DNA of 64,000 nt from Gemmatimonadales bacterium (GCA_035759585.1 DASTUP010000187.1:36157-100156); one strand, 5' to 3'; shown: positions 1-64,000, counted from the stretch's first letter. Translations and numbers: made by a program. Notes: generated by a model not told the origin, from the sequence alone.

Positions 1-893
1 ATCAGGTTGAGCTCGTCCCCACCGCGCGTGCCATGTTCGACGACCCAGAAGCGTCCTTCGCCGTCGAACGCCGACGCCTGCACGTTGCGGTGGCCGAGCG
101 TCCAGATCTCCGGGCGGGCGCCGGCCTCGCCCACAAAGGGATTGTCGCCCGGCACCGTGCCATCGGAATCGATGCGCACGATCTTCCCCATGTGGCTGCC
201 GAGCTGCTGCGCCTGCGGCCGCATCGGCGTATCGGAGCGCTCGCCCAGGGTCACGTAGAGCTTGCCATCCGGCCCGAACGCCAGCCGCGAGCCGAAGTGC
301 ATCGTGCCGTCATAGGTCGGCAGCGCGCGGAAGATCACCTGCACGTTCTCGACGGAGCGGCGGTCGGCTGAGAGCGCTCCACGTGCCACGCTCGTCGCAT
401 TGCCGCCGTCCCGTGCCTCGGAATAGCTCCAGAAGATCGTCCGATCACTGGAGAACGACGGACTCAGCGCGACATCGAGCAGGCCACCCTGCCCTCGCGC
501 ATCGACCTCGGGCAATCCTGCGATCGGCTCGCCCAGCTGCCCCGCGGCGGTCACGATGCGCAGCCGGCCGGGGCGCTCCGTCACCAGCAGATCGCCGTTC
601 GGAAGCGGCTCTACGGCCCACGGGTGCACGAGACCACGCGCCAGCACCGTCACGCTGAATGCGACATTCGATGTGACGCCGCAGGCGCGGGTCTGGCCCT
701 CGAAGGCTGGGCGTTGATCCGGGGCGTTCGGCGGGCGGGTCTCCAGCGGCCGGCAGTCCGCCGGCGGCGCGGCTGTATCTGCTGCAGTCTGAGAATCGGG
801 AATCGCCGTCGCAGGTACGGACTGTGAGGAGCAGCCGCTCAAGGCGGAGATCAGACCGAATGCGGCGAAGCCCGCCGCAACACGCGTATCCAT
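1..893 (-). CDS. PQQ-dependent sugar (glucose/sorbosone) dehydrogenase family lipoprotein, C-terminal part cut by window edge
   Basis: Minus-strand frame is open from ATG at 893..891 to the window start; it is absent from the ORF track because no stop is seen. Hand translation gives MDTRVAAGFAAFGLISALSGCSSQ (lipobox LSGC) ... GHRNVQASAFDGEGRFWVVEHGTRGGDELN. This fits the GHRN...EHGP.GGDE.N signature of soluble aldose sugar dehydrogenases. Confidence 0.8.
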   Translation of the reverse strand, partial: MDTRVAAGFAAFGLISALSGCSSQSVPATAIPDSQTAADTAAPPADCRPLETRPPNAPDQRPAFEGQTRACGVTSNVAFSVTVLARGLVHPWAVEPLPNGDLLVTERPGRLRIVTAAGQLGEPIAGLPEVDARGQGGLLDVALSPSFSSDRTIFWSYSEARDGGNATSVARGALSADRRSVENVQVIFRALPTYDGTMHFGSRLAFGPDGKLYVTLGERSDTPMRPQAQQLGSHMGKIVRIDSDGTVPGDNPFVGEAGARPEIWTLGHRNVQASAFDGEGRFWVVEHGTRGGDELNL

Positions 894-1057
894 GATGGGG
901 CCCCCGATCTGGATGTGCCATGCCGCAGCCGCTGCGGCGCGAAGCCCTTCATGCTCGCGCTCCAGGCCGCTCGCTGCCGTGACGTCCCTCACCCGTCAGC
1001 ACATCCCGGCTCCTCGACGGCTCCGCTTATCTTCCGTAGACCCTCTTTCGACTGACG

Positions 1058-2641
1058 ATGAGCGCTTCCACACCGATCGCCCCGACCACGCTCGACGAAT
1101 CACGCCGCCGCATCCGGGATGCGCTCCTCGCGGCCCGGCGGGTCGCCGTCGGCACGCACGCCGGCGAAGAGGTGAGGGTGCGCATGATGCACCCCGGCGC
1201 GTGGCTGCCGGACGACGATGCGGGCCGGCCGCTCGTCTATCTCGCCTCCATGAAGTCCGACCCGAAAATCCGCGAGGTCACGAGCCGGCCCGAGATCGCC
1301 CTGCTCCTGCACGAGTCGCCGACCGGGGAGGAGAGCACGAGCTGGGAGATGGAGATCACGGGACGCGCCGAAGTCGTGCGCGACCCCGCCGAGCGTGAGC
1401 GCGCGAAGCAGGCGACGATGCGCACTTCGTCCATCGTGCAGTACCTCGACTCCGTCGGGCAGACCGACCTGCTCGCCTTCGTGCGCGTCACGCCACGGTT
1501 CATGAAGCATCGCGTCTTCGGCGAGATCGTCGCGGGCCGGCCGCCTTCGATCATCGAGTTCGCCGACGCTGCGGCGGATCGACCGGCCGATTCGGCGCTG
1601 CTCCGCCGCCGCCTCGGGATCTGGAAGGAAGCGGTGCGTTGGGCGTCGCTGACGGCGAGCGCGGCGTCGGTGGCGGTCGGTGTCGCGGCGTCGTTCGCAG
1701 CGGCCGGCACGGTACGCTGGGGCTGGGCGGCCCTGACGCTCCTTGCCGCCGTCTCGCTTCAGGCATGCACCAACATCAAGAACGATCTCGACGACCAGCT
1801 CAGCGGCGCCGACGATCTCAACCGCACGCCGATCCTTGGCCTCACCGGCGGCTCGCGGGTCATGCAGCGCGGACTCGCGACGCGCGCGGAGCTCCTCACC
1901 GCCACACTCGTGTTCGGGCTCCTGAGCGCCGCGATCGGCCTGTACTTCGCTCTCGCCGGCCGACCGGGCGTGATCGCTTTCGGGCTCGCGGGATTGTTCA
2001 TCGGGTGGGTGTACACCGGTCCGCCGTTGCGACTCGCCAATCGCGGGCTCGGCGAGCCGGCCGTGGCACTCTCCTTCGGCCTCGGGATCGTCTGCGGCAG
2101 CGCGTACGTTCAACTCGGATATGTGCCGTTGATCGCATTGGCGGCATCGATACCCGTGTCGATTCTCGTTGCACTGATCCTCTTCATCAACGGCTTCCAG
2201 GACGCGGTGAGCGATGAGCAGGTCGCGAAGCGCACGGCCGTCGTGCGGCTCGGGCTTTCACGCGCCAGCCGCGCCTATCCGCTCATTGCCGCTGCCGCGG
2301 CCGTTGCACTCGTCGCGCTGGTCCTTGCCGGCGCCCTGCCGGCCCCCGCACTGGCGGGGCTGGCCGGCTTTCCGCTCTTCATCCAGGCGGCACGCGTGGT
2401 CCGTGAGAATTTCGAGCGGCCGATGGAGCTCGTCCCGGCCAACGCCTATACCGTCGTCGGACACCTTGCGAGCTGCCTCGCACTGGCGCTGGGTCTCGCC
2501 TGGGCCGGGATCGGCGCGCTCACCGCCGGTCTCGTTGCCGCGGCCCTCGCGGGTCTCGCGGTGCTCGCCTATTACAATCGCTCGATCGGCCGCCTCGCGA
2601 GGGCATTCTATGGTGTCCGGGACGCCGTGGCGAAGAGCTAG
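1058..2641 (+). CDS. Fusion protein: PNPOx-like FMN-binding split-barrel domain + UbiA/MenA-type polyprenyltransferase
   Basis: 527-aa ORF. The N-terminal ~165 aa are soluble and resemble the pyridoxamine-5-phosphate-oxidase/general-stress-26 fold (LVYLASMKSDPKIREVTSRPEIALLL...EMEITGRAEVV). The remainder is polytopic with the Asp-rich prenyltransferase motif NIKNDLDDQLSGADD and YTGPPLRLANRGLGE. Confidence 0.75.
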   Translation: MSASTPIAPTTLDESRRRIRDALLAARRVAVGTHAGEEVRVRMMHPGAWLPDDDAGRPLVYLASMKSDPKIREVTSRPEIALLLHESPTGEESTSWEMEITGRAEVVRDPAERERAKQATMRTSSIVQYLDSVGQTDLLAFVRVTPRFMKHRVFGEIVAGRPPSIIEFADAAADRPADSALLRRRLGIWKEAVRWASLTASAASVAVGVAASFAAAGTVRWGWAALTLLAAVSLQACTNIKNDLDDQLSGADDLNRTPILGLTGGSRVMQRGLATRAELLTATLVFGLLSAAIGLYFALAGRPGVIAFGLAGLFIGWVYTGPPLRLANRGLGEPAVALSFGLGIVCGSAYVQLGYVPLIALAASIPVSILVALILFINGFQDAVSDEQVAKRTAVVRLGLSRASRAYPLIAAAAAVALVALVLAGALPAPALAGLAGFPLFIQAARVVRENFERPMELVPANAYTVVGHLASCLALALGLAWAGIGALTAGLVAAALAGLAVLAYYNRSIGRLARAFYGVRDAVAKS

Positions 2642-2644
2642 CCG

Positions 2645-3592
2645 TCAGCCGATCGGCTTGAGGTTCGCGACGATCCGTTCACGCTGGGCCTCGAGGAACG
2701 GCGGCAGGACGACCTTTTCGCCCAGCGTTTCCATCGCCTCGTCCACCCCGAAGCCGGGGCCTTCGGTCGCCAGCTCAAACAGGATTCCGTTCGGCTCCCT
2801 GAAATAGAGGCTCCGGAACCAGAAGCGGTCGATCTTCCCGCTGTTGTGAATCCCGAGCGAGTTGAGTCGGTCGGCCCACGCGTCATACTCGGCATCCGGA
2901 ATCCGGAACGCGACATGGTGCACTCCGCCGGCACCCTGCCGGGTCGGCGGCAGCGACGGCTGAACGGCGACGTGCAGCTCCGCCCCGGGACCACCAGCCC
3001 CCATCTCGTACACGTGGACCTGCTCCTGGCGTGCGTCGTCGGGAAGCGGGTAGGTGCGGGCAGGTCGCATCCCCACGGCACGGAGCATCGCGTCGGTCGG
3101 CTCGAGCACGGGAACGCTGAGCTGGATCGGTCCAAGCCCGCGGACCTGGTGCTCGGCGGGCACCGGACTCTCCGACCACGGATGCTCCGGTCTTCCGCCT
3201 CCATCGCTCACCAGGGCAAGCCGCTGGCCTTCCCCGTCGTCCACCTCGAGCTCGATTCTGCCGTCACGCTCATAGGGGCCGCGCGTGGTGACGCCGGCAT
3301 CACGAAGCCACTCCTGCCACCAGCGGATGCTCGCCTCTCCTCCGACCCGAAGTCCGGTCCGGGTGATTGCGCGGGCCCCTCGGCGCTCGGCCGGCACCGG
3401 CCAGTCGAAGAAGGTGAGGTCGGTGCCGGGACTCCCGACGGCATCCGCGTAGAACAGATGATACGCGCTCACATCGTCCTGGTTGACGCTGCGCTTCACC
3501 AGTCGCATGCCGAGCGTGCGCGTGTAGAAGTGGTGATTGTCGCGGATCTGCGCCGAGATTGCGGTCAGGTGGTGAATGCCGAGGAGATTCAT
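2645..3592 (-). CDS. Ring-cleaving dioxygenase, VOC/glyoxalase superfamily (MhqO/MhqA-like)
   Basis: 315 aa. N-terminus is [47 protein letters not shown]. Duplicated VOC modules. Paralog of the adjacent gene. Confidence 0.85.
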
Positions 3593-3595
3593 GAG

Positions 3596-4546
3596 TCACA
3601 CCGGGTCGAGAGGAACGAGCGCCGCCTCGATCTCCGCGCGTCGCGGCTCGAGAAACGGCGGCAGTGAAAGCCGGCGCGGATCGATGGGGCCATCGACCTC
3701 GAAGCCGGGGCCGTCGGTGGCCAGCTCGAAGAGCACACCGTTCGGCTCGCGGACATAGATCGACCTGAAATAGTGGCGATCCACGATTCCGCTGTGGCGG
3801 TAGCCGACCGAATCGAGCCGCTCGGCCCAGTCCTCCATCGGCTGCCCCTCCGGGACGCGCAGGGCGAAATGATGGACGCCGCCGGCGCCATACCGCGAAC
3901 GCGGAAGGTCGCTCCGCACGACGACGTGAACTTCGGCGGGCGCTCCGCCCGATCCCATCTGGAAAAGGTGCGTTTCCGCCGCTCCGGGAATCGTGCGATC
4001 GAGCGTGAGTCCAAGGCCATCGACCAGAAATCCCTCGGTGGGACCGAGCGCAGGAACGGTAATCGTCACTGGCCCGAGACCGCGGATCTGGTAGTCGGCC
4101 GATACGGAGCTGTCGCCCCATGGAAACACGGGCCCGACGCCCCCGTCGTCCACGAGAGCGAGGCGCGTACCCTCGATGTCCTCGAACTCGAGCGCGGGAC
4201 GCCCGTCCGGGAAATCGGTCCTGCGCTGGGCGACACCGTGCGAGTCGAGGCGCTCGGCCCAGTAATCGAGGGTCCCGCTGCCCGCCACGCGAAACGTCGT
4301 GCGGGAGATGCTGTTGTTCCCGCGGCGCTCGCGGGCCGCACGCGGGAGGTCGAACACCGTCATATCCGAGCCGGGACTCCCTGCACCATCCCCGAAAAAG
4401 AGATGATACATGTCGGGGGAGTCCTGATTCACGGTCGTGATCAGCGGCCGCAGCCCCAGGATGCGCACATAGAAGTCGCGCGACGCCTGGATCCGGGCGC
4501 TGAGGGCGCTCACGTGGTGAACGCCCGCCAGTTGCAACGCAGTCAT
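3596..4546 (-). CDS. Ring-cleaving dioxygenase, VOC/glyoxalase superfamily (second tandem paralog)
   Basis: 316 aa. Contains LAGVHHVSALSARIQASRDFYVRILGLRPLITTVNQDSPDMYHLFFGD. Collinear similarity to 2645..3592. Only a 3-nt gap to the downstream paralog. Confidence 0.85.
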   Translation of the reverse strand: MTALQLAGVHHVSALSARIQASRDFYVRILGLRPLITTVNQDSPDMYHLFFGDGAGSPGSDMTVFDLPRAARERRGNNSISRTTFRVAGSGTLDYWAERLDSHGVAQRRTDFPDGRPALEFEDIEGTRLALVDDGGVGPVFPWGDSSVSADYQIRGLGPVTITVPALGPTEGFLVDGLGLTLDRTIPGAAETHLFQMGSGGAPAEVHVVVRSDLPRSRYGAGGVHHFALRVPEGQPMEDWAERLDSVGYRHSGIVDRHYFRSIYVREPNGVLFELATDGPGFEVDGPIDPRRLSLPPFLEPRRAEIEAALVPLDPV

Positions 4547-4573
4547 GAACCCTCGCTTCGAATGCCGCTCCGC

Positions 4574-5140
4574 CTATGCGCGCACGGCCTGTACGTCCAA
4601 CGTAATCCGGATCTCGTTGGCGACGAGTACGCCGCCGGTCTCGAGCGCCTGATTCCAGCCGAGGCCGAAGTCGCGCCGATCGATCTTCGTCACCGCCGTG
4701 AACGCCGCCTTCTGGTTGCCCCAGGGATCGATGCCTCGCCCCTCGTCGCTCGCGTCGAGCACGACTTCGCGCGTCACGCCGTGCATGGTCAGGTCTCCCG
4801 TCACCTTGAACCGCCCTTCTCCGATCGCTTCCACGGCGCGGCTCCGGAAGGTGATGACCGGATATGCCTCGACATCGAAGAAGTCGCCGGAGCGGAGGTG
4901 CGCGTCACGCTGCTCCTGCCTCGTGTCGATACTGGCGGCGTCGATCTCGACCTCGACCGTGGAGCCGGCGAGATCGTCCTCATCGAGTCGGATGGTCCCC
5001 CGCACCGCCGCGAAACGGCCGCGCACGGTGGAGATCATCAGGTGCTTCACGGCGAAACCGATATCGGTATGCGCGGCATCGATCTCCCAGGTCGAAGCTG
5101 CGGGAACCGTTCCGGTCAGGATGTCGGGCGTCGTAGTCAT
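4574..5140 (-). CDS. YceI family polyisoprenoid/quinone-binding protein
   Basis: Start trimmed to internal ATG 5140 (MTTTPDILTG...), preceded by AGGAGGA 8 nt upstream. Contains WEIDAAHTDIGFAVKHLMISTVRGRF and DAHLRSGDFFDVEAYP, typical YceI motifs. Confidence 0.85.
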   Translation of the reverse strand: MTTTPDILTGTVPAASTWEIDAAHTDIGFAVKHLMISTVRGRFAAVRGTIRLDEDDLAGSTVEVEIDAASIDTRQEQRDAHLRSGDFFDVEAYPVITFRSRAVEAIGEGRFKVTGDLTMHGVTREVVLDASDEGRGIDPWGNQKAAFTAVTKIDRRDFGLGWNQALETGGVLVANEIRITLDVQAVRA

Positions 5141-5208
5141 TTCAGAATTCCTCCTATGGTAAATGTTATACAGCTTTCTTACTACTGAGATACTTTTCCA
5201 AATGAAGC

Positions 5209-5679
5209 TCAGGACGCCTCCGCGGCAGCCTCCCTCCCGCCCGCCTCGGCGTGCTGGCCGAGGGCGCGGAGAAGCCCGATGGCGGTCCTCTGCTCCGCCA
5301 GGGTGAGCCCGGCAAGCGCCCGCTCGAGCCATTCCGCGTGCTCCGGGAAGATCCGCTCGATCAGCGCCGAGCCCTCCCTGGTGAGCGAGGCGTAGCGCGC
5401 GCGGCGGTCGGTCGGGCAATCGAGCCGCCTTACGAGCCCTTTCCCTTCCAGCCGGTCCACCAGATAGGTGATGCCGCCGGTCGAGACGAGGATCTTTCGC
5501 TGCAGCTCTCCAAGCAGGAGGTCTCCCTTGTGATAGAGCGCCTCGAGCACGGCGAATTCTCCGAGGGTGAGGCCGTGCGATGCGGCATGGGCCGCGGCAT
5601 GGGCTTGGACCGCCGCCTGGGCCTTTCCCAGGACCACCGCGAGCTTGAGTGCCAGATCTTCCCGTGCCGTCCGCGCCAT
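5209..5679 (-). CDS. MarR family transcriptional regulator (MhqR-like context)
   Basis: 156 aa from ATG 5679 (MARTAREDL...). Winged helix FAVLEALYHKGDLLLGELQRKILVSTGGITYLVDRLEGKGLVRRLDCPTDRR. First gene of the YceI/dioxygenase operon. The ATG at 5724 lies upstream of the predicted -10, so it was not used. Confidence 0.85.
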   Translation of the reverse strand: MARTAREDLALKLAVVLGKAQAAVQAHAAAHAASHGLTLGEFAVLEALYHKGDLLLGELQRKILVSTGGITYLVDRLEGKGLVRRLDCPTDRRARYASLTREGSALIERIFPEHAEWLERALAGLTLAEQRTAIGLLRALGQHAEAGGREAAAEAS

Positions 5680-5691
5680 GGCCGCCTCACT

Positions 5692-5732
5692 TATCTTATC
5701 ACTAAGATACACACCGCTTGACAAACCGTCAA
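5692..5732 (-). promoter_or_regulatory. Putative marR-operon promoter with overlapping palindromic operator
   Basis: Minus strand reads TTGACG (5732..5727) - 17 nt - TATCTT (5709..5704). A perfect inverted repeat TATCTTA-N4-TAAGATA (5692..5709) overlaps the -10. SD GAGG lies 6 nt before ATG 5679. Confidence 0.55.
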
Positions 5733-5776
5733 GGCCCGATCGACCGTCGCCCGGCGGGCCGGTGATATCTTGGGCG

Positions 5777-7492
5777 ATGCCGCATCAGACTGCCCTGATC
5801 GCGACGATCGCCGCCGGCCTCGGGCTCGCCTTCCTCTTCGGGCTCCTCGCGGTCCGGCTCCGGCTTCCGCCGCTCGTCGGATACCTCGTGGCCGGCATCG
5901 CCGTCGGACCGCACAGCCCGGGCTTCGTCGCGGACCCCGGTCTCGCGCAGCAGCTCGCGGAGATCGGCGTGATCCTGCTGATGTTCGGCGTCGGCGTGCA
6001 CTTCTCGCCGGGAGACCTCCTCGCCGTCCGGCGCATCGCTCTCCCGGGAGCGGCAGCGCAGATCACGGCAGCGACCCTCCTCGGCGCCGGGGTGGCACAC
6101 CTCTGGGGCTGGTCCTGGGGCGAGGGCATCGTCTTCGGACTCTGCCTCTCTGTCGCCAGCACGGTCGTGCTGCTCCGGGCGCTCGAGGACCGCGGACTGC
6201 TGGATACGGTGGACGGGCGGATCGCCGTCGGGTGGCTCGTCGTCGAGGACCTCGTCACGGTGCTCGTGCTCGTGCTCCTCCCTGCCCTCGCTGTTTCCCT
6301 TGGCGGCACCGCACCGGCGGGGTCGGCCGGTGCCGCGGGTGGGAGCATCGGAGGCGCACTTGCCGTCACCCTGGCGAAGGTCGGCGCATTCGTCGTTCTC
6401 ATGTTCGCGGTCGGCCGGCGGGTGGTGCCGTGGCTGCTCGAGCGAGTCGCCCGCACCGGATCGCGGGAGCTCTTCACGCTCTCGGTCCTCGCCGTGGCGC
6501 TCGGCATCGCGGTCGGGGCTTCCGCGCTCTTCGGCGTGTCCTTCGCCCTTGGCGCCTTCTTCGCGGGCATGGTCGTCAACGGATCGGACCTGAGCCACGA
6601 GGCGGCGGCAGACGCGCTCCCGCTGCAGGACGCCTTCTCGGTGCTCTTCTTCGTTGCGGTCGGCATGCTCTTCGACCCGGGGATCCTGCTGCAGCAGCCG
6701 CTGGAGCTCGTCGCCGTGGTGCTCATCATCATGATCGGCAAGTCACTCGCGGCCTTCGCCATCGTGATCGCCTTCGGGTACCCGGCGCATACCGCGCTCA
6801 CGATCTCGGCGAGCCTCGCGCAGATCGGCGAGTTCTCCTTCATCCTCGCGGCGCTGGGCCTCTCGCTCGGGCTGCTTCCCCCGGAGGGCCAGAGCCTGAT
6901 CGTGGCGGCGGCGCTTCTCACCATCTCGCTCAATCCCGCGGCGTTCGCGGGCGCGGCGCGCCTCGTGGGATGGCTCCAGCGGCGACCCGGGCTTCTCGAC
7001 CGGATCGAGCGACGGGCGGCGGTCCCGGCTCCCTCTCCCGCGCTCGATCAGACCGGCCTGCACGATCACGCGATCATTGTCGGCTTCGGCCGGGTCGGGA
7101 GCACCATCGGTGAGGCGCTGGCTGCGCAGCGGGTCCCATACGTCGTGGTCGAGCAGGACCGCGAGGCATTCGAGCGGATCCGCGACCGCGGTATTCCCGC
7201 GCTCTACGGCAACGCCAGCCGCGCCGGCGTGCTGCAGGCAGCGCGGCCAGAGCGTGCGCGCCTGATCCTCATCACCACACCCGATCCGTTCCAGGCGCGT
7301 GCCGTGCTCGAGCTCGCGCGGCGCGCGAATCCGGCCATCCATACCGTCGTGCGCACGCACAGCGAGGAAGAGCGCGCCTATCTCGAGCGGCAGGAGGTGG
7401 GCCTCGCCGTCCTCGGCGAGCGCGAGCTGGCGCACACCATGGCACGGCAGGCGCTCCGCTACTGCGGCGCAGGCGAGGACGTGCTCTTATAG
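5777..7492 (+). CDS. Kef/YbaL-type monovalent cation:proton antiporter (CPA2) with C-terminal TrkA-N/RCK domain
   Basis: 571 aa from ATG 5777 (MPHQTALIATIAAGLGLAFLFG...). About 12 TM segments, then HAIIVGFGRVGSTIGEALAAQRVPYVVVEQD (Rossmann GxGxxG). Extended -10 TGaTATCTT lies 5 nt upstream of the ATG. Confidence 0.85.
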   Translation: MPHQTALIATIAAGLGLAFLFGLLAVRLRLPPLVGYLVAGIAVGPHSPGFVADPGLAQQLAEIGVILLMFGVGVHFSPGDLLAVRRIALPGAAAQITAATLLGAGVAHLWGWSWGEGIVFGLCLSVASTVVLLRALEDRGLLDTVDGRIAVGWLVVEDLVTVLVLVLLPALAVSLGGTAPAGSAGAAGGSIGGALAVTLAKVGAFVVLMFAVGRRVVPWLLERVARTGSRELFTLSVLAVALGIAVGASALFGVSFALGAFFAGMVVNGSDLSHEAAADALPLQDAFSVLFFVAVGMLFDPGILLQQPLELVAVVLIIMIGKSLAAFAIVIAFGYPAHTALTISASLAQIGEFSFILAALGLSLGLLPPEGQSLIVAAALLTISLNPAAFAGAARLVGWLQRRPGLLDRIERRAAVPAPSPALDQTGLHDHAIIVGFGRVGSTIGEALAAQRVPYVVVEQDREAFERIRDRGIPALYGNASRAGVLQAARPERARLILITTPDPFQARAVLELARRANPAIHTVVRTHSEEERAYLERQEVGLAVLGERELAHTMARQALRYCGAGEDVLL

Positions 7493-7499
7493 CGGCCTG

Positions 7500-8804
7500 T
7501 CATTCCTCGCGAACCGGCCCTCCACGGAACGCGAAGAGCAGCCCGCCGACGACGAGCGCGATCGCGCCCGCGACCAGGTTCCAGAACGTGGCGCTCGCCA
7601 GGAGCCCGAGGGAGAGCAGGAGAGCCGCGATCGGAATCAGCGGTCCGCCGGGGAGGACGACGGTCTTCTCGGTGCGCGGGTACTTCTTCCGCAGGAACGG
7701 CACTGCGGCGGCCGTCCCGATGTAGGTGGACATCCGGGCGATGACCGACAGCATCGCGAGCTGCACGAACGAGCCCGAGAAGGCGAGCGCACCGGCAATG
7801 ACGGCCTGCGTGAGGATCGCGGCGGCCGGCGTGCGATAGCGTGGATGGACCCCCGCCAGAACGCGCGGGCCGAAGCCGTCGCGCGCCAGGGCATAGAGGT
7901 AACGGGGGCCGGCCAGCATCGTGCTCCCGATATTGCCACCGATCGAGATCGCGGCGCCGGCGGTCATCAGGAGTCCGGCGCCGGCGCCAAGCACGACGAC
8001 CGCTGCATCGGCGAGCGGCGCCCCCTCCGCCCGCGCCGCGAGATCGGGCAGCGTTCCGAGCGCCACGACCTGGACGAGCGTGTAGACCACCGTCACCACG
8101 AGGGCCATCGTCACGAGTGCGAACGGCACGTCGCGCCGGGGATCCCGGTACTCGCCGGCTGCGGCGGCGGTATTCTCGAAGCCCGCGTAGGCAAAGAGGA
8201 GAAGCAGCGCCGCTTCCCCGAACTTCGCGCTGTCGGGCGCCGGCACCGGGAAGATGCGATCCCAGTTCACCGCAAAGATGCCGAAGACGACGAGGACGAT
8301 CAGGGGGACGAGTTTCGCGATCGTGAACCCGGCGGCAACGCGCGCCCCCTGCTTCACGCCGACGATGTTGATCCAGGTCAGGATCGCGAGCGGGAGTGCC
8401 ACCATCAGGACCCGCGTGAATCCCGTTCCCGCGCCCGGCCACACGAACGTCATCGCCTGCGCGAAGCCATTGGAGAGCGACGCGACCGACGCCACGCGCG
8501 CGAGCCACGTCATCCAGCCCACCTCAAAGCCGACGAACTGCCCGAACGCCTCGCGCGTGTAGACGTAGCCGCTCCCCGGCTCGTCGAAGTGACTCGCCGC
8601 CTCGGCAAAGCAGAGGACGAGGAGGAACACCGCGGCGCCGGCGAGGAGCACTGCCCAGACGCTCGCCGGCCCGAGAAGCGCAGCGGCGGCGGCCGGCAGG
8701 AGATAAACGCCGCTCCCGATGACGTCGTTGATCGCAATGCCGACGAGTTCCCAACGGGTCACGACCCGGCGGAGGGCACTCGACGATGTGTCCGGAGCAG
8801 TCAC
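7500..8804 (-). CDS. APC-family amino acid permease
   Basis: Trimmed to in-frame GTG 8804 (VTAPDTSSSALRRVVTRWELVGIAINDVIGSGVYLLP...). 434 aa with about 12 TM segments. The upstream 143 codons of the 577-aa ORF are Arg/Ser/Pro-rich. Confidence 0.8.
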   Translation of the reverse strand: MTAPDTSSSALRRVVTRWELVGIAINDVIGSGVYLLPAAAAALLGPASVWAVLLAGAAVFLLVLCFAEAASHFDEPGSGYVYTREAFGQFVGFEVGWMTWLARVASVASLSNGFAQAMTFVWPGAGTGFTRVLMVALPLAILTWINIVGVKQGARVAAGFTIAKLVPLIVLVVFGIFAVNWDRIFPVPAPDSAKFGEAALLLLFAYAGFENTAAAAGEYRDPRRDVPFALVTMALVVTVVYTLVQVVALGTLPDLAARAEGAPLADAAVVVLGAGAGLLMTAGAAISIGGNIGSTMLAGPRYLYALARDGFGPRVLAGVHPRYRTPAAAILTQAVIAGALAFSGSFVQLAMLSVIARMSTYIGTAAAVPFLRKKYPRTEKTVVLPGGPLIPIAALLLSLGLLASATFWNLVAGAIALVVGGLLFAFRGGPVREE

Positions 8805-8895
8805 GTCGGATGTGGTCCGTATGGAAGCGTGAGAGATGTGAGCTTGAACGCTCCGGATTCTGTGCTCGTGCGACCGGAAACGCCAGTGGCGCGGC

Positions 8896-9939
8896 TCAGC
8901 CCCGGCCGTCGGATTGGCCGGCTTCGGCAAGGAGCTGGTACGAACGGATCCGCGCCGCTGGATCGAATATCTGGGCAGCGACCATGAGCTCGTCGGCCCC
9001 GGTCCGCTCGATGAACGCCTCGAGCTCGCCGCGGACCTGCGCCGCCGTTCCGACGAAGGTGCACGAGAGCATTCCCGAGATGCCATGCCGGTCCAGGGAC
9101 GTAAGTGTTGCCTCGAATGCCGGATCGGGCGGTTGGAGGCGCCCCGGCCGGCCGTGCCGCAGGTTGACGAAGGCCTGCTGCAGCGAGCTGAACAGCACCC
9201 GTGCCTCTTCCGCGGTATCGGCGGCGAAGACATTCACGCCGAGCATCACGTAGGGGCGCTCGAGCCGGTCGGAAGGGCGGAATTGCGAACGGTAGGTGTC
9301 GAGGGCTGCGCTGAGCGCCGCCGGCGCGAAATGCGACGCAAAGGCAAACGGAAGGCCGAGCGCGGCGGCGAGCTGGGCGCCGAAGAGACTCGAGCCGAGT
9401 ATCCAGACGGGAATGTCGAGCCCGGCGCCCGGAACCGCCTGAACGACCTGATCCGGCACCGGAGGACCGAAGAGTCCGAGCAGCTCGACGACGTCCTGCG
9501 GAAAGGCTTCCGCAGCCGTGGGTCCGCGCCGAAGCGCGCGCGACACATGATGATCCGATCCGGGGGCGCGACCGAGCCCGAGGTCGATCCGCCCCGGGTA
9601 AAGGGTTTCGAGCGTCCCGAACTGCTCCGCGATGACGATCGGCGAGTGATTCGGCAGCATGATCCCGCCGGCGCCGACCCGGATAGCCGACGTCTTCCCG
9701 GCGACGTGTCCGATGAGGACGGCCGTTGCGGCGCTCGCGATCCCGGGCATCCCATGATGCTCCGCCAGCCAGAAGCGGCGATAGCCGAGCCGTTCCGCGC
9801 TCCTCGCAAGGTCCACGGTGCGTGCGAACGACTGCGCCGCGTCACCGCCTTCGACGATGGGGGCCAGGTCGAGAATGGAAAGGGGAATACTCCAGCGTCC
9901 GGTCGGCTGGTTGAAGATGGGGGACGGGTGAGGTATCAT
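8896..9939 (-). CDS. LLM-class (luciferase-like) flavin-dependent oxidoreductase
   Basis: 347 aa from ATG 9939 ([28 protein letters not shown]...). Contains [30 protein letters not shown]. Confidence 0.85.
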
Positions 9940-9946
9940 GCGTCGA

Positions 9947-9975
9947 ATGTTAGGTGTTTTAACATCTATCGTCAA
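9947..9975 (-). promoter_or_regulatory. Putative promoter positioned for a leaderless transcript of the LLM oxidoreductase gene
   Basis: Minus strand reads TTGACG (9975..9970) - 17 nt - TAACAT (9952..9947) - 7 nt - ATG (9939). It lies in an AT-rich inverted repeat ATGTTA-N7-TAACAT (9947..9965). No SD is possible in 7 nt. Confidence 0.5.
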
Positions 9976-10001
9976 CGGAGCATCCGCCCAGGGAGTGCTG
10001 C

Positions 10002-10433
10002 ATGACCCACGTAAATCCGGCGAACGAGGAATTGCGCGCGTTGCTGGCGTCGGCGCGCACCATCGCAATGGTCGGGGCGTCCTCCAACCCGGATCGTCCC
10101 TCACACGGCGTCATGAAGTTCCTGCTGCACCGCGGGTTTCACGTCGTTCCGGTCACGCCGTTCGAGACGGAGGTCCATGGGCAGAAGGCCTATGCTTCGC
10201 TCGCGGAAATACCGGAGCCGGTCGACATCGTGGATGTCTTCCGTCGTGCGGACGCCACGCCGCCGATCGCCGATGAAGCGGTGGCGATCGGCGCGAAGGC
10301 GCTCTGGCTGCAGCTTGGGATCGCCAGCGAGGAAGCGGCGAGGCGCGCCGGTGCCGGCGGCCTCACCGTGATCATGAACCGATGCATTGCAGAAACGACG
10401 CGGGAGCTCGGCATCGAGAAGTCCGCCGTCTGA
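10002..10433 (+). CDS. CoA-binding domain protein (YccU/YneT-like)
   Basis: 143 aa. Contains [34 protein letters not shown]...VDIVDVFRR...[17 protein letters not shown] lies 7 nt upstream. Confidence 0.85.
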
Positions 10434-10562
10434 TGCTCCGCCGTTCCGGTCCGCCAGACACCCGGCTAGCGGCAAATCGAGCGGGCATCGCGCCGGAGCA
10501 ACTCGTTGATGTCCGGGTACCGGCCGACGATCCGACCCGGTATATTCCCGCCTCCCAAAGAC

Positions 10563-10636
10563 GGGCCCGTAGCTCAGCTGGATAGAGCGCTTGCCTCCGG
10601 AGCAAGAGGTCGCGCGTTCGAATCGCGCCGGGCCCA
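10563..10636 (+). tRNA. tRNA-Arg (anticodon CCG)
   Basis: 74-nt cloverleaf folded by hand. Acceptor GGGCCCG/CGGGCCC plus discriminator A. D arm GCTC-AGCTGGATA-GAGC. Anticodon stem CTTGC/GCAAG with loop CTCCGGA (anticodon CCG). T arm GCGCG-TTCGAAT-CGCGC. CCA is not encoded. Confidence 0.95.
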
Positions 10637-10650
10637 CTCATCGAAATTCT

Positions 10651-10690
10651 GCCTCGCCATCGGTCACCGGTGTGCGAGGCGTTCTGTTTT
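10651..10690 (+). terminator. Possible intrinsic terminator after tRNA-Arg
   Basis: GCCTCGC (10651..10657) pairs with GCGAGGC (10674..10680), followed by GTTCTGTTTTC. The 16-nt loop region is large, so confidence is modest. Confidence 0.4.
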
Positions 10691-10700
10691 CAGTCCGAGC

Positions 10701-10729
10701 TTGCGCTGCATAGGGGGAGGGGGTATACT
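10701..10729 (+). promoter_or_regulatory. Putative promoter positioned for a leaderless transcript of the 133-aa Cys/His protein gene
   Basis: TTGCGC (10701..10706) - 17 nt - TATACT (10724..10729) - 8 nt - ATG 10738. Confidence 0.5.
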
Positions 10730-10737
10730 GACTGCCC

Positions 10738-11139
10738 ATGCCGACACGAGCGCGTCGCGGAGCCGGCCTCCGCCTGGTTCTATCGGTCCTGTGGGCGTTC
10801 GCGCTTCTGAACGCCTGGACGCCGGCGCTTGCCACGAGAGCTGCTCACACATGCGTGAGTGCGCAGAAATCAGCGCGACCGGACCCCCATGCGCACGGCG
10901 GGCCGCACGGCGCGTCCAACGGGCCCTCGTGGAATGGAAATCCGGAACCCTGCGAGCACTGCGGACATGGCGACGACTGTCAACGGAACCCCGGCTGCAC
11001 TACCGCCGGATCCATGCTGTTGGCCGCTGCACCCAGCGTCGCGCTTCTGCCCGTAACAGGGGTCCGCGAAGGCTGGCTCGCTGATCATCCGCTGGCTGCA
11101 AACCCGACACCTCCAACACCCCCGCCCTCGGTCCTCTGA
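10738..11139 (+). CDS. Exported Cys/His-rich small protein of unknown function (possible metal-binding)
   Basis: 133 aa. Signal-like N-terminus RLVLSVLWAFALLNAWTPALA. Contains HAHGGPHG and CEHCGHGDDCQRNPGC, with a Pro-rich tail. GC3 is lower than in neighbouring genes (about 31 percent A/T-ending codons by hand count). The alternative frame translates to Arg-rich nonsense. Confidence 0.5.
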   Translation: MPTRARRGAGLRLVLSVLWAFALLNAWTPALATRAAHTCVSAQKSARPDPHAHGGPHGASNGPSWNGNPEPCEHCGHGDDCQRNPGCTTAGSMLLAAAPSVALLPVTGVREGWLADHPLAANPTPPTPPPSVL

Positions 11140-11226
11140 TCGTTTGACCGCCAGCGCGCCGCTGCGTGCCCAGTATGGCGCATCGGCCTCGCTGTCCCCT
11201 GTCATCGAACAATCGAGGATCGCCAA

Positions 11227-12066
11227 ATGTTGAATCACCTGATTCAGCGTACTCTCGTTGCCATTCCGGCAACGCTGGTCATCAGCGCCGTATGCGTCGA
11301 GGCTGCCTTTGCCCAGATCGACTATCGGAATCTGGACGAAGGCCGGCCGGTCCGGACGGAGGACGCATATCCCGTCGAGCGCCATTCATTCGAGCTCGTG
11401 GTGCCCTATATCTACGAAAATGAGCGTGGCCCGGGCCGGAGTCATCTCGTAGCGCCTGAGCTCGCCTATGGAATTGCCGCCAATACAATGGTTGGCCTGA
11501 AGCTCCCCTTCACTGCCCTGGATGGAGGTGCAGGCGTGGACACGCGGTGGGGTTTCGGGGGCCCTCGCTTCTTCGGCTTGTACAATTTCAATACTGAAAG
11601 CCCGAAGCTCCCCGCCTTCGCTCTCCGGGCCGACGCCTCCATCCCGTTCGGAAACCTCGCGGGTGATCACGTAAGCGGAGCCCTTTCCGCGATCGCCACG
11701 AGAAGCTGGGGCCGCACCCGCGCGCACATCAACGCTACCGTCGGACTTGGACCGGAGCCTGCGGTTTCGGAAGCACTTCCCGTGCATGCGATGCCTTCAT
11801 GGGGTGCCGGCGCTGCTCTCGACCGCACATTTCTCCGCAGCAGCCTGGTCGTCATTGCCGAGCTGACCCTTCGCGAGGCGATTGGTGAGACCATCACCGA
11901 GGTCTCTGCAGGACTGGGCGCCCGGATGCAGCTCACACCGACGCTCGTGCTCGACGCCGGGCTCGAGCGACGGCTGACCCGCGAGGCCGGAACCGACATC
12001 GGCCTGACAATCGGACTCACCCATGCATTCGCGCTCGCCGGCCTGATGCCCGCGGGTCCACGGTAA
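11227..12066 (+). CDS. Exported hypothetical protein, possible outer-membrane beta-barrel
   Basis: 279 aa. Signal peptide LVAIPATLVISAVCVEAAFAQ. Alternating hydrophobic pattern with Gly/aromatic-rich strands (RWGFGGPRFFGLYNF, GLTIGLTHAF). SD GAGGA upstream. Confidence 0.6.
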   Translation: MLNHLIQRTLVAIPATLVISAVCVEAAFAQIDYRNLDEGRPVRTEDAYPVERHSFELVVPYIYENERGPGRSHLVAPELAYGIAANTMVGLKLPFTALDGGAGVDTRWGFGGPRFFGLYNFNTESPKLPAFALRADASIPFGNLAGDHVSGALSAIATRSWGRTRAHINATVGLGPEPAVSEALPVHAMPSWGAGAALDRTFLRSSLVVIAELTLREAIGETITEVSAGLGARMQLTPTLVLDAGLERRLTREAGTDIGLTIGLTHAFALAGLMPAGPR

Positions 12067-12077
12067 CAGGAGGCAGC

Positions 12078-13148
12078 ATGCGCGCTCTGCATCTGACGCT
12101 CGCGTTCCTTGCCGCAGGGGCACCCTTCCTGTCATCTGCACACGCCCAGGACCAGCGCGACGAGCAGTTCTATTACCCGGGAACCTTCAACTGGCAATTC
12201 CTTCGGAGCTATCCGGAGGCCGCCAGGCTGTTCAACGCATTCGACTATGGACATGCAGTCCTGTATGAACGCCTGCTCACCTCGGAGAGCGAGCGCCTCT
12301 CGGCCGAGCTCCGCCAGGAATACCGCTACCTGACCACCGACCTTCTCGTCCGCCCGCCGCGCTTTGCCGTCGCGGAGGAGGCGGTCATGCCGTCCTACGC
12401 CAAGCTGGCATGGCAGGCGAAGCAGATGTTCGACTGGGCGCACGTTCTCCACCGCCAGATCTACGACGTATACAGCGACGACCGTCTGACGGCGGCAGCG
12501 AAGGATTCGCTGATCGAACGGCTGACCGACTACTACCTGACCCGCGATGACGTCGCGTTCACGACTGTGCCCAAATCCATGGCGCTCATGGATGAGCAGC
12601 GGTTCAGCCGGGTTTTCCGGGAAGAGCACCCGGCGTTCAACGGGCTCATATGGGCATATCACTGGCTGCAGGTGGGACTGTACGAGCCGCTCATTGCCGG
12701 TGCGACCCGTGCCGAGAAGAAGCAGCTCGTCCAGACGACGGTTGCGCGGTTCTGGGAAATGGTGCAGACCGAGCGATATCCGGCAGTCATGCCGATGACC
12801 TCCGCGGTGGCCCCCGAATTCAGCCGAAGGCACCCTCGGGCGGCCGTGATCTTCGACAACCTTCACATGATGCACGACATCATTTCAGACGTACTTGCGT
12901 CGCCGCTGGTCGAGATCGACGAAAAGCGGGGAATGATCTACGCTCAGCTGGCCGAGTTCCGGAATCCGGGGACGAACGTGATCACGATGGCGGACTGGCT
13001 GGACATGGCCGACCATTTGGGCGGCATCGAGGCGATGGGAGGCCCTGCGCTCATGCAACCCGCTGGCGACCCGTCGCCGCACGACCGTCATGAGACGAGA
13101 CCGGCAAAGCCGACACCGGTCCCCTCGGACAGCCACGACCATCACTAG
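12078..13148 (+). CDS. Exported hypothetical protein with His-rich C-terminal tail
   Basis: 356 aa. Signal peptide MRALHLTLAFLAAGAPFLSSAHAQ. Helical-looking body. Ends PSPHDRHETRPAKPTPVPSDSHDHH. SD AGGAGG upstream. Stop lies 13 nt before the copB start. Confidence 0.65.
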   Translation: MRALHLTLAFLAAGAPFLSSAHAQDQRDEQFYYPGTFNWQFLRSYPEAARLFNAFDYGHAVLYERLLTSESERLSAELRQEYRYLTTDLLVRPPRFAVAEEAVMPSYAKLAWQAKQMFDWAHVLHRQIYDVYSDDRLTAAAKDSLIERLTDYYLTRDDVAFTTVPKSMALMDEQRFSRVFREEHPAFNGLIWAYHWLQVGLYEPLIAGATRAEKKQLVQTTVARFWEMVQTERYPAVMPMTSAVAPEFSRRHPRAAVIFDNLHMMHDIISDVLASPLVEIDEKRGMIYAQLAEFRNPGTNVITMADWLDMADHLGGIEAMGGPALMQPAGDPSPHDRHETRPAKPTPVPSDSHDHH

Positions 13149-13161
13149 GGGGGACCGGACC

Positions 13162-15264
13162 ATGCATCACGTGCACGAGACTCACGAGCCCGGGGGGCCG
13201 GGCCATCACGATCATGGCCTCATGGATGAGGCGCTCGATCACGGCAGTCACGGCGACCACGGTGCGCATTCGTCGCGTGCGGGGCACGACAAGCATGCGG
13301 GACACTCGCCGGGAATGTTCCGGGACAGGTTCTGGCTCTCGCTCGCGCTCACGCTTCCGACGCTGATCTGGGGGCACATGCTCCCGCGCCTGCTCGGCTA
13401 CACGCCGCCGGTGGTCCCCGGGAGTCACTGGATCGCCCCCGTGCTCGGGACGGCGGTTTTTCTCTACGGCGGCTGGCCATTCGTCGTCGGCGCCGTGCGC
13501 GAGCTTCGATCACGCCTTCCCGGCATGATGACTCTCATTGCCCTGGCGATCAGCGTGGCCTTCGGCTTCAGTGCGGCCGTCACGCTGGGATACGAGGGCA
13601 CGCCGCTCTGGGAGGAGCTGGCGACGCTCGTGACCATCATGCTGCTCGGACACTGGATCGAAATGCGCTCGATCGCGCAGGCGCGGGGAGCGCTGGCCGA
13701 GCTCGCCAGGCTGCTTCCGGATACGGCGACTCGCCTCGTCCGGGATGCCACCGGCGAGCGGTCGGAGGAAGTCCCACTCGCCGCGCTTCACGAGCGGGAT
13801 GTCATTCTCGTGCGGCCCGGGGCCAATGTTCCGGTCGATGGCAAGGTGCTGGAAGGACACAGCAGCCTGAACGAGTCCATGATCACCGGCGAGAGCCGGC
13901 TCGTGGACAAGGGTCAGGGCGACACGGTGATTGCCGGGACGATCAACGGCGCCGGATCGCTGCGGGTGGAAGTCACCGGTGCCGGCGACCGGACGACGCT
14001 GGCCGGGATCATGCGGCTCGTCGCACAGGCGCAGACATCCCGTTCCCGGGCGCAGGCGCTCGCGGACCGCGCCGCCTTCTGGCTCACGATCATCGCGCTC
14101 GGCGCCGGGGTGGCGACCTTCATCGCGTGGATGGCGATCGGGAGCGAGGTCGCCTATGCAGTCGAGCGCACCGTCACGGTCCTGGTGATCGCATGTCCCC
14201 ATGCGCTTGGACTCGCCGTGCCCCTGGTGATTGCCATCTCGACCACGCTCGGGGCGCGGAGCGGCCTGCTCGTGCGGGACCGGCGTGGGCTCGAGGAGGC
14301 GCGCCTTCTGGACGCCGTCGTTTTCGACAAGACCGGAACGCTGACGCTCGGGTCGCATCGCGTCGTGGAAACGAGTCTCGCGGCCGGCCAGGAGGAAGTC
14401 GAAGCGCTGCGCCTGGCAGCCGCGGCGGAGCAGGACTCGGAGCATCCGGTCGCTCAGGCAATCGTCGCCAGTGCGCGGGATCGGTCCATTCAGATCCCGG
14501 GAGCCAGAGGCTTTACCGCGATTCCCGGGCATGGGGTGGAAGCAGACGTGGAGGGAAACCACGTGGCCGTTGGAGGTCCGAACCTGCTCGCCCGGCGGAA
14601 GCTCGCGGTACCGACCGGGCTGCACGCCTTCGGCGAGGCCGCCGCTGCGCGCGGCCAAAGCGTCATCTACCTCGTCGTCGATGACCAGGTCCGAGCGGCC
14701 TTCGCCGTCGCCGACGCCATACGGCCGGAATCAAGAGAAGCGGTCGCTCGGCTCCATGCGCTCGGCATCGAGGTGGCCATGATGACCGGGGATTCGCAGG
14801 CCGTGGCCGACTCCGTTGCCAGAGACCTCGGAATCGACACCGTCTTCGCGCAGGTGCTTCCCGAAGGGAAAGCGGGCCGGATCGAGGGCCTGCAGGGGAA
14901 GGGCAAACGTGTCGCAATGGTGGGCGATGGAGTAAATGACGCGCCGGCGCTGGTGACCGCCGACGTCGGCATCGCGATCGGAGCAGGCACGGATGTCGCA
15001 GTCGAAGCGGGCGACGTCGTACTCGTTCGCAGCGATCCGCGCGACGTCGCCCGGATCATCGGGCTGAGCCGGGCGAGCTATCGGAAGATGGTCCAGAACC
15101 TCTGGTGGGCGGCCGGTTACAACATCATCGCCATTCCGCTCGCGGCGGGGGTGCTGGCGGGGTATGGGATCGTTCTCTCGCCGGCAATCGGCGCAGTGCT
15201 GATGTCGGTCAGCACCGTCATCGTCGCGGTCAACGCGCAGCTGCTCCGGCGAGTCCTGCTGTAA
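13162..15264 (+). CDS. copB: Copper-translocating P1B-type ATPase, CopB-like (His-rich N-terminus, CPH motif)
   Basis: 700 aa from ATG 13162. N-terminus MHHVHETHEPGGPGHHDHG...HGSHGDHGAH. Motifs ITGES, VIACPHALGLAVP (CPH), DKTGTLT and GDGVNDAPAL. Confidence 0.9.
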   Translation: MHHVHETHEPGGPGHHDHGLMDEALDHGSHGDHGAHSSRAGHDKHAGHSPGMFRDRFWLSLALTLPTLIWGHMLPRLLGYTPPVVPGSHWIAPVLGTAVFLYGGWPFVVGAVRELRSRLPGMMTLIALAISVAFGFSAAVTLGYEGTPLWEELATLVTIMLLGHWIEMRSIAQARGALAELARLLPDTATRLVRDATGERSEEVPLAALHERDVILVRPGANVPVDGKVLEGHSSLNESMITGESRLVDKGQGDTVIAGTINGAGSLRVEVTGAGDRTTLAGIMRLVAQAQTSRSRAQALADRAAFWLTIIALGAGVATFIAWMAIGSEVAYAVERTVTVLVIACPHALGLAVPLVIAISTTLGARSGLLVRDRRGLEEARLLDAVVFDKTGTLTLGSHRVVETSLAAGQEEVEALRLAAAAEQDSEHPVAQAIVASARDRSIQIPGARGFTAIPGHGVEADVEGNHVAVGGPNLLARRKLAVPTGLHAFGEAAAARGQSVIYLVVDDQVRAAFAVADAIRPESREAVARLHALGIEVAMMTGDSQAVADSVARDLGIDTVFAQVLPEGKAGRIEGLQGKGKRVAMVGDGVNDAPALVTADVGIAIGAGTDVAVEAGDVVLVRSDPRDVARIIGLSRASYRKMVQNLWWAAGYNIIAIPLAAGVLAGYGIVLSPAIGAVLMSVSTVIVAVNAQLLRRVLL

Positions 15265-15306
15265 GCGGAGTCCGGGCTCATGGATGGTCGAGCCACCATG
15301 CCTCGA

Positions 15307-15636
15307 TCATCCAGACCCGGGAGCCCGGTACGGCATCCCCTGCGCCTTTCCGAGCATCTCGATCGTCTCTTCCACCGTGAGCAGCGGAGTGGTCTCGGCC
15401 GACCGCAACGCGCCACCGGCGGCGATTCCCACGGCAAAGGCCGCAGCTTCGATGTTCGACGGCGCCTCGATCAGCACGAAGCCGTCGTGCTCTCCGAAGC
15501 CATACCAGAAACCGTGCAGCTTCCCGCCGAGATTCTCGACCACGGCTCGAGCCACCTCACGGCGATCTTCCGGCTTCCTGATGAGCCGCGCCCAGGCCTC
15601 CGGCGTATAACTGAAGCGCATGAGATAGTGCGGCAT
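15307..15636 (-). CDS. GYD domain protein
   Basis: 109 aa from internal ATG 15636 (MPHYLMRFSYTPEAWARLIRKPEDRREVARAVVENLGGKLHGFWYGFGEHDGFVLIEAP). Confidence 0.8.
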   Translation of the reverse strand: MPHYLMRFSYTPEAWARLIRKPEDRREVARAVVENLGGKLHGFWYGFGEHDGFVLIEAPSNIEAAAFAVGIAAGGALRSAETTPLLTVEETIEMLGKAQGMPYRAPGSG

Positions 15637-15659
15637 CGGATCCTCCCAGGGCGGCGCGG

Positions 15660-15929
15660 CTACTTCCGGCGCACCGACGTTCCCTTCGGCCAATACGTGA
15701 ACTCCGGCACGTGGCACACGCCTTCGAGGTCCGCCACGCGGTCGCGCAGAAACGCCTCCGCGGCAGCAACGCCCGCGTTGTAGGCGGTCGGCGCGATTTC
15801 CCTCAGGACGAACTTCAGAAGCTGCCGCGCCTGCAGCTCGCTGACGTCGACCTCAAGCTCCTCGGAGCAATAGCGACGAAGCGATGACAGCGCCTGCTTT
15901 TCGGCATCGGGGGAAAATTCGATCTGCAT
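15660..15929 (-). CDS. DUF2164 domain protein
   Basis: 89 aa. Contains LRRYCSEELEVDVSELQARQLLKFVLREIAPTAYNAGVAAAEAFL, which matches my recollection of the DUF2164 pattern. Confidence 0.7.
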   Translation of the reverse strand: MQIEFSPDAEKQALSSLRRYCSEELEVDVSELQARQLLKFVLREIAPTAYNAGVAAAEAFLRDRVADLEGVCHVPEFTYWPKGTSVRRK

Positions 15930-15932
15930 GAG

Positions 15933-16193
15933 CTATCGGGTCAGTCCGCCATTGCACGTGATCTCCACCGCGGCCTCGTTCGAGCGCGTCAGACTATCGG
16001 CCGGTGTCACCACGACCGGGCTTCCCGGCCCCAGTTTCGCCGAGCCGCCGCGCCGCAGCTCCTCGGCGTAGCACTGTCCGGCAATGACCTGGGATCGCCC
16101 GTAGGTGCGGAGGGGTGCGCAGCCGGCAGCTGTGAGGAGCAGCAGGAGGAATGAAAGGCGGCGCCCGGAAGCGGCGCGAAGGCACCAGACCAT
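15933..16193 (-). CDS. Small lipoprotein, unknown function
   Basis: 86 aa from ATG 16193. MVWCLRAASGRRLSFLLLLLTAAGCAP carries a lipobox (TAAGC). Only a 3-nt gap to the DUF2164 gene. Confidence 0.55.
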   Translation of the reverse strand: MVWCLRAASGRRLSFLLLLLTAAGCAPLRTYGRSQVIAGQCYAEELRRGGSAKLGPGSPVVVTPADSLTRSNEAAVEITCNGGLTR

Positions 16194-16354
16194 GAGCCCC
16201 TCCTGACACGGATCACGGAAATAGATCACCAGCGGCGCCCGGGACGGCTCGTCCATGTTACGAAGCAACCCGGGATCCCGCCACTCCAGCCTTCCCGGAG
16301 CCGGCCAAACGGGCGAATGGCGTGTCCCCGGTGTCCCGCCTGGCCCGGCGGGCC

Positions 16355-16390
16355 TTGCCGGGGCCGTGATTTGTAACTATGTATGTTACA
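16355..16390 (+). promoter_or_regulatory. Putative leaderless promoter plus inverted repeat at the rrf2-family gene start
   Basis: TTGCCG (16355..16360) - 17 nt - TATGTA (16378..16383) - 6 nt - ATG 16390. Inverted repeat TGTAAC-N7-GTTACA (16372..16390) overlaps the -10 and the start codon. Confidence 0.5.
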
Positions 16391-16854
16391 TGCCCCGCAG
16401 CACCCGATTTTCCGTCGCGCTGCACGTGCTCACGCACCTGGTCGATCGCGCCGGTCCGCGGACATCGGCGCAGCTGGCCGGATGCGTGGGAACCAACCCC
16501 GTCGTTGTCCGCCGGACACTCGCGGGACTGCGGGACGCAGGATTGGTGACGTCCGCGCGCGGCACCGGTGGCGGATGGGCACTCGCACGGGACCCTGCCC
16601 GGATTTCATTGCGCGACATCTACCAGGGCCTCGGGGAGCGCCTTCTCCAGGGAATCGACGTGACGGGTCCCGGCGTTCGGAGCGCACCTGGGGGGAGCTG
16701 CCGGATCCAGCGCGCCGTGGCCGGGACACTCGACGACTTCGTCAACGAGGCGGAATCGCTCCTGGCTGCGCGGTTGGCAAATATCACGCTCGCCACACTC
16801 GCGGCGCGCGTCCGCGAGCTCCGCCCAGCGAAACGCGCAGCGTCTACCAGGTGA
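16390..16854 (+). CDS. Rrf2 family transcriptional regulator
   Basis: 154 aa from ATG 16390. Contains MPRSTRFSVALHVLTHLVDRAGPRTSAQLAGCVGTNPVVVRRTLAGLRDAGLVTSARGTGGGWALA. Confidence 0.85.
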   Translation: MPRSTRFSVALHVLTHLVDRAGPRTSAQLAGCVGTNPVVVRRTLAGLRDAGLVTSARGTGGGWALARDPARISLRDIYQGLGERLLQGIDVTGPGVRSAPGGSCRIQRAVAGTLDDFVNEAESLLAARLANITLATLAARVRELRPAKRAASTR

Positions 16855-16859
16855 GGCCC

Positions 16860-17771
16860 ATGCAATCCTTCGACGTCGTCATCGCCGGCGGGAGCTTTGC
16901 CGGCCTCTCCGCGGCCATGCAGCTCGCGCGGGCGCGGCGGCGCGTCCTCGTCGTGGACGCCGGCCGTCCGCGCAATCGCTTTGCACACGCATCGCACGGC
17001 TTCCTGGGCCAGGATGGCCGATCGCCGACCGAGATACTGCGCACGGCAAGAGCGCAGGTCCTCGCCTATCCGACCGCCGAGGTGCGTGAAGACGAGGCGA
17101 CGAGGGCGGTGGAACGCGACGGTGCGTTCCGGATCGAGCTCGGCTCGGGATCGAGCGTAGGCGCGCGGCGGCTGATTCTCGCAACGGGCGTCGTCGATGA
17201 GCTGCCCGATCTCCCCGGCCTCCGCGAGCGTTGGGGCAGGACCGTGCTGCACTGCCCGTACTGCCATGGCTACGAGGTTGCCGACGGCCGGCTCGGGATA
17301 CTCGCCGTCGGCGAGGCGAGCGTGCACCAGTCGCTTCTCCTTCCCGACTGGAGCAGCGACGTCACGCTCTTCACGAACGGGACCTTCGAGCCCGGGGCGG
17401 AACAGCTCCAGGCCCTGGCGGCTCGCGGCGTGCGCATCGACCATCGCCCGGTGCTGGAGGTCGTGGGGGACAGCGATACGTTTGCCGGCGTGCGCGTGCT
17501 GGACGAGGGCGGTACCGCGCTGGTCGCGCTCGACGCGCTCTTCACCGGCTCACGCACTCGCATGGCGAGCCCGCTCGCCGAGCAGCTTGGCTGTGCCTTC
17601 GACGAAGGACCCTTCGGCCCGGTCGTTCGCACCGACGCGTGGAAGGAAACGACGGTGCCGCACGTGTTCGCCGCGGGCGACCTCGCGCGGGTGCCGCACA
17701 ATGTCAGCTGGGCTTCGGCTGATGGGGTAACTGCCGGTATCGGTGCGCACCGGTCGCTCGCGCTGCCCTGA
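16860..17771 (+). CDS. FAD-dependent pyridine nucleotide-disulfide oxidoreductase (thioredoxin-reductase-like, CPYC redox motif)
   Basis: 303 aa from ATG 16860. Contains MQSFDVVIAGGSFAGLSAAMQLARA (GxGxxG), HCPYCHGYEV and FAAGDLA. Starts 5 nt after the rrf2 stop. Confidence 0.85.
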   Translation: MQSFDVVIAGGSFAGLSAAMQLARARRRVLVVDAGRPRNRFAHASHGFLGQDGRSPTEILRTARAQVLAYPTAEVREDEATRAVERDGAFRIELGSGSSVGARRLILATGVVDELPDLPGLRERWGRTVLHCPYCHGYEVADGRLGILAVGEASVHQSLLLPDWSSDVTLFTNGTFEPGAEQLQALAARGVRIDHRPVLEVVGDSDTFAGVRVLDEGGTALVALDALFTGSRTRMASPLAEQLGCAFDEGPFGPVVRTDAWKETTVPHVFAAGDLARVPHNVSWASADGVTAGIGAHRSLALP

Positions 17772-18434
17772 GCGAACGATGAGCACCGACATCGGGGCGG
17801 TTCGCGCAAGCCGCCGGGCCACGCCCCCCAGCGGATCTGCCGTGTCCTGACCACTCCGGCCGATGACGATGAGATCGACAGGCACGCGCTGCGCGATGGT
17901 CAGCAGCGACGCGGCCGGATCACCCTTGCGAACGACGGCGGGCAGGTGAGCGACCTCCAGCGCGGCATCGAAGTGGCGCGACACGGAAAGGGCGGAATCG
18001 AGCACGTTCGGCGACGCCGCGGCACCATGGAGTCCCGCCAGGATGCGCCGCGGCCGCGTGGCGCCGCCGGCACCGACGACGAGCACCGGCACCCGCGCGT
18101 GACGGAGGAACCGCTCACCGGTGCGGCCATCGTTGCCCCCGGCAAGGTTGCGGCCGAGGACGAGCAGATCCGCCTCGAGCTCGGCAAGGAGACCGTCCAT
18201 CTCGCGCCGTGGGTCGCCCACACGCACGTGGAGCCCGAGCGACTCGGAGCCGAAGGTGGATGCAAAGCCCTCGAGCGCATCCATGGCGCGGCGCTGCATG
18301 GCCAGGTCCCCACGCGGAATCACCCAGGCGACATCGATGCGGGTCTCCGTCCCGGCAAATTCCCGGGCCCACCGCACCGCTCGCAGCGATGGCGGCCGGA
18401 AATCAACCGCAACCAGTATCTGCCGAAAGTTCAC
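17550..18434 (-). CDS. Universal stress protein, tandem UspA domains, with ~70-aa unstructured read-on tail
   Basis: GTG 18434 is preceded by GGGAGGG. VNFRQILVAVDF...VPVLVVGAG, then a second module RILAGLHG...DLIVIGRSG...APMSVLIVRS. The frame has no stop until 17550, so the 3' end overlaps the convergent oxidoreductase gene. Confidence 0.75.
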   Translation of the reverse strand: MNFRQILVAVDFRPPSLRAVRWAREFAGTETRIDVAWVIPRGDLAMQRRAMDALEGFASTFGSESLGLHVRVGDPRREMDGLLAELEADLLVLGRNLAGGNDGRTGERFLRHARVPVLVVGAGGATRPRRILAGLHGAAASPNVLDSALSVSRHFDAALEVAHLPAVVRKGDPAASLLTIAQRVPVDLIVIGRSGQDTADPLGGVARRLARTAPMSVLIVRSGQRERPVRTDTGSYPISRSPADIVRHPREVARGEHVRHRRFLPRVGANDRAEGSFVEGTAKLLGERARHASA

Positions 18435-18847
18435 GGTCCCTCCCTGATGCCGGGCGGCCTGCGGCCACCGCTGCACTCGAAGCAGGATGTCGTCTCGGGT
18501 ATGGCGCTCAGCCGCGCGAACGGGATCGGGGTCCGGCAGGCGATACAGGTGCCGTAGGTGCCCGAACGCATCCGGCTGAGGGCGTCGAGGATACGCAGCA
18601 GTCGCTCGGGCACGCGCCCGTCGCGCGCCGCCAGCATTGCCGACGTGGCATCGGACGCTGCCGGAGACCACCCGGGATCCACACCGGCTGCATCGTGCTC
18701 CGCGGCCGATGACGCCACGTGCATCGCGGCGTCCGCGTCATGGTCCTCGTCCTGGAACAGCGCGGGCTGCCCACCGAGCCGCCTGAGCTCGAATCGAAGC
18801 TCGGCCCAGAGCTCGTGGAGCTCATCGGGCGTCAGGTGCGTTGCCAT
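18431..18847 (-). CDS. TraR/DksA family C4-type zinc-finger protein
   Basis: 138 aa from ATG 18847. C-terminal GTYGTCIACRTPIPFARLSAIPETTSCFEC (CxxC-N17-CxxC). Its stop TGA overlaps the USP GTG start (GTGA at 18434..18431). Confidence 0.8.
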   Translation of the reverse strand: MATHLTPDELHELWAELRFELRRLGGQPALFQDEDHDADAAMHVASSAAEHDAAGVDPGWSPAASDATSAMLAARDGRVPERLLRILDALSRMRSGTYGTCIACRTPIPFARLSAIPETTSCFECSGGRRPPGIREGP

Positions 18848-19398
18848 TGGCCACTCTCCAGTCGTGAATGATCCAGGTGGCGCGACGACTCCCACTGAGC
18901 CATCCGGCGCCAGAGCCCCGCGCCACGGACGGCTCCCCACATCCGGCGTGCAGCAGCCATCGTGAAGACTGCAGGCGCGTCCGACCCGACCGGGACGGTC
19001 ATCGACCAGAGCGCCGGACGGCCTTCGGCCGCAGGTATCGGGGAGATCCGTCCGATCTCTTCGTCCCCCAGGGAAAGGCGAAACGAATCCCCGTCAGCCT
19101 GTGCGACCAGCCTGGGGATGGCTTCGGGCTCGCTTCGCTGACGAAAGGTGACCAGGAGGAGACGCAGCGTGTCGCCGACTTCCGCCTGCGTCGCGGGGGT
19201 TGCGCCGGCGAATTGCGCCTCATATGCAACGCGCCCCGCATGCGCGGCCCATGCCGCGGATGCAGCCGCGTCGGAAGTATGAAAACCGTGGAGCGAGAGC
19301 AGGATTCGATCGTTCTCGCCCCTGGTCAGGGCTCCGATCGACGTGCTGCCCTGATCGAGGTGATAGAGAACCGGAGAAGTACCGCGATGGAAACGCAT
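18832..19398 (-). CDS. Hypothetical protein (no family recognised)
   Basis: 188 aa from ATG 19398 (MRFHRGTSPVLYHLDQGSTSIGAL...). SD AGGAG lies 7 nt upstream. High GC3. The 3' end overlaps the TraR/DksA start by 16 nt. Confidence 0.6.
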   Translation of the reverse strand: MRFHRGTSPVLYHLDQGSTSIGALTRGENDRILLSLHGFHTSDAAASAAWAAHAGRVAYEAQFAGATPATQAEVGDTLRLLLVTFRQRSEPEAIPRLVAQADGDSFRLSLGDEEIGRISPIPAAEGRPALWSMTVPVGSDAPAVFTMAAARRMWGAVRGAGLWRRMAQWESSRHLDHSRLESGQWQRT

Positions 19399-19452
19399 GG
19401 CAAGCTCCTGCGTCGGTCGACGCGCATGGTCACAGGGCGTGTGGCCGCAGCC

Positions 19453-19496
19453 ACCCGAAAACGGAACGCCCCGCCTGCACACACGCAGGCGGGGCG
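19453..19496 (-). terminator. Intrinsic-terminator-like hairpin in front of the hypothetical/TraR/USP operon
   Basis: Perfect 12-bp GC stem, 19467..19478 pairing with 19485..19496, with a 6-nt loop. On the minus strand it is followed by UUCCGUUUUCGGG. Confidence 0.6.
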
Positions 19497-19847
19497 AAAT
19501 CGGGAGCGCTGCGATCGACCGTTCTACGCGGGAGTGACCACCGTCGAACGGAGACGCGGAGTACCGAGCCTGGGCGTGGAATAGGCGGGCTGGACGCGCG
19601 CGGAAACGGGGAGCGACATCCCCGCTCCGGCGCGCGTCCGAGGCACGCGCATTTCAGACACACGTGTTCTGTGCAGCCCGCTCGGGATTGCGAGGAGCGG
19701 ATCCGCTGTGTGGCCGCATTCTGACGCTCGGGCTCGGCGGTGGACCACTGTGAATGACCCCCAGGTCTCGATCTGTTGAACGGGGCCGGTGCGCGGTCGG
19801 CCGCGCATGCGGCGAACGGAGCACCGACCCCGGAGTGAACCAGCTGC
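19453..19847 (-). ncRNA. Candidate ~390-nt structured RNA (stand-alone ncRNA or cis-regulatory leader), family unknown
   Basis: Bounded by a minus-strand promoter (19882..19854) and the terminator hairpin. No credible ORF. Two further long helices become U-G wobbles on the minus strand but C-A mismatches on the plus strand. Confidence 0.35.
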
Positions 19848-19853
19848 AGATGG

Positions 19854-19882
19854 ATAATAGCCGCATCGGCGGTGAAACTCAA
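19854..19882 (-). promoter_or_regulatory. Putative sigma70-type promoter for the candidate RNA
   Basis: Minus strand reads TTGAGT (19882..19877) - 17 nt - TATTAT (19859..19854). Confidence 0.45.
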
Positions 19883-19972
19883 CGCACCTTACGACGCGTA
19901 CCAGGAGGTGCGTTGAAGAATTCTTTCTGCGGTGCGTCCGCCGCTTCCCCTCAATGGATGCTCGGGAGTGAC

Positions 19973-20302
19973 ATGAATCTGTACGACTCTCACACGCTCG
20001 CCCGGGAGGCGGTCGCTCGGCCTGGACGGCCGGGATTCGCTTTGGCGCACGATCACGCAGACGCGCGACTCGTCGTCTTCCGGATCGATCCCGGCCAGCA
20101 GGTCGCGCCGCACACGAGTCCCGCGAGCGTTTTCCTGGTCGTGACTTCCGGAAGCGGCTTCATCTCCGGCGCCGACGGTGAGCGCGCCGTAGCGGCCGGG
20201 GCGATCGCCGCCTTTGCGCCCGGCGAGCGGCACGGCATGCGGGCCGCGGAGGAGCAGCTCGTGATCGCGGCGTTCATCGCGCCGGGTCCGGGAGGGCGGT
20301 GA
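19973..20302 (+). CDS. Cupin domain protein
   Basis: 109 aa from ATG 19973 (SD GGGAG 5 nt upstream). Contains ARLVVFRIDPGQQVAPHTSPASVFLVVTSGSGFISG...FAPGERHGMRA. In-frame alternative starts at 19958 and 19913. Confidence 0.75.
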   Translation: MNLYDSHTLAREAVARPGRPGFALAHDHADARLVVFRIDPGQQVAPHTSPASVFLVVTSGSGFISGADGERAVAAGAIAAFAPGERHGMRAAEEQLVIAAFIAPGPGGR

Positions 20303-20541
20303 CGATGGACCGGTTCGTCCGCGCATTCCTCCGCGCGTCGCTCGCCTGGCTCGGTCTCGGCGTCACGCTCGGCGTCGCCAGGGCGGTGCATCCGGCGTGG
20401 ATCGCGTATCGGCCCGCGCATCTGCACATGAACCTGCTCGGCTTCGTCACGATGATGATCTTCGGCGTGGCCCTTCACGTGATCCCGCAGTTCACGGGGC
20501 GACCGCTGCACACTGTCGGGCTGGCGAGGCCGCAGGGGTAG
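20299..20541 (+). CDS. Small two-TM membrane protein, unknown function (possibly truncated)
   Basis: 80 aa. Contains SLAWLGLGVTLGVA and HLHMNLLGFVTMMIFGVALHVIPQF. Its start overlaps the cupin stop by 4 nt. Confidence 0.5.
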   Translation: MTMDRFVRAFLRASLAWLGLGVTLGVARAVHPAWIAYRPAHLHMNLLGFVTMMIFGVALHVIPQFTGRPLHTVGLARPQG

Positions 20542-20557
20542 TCGCGCATCCCGCCCG

Positions 20558-20688
20558 GATCCTTGCAGCCTCCGCGTACGCGGATCGGCCCTGCGGGAGC
20601 CGTCCTTCTCTGCAGATCCTTGCGCGTCCCGACCGAACCGATTGGGGCACGGATTCGTACTTTCGCGCACAAGCCGACGATCCTTGCA
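20558..20688 (+). repeat. Three direct copies of the 9-mer GATCCTTGC in an intergenic region
   Basis: Exact copies at 20558..20566, 20615..20623 and 20679..20687, upstream of the lipoprotein gene that starts at 20756. Confidence 0.7.
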
Positions 20689-20755
20689 CTCCGGGTCGTG
20701 GCGCGGGCGTTGCGCGCAGGCGGTCATCGATCCATCCCCCCCATGGAGGTTTCCG

Positions 20756-21502
20756 ATGATCCCTTCCCGCAGTCTCGCGCTGGCAGTTGCCGCCACCCTC
20801 GCCCTTGGCGCCTGCAGCACCGAGGAGTCCCCTCTGGCCGAGGCGGCCAGCGCCGCTCCCGCATTCGACCAGGCGGAGACCGGCAATGGCGCACCGAGCG
20901 GCGAGCACTTCACCCTCAACATCATCGGCATGAAGCACGACAAGAGCGCCGAGATGGATGAGCTCGGCGGCCACGTCATCTTCGTCGACCTCGGCAGCCG
21001 TACCGGCGACGCCGTGACGACGAAGATCATGCTGTCGGAGGGCGAATTCGCCGTGCTCGACAAGAACGGCACCGACGGACGTGCCGGCTTCCAGCTTCCC
21101 GCACCGGCCGGCGGCACCGCGTACCAGGTGTATGCCCGGCCGCTCGGCACCCCGGGAGGCATGGCGAAGATCACTACCTGCGCCGAGGAAGTCGTGGTGG
21201 ACGGGGTGGCGGTGGTGGATGAAGTCTGCTCGACCGAGAACGAGGTGTTCGTCCGCTCCGCCGGCAAGGGGAACAAGTTCGAGAACGTCACGCAGTCGCT
21301 CACCACGATCGTGATCGATGACGACGTGACCACGACGTACGACGAGACCACGGCCTATACCGCGTGCGGCGGCACGGATACCGACGGCGACGATGCGCCC
21401 ATCCGCGTCGACCTGTTCAACGCATGCCTCGAGAACTACTTCTGGAAGTACGACAACAACGGGCTGCGGATCCTGCAGGTCCGGTTCTACCCGGCGAGCT
21501 GA
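20756..21502 (+). CDS. Lipoprotein, unknown function
   Basis: 248 aa from ATG 20756 (SD GGAGG). MIPSRSLALAVAATLALGACSTEE carries a lipobox. Thr/Asp/Val-rich body with four Cys residues. Confidence 0.7.
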   Translation: MIPSRSLALAVAATLALGACSTEESPLAEAASAAPAFDQAETGNGAPSGEHFTLNIIGMKHDKSAEMDELGGHVIFVDLGSRTGDAVTTKIMLSEGEFAVLDKNGTDGRAGFQLPAPAGGTAYQVYARPLGTPGGMAKITTCAEEVVVDGVAVVDEVCSTENEVFVRSAGKGNKFENVTQSLTTIVIDDDVTTTYDETTAYTACGGTDTDGDDAPIRVDLFNACLENYFWKYDNNGLRILQVRFYPAS

Positions 21503-21515
21503 ACCTTCCGCACGA

Positions 21516-21555
21516 GAACGAGCCGCCCGGGCCTGTCAGCCGGGGCGGCTCGTTC
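21516..21555. terminator. Hairpin between convergent genes (13-bp perfect stem)
   Basis: GAACGAGCCGCCC (21516..21528) pairs with GGGCGGCTCGTTC (21543..21555). There is no clear U-tract on either strand. It sits at the end of the long minus-strand array. Confidence 0.45.
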
Positions 21556-21575
21556 GCATTCGGGTGGCCCAGGAC

Positions 21576-24107
21576 TCAGCCCGCGAGCGCGTCGCTCACC
21601 CGCTCCGCCAGCGACGCCGCACTGAAGGGCTTCTGCAGGAACGCAAATCCGGGCTCGAGGATTCCGCGCTGGATCACCGCATCGTCGGTATACCCGGACA
21701 TGAAGAGCACCTTGATCGCCGGCCGCATCTCACGAATGCGCTCGGCGAGCTGCCGGCCGTTCAGCCCGGGCATCACGACGTCTGTCACGAGCAGCTCGAT
21801 CGCGCCGGGATGCGATTCGCACCAGGCGAGCGCTTCCCCGACCGTCCCCACCGCCTTCACCTCATATCCCTGGCGCACCAGGATCTCGTTCGCCACGTGC
21901 AGCAGCGCGGGCTCGTCTTCCACGAGGAGGATCTGCTCCGCGCGACCGCGGCGGCGGGTATCGTGCGCCTGCTTCCGGGGAGGCGCCGCCGCACCCTCGA
22001 CGGCAGGGAGGTAGACCTTGAACGTCGCCCCCGCACCCGGCTCGCTGTACACGATCACCGAGCCACCGCTCTGTTCGACGATGCCATAGACCGTGGAGAG
22101 CCCGAGCCCGGTACCCTTCCCCGCCTCCTTGGTCGTGAAGAACGGCTCGAAGATCTGGGCCTGCTGCTCGCGCGGAATGCCGATGCCGGTGTCGCCCACC
22201 GCGAGCATCACGTAGCGGCCTGCGGGGAGCGACCGGCTTCCGCGGGCGTGGACCTCGTCGAGCTCGATCATCGCGGTCTCAATCGTGAGCCGGCCACCGT
22301 CGGGCATCGCATCGCGCGCGTTGACGGCCAGGTTCATGATCACCTGCTCGATCTGGCCGGGATCCGCCTCGACGGCGCTCAGGTCCGGCGCGAGGCGCGA
22401 CTCGAGGGTGATGTCCTCGCCGATGATCCGCTCGAGCATGCTGTGCAGGCCCGAGACGATCTCGTTCACGTCGACGATCCGCCGCTCCGCCACCTGTTGC
22501 CGGCTGAAGACCAGGAGCTGGCGCGTCAGCCCGGCGCCGCGCCTTCCGGCCTCGCGAACCTCTTCGGCGTCGGCGCGGCGCGGATCGTCCTCGGGGAGGT
22601 CCTGCACCAGCAGATCGGCGTAGCCGATGACCGCGGAGAGGATGTTGTTGAAGTCGTGCGCGATCCCCCCTGCCAGCCGTCCGACGGCCTCCATCTTCTG
22701 CGCCTGGCGAAAGCGCGCCTCGAGCTGGTTCCGCTCGGTGACGTCGTGCGCGAGGACGAGCTCCGCGTCCCGACCCGCGAAGCGGAGCGATCCGGCGCTG
22801 AGCTCGACGTCGAGCAGCGTCCCGTCCTTCGTGCGGTGGCGCCAGCGGGTGGGATCGCTGCCCCGCGGCCCGGCCGCAACCGCCGCAAGGAGCCGCGGCA
22901 CCTCCTCCGGCGGGCGGATGTCCCGAAGCGACATCCCGAGGAATTCATCATGCGAAAACCCGTATCGCCTGACGGCCGCGCGGTTCACGGCGAGAAAGGC
23001 GAGCGTTTCCCGGTCGTAGACCCACATGGGGCTCGGGTTGAGATCGAAGAGCAGGCGGTACTGCTCTTCCGAGGCGCGCAGCTGCGCCTGGCCGTCCTTG
23101 ACGCGGCTCACCATCGTGCCGAATGCATCACCGAGCCTGCCGAGCTCGTCCTGGCGCGCGTGCGCCAGACTGAACTCGCTCAGGTCTCCGCGTGCGACGG
23201 CTTCGGCGGCGGTCGTGAGCTCACGCAGCGGCGTCGTCAGGCGGCGGCTCATGAGCCATCCGAGCAACGCGCCGAAGCCGAGTACCGCGAGGCCCACCAG
23301 CATGAGGTCGCGCAGGAGCGACCGGGCATTGCTCAGCGCCTCGGACGCCGGGCGCTCCGCTGCAAGGATCCAGGGGCTGCCTGCGATCCGGGCGCGGGCC
23401 CCGATCCGGTCGATCCCTCCCCGCCGATAGGCGCCGTCGCCAGGAACGCCTTCGACGCGGACCGACTCGGCCGGTGCCGCGGCGTCGACCCAGAGGCCTT
23501 CGTCCCTGTTGCTGAGGAGCAGAGTCGAGCCGCGTCCGATCATCGAGACGACCTGCCGCATTCCCTCCGGGGTCGCGCCGAGGCGGCGCCGCACGATGAG
23601 ATGACCGGGCCCATCCGGCAACGCACCGAGTGGTGCCGTCATCTCATAGTAGGTGAACCCATCGGCCTGATAGAGCCGGCCGACCGCTGCCGAATCCGGA
23701 CGCGCGGGGGCGCCTGCAGCGGCGATCGAGTCGGTCCGAGTGGTCGGCCACGCCGACAGAAGGAGCGCGCCACGGGAGTCGCGGAGCTCGCCGGCACCGC
23801 CCTCGGCCGTGTCCCTCGCGATACTCTGAAGCGCCCGGCGGGCCGAACCCTCGCTCGCGGCATTCCCTCGGCCGAACGCCACGATGGCCGTGTCGAGGGT
23901 GGCGGCGGTGAGTGCCTGCACGGCATTGACCGCCTCCTGGGAGAGGAGACCCGCGAACTGTTCCGCCACCGTCTGGAGGCGCGCCCGCTCCGCCGTGATC
24001 TGCCCCCTCGCCGCAGCACGATACGCGAGAGCACCGAACAGGACGATGACCGCGAGCAGAAGCCCCGCGATCAGCAGTGGAAGCCGGACATTGAGCGAGA
24101 GATTCAT
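21576..24107 (-). CDS. Hybrid sensor histidine kinase (2 TM + periplasmic domain, HAMP, PAS, HisKA, HATPase_c, C-terminal receiver)
   Basis: 843 aa. H-box GGIAHDFNNILSAVIGYADLL. ATP-lid DTGIGIP...GTGLGLS. Receiver ILLVEDEPALL...LLVTDVVMPGLNG...KVLFMSGY. Confidence 0.9.
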   Translation of the reverse strand: MNLSLNVRLPLLIAGLLLAVIVLFGALAYRAAARGQITAERARLQTVAEQFAGLLSQEAVNAVQALTAATLDTAIVAFGRGNAASEGSARRALQSIARDTAEGGAGELRDSRGALLLSAWPTTRTDSIAAAGAPARPDSAAVGRLYQADGFTYYEMTAPLGALPDGPGHLIVRRRLGATPEGMRQVVSMIGRGSTLLLSNRDEGLWVDAAAPAESVRVEGVPGDGAYRRGGIDRIGARARIAGSPWILAAERPASEALSNARSLLRDLMLVGLAVLGFGALLGWLMSRRLTTPLRELTTAAEAVARGDLSEFSLAHARQDELGRLGDAFGTMVSRVKDGQAQLRASEEQYRLLFDLNPSPMWVYDRETLAFLAVNRAAVRRYGFSHDEFLGMSLRDIRPPEEVPRLLAAVAAGPRGSDPTRWRHRTKDGTLLDVELSAGSLRFAGRDAELVLAHDVTERNQLEARFRQAQKMEAVGRLAGGIAHDFNNILSAVIGYADLLVQDLPEDDPRRADAEEVREAGRRGAGLTRQLLVFSRQQVAERRIVDVNEIVSGLHSMLERIIGEDITLESRLAPDLSAVEADPGQIEQVIMNLAVNARDAMPDGGRLTIETAMIELDEVHARGSRSLPAGRYVMLAVGDTGIGIPREQQAQIFEPFFTTKEAGKGTGLGLSTVYGIVEQSGGSVIVYSEPGAGATFKVYLPAVEGAAAPPRKQAHDTRRRGRAEQILLVEDEPALLHVANEILVRQGYEVKAVGTVGEALAWCESHPGAIELLVTDVVMPGLNGRQLAERIREMRPAIKVLFMSGYTDDAVIQRGILEPGFAFLQKPFSAASLAERVSDALAG

Positions 24108-25450
24108 GTCGAGGGCGCCTCGACCGCGCCACTCTCGCGCTTCCCGAGGGGCGTTTCGAACCCGGCCGCGCCCTTTGCATTGATCTCCCCCGCGCGGGCG
24201 AGCGCACGGCGGAAGAAGACCGCGCCGACCGTCTCGTTGACGGCGATGACCGACAGAAGGATCGTCCGCATCGTGCCTCCCACTGCGGGATAAGCCTGCT
24301 CCGCCACCGTCACGAGGCCGATCGCGACCCCGGCCTGGGAAATGAGCCCCATCCAGAGCGTATCGGATTCGGCCCGCGGAATTCCTGCGACGCGGGCGCC
24401 GATTCGCGTGCCGGTCCAGATGCCGAACGCGCGCGCGAGCACAATCGGAATCACCACGGGCCAGAGCGCAATCAGCTCGGCGATCTCGAGCTTCGCGCCG
24501 GCCAGCGCGAAGAACACGACGAAGACGGGAGCAGCCGATCGTTCCATCGCATGCCGCAGCGCGCGCCCCGACCTGCCGGGTGCCGCCGTTTCAGCGACAA
24601 ATCCGGCCACCAGCAGCGTCAGCAGCGTCTCGACGTGGGCGAGGCGCGATATCTCGAGCCCGAAGAACGTGACCAGCAGCGCGAAGAGGAAAAGCTCGCC
24701 ACGGACAAAACGGAGGTAGAGCGCGACGGCGCCTCCGAGTAGCGCGCCGATGGGAATGGCGCCGCCGATCTCCCATACCGTCGCCCCCAGGCTGCCGACG
24801 CCTTCGCCGCCCGACGGAACCAATGACTGCGCCGCGGACAGTGCGGCACTGAAGACCAGCACCACCACGACGTCCGCCAGGAGCACGACACCCAGGGTGG
24901 TGCGGGAAAGCGGGCCCCGCGCACCCGTCTCGGTGAGGAGCGCCATGGTGACGGCGGGCGAATGAACGATGGCAATCGAGGCGAACAGCCCGGCGAACGT
25001 CAGCGTGGTGAGCGTATTCGTCCCTTGAAGGAAGGGTACGAACTCGCGCATCAGCAGCAGGGCGCCGAAGATCACGAGGAAGGTAACCGTCAGCTCGATC
25101 CCGGTGACCTTGAGCAGTGCGACGCCACGCCGCCGCAGCTCACCCCACTCCAGCTCGGCGCCGGCGAGAAAGGCGATGAGGGCAATCGCCAGATCGCTCA
25201 CGGGTGACAGGTCGGCAACCGCCTCTGCCGGCACCGCGGCGAGCGCACTGGGTCCGAAGATCGCGCCGGCGGCGAGATAGCCGACGAGCTTCGGGAGATT
25301 GAACTGCTTCATCAGCTCGCCGACCGAGTACGCCGCGAGGATCAGGAAGCCGAAGGCGAGCAGGGCTTCGCCGAAGCCTTCCGCCGGACCGGCGACCAGG
25401 ACCAGCTGCATGCCCCCGAAGAGCAGCGCGAGGATGACGAGCCTCCGCAT
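24104..25450 (-). CDS. Cation:proton antiporter (Na+/H+ exchanger family), paralog A
   Basis: 448 aa, polytopic. Contains LPKLVGYLAAGAIFGPSAL...LAGAELEW. Its stop overlaps the kinase ATG (ATGA at 24107..24104). Confidence 0.85.
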   Translation of the reverse strand: MRRLVILALLFGGMQLVLVAGPAEGFGEALLAFGFLILAAYSVGELMKQFNLPKLVGYLAAGAIFGPSALAAVPAEAVADLSPVSDLAIALIAFLAGAELEWGELRRRGVALLKVTGIELTVTFLVIFGALLLMREFVPFLQGTNTLTTLTFAGLFASIAIVHSPAVTMALLTETGARGPLSRTTLGVVLLADVVVVLVFSAALSAAQSLVPSGGEGVGSLGATVWEIGGAIPIGALLGGAVALYLRFVRGELFLFALLVTFFGLEISRLAHVETLLTLLVAGFVAETAAPGRSGRALRHAMERSAAPVFVVFFALAGAKLEIAELIALWPVVIPIVLARAFGIWTGTRIGARVAGIPRAESDTLWMGLISQAGVAIGLVTVAEQAYPAVGGTMRTILLSVIAVNETVGAVFFRRALARAGEINAKGAAGFETPLGKRESGAVEAPST

Positions 25451-26769
25451 CAGGCCTTCCCCTCGTGAGACGCCACGGCATCTTCGCGCGGCGGCGAAGC
25501 GGCTGGCTGCGCCTCGAGCGGCCTGGCCGGCTCGGCAGGCGCCGTTGCGCCGGCGGGCGCCACGACCGAGCCCGAGGCGCGGATCGCGTGCGGGCTCGCG
25601 CCCACAGCGGCATTCATCAGCCGCGCAGAGAAGAGATCGGTAAGGAGCACGGAAGCGATCGCCGCCGTGAAGATGATGTTCGGGAAGAAGGCATTCGTCT
25701 CAGTGAGATAATTGAACGCGATGGCGAGCGCGAGCCCGCCCTGACCGAGGAGGGCGCGGCCCCAGTTGTTCCCGAGAATCGGGAGCATGCCGTTGAAGCG
25801 CGCCGCCAGCCGCGCGCCGCCTACCTTGGCGAGGCCGCGCATCACGACGAACACCACCACCGGCACGACCCAGGCGTTCGTGCTCGGCGTCCAGATCGCG
25901 CCGCCGCAGAGCAGCAGCACGAAATACAGCGGCCGCTCCACGCTCGTGAGCGCCTTCACGATCTCGCTGCGGTTCCGCGACGTGTTCACGAGGATCGTGC
26001 CGAGCAGCAGTCCCGGCAGGAGTGGCGAGAGGCGGAGGTACGTGGCGGCGCCCGTCATGAGCACGATGGCGCCCGCGAGCGAGATGAACAGGCGGTCCTG
26101 ATCGCGCTCCTCGCCGAGGAAGAGATGGAAGAGCGCACCGCCGACCACGCCGATGGTGACGCTGATGACCGCCCACTCGACGGCCGTCGGCGACCTGACC
26201 AGCTGCGGCGCCGGGACGTGGCTCAGGCAGAGGACGAGCGCGAGCGTGACGATCGCCACGAGCGAATCCATCCACACCGCGACCTCGAGCTGGCGCACCA
26301 CGAGCGTAGCGCGGCCCTGGCGGCGCACGATGAGCTCCATCGCATCGGCGGCCGAGCCGGTGGCAACCGCGCCAAGGACGAGCGACGGGACGAGGGCGTA
26401 CGCGCTCGAGACATTGAAGAGCCACTGCAGCACCACGACGCTCGAGCCCGTCACCACGAAGAGCGTAATGAGCGATTGCACGAACGCCACGCGATAGAAC
26501 ACCCCGCGCAGGCGCACGAGCGCCGGAAGGTAGAGCCGCATGCCGACCATCGCGCCCATCCAGCCGAGCGAGAGCGTCATGAACGGCGTGAAGGCGCGGA
26601 GGGCTTCTTCCGAGAGGACGCCGGAGACCTGGGGCCCGAGCAGGATGCCGAGCAGGAGGTACTCCGCGCCCGACACGATGAGGAAGTGGCGCCCGAGCCA
26701 TTGGAATGCCACCTTCGCCGCGCCATACGCCACGGCGACGAGGATGACGAGCAGCAGCGAAGCGCTCAT
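25450..26769 (-). CDS. Cation:proton antiporter (Na+/H+ exchanger family), paralog B
   Basis: 439 aa, polytopic. Contains VSGAEYLLLGILLGPQVSGVL. Ala/Pro-rich cytoplasmic tail. Overlaps the start of paralog A by 1 nt. Confidence 0.8.
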   Translation of the reverse strand: MSASLLLVILVAVAYGAAKVAFQWLGRHFLIVSGAEYLLLGILLGPQVSGVLSEEALRAFTPFMTLSLGWMGAMVGMRLYLPALVRLRGVFYRVAFVQSLITLFVVTGSSVVVLQWLFNVSSAYALVPSLVLGAVATGSAADAMELIVRRQGRATLVVRQLEVAVWMDSLVAIVTLALVLCLSHVPAPQLVRSPTAVEWAVISVTIGVVGGALFHLFLGEERDQDRLFISLAGAIVLMTGAATYLRLSPLLPGLLLGTILVNTSRNRSEIVKALTSVERPLYFVLLLCGGAIWTPSTNAWVVPVVVFVVMRGLAKVGGARLAARFNGMLPILGNNWGRALLGQGGLALAIAFNYLTETNAFFPNIIFTAAIASVLLTDLFSARLMNAAVGASPHAIRASGSVVAPAGATAPAEPARPLEAQPAASPPREDAVASHEGKA

Positions 26770-26799
26770 CGCCGGCGGAGGGCCGGTGTGCGGGGACCG

Positions 26800-27954
26800 T
26801 CATGCATCGGGGGCATGAAGGGAGAGTAACCTCTCCGAGGAAGTGCGGAAACGGCGCTCGTCCAGGAGGCGGGAAATGGGCTGCCGGGGCACCGTCATCA
26901 TGCCGTCGGGCCGCACCGTGAGCTTGATGACATCCGCATTGCGCCCGAACCAGCGCGCGCTGGGCTCGAGGTCGGACGGGAGGTCGAATCCCGGAAGCGA
27001 CGCCGCCGCGAGCGCCGCCTGGCTGCCGATTCCGGACTCGGGCATCGTTCCCGCCCAGAGGCGCACGCCGGCGGCCCGGGCTATGCGCCAGATGCGACAC
27101 ACCTCGGAGAGGCCGCCGACGCGGTGGACCTTCACGTTCCAGATCGTGGGACCGCCAAGCTCGAGAATCTGGCGGGCGGCGCGCGCGTCCCGGAGCGTCT
27201 CGTCCAGACAGATCGGGGTCACGAGCTCCCGGCCGAGCGTCGCGTGGCCGACCAGCTCGTCCGGGGGAAGTGGCTGCTCGATGTAGAGAAGGCCGAATCC
27301 GTCGAGTGTGCGGAGCGCGGCCTCGTCGCGCGGCCATTCGTAGGATCCGTTGGCGTCCACCGTCAGCGGGATGTCCGTGCCCTTCAGCATGTCGGCCACC
27401 GCGGCGACCGGCTCGGCGTCCCAACCCGGCATGACCTTGATCTTCACGCGGCGATACCCTGCCACGGCAGCTTCCGCCACCTGCGCGCGCAGCGTTTCGA
27501 TCGCGCGGTCGGGAGGGATGCCGAGCGCCACGCCGCAGGGCACGGCCGGAACGTGCGGGACACCGAGCGCGTCCGAAAGCACGTCCGCGATCCCGCGACC
27601 TTCACGACGCGCAGCGAGGTCCCACGCGGCGGTCTCGAGTCCCGCACGGGCGAAGGGATTTCCGCGTATGCCCGCGCGCAGCGCGGTGTCGAGCGCTTCG
27701 ATCGAAATGAACGATGGCCCGAGGACGCGCGGGAGCAGCACGTTCTCGAGCAGGTGCCGTGCCGAGCCCAGCGTCTCCTCCGAATAGAACGGCAAGCCGA
27801 ACGGAGGCGATTCGCCGTAGCCGACGTGTCCATCGGCATCGTGCAGCACGACGATGAGCGAGCGCCGCTCCGTCATGGTGCCGCCGGAGATGATGAACGG
27901 CTCGGCGAGCGGAAGCGTGAGCTCGTACAACGCGACCTGCGCGATGCGGATCAC
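26800..27954 (-). CDS. Enolase-superfamily enzyme (o-succinylbenzoate synthase / N-acylamino-acid racemase / dipeptide epimerase-like)
   Basis: 384 aa from GTG 27954 (VIRIAQVALYELTLPLAEPF...). Contains KIKV, TVDANGSY, LLYIEQP and ICLDE (metal ligands and catalytic Lys pattern of the MR/MLE subgroup). Confidence 0.8.
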   Translation of the reverse strand: MIRIAQVALYELTLPLAEPFIISGGTMTERRSLIVVLHDADGHVGYGESPPFGLPFYSEETLGSARHLLENVLLPRVLGPSFISIEALDTALRAGIRGNPFARAGLETAAWDLAARREGRGIADVLSDALGVPHVPAVPCGVALGIPPDRAIETLRAQVAEAAVAGYRRVKIKVMPGWDAEPVAAVADMLKGTDIPLTVDANGSYEWPRDEAALRTLDGFGLLYIEQPLPPDELVGHATLGRELVTPICLDETLRDARAARQILELGGPTIWNVKVHRVGGLSEVCRIWRIARAAGVRLWAGTMPESGIGSQAALAAASLPGFDLPSDLEPSARWFGRNADVIKLTVRPDGMMTVPRQPISRLLDERRFRTSSERLLSLHAPDA

Positions 27955-29081
27955 GGGGCGCGTCCCACGAGGTCCCGGAAGCGCAGCTCGCCGCCGACCC
28001 GCGCAAGCTCGTCCCGCTGTTCGGCCGCCAGAAGCGCAGCAATGAGTCCGTCGGCGGGGTCGAAGACGAGCTTGTGGAGGGTGCGCACCGTGCGCGAGCC
28101 GTCCGACGCCGGATAGGCAGAGAGCGGAAGCTGGAACATCGTGTGCAGCTGCACGGATGAGCAGCCGGCCCTCGCATAGTCGGCGATCAGCGTGCCGGAG
28201 CAGCTGTTGCCGGTCCCGGAGAGGGGAACGCCGGGCCGCGCACGGCGAAGCACGCGAAGGTTCCGGTCGCTCAGCTCCCATCCGCCGTACGCCGCGCCGA
28301 CACCGGGATCCCAGAGTCGATTGAACGCAGTGACGGCATCAGCCGACTGACCCGCGCGCGCGAGCATTCGCACCTGGAACGCATCGTCGAAGCGCGCATT
28401 CATCAGTTTGAGCGCGACGCGCGCCCCACCCGGCGCGGCATCACGGATGCGGCCGGGAACCTCGTCGATCCACCGGAGGATCCGCTCCTGCTCGTCGGCG
28501 AGCGCGTCTCCGGCCAGGGTCGGCGAGAAATCCTTCTCGATGAGCAGGGGCGCGTCCCGCCACGCGCGGGCCAGCAGGCCGATCGTATGCTCGTACTCGC
28601 CACGCGAGAATTCCTCCTCGAGGCGGGGGAGGTGGAGCTTCACCGATGGCACCGTCAGCGGTCCGCCGGAACGGGCGAGGTCGCGCCCGAATTCGAGGAG
28701 TGCCAGGTACTCGCCAAGCGTTCCGTCCCATCCCCGCCCCTTCCAGGTGACGGTCCACCCTTCCCGCCCATCGAACTTCCGGCGCTCCACCTTCATCTTC
28801 GTCTCGTGAATCGCCCAGGCAGCCATGGTCCGCGCGCCGCCGGCGTCCTCGCCGATGACGGTTTTCAGGACCACGAACGCGAGGCCTGCCTCCGCGTCGG
28901 CCTCGAGCTGCTCCGCCTTGAGCGAGAGCTGGCCCGAGGCCTTGCCGATCGGATGCGGAAGCCGCTGACCCAGGTATTCCGTGGCGAGATCGATCCGGTA
29001 TGCCTCGCGCACGTGATCGGCCCAGGCGCGGGGGAGCATGCGACCGAACCGCTCGAAATCAGCTGCCAGCTGCGCGTGCAT
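27951..29081 (-). CDS. Dihydroorotate-dehydrogenase-like TIM-barrel flavoenzyme (specificity unknown)
   Basis: 376 aa. Contains HPIGKASGQLS...FVVLKTVIGED and GTGNSCSGTLIADYARAGCSSVQLHTMF, which resemble DHOD / dihydropyrimidine dehydrogenase PreA-type barrels. Confidence 0.6.
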   Translation of the reverse strand: MHAQLAADFERFGRMLPRAWADHVREAYRIDLATEYLGQRLPHPIGKASGQLSLKAEQLEADAEAGLAFVVLKTVIGEDAGGARTMAAWAIHETKMKVERRKFDGREGWTVTWKGRGWDGTLGEYLALLEFGRDLARSGGPLTVPSVKLHLPRLEEEFSRGEYEHTIGLLARAWRDAPLLIEKDFSPTLAGDALADEQERILRWIDEVPGRIRDAAPGGARVALKLMNARFDDAFQVRMLARAGQSADAVTAFNRLWDPGVGAAYGGWELSDRNLRVLRRARPGVPLSGTGNSCSGTLIADYARAGCSSVQLHTMFQLPLSAYPASDGSRTVRTLHKLVFDPADGLIAALLAAEQRDELARVGGELRFRDLVGRAP

Positions 29082-29937
29082 CGGCTACCGCACGGACAAC
29101 GGCATCCCGCTCGCCGGCGGCGAGCTCGGGCCCCCAGGGATCGTCGCAGGCATCGCCCGGAATTGCCCCTTCCGCTGCCGCCGCCCAGAGCATCCGGCGG
29201 ATATAGCCCTCCAGCGGCTCGACGAACGTTGCCTGCGCAAAGGCGTCGCAGCGCGCCGCGAGTGGCACGAAGTCGTTCCAGCGCCGGTCCCGCGCCGCCG
29301 CCAGAAGATCCGCCTGCATCTGCGTGAGCGCGGCGCCCATGCCGACGAGCGCCGCTTCAGCCCCCATGAGGAGGGAATAGCCGAGGAAGCGGTCTTCGCC
29401 GGTGATGAGCAGCTTGCCGGGATGCTGCTGCACGATCGAGGCGATGCGCTGATACGTCATCACCGAATCGAGCGTCGCGACCTTGATTCCCACCACGTTC
29501 GGCAGGTCGAGGAGCGCATGAAGCGTGACGTCGTCGTAATCCACGCCACCGGCTGAGGCATACAGGTAGAAGAGGATGACCGGGAGCTCCCGGCTGATGC
29601 GCGCGTGGTGCGCGACGGGATCGTCCCGCTCGGGATAGACCAGCAGCGCATCGGCGTGCCCGCGGCGCGCCTCGATGGCAGTGGTGAGGTCGTGCACTCC
29701 GGCCACGACGACGCGGTCGGGCAGCGCCTCGCGCCATGTCTCCAGCACCGCGCGTCGCTGGTCGGCGCTCAGGTGCCTGCCCCGGCCCGTGTGGGCCCAG
29801 ATCGCAACGCCGGCTATTTGCTGTCTCGCCATCCACGTGGCGTAGGCCGACTGGGCGGTCGTGTTGAGCGTGGCGCCGGAGAACGGCACCGGGACCGCGG
29901 GGATGAGCCCGCGGAGGCGTTCGGTGATGGCACTCAT
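29059..29937 (-). CDS. DapA/N-acetylneuraminate-lyase family class I aldolase
   Basis: 292 aa. Contains IPAVPVPF, GVAIWAHTGRG and VVGIKVATLD (candidate Schiff-base Lys). Confidence 0.75.
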   Translation of the reverse strand: MSAITERLRGLIPAVPVPFSGATLNTTAQSAYATWMARQQIAGVAIWAHTGRGRHLSADQRRAVLETWREALPDRVVVAGVHDLTTAIEARRGHADALLVYPERDDPVAHHARISRELPVILFYLYASAGGVDYDDVTLHALLDLPNVVGIKVATLDSVMTYQRIASIVQQHPGKLLITGEDRFLGYSLLMGAEAALVGMGAALTQMQADLLAAARDRRWNDFVPLAARCDAFAQATFVEPLEGYIRRMLWAAAAEGAIPGDACDDPWGPELAAGERDAVVRAVADARAAGS

Positions 29938-30716
29938 CGCGATGGCCTGCGGCGGAGGGCGGAGGCGTTCCCTGATTCGATCGCGTCGCGAGCATCAGCC
30001 GGAATGGGGAGGAGATCGAGCTTTGCGATCGCATTCTCGGGAATCCGGAGCGGCTGCCCGGTCCCGAAGACGAAGCGCGCCGGGCCGATCGTTTCCAGCA
30101 GCGTCTCGAGATGATCCTCCGGCGGCCCCCAGATCCAGGTGATGTCCCACCAGATACGCGCCGCTTCCGCGGGCGTCGCGCCGAAATGCACTTCCTCGAT
30201 GAACGCCCGCTCGGCATGCGTGACGAGCAGCCGCACTGCGGGATCGGCCCGGATCAGCGACCGAACCGCCCAGGGAGGAAGCTCGTCCGCACGGTCGTTC
30301 GGATGCCGCTGGCGGCCATCCTCGAGCCGCACCGTGAGCATGAGGGGAATGCCGGCTGATCCGCACGCCCTGGCGAGCGAGGCCATGGCATCGCCGTGCG
30401 GGTCGAGCCCATACCAGGTCGGGTCGGCACGCACGACAGGGACGCCCTGCCGCGCCGCGCGGTCGAGCTCGGCTTCCCAGTCCGGGAGCCCGGGATGAAT
30501 TGCGGGCACCGGCGCGAGCCGATCATTGCCTGCGGCAATGTCGTAGAGCCAGGTGTTTCCTTCCATCGGATCGCGCCAGAAGAACGATGGGAGATGACTG
30601 ACCCACGCCTGGTCGATGCCGGTGCGCGCCATCGCCGCGAGGACCGCATCCGTCGAGGAGCCGGGCACCCGCCGCCAGGGATACGCGCCGAGAAAGGCGG
30701 AGACATCGATGCGCAA
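29934..30716 (-). CDS. Amidohydrolase-2-like TIM-barrel metal-dependent hydrolase
   Basis: 260 aa. TTG start sits immediately after the upstream TGA. Contains MRIDVSAFLGAYPWRR...AWVSHL...LLVTHA...FVFGTGQP. Confidence 0.65.
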   Translation of the reverse strand: MRIDVSAFLGAYPWRRVPGSSTDAVLAAMARTGIDQAWVSHLPSFFWRDPMEGNTWLYDIAAGNDRLAPVPAIHPGLPDWEAELDRAARQGVPVVRADPTWYGLDPHGDAMASLARACGSAGIPLMLTVRLEDGRQRHPNDRADELPPWAVRSLIRADPAVRLLVTHAERAFIEEVHFGATPAEAARIWWDITWIWGPPEDHLETLLETIGPARFVFGTGQPLRIPENAIAKLDLLPIPADARDAIESGNASALRRRPSR

Positions 30717-31517
30717 TCAGGCCTCCGGGAAGGAGCCGACGGGAAAGATGCGGCGCGCATTGCCCGAGCGGACCAGCTCCAGGTCGGCGCCGGGGAGGAG
30801 ATGCTCGAGATAGCGCAGCTTGGCCCAGCCGGTGTCGATCGTGAGATCGCAGCCCCAGAGGAGCCGCTCGGCGCCGACGGCCGCGAGGCACGCCTCCAGC
30901 ATTCCTCCGTCCACGCCGCTTCCGGAGAGATCCACGTACACGTTCCGGGCCCCGCGCACGGCACGCAGTGAATGCAGCCAGTCTCCACCCCCGCCGATGT
31001 GCGCGAGAATGAACGAGACACCGGCGTGCCGCCGCGCGAGCGTCACCAGCTCGATCGCATCGGACGCTTCCTGGCCGGGGAAGTCCCGTCGCCGGTGCTG
31101 CCAGATGTGCTGCAGAATGGGGAGGCGGTAGTGCGCGGCGCGCTCGCAGATCGGATCGAGCAGCGGATCGTCGGCGCGCCGGCTCGCCGCGAGCTTCACG
31201 CCGATCATTCCCCCGGCCCGGCCGCGGTCGATCTCCTCGAGGGCGTGCGCCGTGAAGTTCGGGTTGACCAGCGCATAACCACGGACCCGATGCGGATGCT
31301 CCGCCGCGATTTGCCGCTGCACCTCGTTGGCGAGCGTCACGTCCGCTGGCGACGGGAAATAGATCGGCGACCGGAGGCCCCAGGTGCCGAGCACCGAGGC
31401 CACGTGCCAGGTTATCCCGGCGCGCTCGCCCGCCCGAAGGCGGCTCGCGTTCCGCTCACGCCAGTCCTTCCGCGGCGTGCGCTCGTGGAGAAAATGGGCA
31501 TGGACGTCGATGAGCAC
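30717..31517 (-). CDS. Amidohydrolase-family metal-dependent hydrolase (start uncertain; a longer form would carry a Tat-like RRRRF motif)
   Basis: Conservative GTG start at 31517 (VLIDVHAHFLH...). Contains LQHIW, ILAHIGGG and LLWGCD. The ORF is open up to 31724 and encodes SPRDRRRRFIGGADCWAAAAPA upstream. Confidence 0.7.
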   Translation of the reverse strand: MLIDVHAHFLHERTPRKDWRERNASRLRAGERAGITWHVASVLGTWGLRSPIYFPSPADVTLANEVQRQIAAEHPHRVRGYALVNPNFTAHALEEIDRGRAGGMIGVKLAASRRADDPLLDPICERAAHYRLPILQHIWQHRRRDFPGQEASDAIELVTLARRHAGVSFILAHIGGGGDWLHSLRAVRGARNVYVDLSGSGVDGGMLEACLAAVGAERLLWGCDLTIDTGWAKLRYLEHLLPGADLELVRSGNARRIFPVGSFPEA

Positions 31518-31820
31518 TCTGGAAGATGGAAAGGCCGGGGCGGGAAGTCGAGGCAAACGGATTGCCGGCGCCGCCGCGGCCCAGCAGTCCGCACCGCCGA
31601 TGAACCGCCGCCGCCTATCTCGAGGCGACGAAAGCCGAGACCGCGTCGGGCGATGCGGGCGAGCATGCGCGCGCGACGTGCACACTCGAGGCCCGCTTCG
31701 CGAAGCTCGAGACCGATCCGGCATTCCTCCTCACGACTGAGCAGCAGCCGAATACGAAGCCTGGAAGGAAGCCGAAGTGGCAAGCATACGGAGGAGAATG
31801 ATGGGGCGACGGCCGTAGGC

Positions 31821-33008
31821 TCAGCGTTTTCCGGCGGGGTCCCTTGCCAGCGCGCGCAGGACCTCGTCGAGGACGTCGAGCGTTTCCGCCACGATTCGTT
31901 CGTCGTGCGCGAGTGACACGAAGTCGTACGCCGTGCGCTTGAGCAGCACGCCTCGGCGCGCGCACCCTGCGGCCACGGCGGCGGAGGCCTGGTCATCGCG
32001 CATCTGGAGGAAGCACATCTCGGGAATCCCGGCCGCGCCCTTCACCAGCGCCGGATGCAGTTCCGCCGCGCGGCGGAAGCCGTCGAGCAGCACGTTCCCC
32101 ACGCGCCCGATATGCTGGGGAACCCGCTCCCGGGCGAGCACGCCGAAGGTGGCGCGGCAGGCGGCGAGCGAAACGAATTCCGTCGCCAGCGTCGAGCTGA
32201 TCCAGGTATGGAGTGCTGCGCCCATCAGGTCCGCCCGGCCCCCTACCGCTGCGATCGGGAATCCGTTCCCGATGGCCTTCCCCATGACGACGAGATCGGG
32301 CCGGACACCCCATCGTTCCACCGCTCCGCCGAGTGCGATGCGGCCGATCGTCTTGATCTCGTCGAAGATCAGGACGGCACCGGTGCGTTCTGTCTCCGTG
32401 CGGAGGATCCTGAGCCATTCCGGATCCGGTGGCGCCGCGATGACGGGCTCGATGATCACGGCGGCGAGACGCGCGTCCATGCCACGCACCAGCTCGACCG
32501 CGCGCTCCATGTCGTTGAAGGGGAGCTCCGCAAAGTCGCCGCTCACGGCACCGGGAACGCCGCGCGTGCCGTGCGGCTGGCACCAGTCGAGCCATCCGTG
32601 GTAGCCGCAACCGAGCACGAATTCACGCCCCGTGTGCGCGCGGGCAAGCCGCACGGCTGCCGCTGCGGCCTCGGCGCCGGTCTTGAGGAACCTCACCTGC
32701 TCGATCCACGGCAGGTGCTGAGCGATCGTCTCGGCTACTTCCTCCTCGAGCACAGGCGGGAGCGGGCCGACGACGCCGTCCCCGACCGCTTCACAGGCGG
32801 CGTCCGTCACCTCGGGATGCGCGTAACCGAGCGCGACGGCGCCGAGTCCCATGACATAGTCGACGTAGGCGCGGCCGGAGTCGTCCTCGACCTGGCAGCC
32901 GCGCGAGCGGACCATCCGGAGCGGAAGTCCCCGTTCGCCCGCGTGCGCGCCGAAGACCGCGTCGGGTCGCTTGCTGCCGGTGGACGTGACACCCGGAATG
33001 CGGCTCAT
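31821..33008 (-). CDS. Class-III PLP aminotransferase (glutamate-1-semialdehyde aminomutase-like)
   Basis: 395 aa from ATG 33008. Contains YVDYVMGLGAVALGYAHP, FLKTGAEA, LIFDEIKTIGR and VMGKAIGNGFP (PLP lysine). Confidence 0.85.
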   Translation of the reverse strand: MSRIPGVTSTGSKRPDAVFGAHAGERGLPLRMVRSRGCQVEDDSGRAYVDYVMGLGAVALGYAHPEVTDAACEAVGDGVVGPLPPVLEEEVAETIAQHLPWIEQVRFLKTGAEAAAAAVRLARAHTGREFVLGCGYHGWLDWCQPHGTRGVPGAVSGDFAELPFNDMERAVELVRGMDARLAAVIIEPVIAAPPDPEWLRILRTETERTGAVLIFDEIKTIGRIALGGAVERWGVRPDLVVMGKAIGNGFPIAAVGGRADLMGAALHTWISSTLATEFVSLAACRATFGVLARERVPQHIGRVGNVLLDGFRRAAELHPALVKGAAGIPEMCFLQMRDDQASAAVAAGCARRGVLLKRTAYDFVSLAHDERIVAETLDVLDEVLRALARDPAGKR

Positions 33009-35722
33009 GCGAGCTCGAGCACGCCGAACCGCTCGGGCGCCTGGCGGTCTCCCCGCAGCCAGACCCAGCCACCGCCTCCGGTCCATACGAGCTGGCCGGC
33101 CCGGCGCTCGCGCCCGCTTCGCATTTCGTTCACGAGGAGGTCAAAGTCGACGATTCCGAGGTCACGCACCTCGTCCCAGAACGGAGGCGAGAGCGCGAGC
33201 GTGATGCGATAGCCGGTTGCAGTCCCGCTCCACCCCGCCCGTACGTCGTCGGGACTCCCGGCGGTATCCGACACGGGGCTCACGCGCACGCCTCCTCCGA
33301 CCTCAGGCACCGCAAGCACGCCCCACGCCGGCCCGCCGGCCGCGCGCAGGTACACCTGGATGCCGTCGGAGTGAATGTCGTCGACCTCGTTGTCGAACCG
33401 GAGCGGCGGAGCGGCGGCGGGACGAAAGGCGGGGTCCGCCTTGACGACGTCGACCGCGACGTAAAGCGCGTCCTCGTCCCAGAGCAGCCGCGCCGACGCG
33501 CTGAACTCCTCGAGCCCCGCGTACGGCTCCTCGCTGCGGCGATACTGGTCGTCGTGATCGAGATGGATCATGGCCGAGCCGGCGAAATCGGCATCCGATC
33601 CATCGACGGCCGGCGCGTGAGCGGCGAACGGAACCGTCGCATGTTCCCGCAGCGCGCGCTGGCGCGTGATCAGGGGCTCGAACTCGCGTTCAGGTGCGCG
33701 AATGCCGCCGAGGCGAACCGAGCCGGCGGCGCTGCGAATATCCCACCCTTCGAGGAGCGCGGAGTGGACATCGGTGCCGGCCTCCGTATCGACTTCAATC
33801 GAGGTGCCACTTACGCGGATCCCACGAATGGCATCTGCGCGAAAGCCGATCACGGCCACGAGCTGCGCGCCCGGCGCGCGAACCCGCTCCAGCAGGAAGG
33901 TTCTCCTGGAGTGCCCGCCGGGAACGGGGGGACATTCGCCGCGAAGGAGCGCCGCGCCCGGGGCGAAGTGGAGCGTCAGGGTCCGGCCGTCGCGCTCGCC
34001 GCGCACAGCGAGCGGCCCGCTCGCCGACGGGACGAAACGCTCGACGCTCGAGACGAACGAGCTCTCGATCGCATCGGGCACCCAGGCGCCGGGCGAAACG
34101 ACGTCGGCGCGATCGAGGTGCCACGGGAGCTCGAGGGTCCGCTCGCCCTCCGCATTCAGCTCGAGCACGTCGATGACGTAATCCGGGCCCGACACGGCGG
34201 TACGCGTGACCGGTCCCCAGGTGCCGCGAACCCAGGACCAGTCCTCGCCCGCCTGGAAGGCGGTGCAGCTCGCGTCGCCGCCGGGCTGTGAAGTGCCGTC
34301 GAGCAGCGGTGCGTTGTGCGCGAGCGTGGACCGGTACCAGAAGAGATCACCCGAGACGTAGGAGCCGGTTCCGAAATCGGGAAGCCAGTGAACGCCTCCG
34401 GCGTGGATCGAAAGGTGGAGGCGGTCGGGGTGGCCGTGCCCGCCAGTCCAGTCGCCGCACTCGAGACTCACGTACCGGTCGCCGCGGCGCAGCACGGCCA
34501 GGCCGGCATACGGCAGGAACGCACTCACCGCGCGCACTTCTCCGCCTTCCGGCAGCGCGGGCGTCATCTCGAGGAGCGCATTCCACGAAAGATCCGCACG
34601 GGTACGCCGGGCGCGAGCCGGAAGGCCCGCCTCATAGAGCCACGAATCGAAGGCGTTCGCCGCCGGGGCCGGCGCGGCGTAGAGCGACCTGATCCACCCG
34701 CCGACATCGACGAGCGCTTCGCCCGATTCGCTCATGATCCCGAGTCCCCGCTCCCACAGCTCGATGTACATCGGCTGAGCGAGCGAGACCGCAAAGCGGG
34801 AATCCTTGCGCGCCGGAAACGTCAGGTCGGGCAACGCCGTGCGGATCGGTGCCCGGAGCGCCGCGGCGATCCGCCCGGCGAGCTCGGGATCACCGAGGGG
34901 ATCGACGCCGGCGGAGCGCGCCCAGCGCAGCCCGGTGAGCGCGCCCTGCAGCGCAAAGAGGTGGTAATTCTCGCCTTCGTGCCACGTGCCGTCGCTCGCA
35001 AAGCCATGCGCGAAATGGGCGAGCAGGCCCGACTCGCTCTCGATGGCACGTCCCGCCAGCTCTTCGTCCTCGAACCAGACGCCGATCGCCGCGAGCGCTG
35101 CGTTGTGCCAGGTCTGCCGGTTGGAGAATCCTTCATTGAACTCTCCGATGATGGCCGCCGCTTCGTCCGCCACCGAGGACACGACCTCGATCGTTCCCTC
35201 CCCGAGTCGCCCGCTCTCCCGGAGCAGGACGGCAGCGGCGAGGTAATTCGTGATCCAGATCGACTCGAGATAGGTGGAGAAGAAGAGGTGGGACGGACCG
35301 AGGACGTTGTCCAGATTCGGCAGCGAGGCATAGTGCGCATAGGCCGCGAGGATGTCGTCCGCACGGGCGGAGGCCGCCTCGTCCGGCGCCATGACCCCGA
35401 TGGCCGCAAGCTCGGCAGCCTGCTCGGCCAGCCACAGGTGCTGGAAGCGGGCCCAGTGCCGGTTGTGCCGCTCACCGGAAAACGTGCGGCGGCACTGCGG
35501 GCACAGATGATCCGCCGGCGCCCACGGATCGAAGAGCAGCTGCGTGCCATCCTCGGGGCAGACACCGCCGTCCTGCGAGAGCAGCGCCTTGACCTGCGGC
35601 ACGTGCGGCATTTCCAGGACGGTGCGGGCGCCTCGCCGCTGCATGGCGGCGAGGAGCGATTCGAGATCGGCGTTTCCCGCAACCATCGCTGCCCGCGTTT
35701 CCAGCTCTTCCGTCGTCACCAC
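33005..35722 (-). CDS. Heparinase II/III-like (alpha/alpha-toroid lyase fold) protein with N-terminal Cys4 ribbon and C-terminal CBM9/DOMON-like domain
   Basis: About 905 aa from GTG 35722 (or 35719). Contains CPEDGTQLLFDPWAPADHLCPQCRR, NRQTWHNAA, DGTWHEGENYHLFA, GHGHPDRLHL and YRSTLAHNAPLLDG. The C-terminal part has LLWDEDALYVAVDVVKADP...DDIHSDGIQVYL. Confidence 0.75.
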   Translation of the reverse strand: MVTTEELETRAAMVAGNADLESLLAAMQRRGARTVLEMPHVPQVKALLSQDGGVCPEDGTQLLFDPWAPADHLCPQCRRTFSGERHNRHWARFQHLWLAEQAAELAAIGVMAPDEAASARADDILAAYAHYASLPNLDNVLGPSHLFFSTYLESIWITNYLAAAVLLRESGRLGEGTIEVVSSVADEAAAIIGEFNEGFSNRQTWHNAALAAIGVWFEDEELAGRAIESESGLLAHFAHGFASDGTWHEGENYHLFALQGALTGLRWARSAGVDPLGDPELAGRIAAALRAPIRTALPDLTFPARKDSRFAVSLAQPMYIELWERGLGIMSESGEALVDVGGWIRSLYAAPAPAANAFDSWLYEAGLPARARRTRADLSWNALLEMTPALPEGGEVRAVSAFLPYAGLAVLRRGDRYVSLECGDWTGGHGHPDRLHLSIHAGGVHWLPDFGTGSYVSGDLFWYRSTLAHNAPLLDGTSQPGGDASCTAFQAGEDWSWVRGTWGPVTRTAVSGPDYVIDVLELNAEGERTLELPWHLDRADVVSPGAWVPDAIESSFVSSVERFVPSASGPLAVRGERDGRTLTLHFAPGAALLRGECPPVPGGHSRRTFLLERVRAPGAQLVAVIGFRADAIRGIRVSGTSIEVDTEAGTDVHSALLEGWDIRSAAGSVRLGGIRAPEREFEPLITRQRALREHATVPFAAHAPAVDGSDADFAGSAMIHLDHDDQYRRSEEPYAGLEEFSASARLLWDEDALYVAVDVVKADPAFRPAAAPPLRFDNEVDDIHSDGIQVYLRAAGGPAWGVLAVPEVGGGVRVSPVSDTAGSPDDVRAGWSGTATGYRITLALSPPFWDEVRDLGIVDFDLLVNEMRSGRERRAGQLVWTGGGGWVWLRGDRQAPERFGVLELA

Positions 35723-36717
35723 CGGCGCACTCCTTCCGCGCTCCACGAGAATGCAAGCGGCTGCGCGCCGATCGAGCGCGCGGCCTCGGCCACCGCGTCC
35801 GCGCGGCCCGGTGCTATGAAGAACATCGATCCCCCTGCGCCCGCCCCGGCCGCCTTCCCGCCGATCGCGCCGCTGCGGCGAGCCGCGGCCTCGAGCTCGG
35901 CCATGCGCCCGGTGCGCATACCGGCATCGAGCGCCTGCTGGTGCCTCCAGTTCACGTCGAGCAGCATCGCGACGCGGCCGAGATCGGCAGCCGCGAGCGC
36001 CTCCCGCATTGCGAATGCGGCATCCCTGAGCCCCGCGAGGGCGCCGGTGATGGCGCGCTCGCCGCGCTCGCACGCGCTCATGACCCGCGCGATCGTTTCG
36101 CCCGAGACGCGCGAGGTTCCGGTGTAGCAGAGGACCACGCTGCGACCCAGCTCCTCCATGAACGCCACGTCGAGGGCGAGCGGCTGCGCGACGACGCCGT
36201 CCGGGCCGAACGTCATCGCCTGAAATCCGCCGAGCGCTGCCGCATACTGATCCTGACGGCCGCCCGGGTGGCCCGCCTCCACCGCTTCCATGCGCCACGC
36301 ACGCTCGGCGATCTCCAGCTCCGAGGGTGCTTCACCTCGCGCGTATGCGAGCGAGGCGACGATCGCCACGCCCAGCGCGCCGGACGAGCCGAGGCCCGAG
36401 CCCTGCGGCACTTCGGAGCGGGTCACGAGCGTCGCGGGGCCTACCGGCATCGCGCGCACACCGGCTTCGAGAAGGGGGAGGTCCCCGTTGCCGATGCGCG
36501 CTCCATCCGGCCGGAGCTCGACCTGCGTGCCGAGATCTTCCGAGAGCAGGTGCACGGCATCGCCGCCGGGCAGCACGTTCACATGCACGCGGAGCGAGAT
36601 CGACGCCGTGACGACCGCACCTCCCTCACGTTCCGAGTAAGGCGGAACGTCGGTCCAGCCGCCCGCGAAATCGAGCCGGACCGGTGCTGCGGCGTGGGCC
36701 CGCCGCATCACGCTCAC
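35716..36717 (-). CDS. GHMP-family sugar kinase
   Basis: 333 aa, GTG start. Contains PVRLDFAGGWTDV, PQGSGLGSSGALGVAIV and GGKAAGAGAGGSMFF. Confidence 0.85.
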   Translation of the reverse strand: MSVMRRAHAAAPVRLDFAGGWTDVPPYSEREGGAVVTASISLRVHVNVLPGGDAVHLLSEDLGTQVELRPDGARIGNGDLPLLEAGVRAMPVGPATLVTRSEVPQGSGLGSSGALGVAIVASLAYARGEAPSELEIAERAWRMEAVEAGHPGGRQDQYAAALGGFQAMTFGPDGVVAQPLALDVAFMEELGRSVVLCYTGTSRVSGETIARVMSACERGERAITGALAGLRDAAFAMREALAAADLGRVAMLLDVNWRHQQALDAGMRTGRMAELEAAARRSGAIGGKAAGAGAGGSMFFIAPGRADAVAEAARSIGAQPLAFSWSAEGVRRW

Positions 36718-38159
36718 TCGATGCGCCAGTCGGCGAGCCCGGCGAGCTCACCACGGAGATCCATGCGCACGTTCCGGATGCGGCGGTTCATTCCCTGCAG
36801 GCCCCGTGCATGATAGAGAAAGACCACCGGGAGCGAGTCGGCGAGCAGCTGCTGCGCCGCCTCGGGACGCGGCGGCGCAGGCATTCCCGCAAGCTCGGCG
36901 AGCGGCGGAAGGTAGCCGAGCGAAAGGTCACCCGGAATGCCGAGCACGGCGGCTTCGAACTGGGGCCGCGGCCCGTATACGCGATCGAGGAACGCGGAGA
37001 GCTCGAGCTGGCGAATCGTCACCTCGAATCCGGCGCGGGCAAGCTGGGCCTGGATCATCTGCTCGAGTGCCGCCTCGCCGCTGCCTACCGTGAGGAGCTC
37101 GAAGCTCGGCCGCGCACCGTCCAGCAGCGCAGCAGCCGAGTCGGCATCGACCGGCGGGGCGTCGGCGACGATCGCGCCCGGTGCGTCAGGAGGCACGCCA
37201 CTGCCGGCCGGGGTGCCGAACCCGTAGAGGTAGCCATCCACGATCTCGATCCGGTCGAGCGCGAGGGAGAGTGCCCGGCGAATGGCGAGAGCGTCGAACG
37301 GCGGATTTCGAGTATTGAGCACGATTCCGTAGGTGAACAGCAGCGGATAGCTGAGGACCGCGAGCCGCTCGTCCTCCTCGACGAACGATGCGTGCGCCGG
37401 CTGGATCCCTGCAAAGTCCAGCTCCCCGGAGGTGAGTGCGGCGAGCTTGGTCGTGGGCTCATCGACGACGACCACGATGAACCGCTCGGCGTCCGGCCGC
37501 CCGAGCCCTGCCGGAAACTTTTCGTTGCGCTCGAAGACCCAGCGGCGGTTCGGCTCGTGCGCCACGAAGCGGAACGGCCCGTTCCCCACCGGCCGTTCGT
37601 TGAATTCCGCCTGGCGGAGCCGCGCGGGAGGAATCGAATCGAGCAGGTGTGCCGGCAGGATGGCCAGATCGGTGAGGACGTCGGGAAGCGTGACGGCCGG
37701 AGCGGCGAAGCGTATGACGAGCGTCGTGTCGTCCGGTGCATCGACGCTGCGGATGGCCGCGAGCTCCGTGAGCCGCGGGTAGCCGGTGGCCGGATCGAGT
37801 GCCGTCCGAAGCGTCCACTCGGCGTCCTGCGCCCTCGTCGGGGTCCCGTCGTGCCACGCGATGTCGGAGCGGATCCGGAAGGTGAGCGTCATCCGGTCCG
37901 GCGACCAGGTCCACTCTCGCGCGAGGTAGGGTCGCGCGACGAGCGCGGAGTCGTACTGCGCGAGGGTGGTGAACAGCACGTAGCGCTGCACCTGGCGCGC
38001 CAGCGGATGGACGGTCAGCAGCGGGTTGATGCTCTGCAGGTCGGCGCCCGACGCGAAGAGAACGGTGCCTCCGCGGCGCTCGGCCACGGATCCGCACGCC
38101 GCTGCCACGAGGACGAGCCAGGGAAGCCAGGAGCGGGGAGAGCGATGATGGGGAAGCAC
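36714..38159 (-). CDS. ABC transporter substrate-binding lipoprotein, family 5 (peptide/nickel/oligosaccharide type)
   Basis: 481 aa from GTG 38159. VLPHHRSPRSWLPWLVLVAAACGS carries a lipobox. Contains WHDGTPTRAQD, GNGPFRF and LNTRNPPFD. Confidence 0.8.
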   Translation of the reverse strand: MLPHHRSPRSWLPWLVLVAAACGSVAERRGGTVLFASGADLQSINPLLTVHPLARQVQRYVLFTTLAQYDSALVARPYLAREWTWSPDRMTLTFRIRSDIAWHDGTPTRAQDAEWTLRTALDPATGYPRLTELAAIRSVDAPDDTTLVIRFAAPAVTLPDVLTDLAILPAHLLDSIPPARLRQAEFNERPVGNGPFRFVAHEPNRRWVFERNEKFPAGLGRPDAERFIVVVVDEPTTKLAALTSGELDFAGIQPAHASFVEEDERLAVLSYPLLFTYGIVLNTRNPPFDALAIRRALSLALDRIEIVDGYLYGFGTPAGSGVPPDAPGAIVADAPPVDADSAAALLDGARPSFELLTVGSGEAALEQMIQAQLARAGFEVTIRQLELSAFLDRVYGPRPQFEAAVLGIPGDLSLGYLPPLAELAGMPAPPRPEAAQQLLADSLPVVFLYHARGLQGMNRRIRNVRMDLRGELAGLADWRIE

Positions 38160-38176
38160 CCGGTCAATGTACCGGG
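38159..38176. promoter_or_regulatory. Inverted repeat in the 46-bp divergent control region
   Basis: CCCGGT-CAATGT-ACCGGG (6-bp arms) between the SBP GTG (38159) and the permease ATG (38206). TATGAT lies at 38193..38198, 7 nt before the permease ATG. Confidence 0.35.
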
Positions 38177-38205
38177 CAACTTGGCGCCGCGGTATGATTG
38201 TCACG

Positions 38206-39180
38206 ATGGCTCGTCGACTCCTCATCCAGCTGCTGCGCGGCATTGCGGTCGTCGCGGGCGTCGTCACGCTCACCTTCGTGCTCTTGCGCCTTGCGCCGGG
38301 AGATCCCGCGGAGCGGCTGCTTGGCCCTGCCGCGACTGCGGAGCAGGTGGCGGCGCAGCGCGCCGAGCTCGGCCTCGACGAACCGCTGCCGGCGCAGTAT
38401 GCGGCGTGGGTCGCGCGCGTGGCGCGGGGAGACTGGGGAACGAGCATCGCGACGGGGCGACCGGTGCGCGAGCTCATCGGCGCCGCGTGGCCGGCCACGG
38501 TGCGGCTCGTCGGCCTTTCCCTGCTGCTCAGCTACCTGATCGGCATCGTGATCGGCGCGATCCAGGCGGCGCGCGGCGGCACCGCGCTCGACACCGCGCT
38601 TTCGGTCACGACCGTGACGCTCTTCGCAATGCCCGGATACTGGCTCGGCCTCGTCCTCGTCATGGTCTTCGCCTACGGCCTGCGGGCGCTGCCGGCGTTC
38701 GGCGCAGCCGGGCTCGACGCGGATTTCCTCTCGCCCGGCGCGCGCTTCGTCGATTCGCTGCGCCATCTCGCGCTGCCGCTCGCCACCCTCACGCTCATCG
38801 GCATCGGCGGCACGGCGCGCTTCGTCCGCGCGTCGATGCTCGAGCTGCGCCGGGCGCCGTTCATCACCGTCGCAGAGTCGAAGGGAATCGACGGTCGCCG
38901 GATCCTTTTCCAGCATGTGCTCCGGAATGCGCTCATTCCGGTGGTCACGCTGCTCGGGCTCTCGCTTCCCGCTCTCTTCTCCGGCGCGGTCTTCGTCGAA
39001 GCGATCTTCGCGTGGCCGGGCGTCGGACGGGTGCTCGTCGAAGGCGTGCAGGCGCGCGACTACCCGGTCGTGATGGCAGCGACGTCCATCAGCGCAATCC
39101 TCGTCGTCGCCGGAAACCTCCTGGCCGAGCTCGGCGCTGCGCGCGTCGACCCACGGTTGCGGTCGAGCGAAGCGGGATGA
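38206..39180 (+). CDS. ABC transporter permease (DppB/OppB-like)
   Basis: 324 aa from ATG 38206 (MARRLLIQLLRGIAVVAGVVTLTFVLLRLAPGDPA). Contains the EAA-type loop SKGIDGRRILFQHVLRNAL. Alternative ATG at 38194. Confidence 0.85.
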   Translation: MARRLLIQLLRGIAVVAGVVTLTFVLLRLAPGDPAERLLGPAATAEQVAAQRAELGLDEPLPAQYAAWVARVARGDWGTSIATGRPVRELIGAAWPATVRLVGLSLLLSYLIGIVIGAIQAARGGTALDTALSVTTVTLFAMPGYWLGLVLVMVFAYGLRALPAFGAAGLDADFLSPGARFVDSLRHLALPLATLTLIGIGGTARFVRASMLELRRAPFITVAESKGIDGRRILFQHVLRNALIPVVTLLGLSLPALFSGAVFVEAIFAWPGVGRVLVEGVQARDYPVVMAATSISAILVVAGNLLAELGAARVDPRLRSSEAG

Positions 39181-40007
39181 GGGCCCTGCTGCGGGACGGA
39201 CGCGCGCGATTCGGACTCGCCGTGCTTCTCGGCATGACGCTCCTTGCGATCTGCGCCCCGCTCGTCAGCACGATCGGGCCGACCGAGCAGCGGGACGTGG
39301 TGGTGACGCGGTTCCTCGCCCCATTCACGACCGACGTGCACGGGGTCCTGCATCCACTCGGCACCGATCGGCTGGGCCGGGACGTCTGGGCCCGGCTCGT
39401 GCACGGCGCGCGCATCTCGCTCGGCGTGGGCGCCCTGGCCATCCTCATCTCGACGGCGCTCGGCATCGGCATCGGCGCGATTGCCGGCGTATGGCGAGGC
39501 GGCATCCGGGCGGCGCTGCTCGGCCTGACCGACTTCGCGCTCGCCCTGCCGCGCGTGGTGCTCCTGCTTCTGCTCGCCGCCCTTTGGCGGCCGAGCGCCC
39601 TGCTGGTGGTCATCGTGCTCGGACTCACCGGATGGATGAGCGTCGCCCGTCTCGTCTATGCGGAATCGCGCTCGCTCATGGCTCGACCGTTCGTCGATGG
39701 TGCGCTGGCACTCGGCGCCGCGAAGGGGCGGGTGCTGACGCGGCACATCGTCCCGAACGCCGTCACGCCCGCCCTCGTCGCTGCGGCGCTCGGATTCGGC
39801 AATGCGATCATGCTCGAGGCGGGGCTCTCGTTTCTCGGCATCGGCGTGCAGCCGCCGGCGGCATCGTGGGGCTCGATGATCGCGTCGGGGAGGGACACGC
39901 TCGTCAATGCGCCGTGGGTCGCGCTCGCGCCAGGGGTGGCGCTGGTGCTGGTCGTGGTTGCAGCGACGCTGGTGGGGGATGCCGTGCAGGACTGGCGGGG
40001 AGCTTGA
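39177..40007 (+). CDS. ABC transporter permease (DppC/OppC-like)
   Basis: 276 aa. ATGA overlap with the preceding permease. Contains HPLGTDRLGRDVWARLVHGARISL and ALGAAKGRVLTRHIVPNAV. It is the C-terminal part of the 1107-aa track ORF. Confidence 0.85.
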   Translation: MRALLRDGRARFGLAVLLGMTLLAICAPLVSTIGPTEQRDVVVTRFLAPFTTDVHGVLHPLGTDRLGRDVWARLVHGARISLGVGALAILISTALGIGIGAIAGVWRGGIRAALLGLTDFALALPRVVLLLLLAALWRPSALLVVIVLGLTGWMSVARLVYAESRSLMARPFVDGALALGAAKGRVLTRHIVPNAVTPALVAAALGFGNAIMLEAGLSFLGIGVQPPAASWGSMIASGRDTLVNAPWVALAPGVALVLVVVAATLVGDAVQDWRGA

Positions 40008-42659
40008 TCAACGGGCGGCCGGGCGCCCCGAAAAGGCGATCCGAACGGTCACGATCCCCCGGGGGCCGGCGGTAAACGGGATCACCCCATCCTGCCCGAT
40101 TTCCAGTTCTTCACCGCCCTCTTCATCTGCGCGTGTGAGCCAGGCTCGTTCCGGCGGCGGCGCGACCCTCCACGCACCGTCCACCGATTCCTCGGAAGCG
40201 TTCCAGCACCGGAGCACGATCCCCGCACCGTCCTCCGCCGGCTTCACTGCGGACAGGATCAGCTCCCTTCCCTCCAGCTCGAGCGAGACCGGCGGCGCAC
40301 GCAGGGGCCCCGCATCACGTATCCATCGGGCAGATAGCGGGAGGAACGCAGACTCCCAGAGCTCGTGAAGCTGGCCGGGTGTCGCACCAGCGGAGAGAAC
40401 CGGTACGAGGGCGAGCGTGACGCGGTCTCTGCCGAGGCATTGGGCCTCGGGGGTTGCAACGGGCCATCCGGCGTGACCCGGACGGGTCGGGAGGTCGTTG
40501 CGGGAGAGCTGGCCCGTCGAGCGGAGCAGGGTCAGCAGGAGATCGCCGTCCGCCTGCCACTCGTACTCGCAGTGGCCCGGCACGAGCAGCGCGAGTCCCG
40601 CTGCGGGGCCCGCCGCGGCGACGTAGCGGTGCGCAGGGGCGGTCGGGACCGAAGCCTCCGCGGGTGCTTGCAGGCCTGGAGCGCCCGCCGGCCGCAGCTC
40701 TGCCCCGAACGCTGCGCCGGCGATGCTCGGGAGGTTCCGGAGGCCGAGCGGGAATCGCGCGCGAAGGCGGCGGTCGGTGCCGCGATTGTCGATCTCGAGC
40801 GAGAGCCGCACGATCGGCTCGCCGGACCGGAGCTCGACGTGCAGCCGAAACGCAGCGTCGAGATCCTGCCACCGAGCTTCGAGGATCCCGACGAAGGGAC
40901 CGGCGGCCACCATCCGGCTCGACGCTCGCGCGCGGGCGGTCGTGACCTCGCCGGAGCCGGGCGCGAAGGAGTAGGTGTCACCGCGATCAGGCTCTGACTC
41001 GATGGTGAGGAGGCGTGTCAGGCGCGATCCCGTGCGGAGATCGCGAAGTGCGACCGTGCCGTCGGCAGCGAGGTCGACCTCGAGCACGCCGTTGGACAGC
41101 CGCCTTCCCGCTGCCACGACCTTGCCCACCGGAGTGCCCGGCATCCCGCTTTTCACCGGGGCCAGGTGCGCGAACGACATGCCGGCCATCGCCGGGAGCT
41201 CGAACGCGATGCGGACGGCGTCGACTTCATCCATGTCCGGATAGTGCCGCCATGCATCGCGCCGCTCGAGCGCGCGGCGCTCTTCGATCACCTGCACGGG
41301 TATCATCGACCCGGAGCCGGTCCGCAGGGCAAATGGCTGAAATCCCTTCCCCGAGCGCGCCAGCCGCGCGCCGGGCGGCCCGACGAGGATGTCCCGCCTG
41401 AAGAACGTCGCATCCGCGACCACGACCCCGCTGCGGGTCCGGACCGCGGGGTTCCAGACGAGGAGCGAGGATGAATCGCGCGACGACCGCGCTGCGTCGG
41501 GGTCGTGACCACTGAGCTCGTCGAGCGACGCGCGAACGATTTCCCGTGCAATCACCGCCGCATCGCCAAGCCGGCCGTGCGTCTCCACCGCAACCCGGTC
41601 GTGAGAACATCCCGCAAGAGCGTCGTGAAAGTGCGACTGCACGACGGAACGCCACGCCTCGAGGAGCAGAGGCCGCCGGTCGCGCCCGCCCTGCCCTGCG
41701 GCCAGTGCCGCGAGCGGCTCCGCCCACCGCTCGAGCAGCAGCTCGACGCGCGAGTTGAGGCGCTTGAGCGGAAGCCGGGTGCCATGGACGCCCTGGAGCG
41801 TCCAGGTATATCCGTACGAAGCGCGCAGCTCGCCGCGGATCCGGCGGACTTCCGGCCGAGCCTCCTCCACGGCCGAGAAAAACTCCTCGAGCGAGGAGAT
41901 CCGGACTTCGTGCCCGGGCTCGAGCTCCGCGATGAGCTCACGAAGGGCGGCCGGCGCCTCGTGCGCAGCGTGGTGGTCCGCACCGACGAATACGGCGACA
42001 TGGCTCGTGCCTGCCCTCGACACGAGCACTTCGCGCACGGCGGGCCACGCTTCCCGCAGGCTCTCGAGGTTCGCGGGGAGCGCCGCGCCGATCTCGTAGC
42101 CGTCGCGCGGAAGGTGGTAGAGCAGCACTTCGCTTCCGTCGGCGGCGGCCCAACGGAAGAGATCTACGTCATCCCGTTCGGGTGCGAGCCCGCGCCAGAG
42201 CACGCCGAAGCGGATGCCGAACTGCGCCGCCAGCGCCGGCCACGCGGCAGGGTGCCCGAAGGCGTCGGGGGAATACAGCACGTCGTGCCGGCGCCCCATG
42301 CGGCGGGCCCCTGCGGCGCCGATGAGAAGGTTGCGGACGAGGGATTCGGCAGAGGGAATCAGCTCATCGGCGAGGACGTACCAGGGCCCCGTGGCGATGC
42401 GACCCTCTGCAACGAGCGCGCGCACCCGGGCCGCCTGCTCGGAGCGGATACGCAGGTAATCCTCGAGCAGGACCGTCTGCCCGTCGAGGAAAAAGCTGCG
42501 GAACGCAGCGTCCTGCTCGAGTGCCTCGACGAGCTGGTCCACGACCGGCACGAGCCGCGCGGTCAGCGACGCGCGCGGCAGGTACCATTCGCGATCCCAG
42601 TGCGTGTGAAAGACGAGGTGGAAGGAGTAACGCGTGAGGTGCTTCGCGATCCGAGCCAC
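40008..42659 (-). CDS. Glycoside hydrolase family 38 alpha-mannosidase-like
   Basis: 883 aa from GTG 42659 (VARIAKHLTRYSFHLVFHTHWDREWYLP). Contains GPWYVLADE and YSPDAFGH. Its stop is directly back-to-back with the dppC-like stop (TGATCA at 40005..40010). Confidence 0.85.
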   Translation of the reverse strand: MARIAKHLTRYSFHLVFHTHWDREWYLPRASLTARLVPVVDQLVEALEQDAAFRSFFLDGQTVLLEDYLRIRSEQAARVRALVAEGRIATGPWYVLADELIPSAESLVRNLLIGAAGARRMGRRHDVLYSPDAFGHPAAWPALAAQFGIRFGVLWRGLAPERDDVDLFRWAAADGSEVLLYHLPRDGYEIGAALPANLESLREAWPAVREVLVSRAGTSHVAVFVGADHHAAHEAPAALRELIAELEPGHEVRISSLEEFFSAVEEARPEVRRIRGELRASYGYTWTLQGVHGTRLPLKRLNSRVELLLERWAEPLAALAAGQGGRDRRPLLLEAWRSVVQSHFHDALAGCSHDRVAVETHGRLGDAAVIAREIVRASLDELSGHDPDAARSSRDSSSLLVWNPAVRTRSGVVVADATFFRRDILVGPPGARLARSGKGFQPFALRTGSGSMIPVQVIEERRALERRDAWRHYPDMDEVDAVRIAFELPAMAGMSFAHLAPVKSGMPGTPVGKVVAAGRRLSNGVLEVDLAADGTVALRDLRTGSRLTRLLTIESEPDRGDTYSFAPGSGEVTTARARASSRMVAAGPFVGILEARWQDLDAAFRLHVELRSGEPIVRLSLEIDNRGTDRRLRARFPLGLRNLPSIAGAAFGAELRPAGAPGLQAPAEASVPTAPAHRYVAAAGPAAGLALLVPGHCEYEWQADGDLLLTLLRSTGQLSRNDLPTRPGHAGWPVATPEAQCLGRDRVTLALVPVLSAGATPGQLHELWESAFLPLSARWIRDAGPLRAPPVSLELEGRELILSAVKPAEDGAGIVLRCWNASEESVDGAWRVAPPPERAWLTRADEEGGEELEIGQDGVIPFTAGPRGIVTVRIAFSGRPAAR

Positions 42660-42670
42660 GGCCGCCCGAT

Positions 42671-43282
42671 CTAGCCTTCGACCTTGAACTGGACCTCGGC
42701 GCCGTCGGGCAGGTCGTGAATCTGCCGGGCGATGGTCGCCAGGAACTCCCGCCGCTCGAACGTGCCGATCGCGGTGAGCGTCACCCCATGGTCCGATTGT
42801 GAGACGCAGAACGGCGGATACGCCATCAGCAGCTGCCCCGGCTCGAGCTCCTGGCCTGCATCGAGGAACGCCATGACGGGCTCGAGCGCGAGCACCTCGG
42901 TGGCCCGCTCGAGAATATCGGCGATGAAGGCCTCGAGCGTCGGCGCCTTCCGTTCCATCTCGCCGGTTTCGGCCCAGAGGTGCCACACTTCCTCACCCCG
43001 CAGCACGAACTGGTCGCCGAGCCCATCCTCCGCAAAGGGCACGTCGGACTCCAGCACCTCCGCGTAGAGCACGTGAAAGGCGTCCGGCCCCTCCCACGCG
43101 GCGCGGAGACTGTGCCACCGGGGCTCGCGGCACGCGCCGCGAACGTGGAGTCCGCCGCGGTACGCGACGCAGCCGTTCCGCGCACGGAGCGCGCTCCGCA
43201 ACGGCTCCGGCACGCGCTCGAGGATCTCCTCGTCGTCGATCGAGGGGCCCGACCAGATGAGGTGCGGCAGATCGAGGTGCAT
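42671..43282 (-). CDS. SMI1/KNR4 (SUKH)-like protein
   Basis: 203 aa. Contains VPFAEDGLGDQFVLRGEEVWHLWAETGE, reminiscent of SUKH-superfamily proteins. Sits 22 nt after the acnA stop and 11 nt before the GH38 start. Confidence 0.5.
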   Translation of the reverse strand: MHLDLPHLIWSGPSIDDEEILERVPEPLRSALRARNGCVAYRGGLHVRGACREPRWHSLRAAWEGPDAFHVLYAEVLESDVPFAEDGLGDQFVLRGEEVWHLWAETGEMERKAPTLEAFIADILERATEVLALEPVMAFLDAGQELEPGQLLMAYPPFCVSQSDHGVTLTAIGTFERREFLATIARQIHDLPDGAEVQFKVEG

Positions 43283-43304
43283 TGGGCGTTCCCGTTCGGT
43301 GGAC

Positions 43305-46202
43305 CTAGTAGGCGGGTGGATCGCTCGCCGGGAAGGACTCGACGGAGCTCTCCGTCACCTTCCTGTCGTTGGTCACGGCGTGCGGCTGCCCGACCGACAT
43401 GCCGCCCGAGATCGCATCGGCCTTCTCGCGCCCGTGAAGGAGCTGGCGCAGGACGTACTGCAGGATGCCGCCATGGCGGTAATAGAGCACTTCCTGGGGC
43501 GTGTCGATGCGGATCATGGCCTCGAACGTGATCTCGCTTCCCTTCCCGCCGCGCGCGACGACGCGCACGGTTCGCCCGCCTCGGAATCCGCCTTCGATCG
43601 CTGCGGCAGCGCCGACGATGTCGAAGACTTCGTGTCCGGTGAGGCCGAGCGTGGCCGCCGACTCTCCGGCGGCAAACTGGAGCGGCAGAATTCCCATGCC
43701 GACGAGGTTCGAGCGATGAATCCGCTCGTAGCTCTCCGCGACCACCGCCCGCACTCCCTGCAGGTACGGCCCCTTGGCCGCCCAGTCCCGGCTCGACCCG
43801 GAGCCGTATTCCTTGCCGGCGAGGATCACGAGCGGGGTGCCGTCCTTCTCGTACCGCACGGCCGCGTCGAACACGCTGAGGACGTCGCCGGTCGGGAAAT
43901 AGGTCGTGAAGCCGCCTTCGGTGCCCGGCGCGAGCTGGTTGCGGATGCGCACGTTCGCAAAGGTGCCGCGGACCATCACCTCGTGATTTCCGCGGCGCGA
44001 TCCGTAGGAGTTGAACTGCTTCGGCTCGACGCCGTGCTCCACCAGGTAATCGCCCGCGGGCGACTTGCGGCGGATGCTGCCCGCCGGCGAGATGTGATCG
44101 GTCGTGATCGAATCGCCGAGCATGAGGAGGGCGCGGGCACCGGTGATCTCGGAGACGTGCGCCGGCGGATGCTCCGGCATCCCCTCGAAGTAGGTCGGCT
44201 GCCGGACGTAGGTGGAGGATGCTTCCCAGGTGAAATGATCGCCCTCGGGTACCGGCATCGAGTTCCAGCGTTCGTCTCCGGCGAATACCTCGGCGTACGT
44301 CTCCTTGAACATCTCGGAGCGGACCGCCTGCCGCATGACATCGTCGACTTCCGACCGGGTCGGCCAGATATCGCGGAGGAATACCGGCTTGCCGAGGCGG
44401 TCCTCGCCGAGCGGCTCCTTGAGGAGATCGAGGTCGATCCGCCCCGCGAGCGCGTACGCGACGACGAGCGGCGGCGACATGAGGTAGTTCGCGCGCACGT
44501 CCGAATTGATGCGGCCTTCGAAGTTGCGGTTGCCGGAGAGCACCGAGACCGCGACCAGATCGCGCCGCTGGATCTGCTCGGCGATGTTCTCGGGAAGCGG
44601 CCCCGAGTTGCCGATGCAGGTGGTGCACCCGTAGCCCACGGTCTGGAAGCCGAGCTGGTCGAGGTACGTCCCGAGCCCCGACTTTTCGTAATAGCGGGTC
44701 ACCACCTTCGATCCGGGGGCGAGGCTCGTCTTGACCCACGGCTTGCTCTCGAGCCCGAGCTCGACGGCCTTCTTCGCGACGAGACCCGCCGCGAGCATGA
44801 CGGCCGGATTGGAAGTGTTCGTGCAGCTCGTGATCGCGGCGATGACGATCGAGCCATGATCGATCTCCGCCTCTGCGGCCGGGGCGGCCGCCGGGGACTC
44901 CTTCGATCCTTCTCCCCAGACTCCGGCGACACCCGGCGTCGTGGCGCGCCCGACCGTCGCATCCTTCGGCGTCTGCGCCTGCGTCCGCGCCGGCAGCAAC
45001 ATCGGCAGTGCCTTCTCGAACGAGGACTTCACGTCGGCCAGGCGCACGCGGTCCTGCGGCCGCCTCGGCCCCGCGATGCTCGGCTCGACCGTTCCGAGGT
45101 CGAGCTCGACCGTGTCGGTGAATTCGGGCTCGGGCGACGCGGCGGTATGGAAGAGGCCCTGCTCCTTCATGTACGCCTCGACGAGCGCCACGCGCTCCGG
45201 CGGACGACCGGTGAAGCGCAGGTAGTCGAGCGTCACCTGGTCCACCGGAAAGATCGCACACGTCGCACCGTACTCGGGTGACATGTTGCCGATGGTCGCG
45301 CGGTCCGCCAGCGGCAGGTTCGAGAGGCCCGGGCCGTAGAACTCGACGAACTTCCCGACCACGCCCTTCTTCCGGAGCAGCTCGGTGACGGTGAGCACGA
45401 GGTCCGTTGCCGTCGTGCCCTCGCGCAGCTCGCCCGAGAGGCGGAAGCCGATCACTTCGGGCACGAGCATGCTGACCGGCTGCCCGAGCATCGCCGCCTC
45501 CGCCTCGATGCCGCCGACGCCCCAGCCGAGGACGCCAAGGCCGTTCACCATCGGCGTGTGCGAATCGGTCCCGACCACGGTGTCGGGATACGCCTGGACG
45601 ACGCCACCCGACTGCGGATTCTCGTCGGAGGTGAAGACGACGCGCGCGAGGTATTCGAGATTGACCTGGTGGACGATCCCGGTATTCGGCGGGACGACGC
45701 GGAAGTTGTCGAACGCGCGCTGGCCCCAGCGGAGGAAGGCGTAGCGCTCGCGGTTCCTACTGTAGTCGAGCTCCTCGTTCAGCGCGAACGCCTCCCGCGA
45801 GCCGAACGCATCCACCTGGACGGAGTGGTCCACCACGAGCTCGACCGGCTGGAGCGGATTGATGCGCCGCGGATCGCCGCCGAGGGCGGCCATGGCATCG
45901 CGCATGGCGGCGAGGTCCACCACGGCCGGGACGCCCGTGAAGTCCTGCAGCAGCACGCGCGCCGGCGCGAACGCGATCTCCCGCTCGCTCGCCGCGCCGG
46001 GTCGCCAGCGCGCCAGCGATTCGATGTCGTCCCGCGTGACGATGACTCCGTCTTCCCGGCGGAGGAGGTTCTCCAGAAGGATCCGCAGCGAGTAGGGAAG
46101 CCGGCTCACGTCCATCCCCTGCTCCCCCAGCGCGGGGAGCCGATGGATCTCGCAGGTCCGCCCGCCGACGGTCAATCCGGCACGTGTCCCAAAGCTGTTC
46201 AT
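43305..46202 (-). CDS. acnA: Aconitate hydratase A with ~44-aa C-terminal extension
   Basis: 965 aa. Contains [45 protein letters not shown] and [10 protein letters not shown]. The canonical end [12 protein letters not shown] is followed by an extra tail that ends [12 protein letters not shown]. Confidence 0.95.
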
Positions 46203-46334
46203 TGCCCTCGTCTCCGGTCCCGGTGTTTACATTCGCAGCCGAAATGCCTACCGTACGTCAGTCCGCAACAACGTATTATAGGTGGTGAGGCGCGGCTGGC
46301 GCGGCTCGTGGGCTCCGTCTGCCTGGAGTAATAC

Positions 46335-47390
46335 ATGACATTTCCCGTCTCGGATCCGGTCCCGGAAGGGTCCGCCCGGTGTCTGGTCGTCGACGACGAG
46401 CCAGGCGTCAGACGCGCCCTGACCCGGCTCTTCCGGCAACAGGGCTTCGCCTGCCTCGAGGCAGCCACCGGGCGGGAAGCGCTCGATCTTCTCAGTGAGC
46501 TGGGCGAAGTCCCGCTCATCGTCTCGGACATGCGCATGCCCGAGCTCGATGGCATGGGACTCCTGCAGGAGGTCCGGCGACTGCATCCCGATACCGCCGT
46601 GATTCTCCTGAGCGGGGCCACCGACACCGCAACCGCCGTCGAGTGCCTCCACCGCGGCGCCGCGGATTTCCTCGTCAAACCGGTTTCGCTGGATGAGCTT
46701 CAGGCGCGCGTCATTCGCGCGCTGGAGAAACGGGCCCTCGTCGCGCAGAACCGCTTCTACCAGGCGAACCTGGAGCGGCGGGTCCACGAACAGGCGGAGC
46801 GGATTCAGGAGCTCTTTCTCCAGGGCGTGCAGATGCTCGCCCGCGCGCTCGAGGCCAAGGATGCGTACACGCGGGGCCACTCGATCCGGGTGAGCCAGTA
46901 CGCCGTGGCGACGGCACGCCAGCTCGGATTCGATCCGGCCGCCGTGGACCAGATCCGGCTCGGAGGCGAGCTCCACGACATCGGGAAGATCGGCACCCGC
47001 GAGGCGGTGCTGCACAAGCCGGGATCGCTGACCGAAGACGAGTTCGGCCAGATCCGCGAGCACCCCGCCCTTGGCGAGCAGATGCTCTCACCGCTCGCGC
47101 ACGAATCGCCTTCGGTCCTTCGCTGCGTGCGCTCGCATCATGAGCGGATCGACGGCCTCGGATTTCCGGACGGGCTCGAGGGCGATGCGATCCCGATCGA
47201 GGCGCGCATCATCGCCGTGGCCGATACCTTCGATGCGATGACGACTCGGCGTCCCTACCGCGCGCCCTGGTCGCCCGAGGATGCGCTCACCGAGCTGCAG
47301 CGCGTGTCGGGCACCCAGCTCGATTGCGCCTGCGTCAACGCGTTCGCGGCCGCCTACCCGGAGTGCGTCGGACTCGTGCCCGCGGTCTGA
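46335..47390 (+). CDS. Response regulator with HD-GYP-type phosphodiesterase domain (GYP replaced by GFP)
   Basis: 351 aa. Receiver CLVVDDEPGVR...LIVSDMRMPELDG. HD domain GGELHDIGKIG...HHERIDGLGFPDGL. Confidence 0.85.
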   Translation: MTFPVSDPVPEGSARCLVVDDEPGVRRALTRLFRQQGFACLEAATGREALDLLSELGEVPLIVSDMRMPELDGMGLLQEVRRLHPDTAVILLSGATDTATAVECLHRGAADFLVKPVSLDELQARVIRALEKRALVAQNRFYQANLERRVHEQAERIQELFLQGVQMLARALEAKDAYTRGHSIRVSQYAVATARQLGFDPAAVDQIRLGGELHDIGKIGTREAVLHKPGSLTEDEFGQIREHPALGEQMLSPLAHESPSVLRCVRSHHERIDGLGFPDGLEGDAIPIEARIIAVADTFDAMTTRRPYRAPWSPEDALTELQRVSGTQLDCACVNAFAAAYPECVGLVPAV

Positions 47391-47394
47391 CCGG

Positions 47395-48705
47395 TCAGAG
47401 CAGTCCCCGCCGTTTCAGCTGATGGTACCCCTGCACCACCGCCTCCCCGGCAGCGCCGGGGGGAACGTCCAGCACCGTCACGCCCTGCCTTCGCATGACC
47501 GCGAGCGCATCGTCCCGTGCGAGCATCAGTTCTTCCGCGGCCGCCCGCTCGAATGCGGCGAGCTCCGTCCCGGGACGCGCCGTTGCGATGCGCTCGAGCG
47601 CGGGATCGCGCAGCGTCACCGCCACCGGAAGGTGCCGCGGCCTGAGTGATGCGGTCTGCGCGACGAGTGCCGCGCTGGCGGAGCGATCGATCACGTCCGT
47701 GAACAGAACGGTGAGCGCGCGCTTGCGGCTTCGCGCGGCAAGGTACCGGAAGGCGGATGGATAGTCGCTTTCGACGAGCCGTCCATCGACTGCCGCCAGT
47801 GCCGCGAGCACGGCGCGAAGCCCGCGCCGTCCGCGGGCGGGAGGCGCGAAGGCCTGGATCGTATCGGCGAACACCAGGATCCCGACGTCGTCGTCGTGCG
47901 CGACCGCGGCATGCGCAAGGCGGAGCGCCGCCTCGATGGCCGCCTCGATTCGCGGCACCCCATCCGACTCGGCGGTGAGAAGGCGCCCGGCATCGAGGAT
48001 CAGGAGCACCTGCTGCCGCCGCTCGTCTTCGTAGACGCGCGCGATGGGCTTTCCGCGCCGCGCCGTCGCTTTCCAGTCGATGATGCGCGTGTCCTCCCCC
48101 GGGATCCACTCGCGCAGGCTCTCGAACAGCCGTCCCTCGCCCGGGCGGCGGATCGTGCGAAGGCCGGCCTCGCGGCGGCGGGCCATCCGGTTCGGGAGTG
48201 CCCGCAGCGCGACCCCGGCGAGCTTCGGAAAGACCGTCGCCTCCCATGGGGCTTCGATGCGCAGCTGCCGCCAGGCGAGCCCCCAGGGGCCGAGTCGCCG
48301 CACCGCGATTCGCCCGCCTGCCCCGGTGCCTCTCCGCAGCGGCATCACATCGTAGCGCTCGTGATTGACACCCGGAATGAGCCGGAGCGCGCGTGCAGGA
48401 AGGTCCGCCCCACCCAGCGGTGGCGGGAAATGCTCGCGGACGAGAATGCGCTGCGGCCGCGACCCGCCGAGCACCCAGCGATACGAGACCGCCAGCGCGC
48501 GACCGACCGAGAACGCCGGTGGCGGATCGCGCGTCACCGCGAGCGTTGCGTGGCCCGCTCGGGCGGCGTCCCGGAAAAAAAGTGTGGCCCAGACGAGACA
48601 GGCGCCGAGATGGATCGCGACGGCGTCCGGCCAGAGCAGTGCGAGCGGGGCGAGCGCCGCGAGCGCGGCGGCGCCGGCGAGCCACCGCCGGGTTGGCAGG
48701 ATCAC
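47395..48705 (-). CDS. DUF58 (vWA-like) protein
   Basis: 436 aa, GTG start overlapping the moxR stop (GTGA). Contains REWIPGEDTRIIDWKATARRGKPIARVYEDERRQ and LILDAGR. Two N-terminal TM segments. Confidence 0.85.
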   Translation of the reverse strand: MILPTRRWLAGAAALAALAPLALLWPDAVAIHLGACLVWATLFFRDAARAGHATLAVTRDPPPAFSVGRALAVSYRWVLGGSRPQRILVREHFPPPLGGADLPARALRLIPGVNHERYDVMPLRRGTGAGGRIAVRRLGPWGLAWRQLRIEAPWEATVFPKLAGVALRALPNRMARRREAGLRTIRRPGEGRLFESLREWIPGEDTRIIDWKATARRGKPIARVYEDERRQQVLLILDAGRLLTAESDGVPRIEAAIEAALRLAHAAVAHDDDVGILVFADTIQAFAPPARGRRGLRAVLAALAAVDGRLVESDYPSAFRYLAARSRKRALTVLFTDVIDRSASAALVAQTASLRPRHLPVAVTLRDPALERIATARPGTELAAFERAAAEELMLARDDALAVMRRQGVTVLDVPPGAAGEAVVQGYHQLKRRGLL

Positions 48706-49685
48706 GAGCGAGGGATCTCCACGCGCTCGATCATCGCCGCCAGTGCGGCATCCGCGGAAACCCCTTCGAGCTCGAGCTCGGGTGCGACGACCACGCGGTG
48801 ACGGAGCACCGCCGGGGCGAGCGACTTCACATCGTCCGGCGTCACGAACGTACGGCCTTCGAGCAGCGCCGTGGCCTGGGCGACCTTGAGCAGCGCCACC
48901 GTCGCGCGCGGCGAGGCGCCGAGGGTGAGGGCGGGTGCCGAACGCGTGGCCCGAACCAGCGACGTGATGTACGCCGTGAGGGTGGGCTCCACCCGCACCC
49001 TGCGCGCCGCGCGCCGCAACGTGGCGAGGCCCGCGGCATCGAGCGTTCGGGAGACGCCGAAGCTCCGCGGCTCGTCCGCTTCGAAGCCGCCAAGCACCCG
49101 CGTGAGGATGCCCTGTTCGACGTCCTCCGCGGGGTAGCCGAGTGCGACTTTCACCAGAAACCGGTCGAGCTCCGCTTCGGGAAGCGGGTACGTTCCTTCG
49201 AACTCGATCGGGTTCTGCGTCGCAAAGACGGTGAACGCGTCGGGCAGGGCGTGCGAGGTCCCGTCCACCGTGACGCTCCGTTCCTGCATCGCCTCGAGCA
49301 GCGCCGCCTGGGTCTTGGCGGGCGCGCGATTGATCTCGTCGGCCAGCACGAGGTCGCCGAAGATGGGCCCCGGGCGGAAGGTGAATTCCGGCTGCGCACC
49401 GAGGAGGTTCACGCCGGTCACGTCGGAAGGCATCAGGTCCGGCGTAAACTGGATCCGGCGGAAGGTCAGGCCGAGCACCTGCGCGAGCGTGCGCACGAGC
49501 AGCGTCTTTGCGGTGCCGGGCACACCCTCGAGGAGGATGTGCCCGCGCGCCACCAGCGCGGCGAACGCCTCACGGATCGCCGCAGGCTGGCCGAGCACGA
49601 CGCTTTCGAGCTGTGCGAGCACTGCGGCCCCGGATGCAGCCGCGGCTTCCGCTTCCTCGTTCGTTACGGCTTCAGGTCCTGCCAC
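48702..49685 (-). CDS. MoxR-family AAA+ ATPase
   Basis: 327 aa from GTG 49685. Contains HILLEGVPGTAKT (Walker A), LVLADEINRAPAKTQ (Walker B) and VFATQNP. Confidence 0.9.
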   Translation of the reverse strand: MAGPEAVTNEEAEAAAASGAAVLAQLESVVLGQPAAIREAFAALVARGHILLEGVPGTAKTLLVRTLAQVLGLTFRRIQFTPDLMPSDVTGVNLLGAQPEFTFRPGPIFGDLVLADEINRAPAKTQAALLEAMQERSVTVDGTSHALPDAFTVFATQNPIEFEGTYPLPEAELDRFLVKVALGYPAEDVEQGILTRVLGGFEADEPRSFGVSRTLDAAGLATLRRAARRVRVEPTLTAYITSLVRATRSAPALTLGASPRATVALLKVAQATALLEGRTFVTPDDVKSLAPAVLRHRVVVAPELELEGVSADAALAAMIERVEIPRS

Positions 49686-50854
49686 ACATCCTCCACGGCA
49701 TGGGCGGCGCGCAGAACCCCATCTGCATCGGCGCGGCCGCGACAGAGAGACTGGAGCGTCGCCACGGCATCCCGCGACGCAGGCGAGGTGAGACGCCCGG
49801 CGAGCCCGGCGAGCCATTCCCGCACATCGCCGCGCAGCCGCTCGCCGGGTCGCGCGAGGCGGCGGCGCAGGCCCCGGATGAGCAGGCCGACTGCTTCGTC
49901 GTGCCCGCGCGCCGCCGCGAGGGCGTTGGCCAGCGCACGCACATGCTCCAGCGCGCTGCGCCGCCGGCGCGAAATGACGTGCCGGGCGGGACCGAATCGC
50001 ACCGCGCTTGCGAAGAGCGCCAGGATGGACACGGCCGCGAGGTGGATCACTGCCCAGCCCCAGGGCGACGTGACGAGCCAGCTGCGCAAGGCGGCCAACA
50101 ACCCGCCCCCGGTGCCGAAGCCGTGATGATACTCGTCCACGATGAGCCGGGATGCCCGGCCTTCCACGAGACCGAGCGTGAATTCGCCCGCGCCCGTCTC
50201 CCGCAGAGCACGGTTCGTGAAAAGCCTGCCGTCGGCGACGAGCGTGACCGTTCCGCCCGAGTCGGGCATGAGCCGCATGGCGACGGGCGCGCCCTCGAGC
50301 GTGGCGAGCAATGTCTCTGCGCGTACTGCGATCGGCCCACACGCGACATCGGATCCATCGTCGAGCAGCGAACGGCGGCGCGCCACTGAATCCGGCAGAC
50401 GGGTGAGGACGCTCCAGACTTCGACCGTGTCGCCATGGATGATCGCATCCCGGCCGGGCACGGGAAGCGGAGCGTATCCATAACACGCCACGGCTGACGC
50501 CGTTCCGCTTCCAGCGAGGAGCAGCGAACCGCCCTGCGCCACCGCCCCGGAGAGCTCGAGGCCGTCCAGCGCGGAGAGATCTGCCGTCGGGTCGAGCACC
50601 ACATACGTCGTGCCGGAGTCGGCGGCGCCTGCGTCCGCGAGTTGACGCGTGCGGCTTCGGTGCCGGGTGACGCGAATCCCGAGCCGCTCCGCCCCTTCCG
50701 CAAAGCCGCGTGCGCCGAACGGACCCGCGAGGTAGGTCGAGCGTCGGAGGTCCTCATCCTCCGGCCGCGCGCCGCGCGTGCCGATGGCCGTGACGATGAG
50801 CCCGAGGATCGTCACGATCCCCACCGCGAGGGCGAGCTCAGTGCGCGGGCGCAT
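49664..50854 (-). CDS. DUF4350-like membrane-anchored protein
   Basis: About 396 aa from ATG 50854 (MRPRTELALAVGIVTILGLIVTAIG). Contains STYLAGPFGARGFAEGAERLGIRV. A second TM segment lies near residue 270. Family call is from memory of the MoxR/DUF58 neighbourhood. Confidence 0.6.
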   Translation of the reverse strand: MRPRTELALAVGIVTILGLIVTAIGTRGARPEDEDLRRSTYLAGPFGARGFAEGAERLGIRVTRHRSRTRQLADAGAADSGTTYVVLDPTADLSALDGLELSGAVAQGGSLLLAGSGTASAVACYGYAPLPVPGRDAIIHGDTVEVWSVLTRLPDSVARRRSLLDDGSDVACGPIAVRAETLLATLEGAPVAMRLMPDSGGTVTLVADGRLFTNRALRETGAGEFTLGLVEGRASRLIVDEYHHGFGTGGGLLAALRSWLVTSPWGWAVIHLAAVSILALFASAVRFGPARHVISRRRRSALEHVRALANALAAARGHDEAVGLLIRGLRRRLARPGERLRGDVREWLAGLAGRLTSPASRDAVATLQSLCRGRADADGVLRAAHAVEDVWQDLKP

Positions 50855-51449
50855 GCCACTCTCGCGCAGCCAGCTCCCGCCATGCCGCATACTCCGCGGC
50901 CCCGCAGCCGGCGCCGCCGAATGCGCAGGAATAGAGCATGCTCACGAGCGACCGGAGCCGATGCCCGTCCTCGGGCGCCACGCGGGCCTCGCGGCTGCAC
51001 TCGGCCGGGGTCTTGCCCGGGTGGTACCGAAGGAGTCCCCGATCTTCGAGCGTCAGCGCCACCCCGACGAAGGCGAGCTGCAGCGCTTCACCGAAGCGGC
51101 CTTCGGTGGCGGCACGGTCGCCGGCCGCGAAGTACCACGCCGCATTCCTGCGGACGGCCGGCGCCACCGCGGCGGCGCCGGATGCGACGACGCTCGCGCC
51201 CCGAACGGTCCGCACGAGGAGCCAGACCGCATGGCCGAGTATGGCCAGCAGCACCAGCACGAGGCCGGCGACGAGCAGTCGGAACAGGAGCGGGTTCGCC
51301 TGCTGGAGCGACGCGAGCCACTCGAGGAGGCGGCGCCAGTACCGCACGATCGCGGCACCCGTTTCGTCCTCGGGCCGCCATGCGTACACGCTCGACGCGA
51401 AGACCGAGTCGAGGACGGTGCGGAGCGAGTCGGGTGCCGCCTGGAGCAT
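50838..51449 (-). CDS. DUF4129-like membrane protein
   Basis: 203 aa. Central TM LLFRLLVAGLVLVLLAILGHAVWLLV. C-terminal HPGKTPAECSRE...LYSCAFGG pattern. Confidence 0.6.
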   Translation of the reverse strand: MLQAAPDSLRTVLDSVFASSVYAWRPEDETGAAIVRYWRRLLEWLASLQQANPLLFRLLVAGLVLVLLAILGHAVWLLVRTVRGASVVASGAAAVAPAVRRNAAWYFAAGDRAATEGRFGEALQLAFVGVALTLEDRGLLRYHPGKTPAECSREARVAPEDGHRLRSLVSMLYSCAFGGAGCGAAEYAAWRELAAREWHAPAH

Positions 51450-52306
51450 CAGGAAACGGCCGGCAGCTCGGAGGCGAGGACCTCGAGGTCGTATCCTTCC
51501 TTCCGCACCCGCAGGTCGTAGTAGAGAAGGGTCAGCACGCAGTAGAGCAGCGGCGTGATGATGAGGGAAACGACGCCGATGATCGCGGTGAAGATCACGG
51601 TGGTGGTGCGGGACTCACCGCTGCCGAACATGCCGCCGATGATCCCCAGCGCGAACATCGGGATCAGCACGATGATCATCACCACGAAGAGGAGACCCAC
51701 GACCCGCAGCCGGAACCCCTTGGTGAGGTGCCAGGAACGGCTCATCGCCTTTCCTGCGCCGATGCTCTCGAGCACGAGTGCGGGAGTCGCGATCGAAAGG
51801 CCGGAGAAGACCGCAAAGGGAACGGCCAGCAGCGCCAGTCCCAGGAGCACGAGGAGCGCGCCGCCACCGACGTTCCCCGCGCCTCCTTCGGTGCCGCCGA
51901 GCACGGCGAACGCACTCCCGGCCCCGATCACGAGGAGCGCCGGCAGCGCGGCAATGACCACGACGAGCCCGACGCCGATCGACAGCACCATCACGTCGCC
52001 GATGCGGGGCACGGCGCGCCGGAGCGCGTCTCCCGCGCCCAGGGGTCGGCCGAGGTAGTTCTCCGAAATGATGTAGGCGGTCGCCGCGCTGGCGAGCGAG
52101 CCGAGGACGAACGCAATCAGGTAGGTCGCGAAGGTGCCGAGCGCGCTCGTGGAATCGCTCGCGGCGGCATAGAGGTTGAGGAGGAGCGGGAGGGTGGACG
52201 TGATGATCTGCACTACGACGAGCGGCACGAAGAGCTGCCGGAAGAGGCCGAACGCATGGTCCAGGATCTCTCCCATTGCCAGCGGCCTCAGCGTCACTGC
52301 GGTCAT
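51449..52306 (-). CDS. Polytopic membrane protein, unknown function
   Basis: 285 aa from ATG 52306 (SD GAGGAG). Six to seven hydrophobic segments. Ends YYDLRVRKEGYDLEVLA. Overlaps the DUF4129 start by 1 nt. Confidence 0.7.
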   Translation of the reverse strand: MTAVTLRPLAMGEILDHAFGLFRQLFVPLVVVQIITSTLPLLLNLYAAASDSTSALGTFATYLIAFVLGSLASAATAYIISENYLGRPLGAGDALRRAVPRIGDVMVLSIGVGLVVVIAALPALLVIGAGSAFAVLGGTEGGAGNVGGGALLVLLGLALLAVPFAVFSGLSIATPALVLESIGAGKAMSRSWHLTKGFRLRVVGLLFVVMIIVLIPMFALGIIGGMFGSGESRTTTVIFTAIIGVVSLIITPLLYCVLTLLYYDLRVRKEGYDLEVLASELPAVS

Positions 52307-52339
52307 CGGGATCTCCTCGCCTTGGTAGTCGGTTCCGAT

Positions 52340-52368
52340 TTGGACTTCCGCTCGAGCCATCATAGTAT
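52340..52368 (+). promoter_or_regulatory. Putative leaderless promoter of the RDD/SpoIIM gene
   Basis: TTGGAC (52340..52345) - 17 nt - TAGTAT (52363..52368) - 6 nt - ATG 52375. Confidence 0.4.
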
Positions 52369-52374
52369 CGCTGC

Positions 52375-54159
52375 ATGCCAGCCCTGCAATCCGGTCCACG
52401 GGACCTTCGCCAGCACCTCGAGGTCGAGACCCCGGAGCACGTCACCCTCGACTACGAGATTGCCGGGCTCGGATCGCGCGCGGCCGCGGCACTCCTCGAT
52501 TTCCTGATCCTCGGCGGCCTCGCGATGGCGGGGACGCTGCTTCTCGTCCTGCTCGCGCGCGCCGGCTTTTCACCCGGCCGGCTCGGCAGCGCCGTGATCC
52601 TCATGATCGGCTTCGGCGCCTGGTACGGCTATTTCACCTTCTTCGAAGGTCTCCGGAGCGGGCAGACGCCCGGCAAGCGCGCGCTCGGACTCCGCGTGGT
52701 GTCCGACACCGGACACGCAGTGACGCTCGGCGCCGCAGCGGTGCGCAATCTCCTTCGCCTCGCCGACTTTCTTCCTCCTCCCTACCTCACCGGTGCCGTG
52801 CTCGTGGCGCTGCATCCGCGAGCCAAGCGTATCGGGGACATGGTCGCCGGGACCGTCGTCGTCCGGGACCGGCCGGAAGAGCGCCATGCCGTGGTCGCGG
52901 CGGGCGCGGACGACGCCCCCCTCGTGGCGCCTGCGCTCGCCGAGGAGGAATTCCGGCTTCTCGGCAGCTTCGCTGCCCGCGCCGGGGAGCTTCCGCCCGA
53001 GGCGCGGCTTCGCCTTGCCAGCGGCCTCGCCAACCGGCTGGCCGCAGCCCTGTCGGAGCACGACGCCCGGCCGTCCGAGGATCCCGTCGAAGCGCTCCTC
53101 GCGCTGCATGCCTCCGAGGTGGATCGGCGGCGCGGAAAGCTTGCGTCCCGTGGCGCCGCCATCGGCGGGCTCGCGGACCAGCTCGCCGCGCGCCAGCGCG
53201 AGCGGTGGGACGAGTTCGAGGTGCTGGCCCGGCGCGCCTCGGTGCGCGGGCTCGAATCGCTGGCGCCTTCGGAGCTGCCGGATTTTGCCGCGCGCTATCG
53301 TGAGATCGCCGCCGACCTCGCACGGCTCCGGACCTACCGCGGCGCGCCCACCGTCATCCGGCGCGTCGAGCGACTCGTCGCCGCCGGGCACAACGCGCTC
53401 TATCGCGGCGAGAGCCAGGGACTCGGCGGCATCTGGCGGGTCCTCGCCCGCGAATGTCCCGGCGCGGTCATCGCGGCGCGCGCGTACGTTCTCGTGGCGT
53501 TCCTCGCATTCATCCTTCCAGGGGCGGTCGGATTCCGCCTGCTGCGGGAGCGACCGGAGATCGCGGCCGAAGTGCTGCCGGATGCGCTGCTCGAGCGCGC
53601 GGAGGTCGGCGCGGGGCGGCGGACGGCTGGAGAAGGGTTCGTCGAAGTCGAGCCGGGGGCTCGCCCGCTCGCCGCTTCCGGCATCATCGCCAACAACGTC
53701 CGCGTCGCGTTCTACTGCTTTGCGGGCGGCGCGTTCCTCGGCATCGGCTCGCTCTTCCTCCTCGCCTTCAACGGGCTGCAGCTGGGCGCGACGGCCGGGC
53801 ACTTCACGAATGTCGGCCTGCTCGGCTACCTCTCGCAGTTCATCCTTGGCCACGGCGCCCTCGAGCTCTTTGCCATCTGGGTCGCCGGGGCGGCCGGATT
53901 CCTGCTCGGGACGGCGATTCTCGCTCCAGGCGATCTCGCGCGCAGCGATGCGCTGGTGCTCGCAGGACGGCGGGCGATCCGCATGGTCGGCGCCGCCGTC
54001 ACCTGCCTCGTGGTGGCCGGGGTGATCGAAGGATTCGTCTCGACGAGCGAGCTCGGGTGGGTGGGACGTGCGGCGGCGAGCGCCATGAGCCTGCTCTTTC
54101 TGGCCGCCTACCTCGCCGCCGGAGCGCTCCACGAGCTGCGCGGACGGCGGACCTACTGA
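52375..54159 (+). CDS. Fusion membrane protein: N-terminal RDD domain + C-terminal SpoIIM/DUF95-like domain
   Basis: 594 aa. RDD part is AGLGSRAAAALLDFLILG...GQTPGKRALGLRVV...RIGDMVAGTVVV. C-terminal part is FYCFAGGAFLGIGSLFLLAFNGLQLG...ILGHGALELFAIWVAGAAG. Confidence 0.75.
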   Translation: MPALQSGPRDLRQHLEVETPEHVTLDYEIAGLGSRAAAALLDFLILGGLAMAGTLLLVLLARAGFSPGRLGSAVILMIGFGAWYGYFTFFEGLRSGQTPGKRALGLRVVSDTGHAVTLGAAAVRNLLRLADFLPPPYLTGAVLVALHPRAKRIGDMVAGTVVVRDRPEERHAVVAAGADDAPLVAPALAEEEFRLLGSFAARAGELPPEARLRLASGLANRLAAALSEHDARPSEDPVEALLALHASEVDRRRGKLASRGAAIGGLADQLAARQRERWDEFEVLARRASVRGLESLAPSELPDFAARYREIAADLARLRTYRGAPTVIRRVERLVAAGHNALYRGESQGLGGIWRVLARECPGAVIAARAYVLVAFLAFILPGAVGFRLLRERPEIAAEVLPDALLERAEVGAGRRTAGEGFVEVEPGARPLAASGIIANNVRVAFYCFAGGAFLGIGSLFLLAFNGLQLGATAGHFTNVGLLGYLSQFILGHGALELFAIWVAGAAGFLLGTAILAPGDLARSDALVLAGRRAIRMVGAAVTCLVVAGVIEGFVSTSELGWVGRAAASAMSLLFLAAYLAAGALHELRGRRTY

Positions 54160-54338
54160 GTCTCGCGCAGCAGTGTCCGCATGCGGATGGCAAGGCCTTC
54201 GATCTCGCGGAGGCCAGCCACCGTCTCGGCGTCGATCTGCGCTTCGTTGAGCAGGAGCAGCTGCGTCTCGGCGAGCAGTGCTGACAGCGGGTTGGACAGA
54301 TCGTGGCGGAGCTTGCTGATGCGATCAGGTTCGGTCAT
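54153..54338 (-). CDS. Stand-alone histidine-kinase DHp (HisKA H-box) mini-protein
   Basis: 61 aa. ISKLRHDLSNPLSALLAETQLL matches the H-box pattern (xHDLxNPLxAI). Two predicted helices and no catalytic domain. High GC3. Confidence 0.6.
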   Translation of the reverse strand: MTEPDRISKLRHDLSNPLSALLAETQLLLLNEAQIDAETVAGLREIEGLAIRMRTLLRETQ

Positions 54339-54347
54339 GCGGTTCCC

Positions 54348-54635
54348 TCAGCTGAGCGACCGGAACAGATCGCGAAAATGATGCTCGCGCAGGCGCTGCA
54401 CGCCCTGCCAGAGTTCGTCCTCGGTGTCCCCGCAGAAGATCTCCGCAGTTTCCCTGGCCGCGAGCGGCTCGGCGGTCTCCACGAAGCTCAGCCGCCCCCG
54501 CCACGCGCCATCCTCGGCGAGCCGGACGGTCAGCGACACGGTGATCTCGCGGTCGGCGATCCGCAGCGGGTCGAGCAGGTGTGACACCGGCTCGCGCGGA
54601 TCGCGCGCAGGCGTGCGCACGCTCTGCAGATTCAT
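54348..54635 (-). CDS. Hypothetical protein (no family recognised)
   Basis: 95 aa. SD GGAGG 8 nt upstream. Only 12 of 95 codons end in A/T. Lies 9 nt upstream of the DHp mini-gene. Confidence 0.6.
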   Translation of the reverse strand: MNLQSVRTPARDPREPVSHLLDPLRIADREITVSLTVRLAEDGAWRGRLSFVETAEPLAARETAEIFCGDTEDELWQGVQRLREHHFRDLFRSLS

Positions 54636-54746
54636 CAGCGCGCCTCCAGCTTCGGTGACGTTCAGGGGAATCCCGCGTGCGGCGGGACATGGTACAACAT
54701 GATGAACGCGCTGGTGCGACGCAATCCTTCCTCGGCCACCGCGCGC

Positions 54747-55853
54747 TCAGACGCGGAACGGCGCCGGCACGAAGGTCAGCGCGAACACGGCGACGCAGGC
54801 CCACGCGATCCACCGGCGATTCTGCGGCACCGGCCGCTCCGGCGCGACGACCGACGGATGCGTCCAGCGCCCGCCCCCCACCAGCAGCGCGACGAGGGCC
54901 CAGATCCACCAGCTCGCCGAAAAGAATCCGAGCACGAAGAGCCCGAGCAGTGCGAGACATCCGATGCCCGTCTGCCGCCTGCCCGCGAGCGCATACAGCA
55001 CGTGCCCGCCGTCCAGCTGGCTCAGCGGCATGAGATTGAGCCCCGTCACGAATGCGCCGACCCACCCGGCGAACGCGGGGAGACTCAGCGCAACGGCTGC
55101 CGCGTCGGGAAAGAACCAGCGACGGAGTCCCCAGGTGAGGAGGGAATCGCCGAGATAGATCTGCCGGCCGGCGAAGGTGACGAACTCGCCCGGCGTCTCT
55201 GCGCCGAGCGAGAGCCCCTCGGAGATCGAGTAACCCCAGACCAGCACCGCAACGGCCACGACGAACCCCGCGAGGGGCCCTGCGGCCCCGACGTCGAGCA
55301 GCTGGCGGCGATCGAGAACGGGCGTGCGAATGCGAAGGAAGGCGCCGAGACTCCCGATCGGGGAGAGAGTCGGCGGCACGGGAAGGAAGAATGGCGGCGA
55401 TGCGTCGATGGCATGGCGGCGCGCCGCGAAATAGTGCCCCAGCTCGTGAACGAGCAGGATACCGAGGAGGGGAAAGGCGAACGACGAGCCGGCGAGGATC
55501 TCCCGCCACCCGCCGCCGGCGACATCGGTAAAGAAGCCGAGCGCCGCCGCCACGGTCCCGGCAAATGGCCCGAGATGCCGCGGCGGCGTGGGCGGGAACC
55601 AGTCCCCCGCGAGCGCCGCCCCGGCTCCGAGCGCGCAGAGGACGGTGAGGAGCGCCAGGACGGCGTGCAGGAGCCATCGCTCCTGCGGCTCCGGCTCGAC
55701 CGGGTGAATCAGGACGAGGCCGGTTCGCTCGGCATCGGACCAGTAGTGCGCGCCCCGCCACCGGCGAAGCTCGGCGCGGAGTGCGGGCGAGGGCCCGCGG
55801 TGCGCGGGCGCCACGACCGCGTCCACGACCTCCCGGCTCCCCAGGCGCACCAC
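54747..55853 (-). CDS. Site-2 protease family (M50) membrane metalloprotease
   Basis: 368 aa. Contains LLVHELGHYFAARRH (HExxH) inside a TM segment and LDGGHVLYAL. Confidence 0.85.
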   Translation of the reverse strand: MVRLGSREVVDAVVAPAHRGPSPALRAELRRWRGAHYWSDAERTGLVLIHPVEPEPQERWLLHAVLALLTVLCALGAGAALAGDWFPPTPPRHLGPFAGTVAAALGFFTDVAGGGWREILAGSSFAFPLLGILLVHELGHYFAARRHAIDASPPFFLPVPPTLSPIGSLGAFLRIRTPVLDRRQLLDVGAAGPLAGFVVAVAVLVWGYSISEGLSLGAETPGEFVTFAGRQIYLGDSLLTWGLRRWFFPDAAAVALSLPAFAGWVGAFVTGLNLMPLSQLDGGHVLYALAGRRQTGIGCLALLGLFVLGFFSASWWIWALVALLVGGGRWTHPSVVAPERPVPQNRRWIAWACVAVFALTFVPAPFRV

Positions 55854-55925
55854 GCGCCATGCTTCGAATGCGAACGTCAGGTCTTCCAGGCGGGCTCCCT
55901 GGCGGGGTGCCGGGAGGGATTCCTC

Positions 55926-55954
55926 TTGACGGACGATAGGGCCCCCTCTAGCTT
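55926..55954 (+). promoter_or_regulatory. Putative rho promoter
   Basis: TTGACG (55926..55931) - 17 nt - TAGCTT (55949..55954). It predicts a ~180-nt leader. Confidence 0.4.
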
Positions 55955-55980
55955 CTCACCTTGCTTGCCGGTCGCGCCGC

Positions 55981-56139
55981 GGCCTCACGCCTCCAGAACC
56001 CGCACGCTCTGCGCCTCCGGAACTCCCCAGCAGATAACGATCCGCCGAGTCATCGACGATCCGCACACATACCAGGTCCAGTTCCCACTCCACCCACCGG
56101 CCCCGTCGATCGGCGGCCGACCCGCTCGGAGCTCCCTCC
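55981..56139 (+). promoter_or_regulatory. C-rich, G-poor rho leader (rut-like autoregulatory candidate)
   Basis: Hand count for 55981..56100: C 54, G 24, A 26, T 16 of 120 nt on the rho-sense strand. Confidence 0.45.
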
Positions 56140-57387
56140 GTGGATATCGCTGAACTGAAGCAGAAGTCCGTCGCGGAACTGCATTCGTTGGCTGAAGAGC
56201 TGAACATCACCAACTATTCAGGCCTCCGCAAGCAGGACCTCATCTTCAAGATCGAGCAGTCGCTCCTCGACAAGGATACGGTCATCCGGGGCGAGGGTGT
56301 GCTCGAAATCCTGCCGGAGGGCTACGGCTTCCTGCGCAGCCAGGACTGGAACTACCTGTACGGCCCCGACGACATCTACGTGAGCCCGAGCCAGATCAAG
56401 CGATTCGATCTGCGCACCGGGGACACGGTGATGGGCCAGGTCCGTCCGCCCAAGGAAGGCGAGCGCTACCTCGCGCTCCTCAAGGTGGAGCAGGTCAATT
56501 TCGAGGAGCCGGAGAAGACCAAGCACCGGATCGGCTTCGACAACCTGAAGCCGCGCTATCCGGACGGCCGGATCCGCCTCGAGCGGAAGACGGGGGACCT
56601 GTCGATGCGCGTCGTCGACCTCCTCTCGCCGATCGGCAAGGGCCAGCGCGGTCTCATCGTGGCTCCCCCGAAAGCCGGCACGACGATCCTCATGCAGAAG
56701 CTCGCCAACGCCATCTCGGAGAATCACCCCGAGATCGTGCTGATCGTGCTGCTCATCGACGAGCGCCCCGAGGAAGTGACCGACATGGAGGAGAACGTCA
56801 AGGCGGAGGTCATCTCCTCCACCTTCGACGAGCCCGCAGACCGCCACGTGCAGGTGGCCGACATGGTCATCGAGAAGGCCAAGCGCCTCGTCGAGCACGG
56901 GCGCGATGTGGTCATCCTGCTCGACTCCATTACCCGCCTCGCGCGCGCGCACAACGTCGTGGTGCCGCACTCGGGGAAGATCCTCTCCGGCGGCGTCGAC
57001 GCCAACGCATTGCAGAAGCCGAAGCGCTTCTTCGGCGCCGCGCGCAACATCGACAAGGGCGGCAGCCTCACGATCATCGCCACCGCCCTGATCGACACCG
57101 GCAGCCGCATGGACGAGGTCATCTTCGAGGAGTTCAAGGGCACCGGCAACATGGAGCTCGTGCTCGACCGCCGCCTCGCCGATCGCCGCATCTATCCCGC
57201 CATCGACATTCAGCGCACTTCCACACGCAAGGAAGAGCTCCTCATGGACAAGGACGAGCTCAACCGCGTGTACCTGCTGCGCAACTTTCTGGCGGACATG
57301 CCTCCCGTCGAAGCCCTGGAATTCCTCCTCGAGCGCATGAAGCGCACGAAGAACAACAAGGAATTCTTTGCCACCATGGCCCAGTAG
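56140..57387 (+). CDS. rho: Transcription termination factor Rho
   Basis: 415 aa, GTG start. Contains [21 protein letters not shown] (Walker A), [10 protein letters not shown] and [10 protein letters not shown]. Confidence 0.97.
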
Positions 57388-57407
57388 GGGCGGCGCCCAC
57401 GCCGCCC
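57388..57407 (+). terminator. GC hairpin immediately after the rho stop
   Basis: GGGCGGCG-CCCA-CGCCGCCC (8-bp stem), followed by a C/T-rich tract with no clean U-run. Confidence 0.35.
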
Positions 57408-57484
57408 TCCCCCGCCCTCTGACAGGCTCAGCCGCCGCACCCGGACCACACTCCCATGCCACCCGCGGTCCGGGGAACCCCGCC

Positions 57485-57928
57485 ATGATCTCGCCCATTC
57501 CCCGCACCGGCCGCATCATCGCCGCCGACTGGGGCGAAGTCCGCATCGGGCTCGCGCTGAGCGACGAAACGCAGCTCCTCGCCTCTCCGCTCACCACGCT
57601 GACCCGCCGCGCCGGAAAGCGCTTCCCGATGCAGCGCTTTCTCGACCTGGTGACCGCGCACGCGCCCGTCGGGATCGTCGTCGGGCTGCCGCTCACCGGC
57701 GAGGGAGACGAGGGCGATTCCGCGCTGTCCGCGCGCGAGCTCGCCGACGCGATGGCCCGCCGCACCGGGCTGCCGCTGTACCTCCAGGACGAGCGGATGA
57801 GCAGCGCGCGCGCCCTCGGTGCGATCCGTGAACAGGGCGGGAGCACGCGCGGCCGCCGCGAGGATGTGGACTCGCTCGCGGCGGCCATCCTCCTGCAGCA
57901 GTTTCTCGACCGCCGGCGGAACGAGTAA
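57485..57928 (+). CDS. ruvX: Holliday junction resolvase-like / pre-16S rRNA nuclease RuvX (YqgF)
   Basis: 147 aa from ATG 57485. Contains RIIAADWGEVRIGLALSD...VGIVVGLPL...DERMSS...VDSLAAAILLQQFL. Confidence 0.9.
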   Translation: MISPIPRTGRIIAADWGEVRIGLALSDETQLLASPLTTLTRRAGKRFPMQRFLDLVTAHAPVGIVVGLPLTGEGDEGDSALSARELADAMARRTGLPLYLQDERMSSARALGAIREQGGSTRGRREDVDSLAAAILLQQFLDRRRNE

Positions 57929-58911
57929 TGCGACGATTCATGGCAATGCTCCTCCTGCTCGCCGGTTGCGGCGGCACCCCCGCGGCCGACGGCACGACCG
58001 AGCGCATCGTCGTGCCGCCCGGCGCCACGTTCGGCAACGTGCTCGACTCGCTCGAAGCGCACGACCTGATCGGCAGCCGGTTCTTCCTCAAGCTGCGGGC
58101 AAAGGTCACCGGCGCGGATCGCGCCGTGCATGCCGGCATCTACGAAATTCCGCGCGGCACCTCGCATTCAGGGATCCTGCGGCTCCTCGGCCAGGGACAG
58201 CAGCTCGAAGTGCGGTTCACGGTTCCGGAAGGGCTGACGATCGGCGACATCGCCGAGCTGGCGGAAACGCGGCTCGGCATTCCCGCAGACTCGTTCATCG
58301 CCGCCGCACGCGATTCCCTGCTCGCCGATTCGCTGGGGATCGCCGTTCCGTCGTTCGAGGGCTTCCTGCGGCCCGACACGTATCAGCTCCCCTCCGACAT
58401 CACGGCACGGGCGCTCGTGCGCCGGCTCGCGCATGAATTCCTGCAGGTCTGGAAGCCGGAATGGGATGCGCGCCTGGATACGCTCGACATGACTCGAGCG
58501 GAGCTGCTGGCCCTCGCGTCGATCGTCGAGGGCGAAGCGCGCGTGGATGAGGAGCGGGAAGTGATCGCCGGCGTGTATCACAACCGCCTGCGAATCGGGA
58601 TGGCGCTCCAGGCGGACCCGACGGTGCAGTACGCGATCATGCTCCGCACCGGCGAGCGGAAGAAGCGGCTGTACGAGAAGGACTACGGGTTCGAATCGCC
58701 GTACAACACGTACCTGCATCCCGGCCTGCCGCCGGGGCCCGTCAACTCGCCCGGACGGCGAAGCATCGAGGCCGCCCTGTATCCCGACACCGTGCCGTAT
58801 CTCTTCTTCGTCGCCCGGCCGGACGGGCGCCACGTCTTTACCCGCACCTATCGCGAGCACCTGCGCGCCGTGGCCGATTCGCGACGGGCGCGCGCCGCCT
58901 CAGGGGAATAG
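57928..58911 (+). CDS. mltG: Endolytic murein transglycosylase MltG (YceG-like)
   Basis: 327 aa. Lipobox LLLLAGCGG. Contains FTVPEGLTIGDIA, ASIVEGEA, VYHNRL, LQADPTVQY, YNTYLHPGLPPGPVNSPG and FFVA. TAATG overlap with ruvX. Confidence 0.9.
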   Translation: MRRFMAMLLLLAGCGGTPAADGTTERIVVPPGATFGNVLDSLEAHDLIGSRFFLKLRAKVTGADRAVHAGIYEIPRGTSHSGILRLLGQGQQLEVRFTVPEGLTIGDIAELAETRLGIPADSFIAAARDSLLADSLGIAVPSFEGFLRPDTYQLPSDITARALVRRLAHEFLQVWKPEWDARLDTLDMTRAELLALASIVEGEARVDEEREVIAGVYHNRLRIGMALQADPTVQYAIMLRTGERKKRLYEKDYGFESPYNTYLHPGLPPGPVNSPGRRSIEAALYPDTVPYLFFVARPDGRHVFTRTYREHLRAVADSRRARAASGE

Positions 58912-59523
58912 CCGTTCCGCGTACGCGCGCGTCGCAACCCTGATGTCCGGAGCCGCGAGAATCCCCGAAACGACCGCAACGCCGACTCCACCCGCGGCGA
59001 GCACGTCGGGAACGTCGTCCGGCCGGACGCCGCCGATGGCGATGCACGGTCTCGCGCCCGAGCGGCTTGCCAGTTCCCGGAATCCATCGATCCCGAGCGG
59101 GGACCCGGCATCCCCTTTCGTCGCAGTCGCCGCCCAGGGGCCGATTCCCCAGTAGTCCGCGTCTCCCGCAGCGAAGGCCTCGCCCTCCGATCCGACCGAC
59201 ACTCCGATGATGGCATCCGCGCCGAGTGCGCGGCGCGCGAGCCTGGCCGGGAGATCACCCGGTCCGAGGTGGACACCCGCGGCGCCGGCAGCGGCGGCGA
59301 CGTCAGGCCGGTCATTTATCAGGAGGGGAATCGTGAGCGCGGCGACGAGCGCGCGCGCGGCTTCGACGAGCGCCCGCGGCGCCGCTTCCTTGAGTCTCAG
59401 CTGCACCGATGTCGCGCCGCCGTGCTCGGCGGCGAGGGCCAGCCCGACGAGGTCGCGCCCGCGTACCAGGCGATCGTCGGTCACGAGCATCAGCCGCACG
59501 ATGGCAGCTACATTGTTCGCCAT
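58900..59523 (-). CDS. thiE: Thiamine-phosphate synthase
   Basis: 207 aa from ATG 59523. Contains RLMLVTDD, VQLRLKE, LLINDR, GVHLGPGD, IGVSV and IAIGGV. The 3' end overlaps the mltG 3' end by 12 nt. Confidence 0.9.
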   Translation of the reverse strand: MANNVAAIVRLMLVTDDRLVRGRDLVGLALAAEHGGATSVQLRLKEAAPRALVEAARALVAALTIPLLINDRPDVAAAAGAAGVHLGPGDLPARLARRALGADAIIGVSVGSEGEAFAAGDADYWGIGPWAATATKGDAGSPLGIDGFRELASRSGARPCIAIGGVRPDDVPDVLAAGGVGVAVVSGILAAPDIRVATRAYAERLFP

Positions 59524-59565
59524 GCGGAGAATCAAGCACCGGGCGCGCGCCGAAGCCACCGGCTG

Positions 59566-60720
59566 ATGCCGATCGCGAAAGTGACCCCTCGCGGGGCGGC
59601 GCGATGGGTACGCGGCCATCCCTGGATTTACCGGAGCGACGTGCTCGAAGCGCCCGACACGCCGGGACTCGTCCGCGTGCAGGATGCGCGGGGAAAGCAC
59701 CTCGGTCAGGCGCTCCATTCGCCCCGGTCGGAAATCCGGTTGCGGCTCCTCGAGCGGAGCGAGCGTCCGGTCGATGGCGACTGGTGGCGCGCGGCCGTCG
59801 CGGCCTCGGCGGCACGCCGCCGTGGGATCGATGCCACCGCCTATCGCGTCGTGCACGGCGAGGGTGACGGACTCCCCTCGCTCGTCGTGGATCGATATGA
59901 CCGCTGGGTGGTGGTCCAGCTGCTTTCGGCTGGGCTCGAAACGATGCGCGCGGAGGTACTGGACGCCGTGCAGGCCGCGCTCCAGCCGGAAGGAATCCTG
60001 CTCAGGAACGACGTTCCCGTCCGGCGGCGCGAAGGCCTCGACGAGCGTGTCGAGCTGGCCTCGGGCAACGTGCCGGAGCGCGTGGCGGTGCGCGAGGCAG
60101 CGGTCCGCTACTTCGCCGCGCCGTGGAGCGGGCAGAAGACCGGCGCGTTCGTGGACCAGCGCCCGTCCCGCGTGCTCGCCGGTGAGCTGGCACTGCCGGG
60201 TGGCCGCTCGCTCGACTGCTTCGCCTACCATGGCTCGTTCGCACTGCACATGGCGCGCGCATCGGGCGAGGTCCTCGCGCTCGACGTGAGCGCAGATGCG
60301 CTTGCGCGCGGCGCGGAAAACGCGGAGTTGAACGGGTTCACGAACATCGAATGGCGGGAGGCGGACGCCTTCGAGGCACTGCGCGCCTTCGAGCGCGCAC
60401 GGGAGCGGTTCGATACCATCGCGCTCGACCCGCCGGCGTTTGCCAAGACGAAGCAGGCGGTGCCGCAGGCGCTGCGCGGCTATCGCGAGATCAACCTCCG
60501 GGCGATGCGGATCCTGAATCCCGGCGGCACGCTCGTGACCGCCTCATGCTCCTTCCATGTGGGGCGCGAGGCGTTCATGGCCATGCTGTCCGAAGCGGCG
60601 GGCGACAGCGGGCGCCGCATGGTGGTGCGGCATATCCTCGGGCAGGGAGAGGACCATCCGGAACTGCTGACGGTGCCCGAGACCGGCTACCTGAAGGGCG
60701 CGGTGCTCACCGCGCTCTAG
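59566..60720 (+). CDS. Class I SAM-dependent rRNA methyltransferase with PUA-like N-terminal domain (RlmI/YccW-like)
   Basis: 384 aa from ATG 59566. Contains HPWIYRSDV, GEGDGLPSLVVDRY, QKTGAFVDQR, LDCFAYHGSFAL and LDPPAF. Confidence 0.85.
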   Translation: MPIAKVTPRGAARWVRGHPWIYRSDVLEAPDTPGLVRVQDARGKHLGQALHSPRSEIRLRLLERSERPVDGDWWRAAVAASAARRRGIDATAYRVVHGEGDGLPSLVVDRYDRWVVVQLLSAGLETMRAEVLDAVQAALQPEGILLRNDVPVRRREGLDERVELASGNVPERVAVREAAVRYFAAPWSGQKTGAFVDQRPSRVLAGELALPGGRSLDCFAYHGSFALHMARASGEVLALDVSADALARGAENAELNGFTNIEWREADAFEALRAFERARERFDTIALDPPAFAKTKQAVPQALRGYREINLRAMRILNPGGTLVTASCSFHVGREAFMAMLSEAAGDSGRRMVVRHILGQGEDHPELLTVPETGYLKGAVLTAL

Positions 60721-62000
60721 GCGGTACGGCGCCGAAGCGCAAAGACGTGGCCAGGCACGGCGGGCTGGAGCACGCGCACTGTCGGGATCGGCACGACGAA
60801 CCGGCAGCCCCACGAGTGCACATGCGCCATCTGCCGCACGATTTCCTCCCGCAGGTTCCACGGAAGAATCAGGATGTAGTCCGGCCGCGTTTCGGAGATG
60901 CGCTCCGGCGCGTAGATCGGGAGGCGCGTCCCGGGGAGGAAGCGTCCCTGCTTGTGCGGGCTCCGGTCGACGACATAGTCCAGGAAGTCGTTGCGGATGC
61001 CGCAGTAGTTGAGCAGCGTATTGCCCTTGGCCGCCGCGCCGTAGGCGACGACCGACCGTCCATGCCGCCTGGCGTTGCTCAGAAACTTGAGGAGCTCGCG
61101 CTTTGCCTTCAGCACCGAGTGCTGGAAGGCGGTGTAGGTCTCGATCCGGTCGAGGCCGGCGGCGCGCTCCTTCTGGAGGACGCGTGAGACGCTCGCATCG
61201 ACTCCCCCCGCCGCCTCGCTCCTCCGGGCATGGACACGCAGCGATCCACCATGGGTCGGCAGCTCCTCGACCTCCACCACCGTCAGCGCATGCGCGGCGA
61301 AGATCCGCGAGACCGCGAGGAGCGAGAGATACGAGAAATGCTCATGATAGATGGTGTCGAATTCCGTCTCCTCCATGAGCCTGAGGAGGTGGGGAAACTC
61401 GAAGGTCGCCCGACCTTCGGGCGCCAGCACCTCGTGCACTCCGGCAACGAAGTCGTTGATGTCGGGCACGTGGGCAAGCACGTTGTTGCCGACGAGCAGG
61501 TCCGCCCGGCTCCCCGATGCGACCAGGCTCCGCGCCGTCTCCCGGCCGAAGAACCTGACCACGGTCGGGATGCCCCGGTCGATGGCCGTGCGAGCCACGT
61601 TCGCGGCCGGCTCGACGCCAAGGACGCCGACACCCTGCTGCTGAAAGAACTGCAGCAGATACCCATCGTTGCTCGCGACTTCGATGACCTGGCTCGACGC
61701 CCCGAGGCCGAGCCGGCGAATCATCGTGTCGGCGTACCGGCGCGCATGGTCCACCCAGCTGTCCGAAACGGACGAGAAGTACGCGTAGTCGCCGAAGATT
61801 GCCGCGGGAGGCGCGAACTCGCCGAGCTGCACGAGGAAACACGCCTCGCACACGTAGGCATGGAGCGGATAGAACGTCTCCCCCTGGCTCAGCTGCTCGG
61901 GGGTCAGGTAGGAGTTCGCGAGCGGCGACGTGCCGAGGTCCGCAAAGCTGTGGCGGAGAGGCGTGGCGCAAAAGCGACAACAGAGTCCCGACGCGGACAT
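60717..62000 (-). CDS. SAM-dependent C-methyltransferase of the NDP-hexose C-3 methyltransferase (TylCIII-like) type
   Basis: About 427 aa from ATG 62000 (alternatives at 62060 and 62072). Contains CRFCATPLRHSFADLGTSPLANSY...YVCEACFLVQL (Zn ribbon), VIEVASNDG, HEHFSY and GAAAKGNTLLNYCG. Confidence 0.75.
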   Translation of the reverse strand: MSASGLCCRFCATPLRHSFADLGTSPLANSYLTPEQLSQGETFYPLHAYVCEACFLVQLGEFAPPAAIFGDYAYFSSVSDSWVDHARRYADTMIRRLGLGASSQVIEVASNDGYLLQFFQQQGVGVLGVEPAANVARTAIDRGIPTVVRFFGRETARSLVASGSRADLLVGNNVLAHVPDINDFVAGVHEVLAPEGRATFEFPHLLRLMEETEFDTIYHEHFSYLSLLAVSRIFAAHALTVVEVEELPTHGGSLRVHARRSEAAGGVDASVSRVLQKERAAGLDRIETYTAFQHSVLKAKRELLKFLSNARRHGRSVVAYGAAAKGNTLLNYCGIRNDFLDYVVDRSPHKQGRFLPGTRLPIYAPERISETRPDYILILPWNLREEIVRQMAHVHSWGCRFVVPIPTVRVLQPAVPGHVFALRRRTA

Positions 62001-62148
62001 ACGGCTCCCGTTCCGCGTAAGCGCGGATCGTTCAGTGGGGAACAGGAACGGCAGATTCATGGACCTTGACACCCGGCGGAGAGCGTGCCGGGCGGACTGA
62101 CGGGCGATTCATGCAAGCGCCGGGCCGGGCCGCCCGCCTCTGTCGAAT

Positions 62149-62808
62149 TCACCCTCCGGCGTCGGGCCTGGGGTCTTCACGCTCCTCCCGCCAGAGCAGG
62201 TAGGAGTAGACGACCGAGCCGAAGGCCGTGACCGCAATCGAGATGATCATCACCCAGGAGGCCCACTCCGGCCGCAGCAGGCCGGCGAGCATCACGAGAA
62301 TGCCAGCCGAGACAAACCCGTACCCTGCCATCCGGTGCGTCTTCCGCCATACCAAATCGCTGCTGAGCGTCCAGGGAGTGCGGATGCCCATGAACCAGTT
62401 GGGGCGCATCCGCGTCATGACGTTGCCGATGAGGACGAACAGCCCGCCTATGCCGATGGCCACGACCCGCGAAAGCGGAATCGGCCAGCCGAGATTGAAT
62501 CCGATCACGCCGGTGTGGATCGCGGAGATCACGATGAGGCTGGCATTTGCGACCAGCCAGTAGGTATCGGCGTGCAGTTCGAAGTCCTTTCGCCGCGGAT
62601 CGGTGCGCGGGAGAAAGGCGAGAAGCGCCGCGATTCCGAGCCCGAGGAGCGGAAGCAGCACGACGGCAGTGGTCCGGGACGACCAGCCGTCCGGCTCGCC
62701 ATTCAGCCCCCAGTGGGTGGCGACCTGATCGGGGAGACCGGGAAGCGCCCAGAGGCCAAAGCCGAGGGCCGCGAGCGTGGCGAGCATGCCGGGGAGGAGC
62801 TTCCGCAT
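62149..62808 (-). CDS. SdpI/YhfL-family membrane protein (DUF1648 + SdpI domains)
   Basis: 219 aa from ATG 62808. Contains VATHWGLNGEPDGW and NWFMGIRTPWTLSSDLVWRKTHR. Confidence 0.8.
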   Translation of the reverse strand: MRKLLPGMLATLAALGFGLWALPGLPDQVATHWGLNGEPDGWSSRTTAVVLLPLLGLGIAALLAFLPRTDPRRKDFELHADTYWLVANASLIVISAIHTGVIGFNLGWPIPLSRVVAIGIGGLFVLIGNVMTRMRPNWFMGIRTPWTLSSDLVWRKTHRMAGYGFVSAGILVMLAGLLRPEWASWVMIISIAVTAFGSVVYSYLLWREEREDPRPDAGG

Positions 62809-62810
62809 GG

Positions 62811-63092
62811 TCAACCTCCTTTCCTGCGCCGGGTAGGGGCCATGTCGAGCAGGTGCTGCACGACGTCCTGGAAGACGGTGGTATTGAGCGAGTAGCGGAT
62901 ATGCTGCCCATCGCGCCGCGCGAGCACCAGTTGTGCTTCCTTGAGGATCTGCAGGTGGTGCGAGACCGAGGCGAAGGCAATGGGAAATTCGGCGGCGATC
63001 TCTCCCGCGGCGAGATCCCCATCCCGGAGCAGCTCGAGGATGCGCCGGCGCGTCGGATCGGCAAGGGCACGGAACGGCTTGTCCATGGACAT
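62811..63092 (-). CDS. ArsR/SmtB family regulator (SdpR-like autorepressor context)
   Basis: 93 aa. Contains FRALADPTRRRILELLRDGDLAAGEIAAEFPIAFASVSHHLQILKEAQLV. 2-nt gap to the SdpI-like gene. The promoter geometry favours the second ATG (63086). Confidence 0.85.
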   Translation of the reverse strand: MSMDKPFRALADPTRRRILELLRDGDLAAGEIAAEFPIAFASVSHHLQILKEAQLVLARRDGQHIRYSLNTTVFQDVVQHLLDMAPTRRRKGG

Positions 63093-63093
63093 T

Positions 63094-63122
63094 AAGATAT
63101 TCTTCTAAATCTCTCAAGGCAA
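63094..63122 (-). promoter_or_regulatory. Putative leaderless promoter of the arsR/sdpI-like operon
   Basis: Minus strand reads TTGCCT (63122..63117) - 17 nt - TATCTT (63099..63094). The first ATG is 1 nt away and the second ATG is 7 nt away. Confidence 0.4.
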
Positions 63123-63316
63123 GCCCGGGACGAGGCGGCATTCAAGCTCCGCCCGGGAGAGCAAAGCCGCGATCGCCTCGCGACCCCGGCGCCTTTCATC
63201 CTTTCGTACGTTCGTGTGCGACTTTTCCAGGGTCATGCGCTCGAAATGCCGCCTCGGACCCGGATCGAGCCGCATCTCCGTTGACACCGTTCGCTCCTCT
63301 TACGAACTTAGTCCGC

Positions 63317-64000
63317 ATGCCGAGCCTAGCCGACTCGACGTCCCGGAATTCCGGGATCCGCCGTGTCCTGATCGGCATTCTCATCGCGAATCTCTTCGTC
63401 GTCACGGTCAAATTCATCGTCGGCGTTGCCAGCGGCTCCCTTGCCGTCTTCGGGGATGCCATGCAGTCCGCGGTGGACGCCCTGAACAACATCGTCGGCC
63501 TCGCCATCATCGGCGTCGCTTCGAAGGGCCCTGACGCCGAGCATCCCTATGGCCATGCCAAGTTCGAGACACTCGGCGCGCTCCTCATCGTCGTCTTCCT
63601 GTCCGTTTCGATCTTCGAGCTCCTCCGCGGCGCCGTCGTGCGCCTCATCGAAGGGGCGGAGCCGCCGCGCGTGGATGCCACGTCCATCGCGCTGCTCGGG
63701 GTTACGCTCCTGGTGAACGTGATCGTAGCGGTCGGTGAATCCCGTGCCGGGCGGCGCCTCGGCAGCGAGCTCCTCCTCGCCGACGCCATGCACACCCGGA
63801 TGGACGTTTTCATTACCATCGCCGTCCTCGGCGGGCTGGGGCTCTCGCTCGCGGGGCTGGGCTGGGCCGATCCGGTCCTCGCGATGATCGTCGCGCTCTT
63901 CGTCGCGCGCGCCGGCTACATGATCGTCCGGGAGGCGATGCCGACGCTCGTCGATGAGCGGGCCTACGAGGCGACGACGATCCGGGCAGAAGCGGAACGG
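63317..64000 (+). CDS. Cation diffusion facilitator (CDF) family metal efflux transporter, 3' end outside window
   Basis: Frame is open from ATG 63317 to the window end (not in the ORF track). Hand translation gives MPSLADSTSRNSGIRRVLIGILIANLFVVTVKFIVGVASGSLAVFGDAMQSAVDALNN...HPYGHAKFETLGAL...LLADAMHTRMDV. Confidence 0.85.
   Translation, partial: MPSLADSTSRNSGIRRVLIGILIANLFVVTVKFIVGVASGSLAVFGDAMQSAVDALNNIVGLAIIGVASKGPDAEHPYGHAKFETLGALLIVVFLSVSIFELLRGAVVRLIEGAEPPRVDATSIALLGVTLLVNVIVAVGESRAGRRLGSELLLADAMHTRMDVFITIAVLGGLGLSLAGLGWADPVLAMIVALFVARAGYMIVREAMPTLVDERAYEATTIRAEAER

What the first reader, a model, noticed from the sequence alone, without database searches (positions are those of the whole stretch)
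26800..38159. Nine-gene, start/stop-overlapped enzyme operon that does not map to a pathway I recognise
From the SBP gene (GTG 38159) down to the enolase gene (stop 26800), the junctions are as follows. GTGA at 36717/36714, at 35719/35716 and at 27954/27951. ATGA at 33008/33005 and at 29937/29934. TGA directly followed by TTG at 30719..30714. A 23-nt overlap at 29081/29059. One gap of at most 300 nt at 31518..31820. The encoded set is: family-5 solute-binding lipoprotein, GHMP sugar kinase, heparinase II/III-like lyase-fold protein with a CBM9-like tail, HemL-like class-III aminotransferase, two amidohydrolase-fold enzymes, DapA/NAL-type aldolase, DHOD-like flavin TIM barrel, and an OSBS/NSAR/dipeptide-epimerase-like enolase. 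It combines polysaccharide-lyase, sugar-phosphorylation, transamination, C-C cleavage, ring or amide hydrolysis and epimerisation chemistries. It is flanked by Dpp-type permeases and a GH38 mannosidase. A plausible reading is import and stepwise breakdown of a glycosylated or aminated oligomer (glycopeptide, amino-sugar acid or uronate-type polymer). However, the specific combination is not one of the textbook routes (alginate, heparin, hydroxyproline, murein-peptide recycling, pyrimidine reduction). This is the best candidate in the window for an undescribed metabolic system.
Basis: partly seen in the sequence, partly recalled or inferred. Interest (0 to 1): 0.65.

Follow-up and report, generated by a model that had tools for sequence, protein, structure and literature searches.

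The report
Conserved uncharacterised catabolic gene cluster
A soil Gemmatimonadales bacterium carries nine tightly packed genes for taking up and breaking down an acidic, nitrogen-containing sugar or glycopeptide fragment, and the last three enzymes form a module shared by several bacterial phyla whose chemistry has not been described.

Summary
Nine minus-strand genes (26800-38159) have exactly the start/stop junctions reported and the stated families. The window comes from a soil Gemmatimonadales MAG.

The cluster is conserved well beyond chance. In 80 species-level loci the gene order is never broken: 23 hold g1-g9, 61 hold g5-g9 and 69 hold g7-g9.

It is composite rather than one fixed operon.
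- **Front end (optional):** SBP, diverging DppBC permeases, an HddA-like kinase, a PL17-like lyase with a CBM9 tail, a class-III aminotransferase and a nearby GH38.
- **Back end:** an amidohydrolase-2 pair plus a triad of DHDPS-like lyase, orphan DHOD-like FMN enzyme and NSAR/OSBS-like enolase.

Orthologues of the triad (36-45% identity) occur in Kosmotoga, Paenibacillus, Neomoorella, Wansuia and Acidobacteria. There they sit beside heparinase/C5-epimerase-like proteins, sugar importers and GFO oxidoreductases, or beside M20D aminoacylases.

No characterised pathway matches. The oxidative uronate route (Gli/Gci/KdgD) is closest by fold set, but no orthology was detected.

Most likely function: import and cytoplasmic breakdown of an acidic, aminated glycan or glycopeptide, ending in pyruvate. 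The substrate is unknown.

Interest is moderate to high. It is a new variant of a known kind.

The parts
36714..38159 (-). g1: family-5 (Opp/Dpp/Nik-type) solute-binding lipoprotein. The N-terminus VLPHHRSPRSWLPWLVLVAAAC carries a lipobox.
   Evidence: Pfam SBP_bac_5, 226 bits. The nearest solved relatives bind peptides, nickel/metallophores, agropinic acid and mannosides, so the ligand class is open. Syntenic in 26 of 80 loci.
35716..36717 (-). g2: GHMP kinase, closest to the HddA/WcbL heptose-7-phosphate kinases and fucokinase. Probably an anomeric sugar kinase. PQGSGLGSSGA motif present.
   Evidence: 4n3o 1.5e-38, 3k85, 4usk. GTGA overlap with g1 and g3.
33005..35719 (-). g3: 904-aa cytoplasmic protein with no signal peptide. 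It has an (alpha/alpha)6 toroid plus beta-sandwich polysaccharide-lyase fold, closest to the PL17 exo-oligoalginate lyases, and a C-terminal CBM9-like domain from about residue 700.
   Evidence: Pfam Hepar_II_III_C. Relatives carry PF05426 and PF06452. AF2 model pLDDT 83.5. Foldseek matches PL17 structures 7bjt/4ok4 at E about 1e-22, TMt 0.67-0.72, and CBM9 structures 7nwn/1i82. Invariant motifs: N200-R-Q-x-W, W246-x-E-G-x-N-Y-H and H428-G-H-P-D.
31821..33008 (-). g4: class-III PLP aminotransferase resembling glutamate-1-semialdehyde aminomutase. The PLP lysine lies in VMGKAIGNG.
   Evidence: PDB relatives include HemL, the C-6' sugar aminotransferases (7lld) and beta-transaminases. Mutually exclusive with the DAO insert in relatives.
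31518..31820 (-). The only real intergenic gap in the cluster (303 nt). Relatives show either no gap (7 nt in L082) or an inserted opposite-strand gene here. It is a possible internal promoter.
   Evidence: No promoter-like, terminator-like or Rfam match.
30717..31517 (-). g5: 266-aa metal-dependent amidohydrolase-2 enzyme. It keeps HxH (DVHAHF), His137, His173 and Asp224 (numbering of the 266-aa form), and belongs to the ACMSD-type decarboxylase/hydratase branch.
   Evidence: Pfam 72.7 bits. Invariant columns. A profile search of the PDB gives ACMSD at 2e-9, then gamma-resorcylate decarboxylase and LigJ.
29934..30716 (-). g6: 260-aa divergent amidohydrolase-2 paralogue that lacks the HxH motif (IDVSAF). 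Probably a non-canonical enzyme or a partner subunit of g5. Starts at a TTG directly after the g5 stop.
   Evidence: Pfam 37.7 bits. No PDB sequence hit. Conservation. A 23%-identical homologue sits next to a g5 homologue in the distant locus L096.
29059..29937 (-). g7: divergent DHDPS/NAL-family class-I (Schiff-base) lyase. The lysine lies in VVGIKVA, and an unusual HTGRG replaces the GxTGE motif.
   Evidence: best hit an N-acetylneuraminate lyase at 5e-8. Orthologues at 36-48% identity in five other lineages.
27951..29081 (-). g8: orphan DHOD/DPD-fold TIM barrel. It keeps the FMN-phosphate motifs (GTGNxxSG ... VQLHT) but not the DHOD catalytic Cys/Ser loop.
   Evidence: No Pfam hit and no PDB sequence hit. 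AF2 pLDDT 88.8. Foldseek matches DPD and DHODH at E about 1e-11, TM about 0.6. Only 273 representatives in 1.84 billion proteins. Distant members reach PF01180.
26800..27954 (-). g9: enolase-superfamily enzyme of the NSAR/OSBS subfamily. By inspection it has KIK 171-173, D200, E226, D251, K275 and an R278 equivalent to R266 of the Amycolatopsis enzyme.
   Evidence: TIGR01928 at 224.7 bits against a cutoff of 200.65. PDB hits 3mwc at 1.7e-86 and the N-acylamino acid racemases at 1e-60 to 1e-69. 43% identical to the Kosmotoga olearia orthologue, which sits next to that genome's g7 and g8 orthologues.
38206..40007 (+). Two Dpp/Opp-type ABC permease genes (DppB-like 38206-39180, DppC-like 39177-40007), diverging from g1 across 46 nt or less. 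No ATPase gene is nearby.
   Evidence: Pfam BPD_transp_1. Translation. Same arrangement in L082 and L083 and in about 25 loci. No LSGGQ signature anywhere in the window.
40008..42986 (-). GH38 alpha-mannosidase. The true start is probably about 100 codons downstream of 42986, and no signal peptide is evident. It is a likely accessory of the front-end module.
   Evidence: Pfam GH38 N, middle and C domains. It lies next to the cluster at one end or the other in relatives: 8 of 20 loci with g4 against 0 of 10 without.

Best explanation
This is a catabolic locus of soil Gemmatimonadales built from two modules.

**Front end (inferred).**
- The lipoprotein SBP g1 and the diverging DppBC permeases import an acidic oligomer. 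Their ATPases are encoded elsewhere. The oligomer is a uronate- and mannose-containing oligosaccharide or glycopeptide.
- In the cytoplasm the PL17-like exo-lyase g3 (with a CBM9 tail) and the neighbouring GH38 take it apart.
- The HddA-like kinase g2 phosphorylates a released sugar, probably at C1.
- The HemL-like aminotransferase g4 converts an amine to a carbonyl, or the reverse, on a released unit.

**Back end (inferred).**
- The amidohydrolase-2 pair g5/g6 removes an acyl or amide group, or opens, decarboxylates or hydrates a ring.
- The NSAR/OSBS-like enolase g9 abstracts the proton alpha to a carboxylate of an N-acyl-amino-acid-like intermediate, giving epimerisation or beta-elimination.
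- The FMN enzyme g8 performs a DHOD-like redox step next to that carboxylate.
- The DHDPS-like lyase g7 forms a lysine Schiff base with the resulting 2-oxo (4-hydroxy/3-deoxy) acid and releases pyruvate or an equivalent small product.

**Leading substrate guess.** An N-acylated amino-sugar acid or a lyase-derived unsaturated uronate. I put this at about 25-30%.

**Shown:** the gene set, folds, conserved catalytic motifs, synteny and cross-phylum co-occurrence.

**Inferred:** every reaction, the order of steps and the substrate.
For: **Synteny.** Gene order is collinear in 80 of 80 species loci, and translational coupling is confirmed.

**Lyase.** g3 has a PL17/PL15-type exo-lyase fold plus CBM9, with invariant His/Tyr/His motifs, and no signal peptide.

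**GH38.** It tracks the front end: 8 of 20 loci against 0 of 10. It directly follows g9 in L082 and lies beyond the permeases in L083 and in the window.

**Triad contexts in other phyla.** Orthologues of g7, g8 and g9 at 36-48% identity sit in:
- Kosmotoga: a sugar ABC importer, a C5-epimerase-like 614-aa protein and GFO oxidoreductases.
- Paenibacillus: Hepar_II_III, a sugar ABC importer, GFO and AP_endonuc_2.
- Pyrinomonadaceae: a TonB receptor, NagC-like ROK, GNAT, NagB-like, SSF and 2-Hacid_dh.
- Anaerobic Firmicutes: an M20D aminoacylase, an Nramp-like transporter and a dedicated wHTH regulator.

**Extended core.** A compact GFO-AH2-AH2'-AT3-g8-g9-g7 operon in a GC-46% metagenome contig shows that g4-g9 travel together outside Gemmatimonadales.

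**Amine removal.** The aminotransferase and a Tat-exported DAO-type oxidase are mutually exclusive (DAO in 13 of 13 loci without g4 against 2 of 39 with it). This points to an amine-removal step.

**Enzyme motifs.**
- g9 is above the cutoff for the NSAR/OSBS model and keeps both catalytic lysines and the R266 equivalent.
- g7 keeps the Schiff-base lysine, and its nearest relatives are sialate lyases, DHDPS and KDG aldolases.
- g8 keeps the FMN-binding motifs of DHOD.

**Possible substrate source.** Gemmatimonas proteins carry O-glycans with a Man-GlcA-Rha core (PMC8849296), so such a substrate exists in this phylum.
Against: - No enzyme has been assayed, and no substrate can be named from sequence.
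- Family-5 SBPs usually bind peptides, opines or metals. The nearest solved relatives of g1 are not sugar binders.
- g3 is far from any characterised lyase: 16% identity, and the NCBIfam oligoalginate-lyase model scores 20 bits against a cutoff of 1400. The same fold also gives C5-epimerases (6hzn).
- The usual downstream enzymes for unsaturated uronates (KduI/KduD or DehR, KdgK, Eda) and for uronate oxidation (Udh, KGSADH) are absent from the cluster.
- g1-g4 are absent from a quarter of informative loci. Housekeeping-type genes interrupt the cluster in some relatives. The two modules may therefore not share a substrate.
- Many genomes carry the triad alone, with no carbohydrate genes nearby.
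- In anaerobic Firmicutes its partners (M20D aminoacylase, Nramp-like transporter) look like amino-acid metabolism rather than sugar metabolism.
Confidence: 0.45

Rival explanations
1. Amino-acid or peptide salvage rather than sugar-acid catabolism.
- The Dpp-type importer brings in cell-wall- or protein-derived peptides or N-acyl-D-amino acids. Examples are muropeptides carrying meso-diaminopimelate, or hydroxyproline-rich glycopeptides.
- g5/g6 hydrolyse the amide bond. M20D does this in Firmicutes.
- g9 epimerises the N-acylated residue.
- g4, or the DAO variant, removes the amine.
- g8 oxidises the resulting N-heterocyclic carboxylate. That would be tetrahydrodipicolinate (DapB in reverse) or D-hydroxyproline.
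- g7 opens and cleaves it, either to pyruvate plus aspartate semialdehyde (DapA in reverse) or as a pyrroline-4-hydroxy-2-carboxylate deaminase.
For: - g1 and the permeases are of the Opp/Dpp type.
- Known NSAR/OSBS and dipeptide-epimerase substrates are N-acylated amino acids. Known contexts pair the racemase with an M20 deacylase (PMC12006748), as seen in L087-L089, L094, L095 and L110.
- The exclusivity of aminotransferase and DAO fits removal of an alpha-amine.
- DHOD and DHDPS both naturally handle six-membered N-heterocycles with an alpha-carboxylate (established enzymology).
- g8 has lost the DHOD Cys/Ser base loop. That would suit C-N rather than C-C oxidation, but this is an inference.
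- A PepX-type S15 peptidase lies in the acidobacterial locus.
Against: - g7 scores 25.9 bits against the dapA cutoff of 206 and lacks the aspartate-semialdehyde-binding Arg motif.
- No proline-racemase-type epimerase, KGSA dehydrogenase, DapD-like acyltransferase, MpaA or LdcA is present.
- This reading does not explain the PL17-like lyase with CBM9, GH38, the sugar-1-kinase-like g2, the CUT1 sugar importers, the GFO and AP_endonuc_2 partners in Kosmotoga and Paenibacillus, or the NagB/NagC-like genes.
- The DapA reaction is strongly biased towards synthesis (general knowledge).
Confidence: 0.2
2. The back end is a variant of the oxidative hexuronate pathway.
- A uronate, or the lyase product, is oxidised to an aldarolactone.
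- The lactone is isomerised or opened by the amidohydrolases g5/g6 (Gli-like).
- It is converted by the enolase g9 (Gci-like) to 5-keto-4-deoxy-aldarate.
- That product is dehydrated and decarboxylated, or cleaved, by g7 (KdgD-like).
- g8 and g4 replace uronate dehydrogenase and 2-ketoglutarate-semialdehyde dehydrogenase.
For: - The characterised Agrobacterium route uses the same three superfamilies: amidohydrolase Gli, enolase Gci and DHDPS-family KdgD (PMC6353982).
- A uronate-releasing lyase fold is encoded upstream.
- GFO oxidoreductases accompany the triad in L084, L085, L089 and L096.
- 2-hydroxyacid dehydrogenases recur in four loci.
Against: - No orthology was detected. Sequence searches of the PDB with g5 (as a profile), g7 and g9 listed no chain named as Gli, KdgD or Gci, within limits of 0.01, 0.01 and 1e-20 respectively. 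I assume from memory that these three enzymes have solved structures, and the 1e-20 limit used for g9 would miss a distant Gci match.
- g9 belongs to the NSAR/OSBS subfamily. g5 is closest to the ACMSD-type decarboxylases, not to lactone-acting members.
- Udh and KGSADH are absent.
- M20D aminoacylases, a GNAT, NagB-like deaminases and the aminotransferase/DAO step all point to nitrogen, which this route lacks.
Confidence: 0.12
3. There is no single pathway. Conserved synteny has juxtaposed two or three independent units that act on unrelated substrates: an importer with kinase, lyase and aminotransferase; an amidohydrolase pair; and the triad. The tight spacing reflects genome compaction in this lineage.
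For: - g1-g4 are dispensable.
- The triad occurs alone in many genomes.
- Unrelated genes are inserted at four junctions in relatives: a SpoU/TrmJ-like gene, a Yip1-like membrane protein, PilZ and the Tat-DAO.
- The same-strand overlapping run in the window continues into clearly unrelated genes, a Na+/H+ exchanger and a histidine kinase.
Against: - Lyase-fold proteins, importers and the g7/g8 pair are linked independently in three phyla through non-orthologous components.
- The g4-g5-g6 homologues are fused into one compact operon with the triad in L096.
- GH38 follows the front end wherever it sits.
Confidence: 0.15
4. A biosynthetic or salvage role, for example a cell-envelope sugar, a metallophore or dipicolinate-like chelator, or a non-canonical diaminopimelate/lysine branch, rather than catabolism.
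For: - The cluster is present in hundreds of Gemmatimonadales species: 382 genomes hold a g8 relative.
- HddA-type kinases and C-6' sugar aminotransferases are typically biosynthetic.
- The g1 relatives include nickel/metallophore binders.
- An Nramp-family transporter neighbours the triad in Firmicutes.
Against: - There is no nucleotidyltransferase, glycosyltransferase, exporter or acyltransferase.
- The locus has an importer-type SBP, a lyase with a CBM and a glycoside hydrolase.
- Dedicated substrate-type regulators (wHTH, LacI, NagC-like) accompany the triad elsewhere.
Confidence: 0.05

Closest known systems
Oxidative D-galacturonate/D-glucuronate pathway of Agrobacterium tumefaciens (Udh, Gli, Gci, KdgD, KGSA dehydrogenase)
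   Same: It combines an amidohydrolase-superfamily enzyme, an enolase-superfamily enzyme and a DHDPS-family enzyme to convert a uronate-derived sugar acid into a central metabolite (PMC6353982). In the window a uronate-releasing lyase fold sits upstream.
   Different: - No orthology was detected.
- The enolase here is of the NSAR/OSBS type.
- Udh and KGSADH are missing.
- An orphan FMN enzyme, an aminotransferase (or a DAO) and, in other phyla, M20D aminoacylases are added.
N-succinylamino acid racemase operons for D- to L-amino acid conversion (Geobacillus type), and the DgcN/DgcA N-acetyl-D-glutamate system
   Same: g9 belongs to the NSAR/OSBS subfamily, with both catalytic lysines and the R266 equivalent. 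Firmicute orthologues sit beside M20D aminoacylases, and the acidobacterial one lies near a GNAT. These are the partners of the known pathway (PMC12006748).
   Different: - No acyltransferase or M20 enzyme is in the window.
- The invariant partners here are a DHDPS-like lyase and a DHOD-like flavoenzyme, which are not reported among the contexts that paper lists.
- Carbohydrate-active neighbours are present.
Cytoplasmic oligo-uronide utilisation (PL17/PL15 exo-lyases with DEH reductase, KdgK and KdgA; alginate and pectin type)
   Same: g3 has the PL17 two-domain fold, has no signal peptide and lies next to an importer. This is the usual logic of importing an oligomer and then applying an exo-lyase.
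   Different: - Identity to PL17 enzymes is about 16%, and g3 has an extra CBM9 tail.
- The importer is of the Opp/Dpp type rather than CUT1, TonB or MFS.
- None of DehR, KduI/D, KdgK or Eda is present.
- The downstream enzymes are entirely different.
Dihydroorotate / dihydropyrimidine dehydrogenase family (PF01180)
   Same: g8 shares the TIM-barrel fold and the FMN phosphate-binding motifs. Distant members of its family reach the Pfam threshold.
   Different: - g8 itself matches neither Pfam nor any PDB sequence.
- The catalytic Cys/Ser loop and two of the pyrimidine-binding Asn residues are not conserved.
- It forms a small separate family (273 representatives) that nearly always sits next to a DHDPS-like gene.
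Sialic acid (Nan) and hydroxyproline (Hyp) catabolic clusters
   Same: Both use a DHDPS-family enzyme as the committed lyase or deaminase, together with an epimerase, a kinase or flavin dehydrogenase, and a deacetylase or deaminase. The acidobacterial locus (NagC-like ROK, DHDPS-like, NagB-like, SSF transporter) looks Nan-like. The DAO variant recalls D-hydroxyproline dehydrogenase.
   Different: - g7 is far below the NanA cutoff (27 against 281 bits).
- No NanE/NagA, proline-racemase-type epimerase or KGSA dehydrogenase is present.
- The DAO is Tat-exported.

Membership tests
Polysaccharide lyase, PL17 / heparinase II/III-like (g3) | Two-domain fold: an (alpha/alpha)6 toroid plus an antiparallel beta-sandwich | tested here: met
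   AF2 model pLDDT 83.5. Foldseek matches PL17 structures 7bjt/4ok4/4nei at E about 1e-22, TMt 0.67-0.72. PL39, PL40, PL15, PL12 and PL33 rank lower.
Polysaccharide lyase, PL17 / heparinase II/III-like (g3) | Sequence membership: family HMM at its curated threshold | tested here: not met
   The NCBIfam oligoalginate-lyase model scores 20.1 bits against a cutoff of 1400. Only the generic Hepar_II_III_C Pfam passes (47.9 bits). No CAZy/dbCAN model was available.
Polysaccharide lyase, PL17 / heparinase II/III-like (g3) | Catalytic Tyr/His (and Asn) placed as in Alg17c or heparinase II; beta-elimination activity | tested here: inconclusive
   The invariant NRQxWH, WxEGxNYH and HGHPD motifs look like the family motifs, but they were read by eye and not superposed. 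The same fold also gives C5-epimerases (6hzn). Activity cannot be tested here.
NSAR/OSBS subfamily of the enolase superfamily (g9) | Family HMM above its cutoff, and catalytic KxK, D-E-D metal ligands, second Lys and R266 equivalent | tested here: met
   TIGR01928 at 224.7 bits against 200.65. PDB N-acylamino acid racemases at 1e-60 to 1e-69. K171/K173, D200, E226, D251, K275 and R278 read from the sequence and conserved in 65 orthologues.
NSAR/OSBS subfamily of the enolase superfamily (g9) | A biological context that assigns function: a menaquinone operon (OSBS), or a succinyltransferase plus M20 desuccinylase (NSAR) | tested here: not met
   No men gene, GNAT or M20 gene lies in the cluster. 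M20D appears only next to the Firmicute orthologues.
Dihydroorotate dehydrogenase family (g8) | TIM-barrel fold with FMN phosphate-binding motifs | tested here: met
   Foldseek matches DPD and DHODH at E about 1e-11. The GTGNxxSG...VQLHT stretch was compared with a DHOD motif recalled from memory, by inspection only.
Dihydroorotate dehydrogenase family (g8) | PF01180 at threshold, and the catalytic Cys/Ser loop (N-x-S-C/S-P-N) | tested here: not met
   No Pfam hit. The only NCBIfam hit is 26.5 bits against a cutoff of 303. The loop reads VPSVKLHLP. Only relatives at 30% identity or less reach PF01180.
Oxidative hexuronate pathway (Udh-Gli-Gci-KdgD-KGSADH) | Amidohydrolase, enolase and DHDPS-family enzymes encoded together | tested here: met
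   g5/g6, g9 and g7 are adjacent. The pathway composition is taken from PMC6353982.
Oxidative hexuronate pathway (Udh-Gli-Gci-KdgD-KGSADH) | Orthology to Gli, Gci and KdgD; presence of uronate dehydrogenase and KGSA dehydrogenase | tested here: not met
   PDB sequence searches listed no chain named as any of the three, within E-value limits of 0.01, 0.01 and 1e-20. That these enzymes have solved structures is from memory, and the 1e-20 limit could hide a distant Gci match. A g7 orthologue hits the KdgD model at only 7.5e-6, below dapA and NAL. No SDR-type Udh or ALDH lies in the cluster.
DapA/DapB (diaminopimelate pathway) | DapA equivalog score, the aspartate-semialdehyde-binding Arg and the GxTGE motif; an NAD(P)H DapB | tested here: not met
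   TIGR00674 at 25.9 bits against 206. HTGRG replaces TTGE, and no 'PGRT' Arg is present. No DapB homologue is present.
Sialate (Nan) cluster | NanA equivalog, NanK/NanE, NagA/NagB | tested here: not met
   The NAL model scores 27.3 bits against a cutoff of 281. No ROK, NanE, NagA or NagB lies in the window. NagB-like and NagC-like genes occur only in the acidobacterial locus.
Opp/Dpp-type ABC importer | A family-5 SBP, two permeases and two ATPases | tested here: inconclusive
   The SBP and both permeases are present. No ABC ATPase signature occurs anywhere in the 64 kb or next to the cluster in L082 and L083.

The most novel reading that the evidence does not exclude
The DHDPS-like lyase, the orphan DHOD-like FMN enzyme and the NSAR/OSBS-like enolase form a previously unrecognised catabolic module. 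It is shared by Gemmatimonadota, Thermotogota, Bacillota and Acidobacteriota. It would define a new route, including a new flavoenzyme reaction, from an N-acylated or heterocyclic sugar-acid or amino-acid carboxylate to pyruvate. The Gemmatimonadales locus would be its most elaborate form, coupled to a new lyase subfamily for an acidic glycan or glycopeptide.
Probability: 0.45. Interest if true: 0.75.

Novelty: new variant of a known kind. Interest (0 to 1): 0.6.

Why it matters
Gemmatimonadales are among the most abundant soil bacteria, and few have been cultured. This locus is present in hundreds of their species, so it probably marks a substrate that matters for their niche and for soil carbon and nitrogen turnover.

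The triad gives a functional context to three things:
- An orphan flavoenzyme family.
- A structural-genomics enolase of unknown function (3MWC).
- Many genes that automatic annotation would call 'o-succinylbenzoate synthase', 'dihydrodipicolinate synthase' or 'hypothetical'.

Because the triad also occurs in cultured organisms (Kosmotoga olearia, Paenibacillus macerans, Neomoorella glycerini, Wansuia hejianensis), the question can be tested directly in the laboratory.

Tried and rejected
- **PDB sequence searches** with all nine proteins. g6 and g8 found nothing. g3 and g5 gave only weak hits.
- **AFDB fold search.** The library was unavailable.
- **Plasmid collection**, tblastn with g8: no match.
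- **Rfam and promoter/terminator scans** of the cluster. Nothing was found except a sub-threshold ftsZ-DE hit outside it.
- **Literature.** Ten searches were attempted, one of them rejected for a formatting error, on combinations of heparinase, GHMP kinase, aminotransferase, DHOD-like, DHDPS, NSAR, Kosmotoga and unsaturated uronates. None found a description of this gene set.
- **True MenC (menaquinone).** Rejected because of the context, and because orthologues sit in the same triad in lineages with unrelated neighbours.
- **Reductive pyrimidine catabolism.** Rejected: no PydB/PydC, and g8 lacks the catalytic loop.
- **The 439-aa protein downstream of g9** as the counterpart of the roughly 437-aa protein next to the triad in other phyla. 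Rejected: there is no similarity, and the latter is a wHTH regulator.
- **P0283 (648 aa)** as an informative g7-g8 fusion. Rejected: it is a frameshifted mistranslation.
- **Neighbours of the high-GC loci that hold only the triad.** They were Ser/Thr kinases and MacB-like permeases, which are uninformative.

Full report
**Source and observation**

The window has about 70% G+C. It comes from a soil Gemmatimonadales metagenome-assembled genome. The g8 and g3 proteins are 100% identical to NCBI entries named 'MAG TPA... Gemmatimonadales bacterium' on a 101-kb contig. An 8.8-kb farmland contig carries g5-g9 identically.

- GTGA at 36717/36714, 35719/35716 and 27954/27951.
- ATGA at 33008/33005 and 29937/29934.
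- TGA-TTG at 30719-30714.
- A 23-nt overlap at 29081/29059.
- A single 303-nt gap at 31518-31820.

The short g5 (GTG 31517, 266 aa) and the long g8 (ATG 29081, 376 aa) are the forms supported by conservation. No terminator-like or promoter-like site and no Rfam element lies inside the cluster.

The same-strand run continues past 26800 into a 439-aa membrane protein, a Na+/H+ exchanger and a hybrid histidine kinase. These vary among relatives, so I treat them as separate.

**What each gene is**

- **g1** is a family-5 solute-binding lipoprotein. Its nearest solved relatives bind peptides, Ni/metallophores, agropinic acid or mannosides, so the ligand class stays open.
- **Permeases.** Two Dpp-type permease genes diverge from g1 across at most 46 nt. 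No ABC ATPase is encoded anywhere in the 64 kb.
- **g2** is a GHMP kinase closest to the HddA/WcbL heptose kinases and fucokinase.
- **g3** (904 aa, no signal peptide) models with pLDDT 83.5. It superposes best on the PL17 exo-oligoalginate lyases (E about 1e-22, TMt about 0.7). PL39, PL40, PL15, PL12, PL33 and dermatan-sulfate epimerase rank lower, and the tail matches CBM9. Relatives carry the Alginate_lyase and CBM9 Pfam domains. The His/Tyr/His-type motifs are invariant.
- **g4** is a HemL-like class-III aminotransferase.
- **g5** is a complete metal-dependent amidohydrolase-2 enzyme of the ACMSD-type branch.
- **g6** is a divergent paralogue without the HxH motif.
- **g7** is a divergent DHDPS/NAL-family Schiff-base enzyme.
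- **g8** has no Pfam or PDB sequence match, but it folds as a DHOD/DPD-type FMN barrel.
- **g9** scores above the curated cutoff of the NSAR/OSBS model, and its best PDB match is 3MWC.

**Co-conservation within Gemmatimonadales**

A scan of one genome per species found 382 genomes with a g8 relative. The best 80 are all Gemmatimonadales or Gemmatimonadota MAGs.

tblastn with the window proteins shows that gene order and strand are never violated (0 of 80). All of g1-g9 are present in 23 loci, g5-g9 in 61 and g7-g9 in 69. Most of the shortfalls are contig ends. Median identities are 54-70%.

The cluster is nevertheless modular.
- Of 52 loci with enough upstream sequence, 39 have g4 (usually with g1-g3 and the diverging permease) and 13 do not.
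- All 13 that lack g4 carry a DAO-family oxidase between g7 and g8. That gene occurs in only 2 of the 39 loci with g4.
- The oxidase has a twin-arginine signal (RRSFLE/K) in nearly every complete copy.
- A GH38 lies next to the cluster only when the front end is present (8 of 20 against 0 of 10). It sits either after g9 or beyond the permeases, as in the window.
- Relatives also show unrelated insertions: a SpoU/TrmJ-like gene between g3 and g4, an opposite-strand Yip1-like or Spy-like gene in the g4/g5 gap, and PilZ between g6 and g7.

**The triad crosses phyla**

g8 defines a small, sharply bounded family. An exhaustive HMMER scan of 1.84 billion representatives gives only 273 hits, about two dozen of them full-length clusters. 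The most distant members just reach the DHO_dh Pfam model.

A search from a 43%-identical member brought in cultured organisms. Their contexts are informative.
- **Kosmotoga olearia:** regulator, DHDPS-like, g8-like and enolase, followed by two permeases, a CUT1 SBP, a 614-aa C5-epimerase/heparinase-like protein and two GFO oxidoreductases. A GH114+CBM9 galactosamine-type operon lies upstream.
- **Paenibacillus macerans:** Hepar_II_III, a CUT1 importer, GFO, AP_endonuc_2, regulator, g8-like and DHDPS-like.
- **A Thermoanaerobacteraceae genome, Wansuia and Neomoorella:** enolase, DHDPS-like, g8-like, an Nramp-related transporter, the same roughly 437-aa wHTH regulator and an M20D aminoacylase.
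- **A Pyrinomonadaceae MAG:** a TonB receptor, NagC-like ROK, DHDPS-like, g8-like, GNAT, NagB-like, SSF transporter, AP_endonuc_2, 2-hydroxyacid dehydrogenase and enolase. A metagenome contig repeats this arrangement.

The g7, g8 and g9 proteins are 36-48% identical to these partners, which is the level of orthologues.

A metagenome scan added three things:
- Low-GC M20D-g7-g8-g9 operons.
- Many high-GC loci with the triad alone.
- A GC-46% contig with a compact GFO, AH2 (39% to g5), AH2' (g6 homologue), AT3 (39% to g4), g8, g9, g7 operon set among housekeeping genes.

So g4-g9 form an extended core that exists outside Gemmatimonadales. The SBP5, kinase and lyase genes are lineage-specific additions.

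**How it most likely works**

The recurring partners indicate a carboxylate substrate that is sugar-derived and carries nitrogen.
- Lyase or epimerase folds, importers and GFO/AP_endonuc_2 enzymes point to carbohydrate.
- M20D or AH2 hydrolases, a GNAT, NagB-like deaminases and the aminotransferase/DAO alternation point to an N-acyl group and an amine.
- The NSAR/OSBS enolase points to a proton alpha to a carboxylate in an N-acyl-amino-acid-like molecule.
- The DHDPS-like enzyme points to a 2-oxo-3-deoxy (4-hydroxy) acid that ends as pyruvate.

I therefore propose the following sequence.
1. Import of an acidic oligosaccharide or glycopeptide.
2. Cytoplasmic depolymerisation by the PL17-like lyase and GH38.
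3. Phosphorylation of a released sugar by g2.
4. Conversion of the acidic, aminated unit through deacylation or ring chemistry (g5/g6), alpha-proton chemistry (g9), amine removal (g4, or the periplasmic DAO in the variant), an FMN-dependent redox step (g8) and Schiff-base cleavage (g7).

An N-acetylated amino-sugar acid or an unsaturated uronate is my leading substrate guess. O-glycans with a Man-GlcA-Rha core on Gemmatimonas proteins show that such material exists in the phylum. Every reaction here is inferred and none is shown.

**Rivals**

- **Amino-acid or peptide reading.** Muropeptide DAP handled by a reversed DapB/DapA logic, or hydroxyproline-type imino acids. This explains the Dpp-type importer, the M20D/NSAR pairing and the aminotransferase/DAO alternation well. 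It does not explain the lyase, GH38 or the sugar-type neighbours elsewhere. g7 also fails the DapA and NanA models.
- **Variant of the oxidative uronate pathway.** It shares the fold set with Gli/Gci/KdgD, but no orthology, no Udh/KGSADH and no place for nitrogen were found.
- **Unrelated modules.** This cannot be excluded, but the independent re-association of lyase folds with the g7/g8 pair in three phyla, and the L096 operon, argue against it.
- **Biosynthetic role.** This is unlikely.

**Comparison with known systems, and novelty**

The published contexts of NSAR/OSBS enzymes that I could find are menaquinone operons, the D-amino-acid conversion operon and a Listeria cell-wall operon (PMC12006748). 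None includes a DHDPS-like or DHOD-like partner.

No paper in the searchable library describes this gene set. That library is incomplete, so a description elsewhere cannot be ruled out.

The locus is a catabolic gene cluster, which is a known kind. It uses an undescribed enzyme combination, an orphan flavoenzyme family and a distant lyase subfamily. I rate it a new variant of a known kind, with interest 0.6. The most useful practical result is that the core can be studied in cultured Kosmotoga, Paenibacillus, Neomoorella and Wansuia strains.

Noticed in passing
window 21576-26769 (- strand): The overlapping same-strand run continues beyond g9. It holds a 439-aa membrane protein with no Pfam hit (30 nt after the g9 stop), a Na+/H+ exchanger (junction at 25450) and an 843-aa HAMP-PAS hybrid histidine kinase (4-nt overlap). 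The 439-aa protein and the exchanger follow g9 in only a subset of relatives (L001-L003, L038, L046, L065, L068, L083). There the 439-aa protein is unusually conserved, at 72-91% identity.
   Followed up: partly
window 38160-38205; whole window: The SBP gene and the first permease gene diverge across at most 46 nt (40 nt in L083, 173 nt in L082). This suggests leaderless or overlapping divergent promoters. No ABC ATPase gene (LSGGQ signature) occurs anywhere in the 64 kb, so the importer must borrow its ATPases from elsewhere.
   Followed up: partly
L031 8658-9989 and 18 other loci (between g7 and g8): A DAO-family FAD oxidase with a twin-arginine export signal is inserted into the back-end module in exactly those genomes that lack g1-g4 (13 of 13 against 2 of 39). 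It may be a periplasmic replacement for the cytoplasmic aminotransferase step.
   Followed up: partly
window 26800-27954: g9 passes NCBI's equivalog cutoff for 'o-succinylbenzoate synthase' (TIGR01928) and would be annotated as MenC. Its conserved context in five lineages has nothing to do with menaquinone synthesis, so this is a probable systematic misannotation. It also covers the family of PDB entry 3MWC.
   Followed up: partly
L084 942-7554 (Kosmotoga olearia CP001634): Directly upstream of the Kosmotoga triad operon lies a GH114 (endo-alpha-1,4-polygalactosaminidase family) protein fused to CBM9, followed by GFO, SIS, BadF/BadG-type kinase and GatZ/KbaZ-like genes. This looks like a galactosamine-polymer utilisation operon. 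Like g3, it uses a CBM9 module.
   Followed up: no
L084 7734-9056, L085 8567-9895, L087 12792-14105, L088 7553-8857: A protein of about 437 aa with no Pfam family accompanies the triad in Thermotogota and Bacillota. It has a weak GGDEF/GdpP-like middle region and a C-terminal winged helix. It is probably the dedicated regulator, and it is absent from Gemmatimonadales.
   Followed up: partly
window 21477-21555 (+): A weak match to the ftsZ-DE sRNA model (32 bits against a gathering score of 72, E = 0.012), between the histidine-kinase gene and the upstream + strand gene. Probably chance.
   Followed up: no
window 1040-2641 (+); 43305-46202 (-); 46332-47390 (+): Other genes in the window include a UbiA prenyltransferase with an N-terminal region that hits PNPOx below threshold, aconitase, and a response regulator with an HD-GYP-type HD_5 domain. 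The last of these is also next to GH38 in L083. Two tandem glyoxalase/dioxygenase-fold genes lie at 2645-4573.
   Followed up: no
protein P0283 (database entry, 648 aa): A public protein prediction that looks like a g7-g8 fusion is in fact a frameshifted, low-complexity mistranslation of the two adjacent genes. It should not be read as evidence for a fusion.
   Followed up: yes
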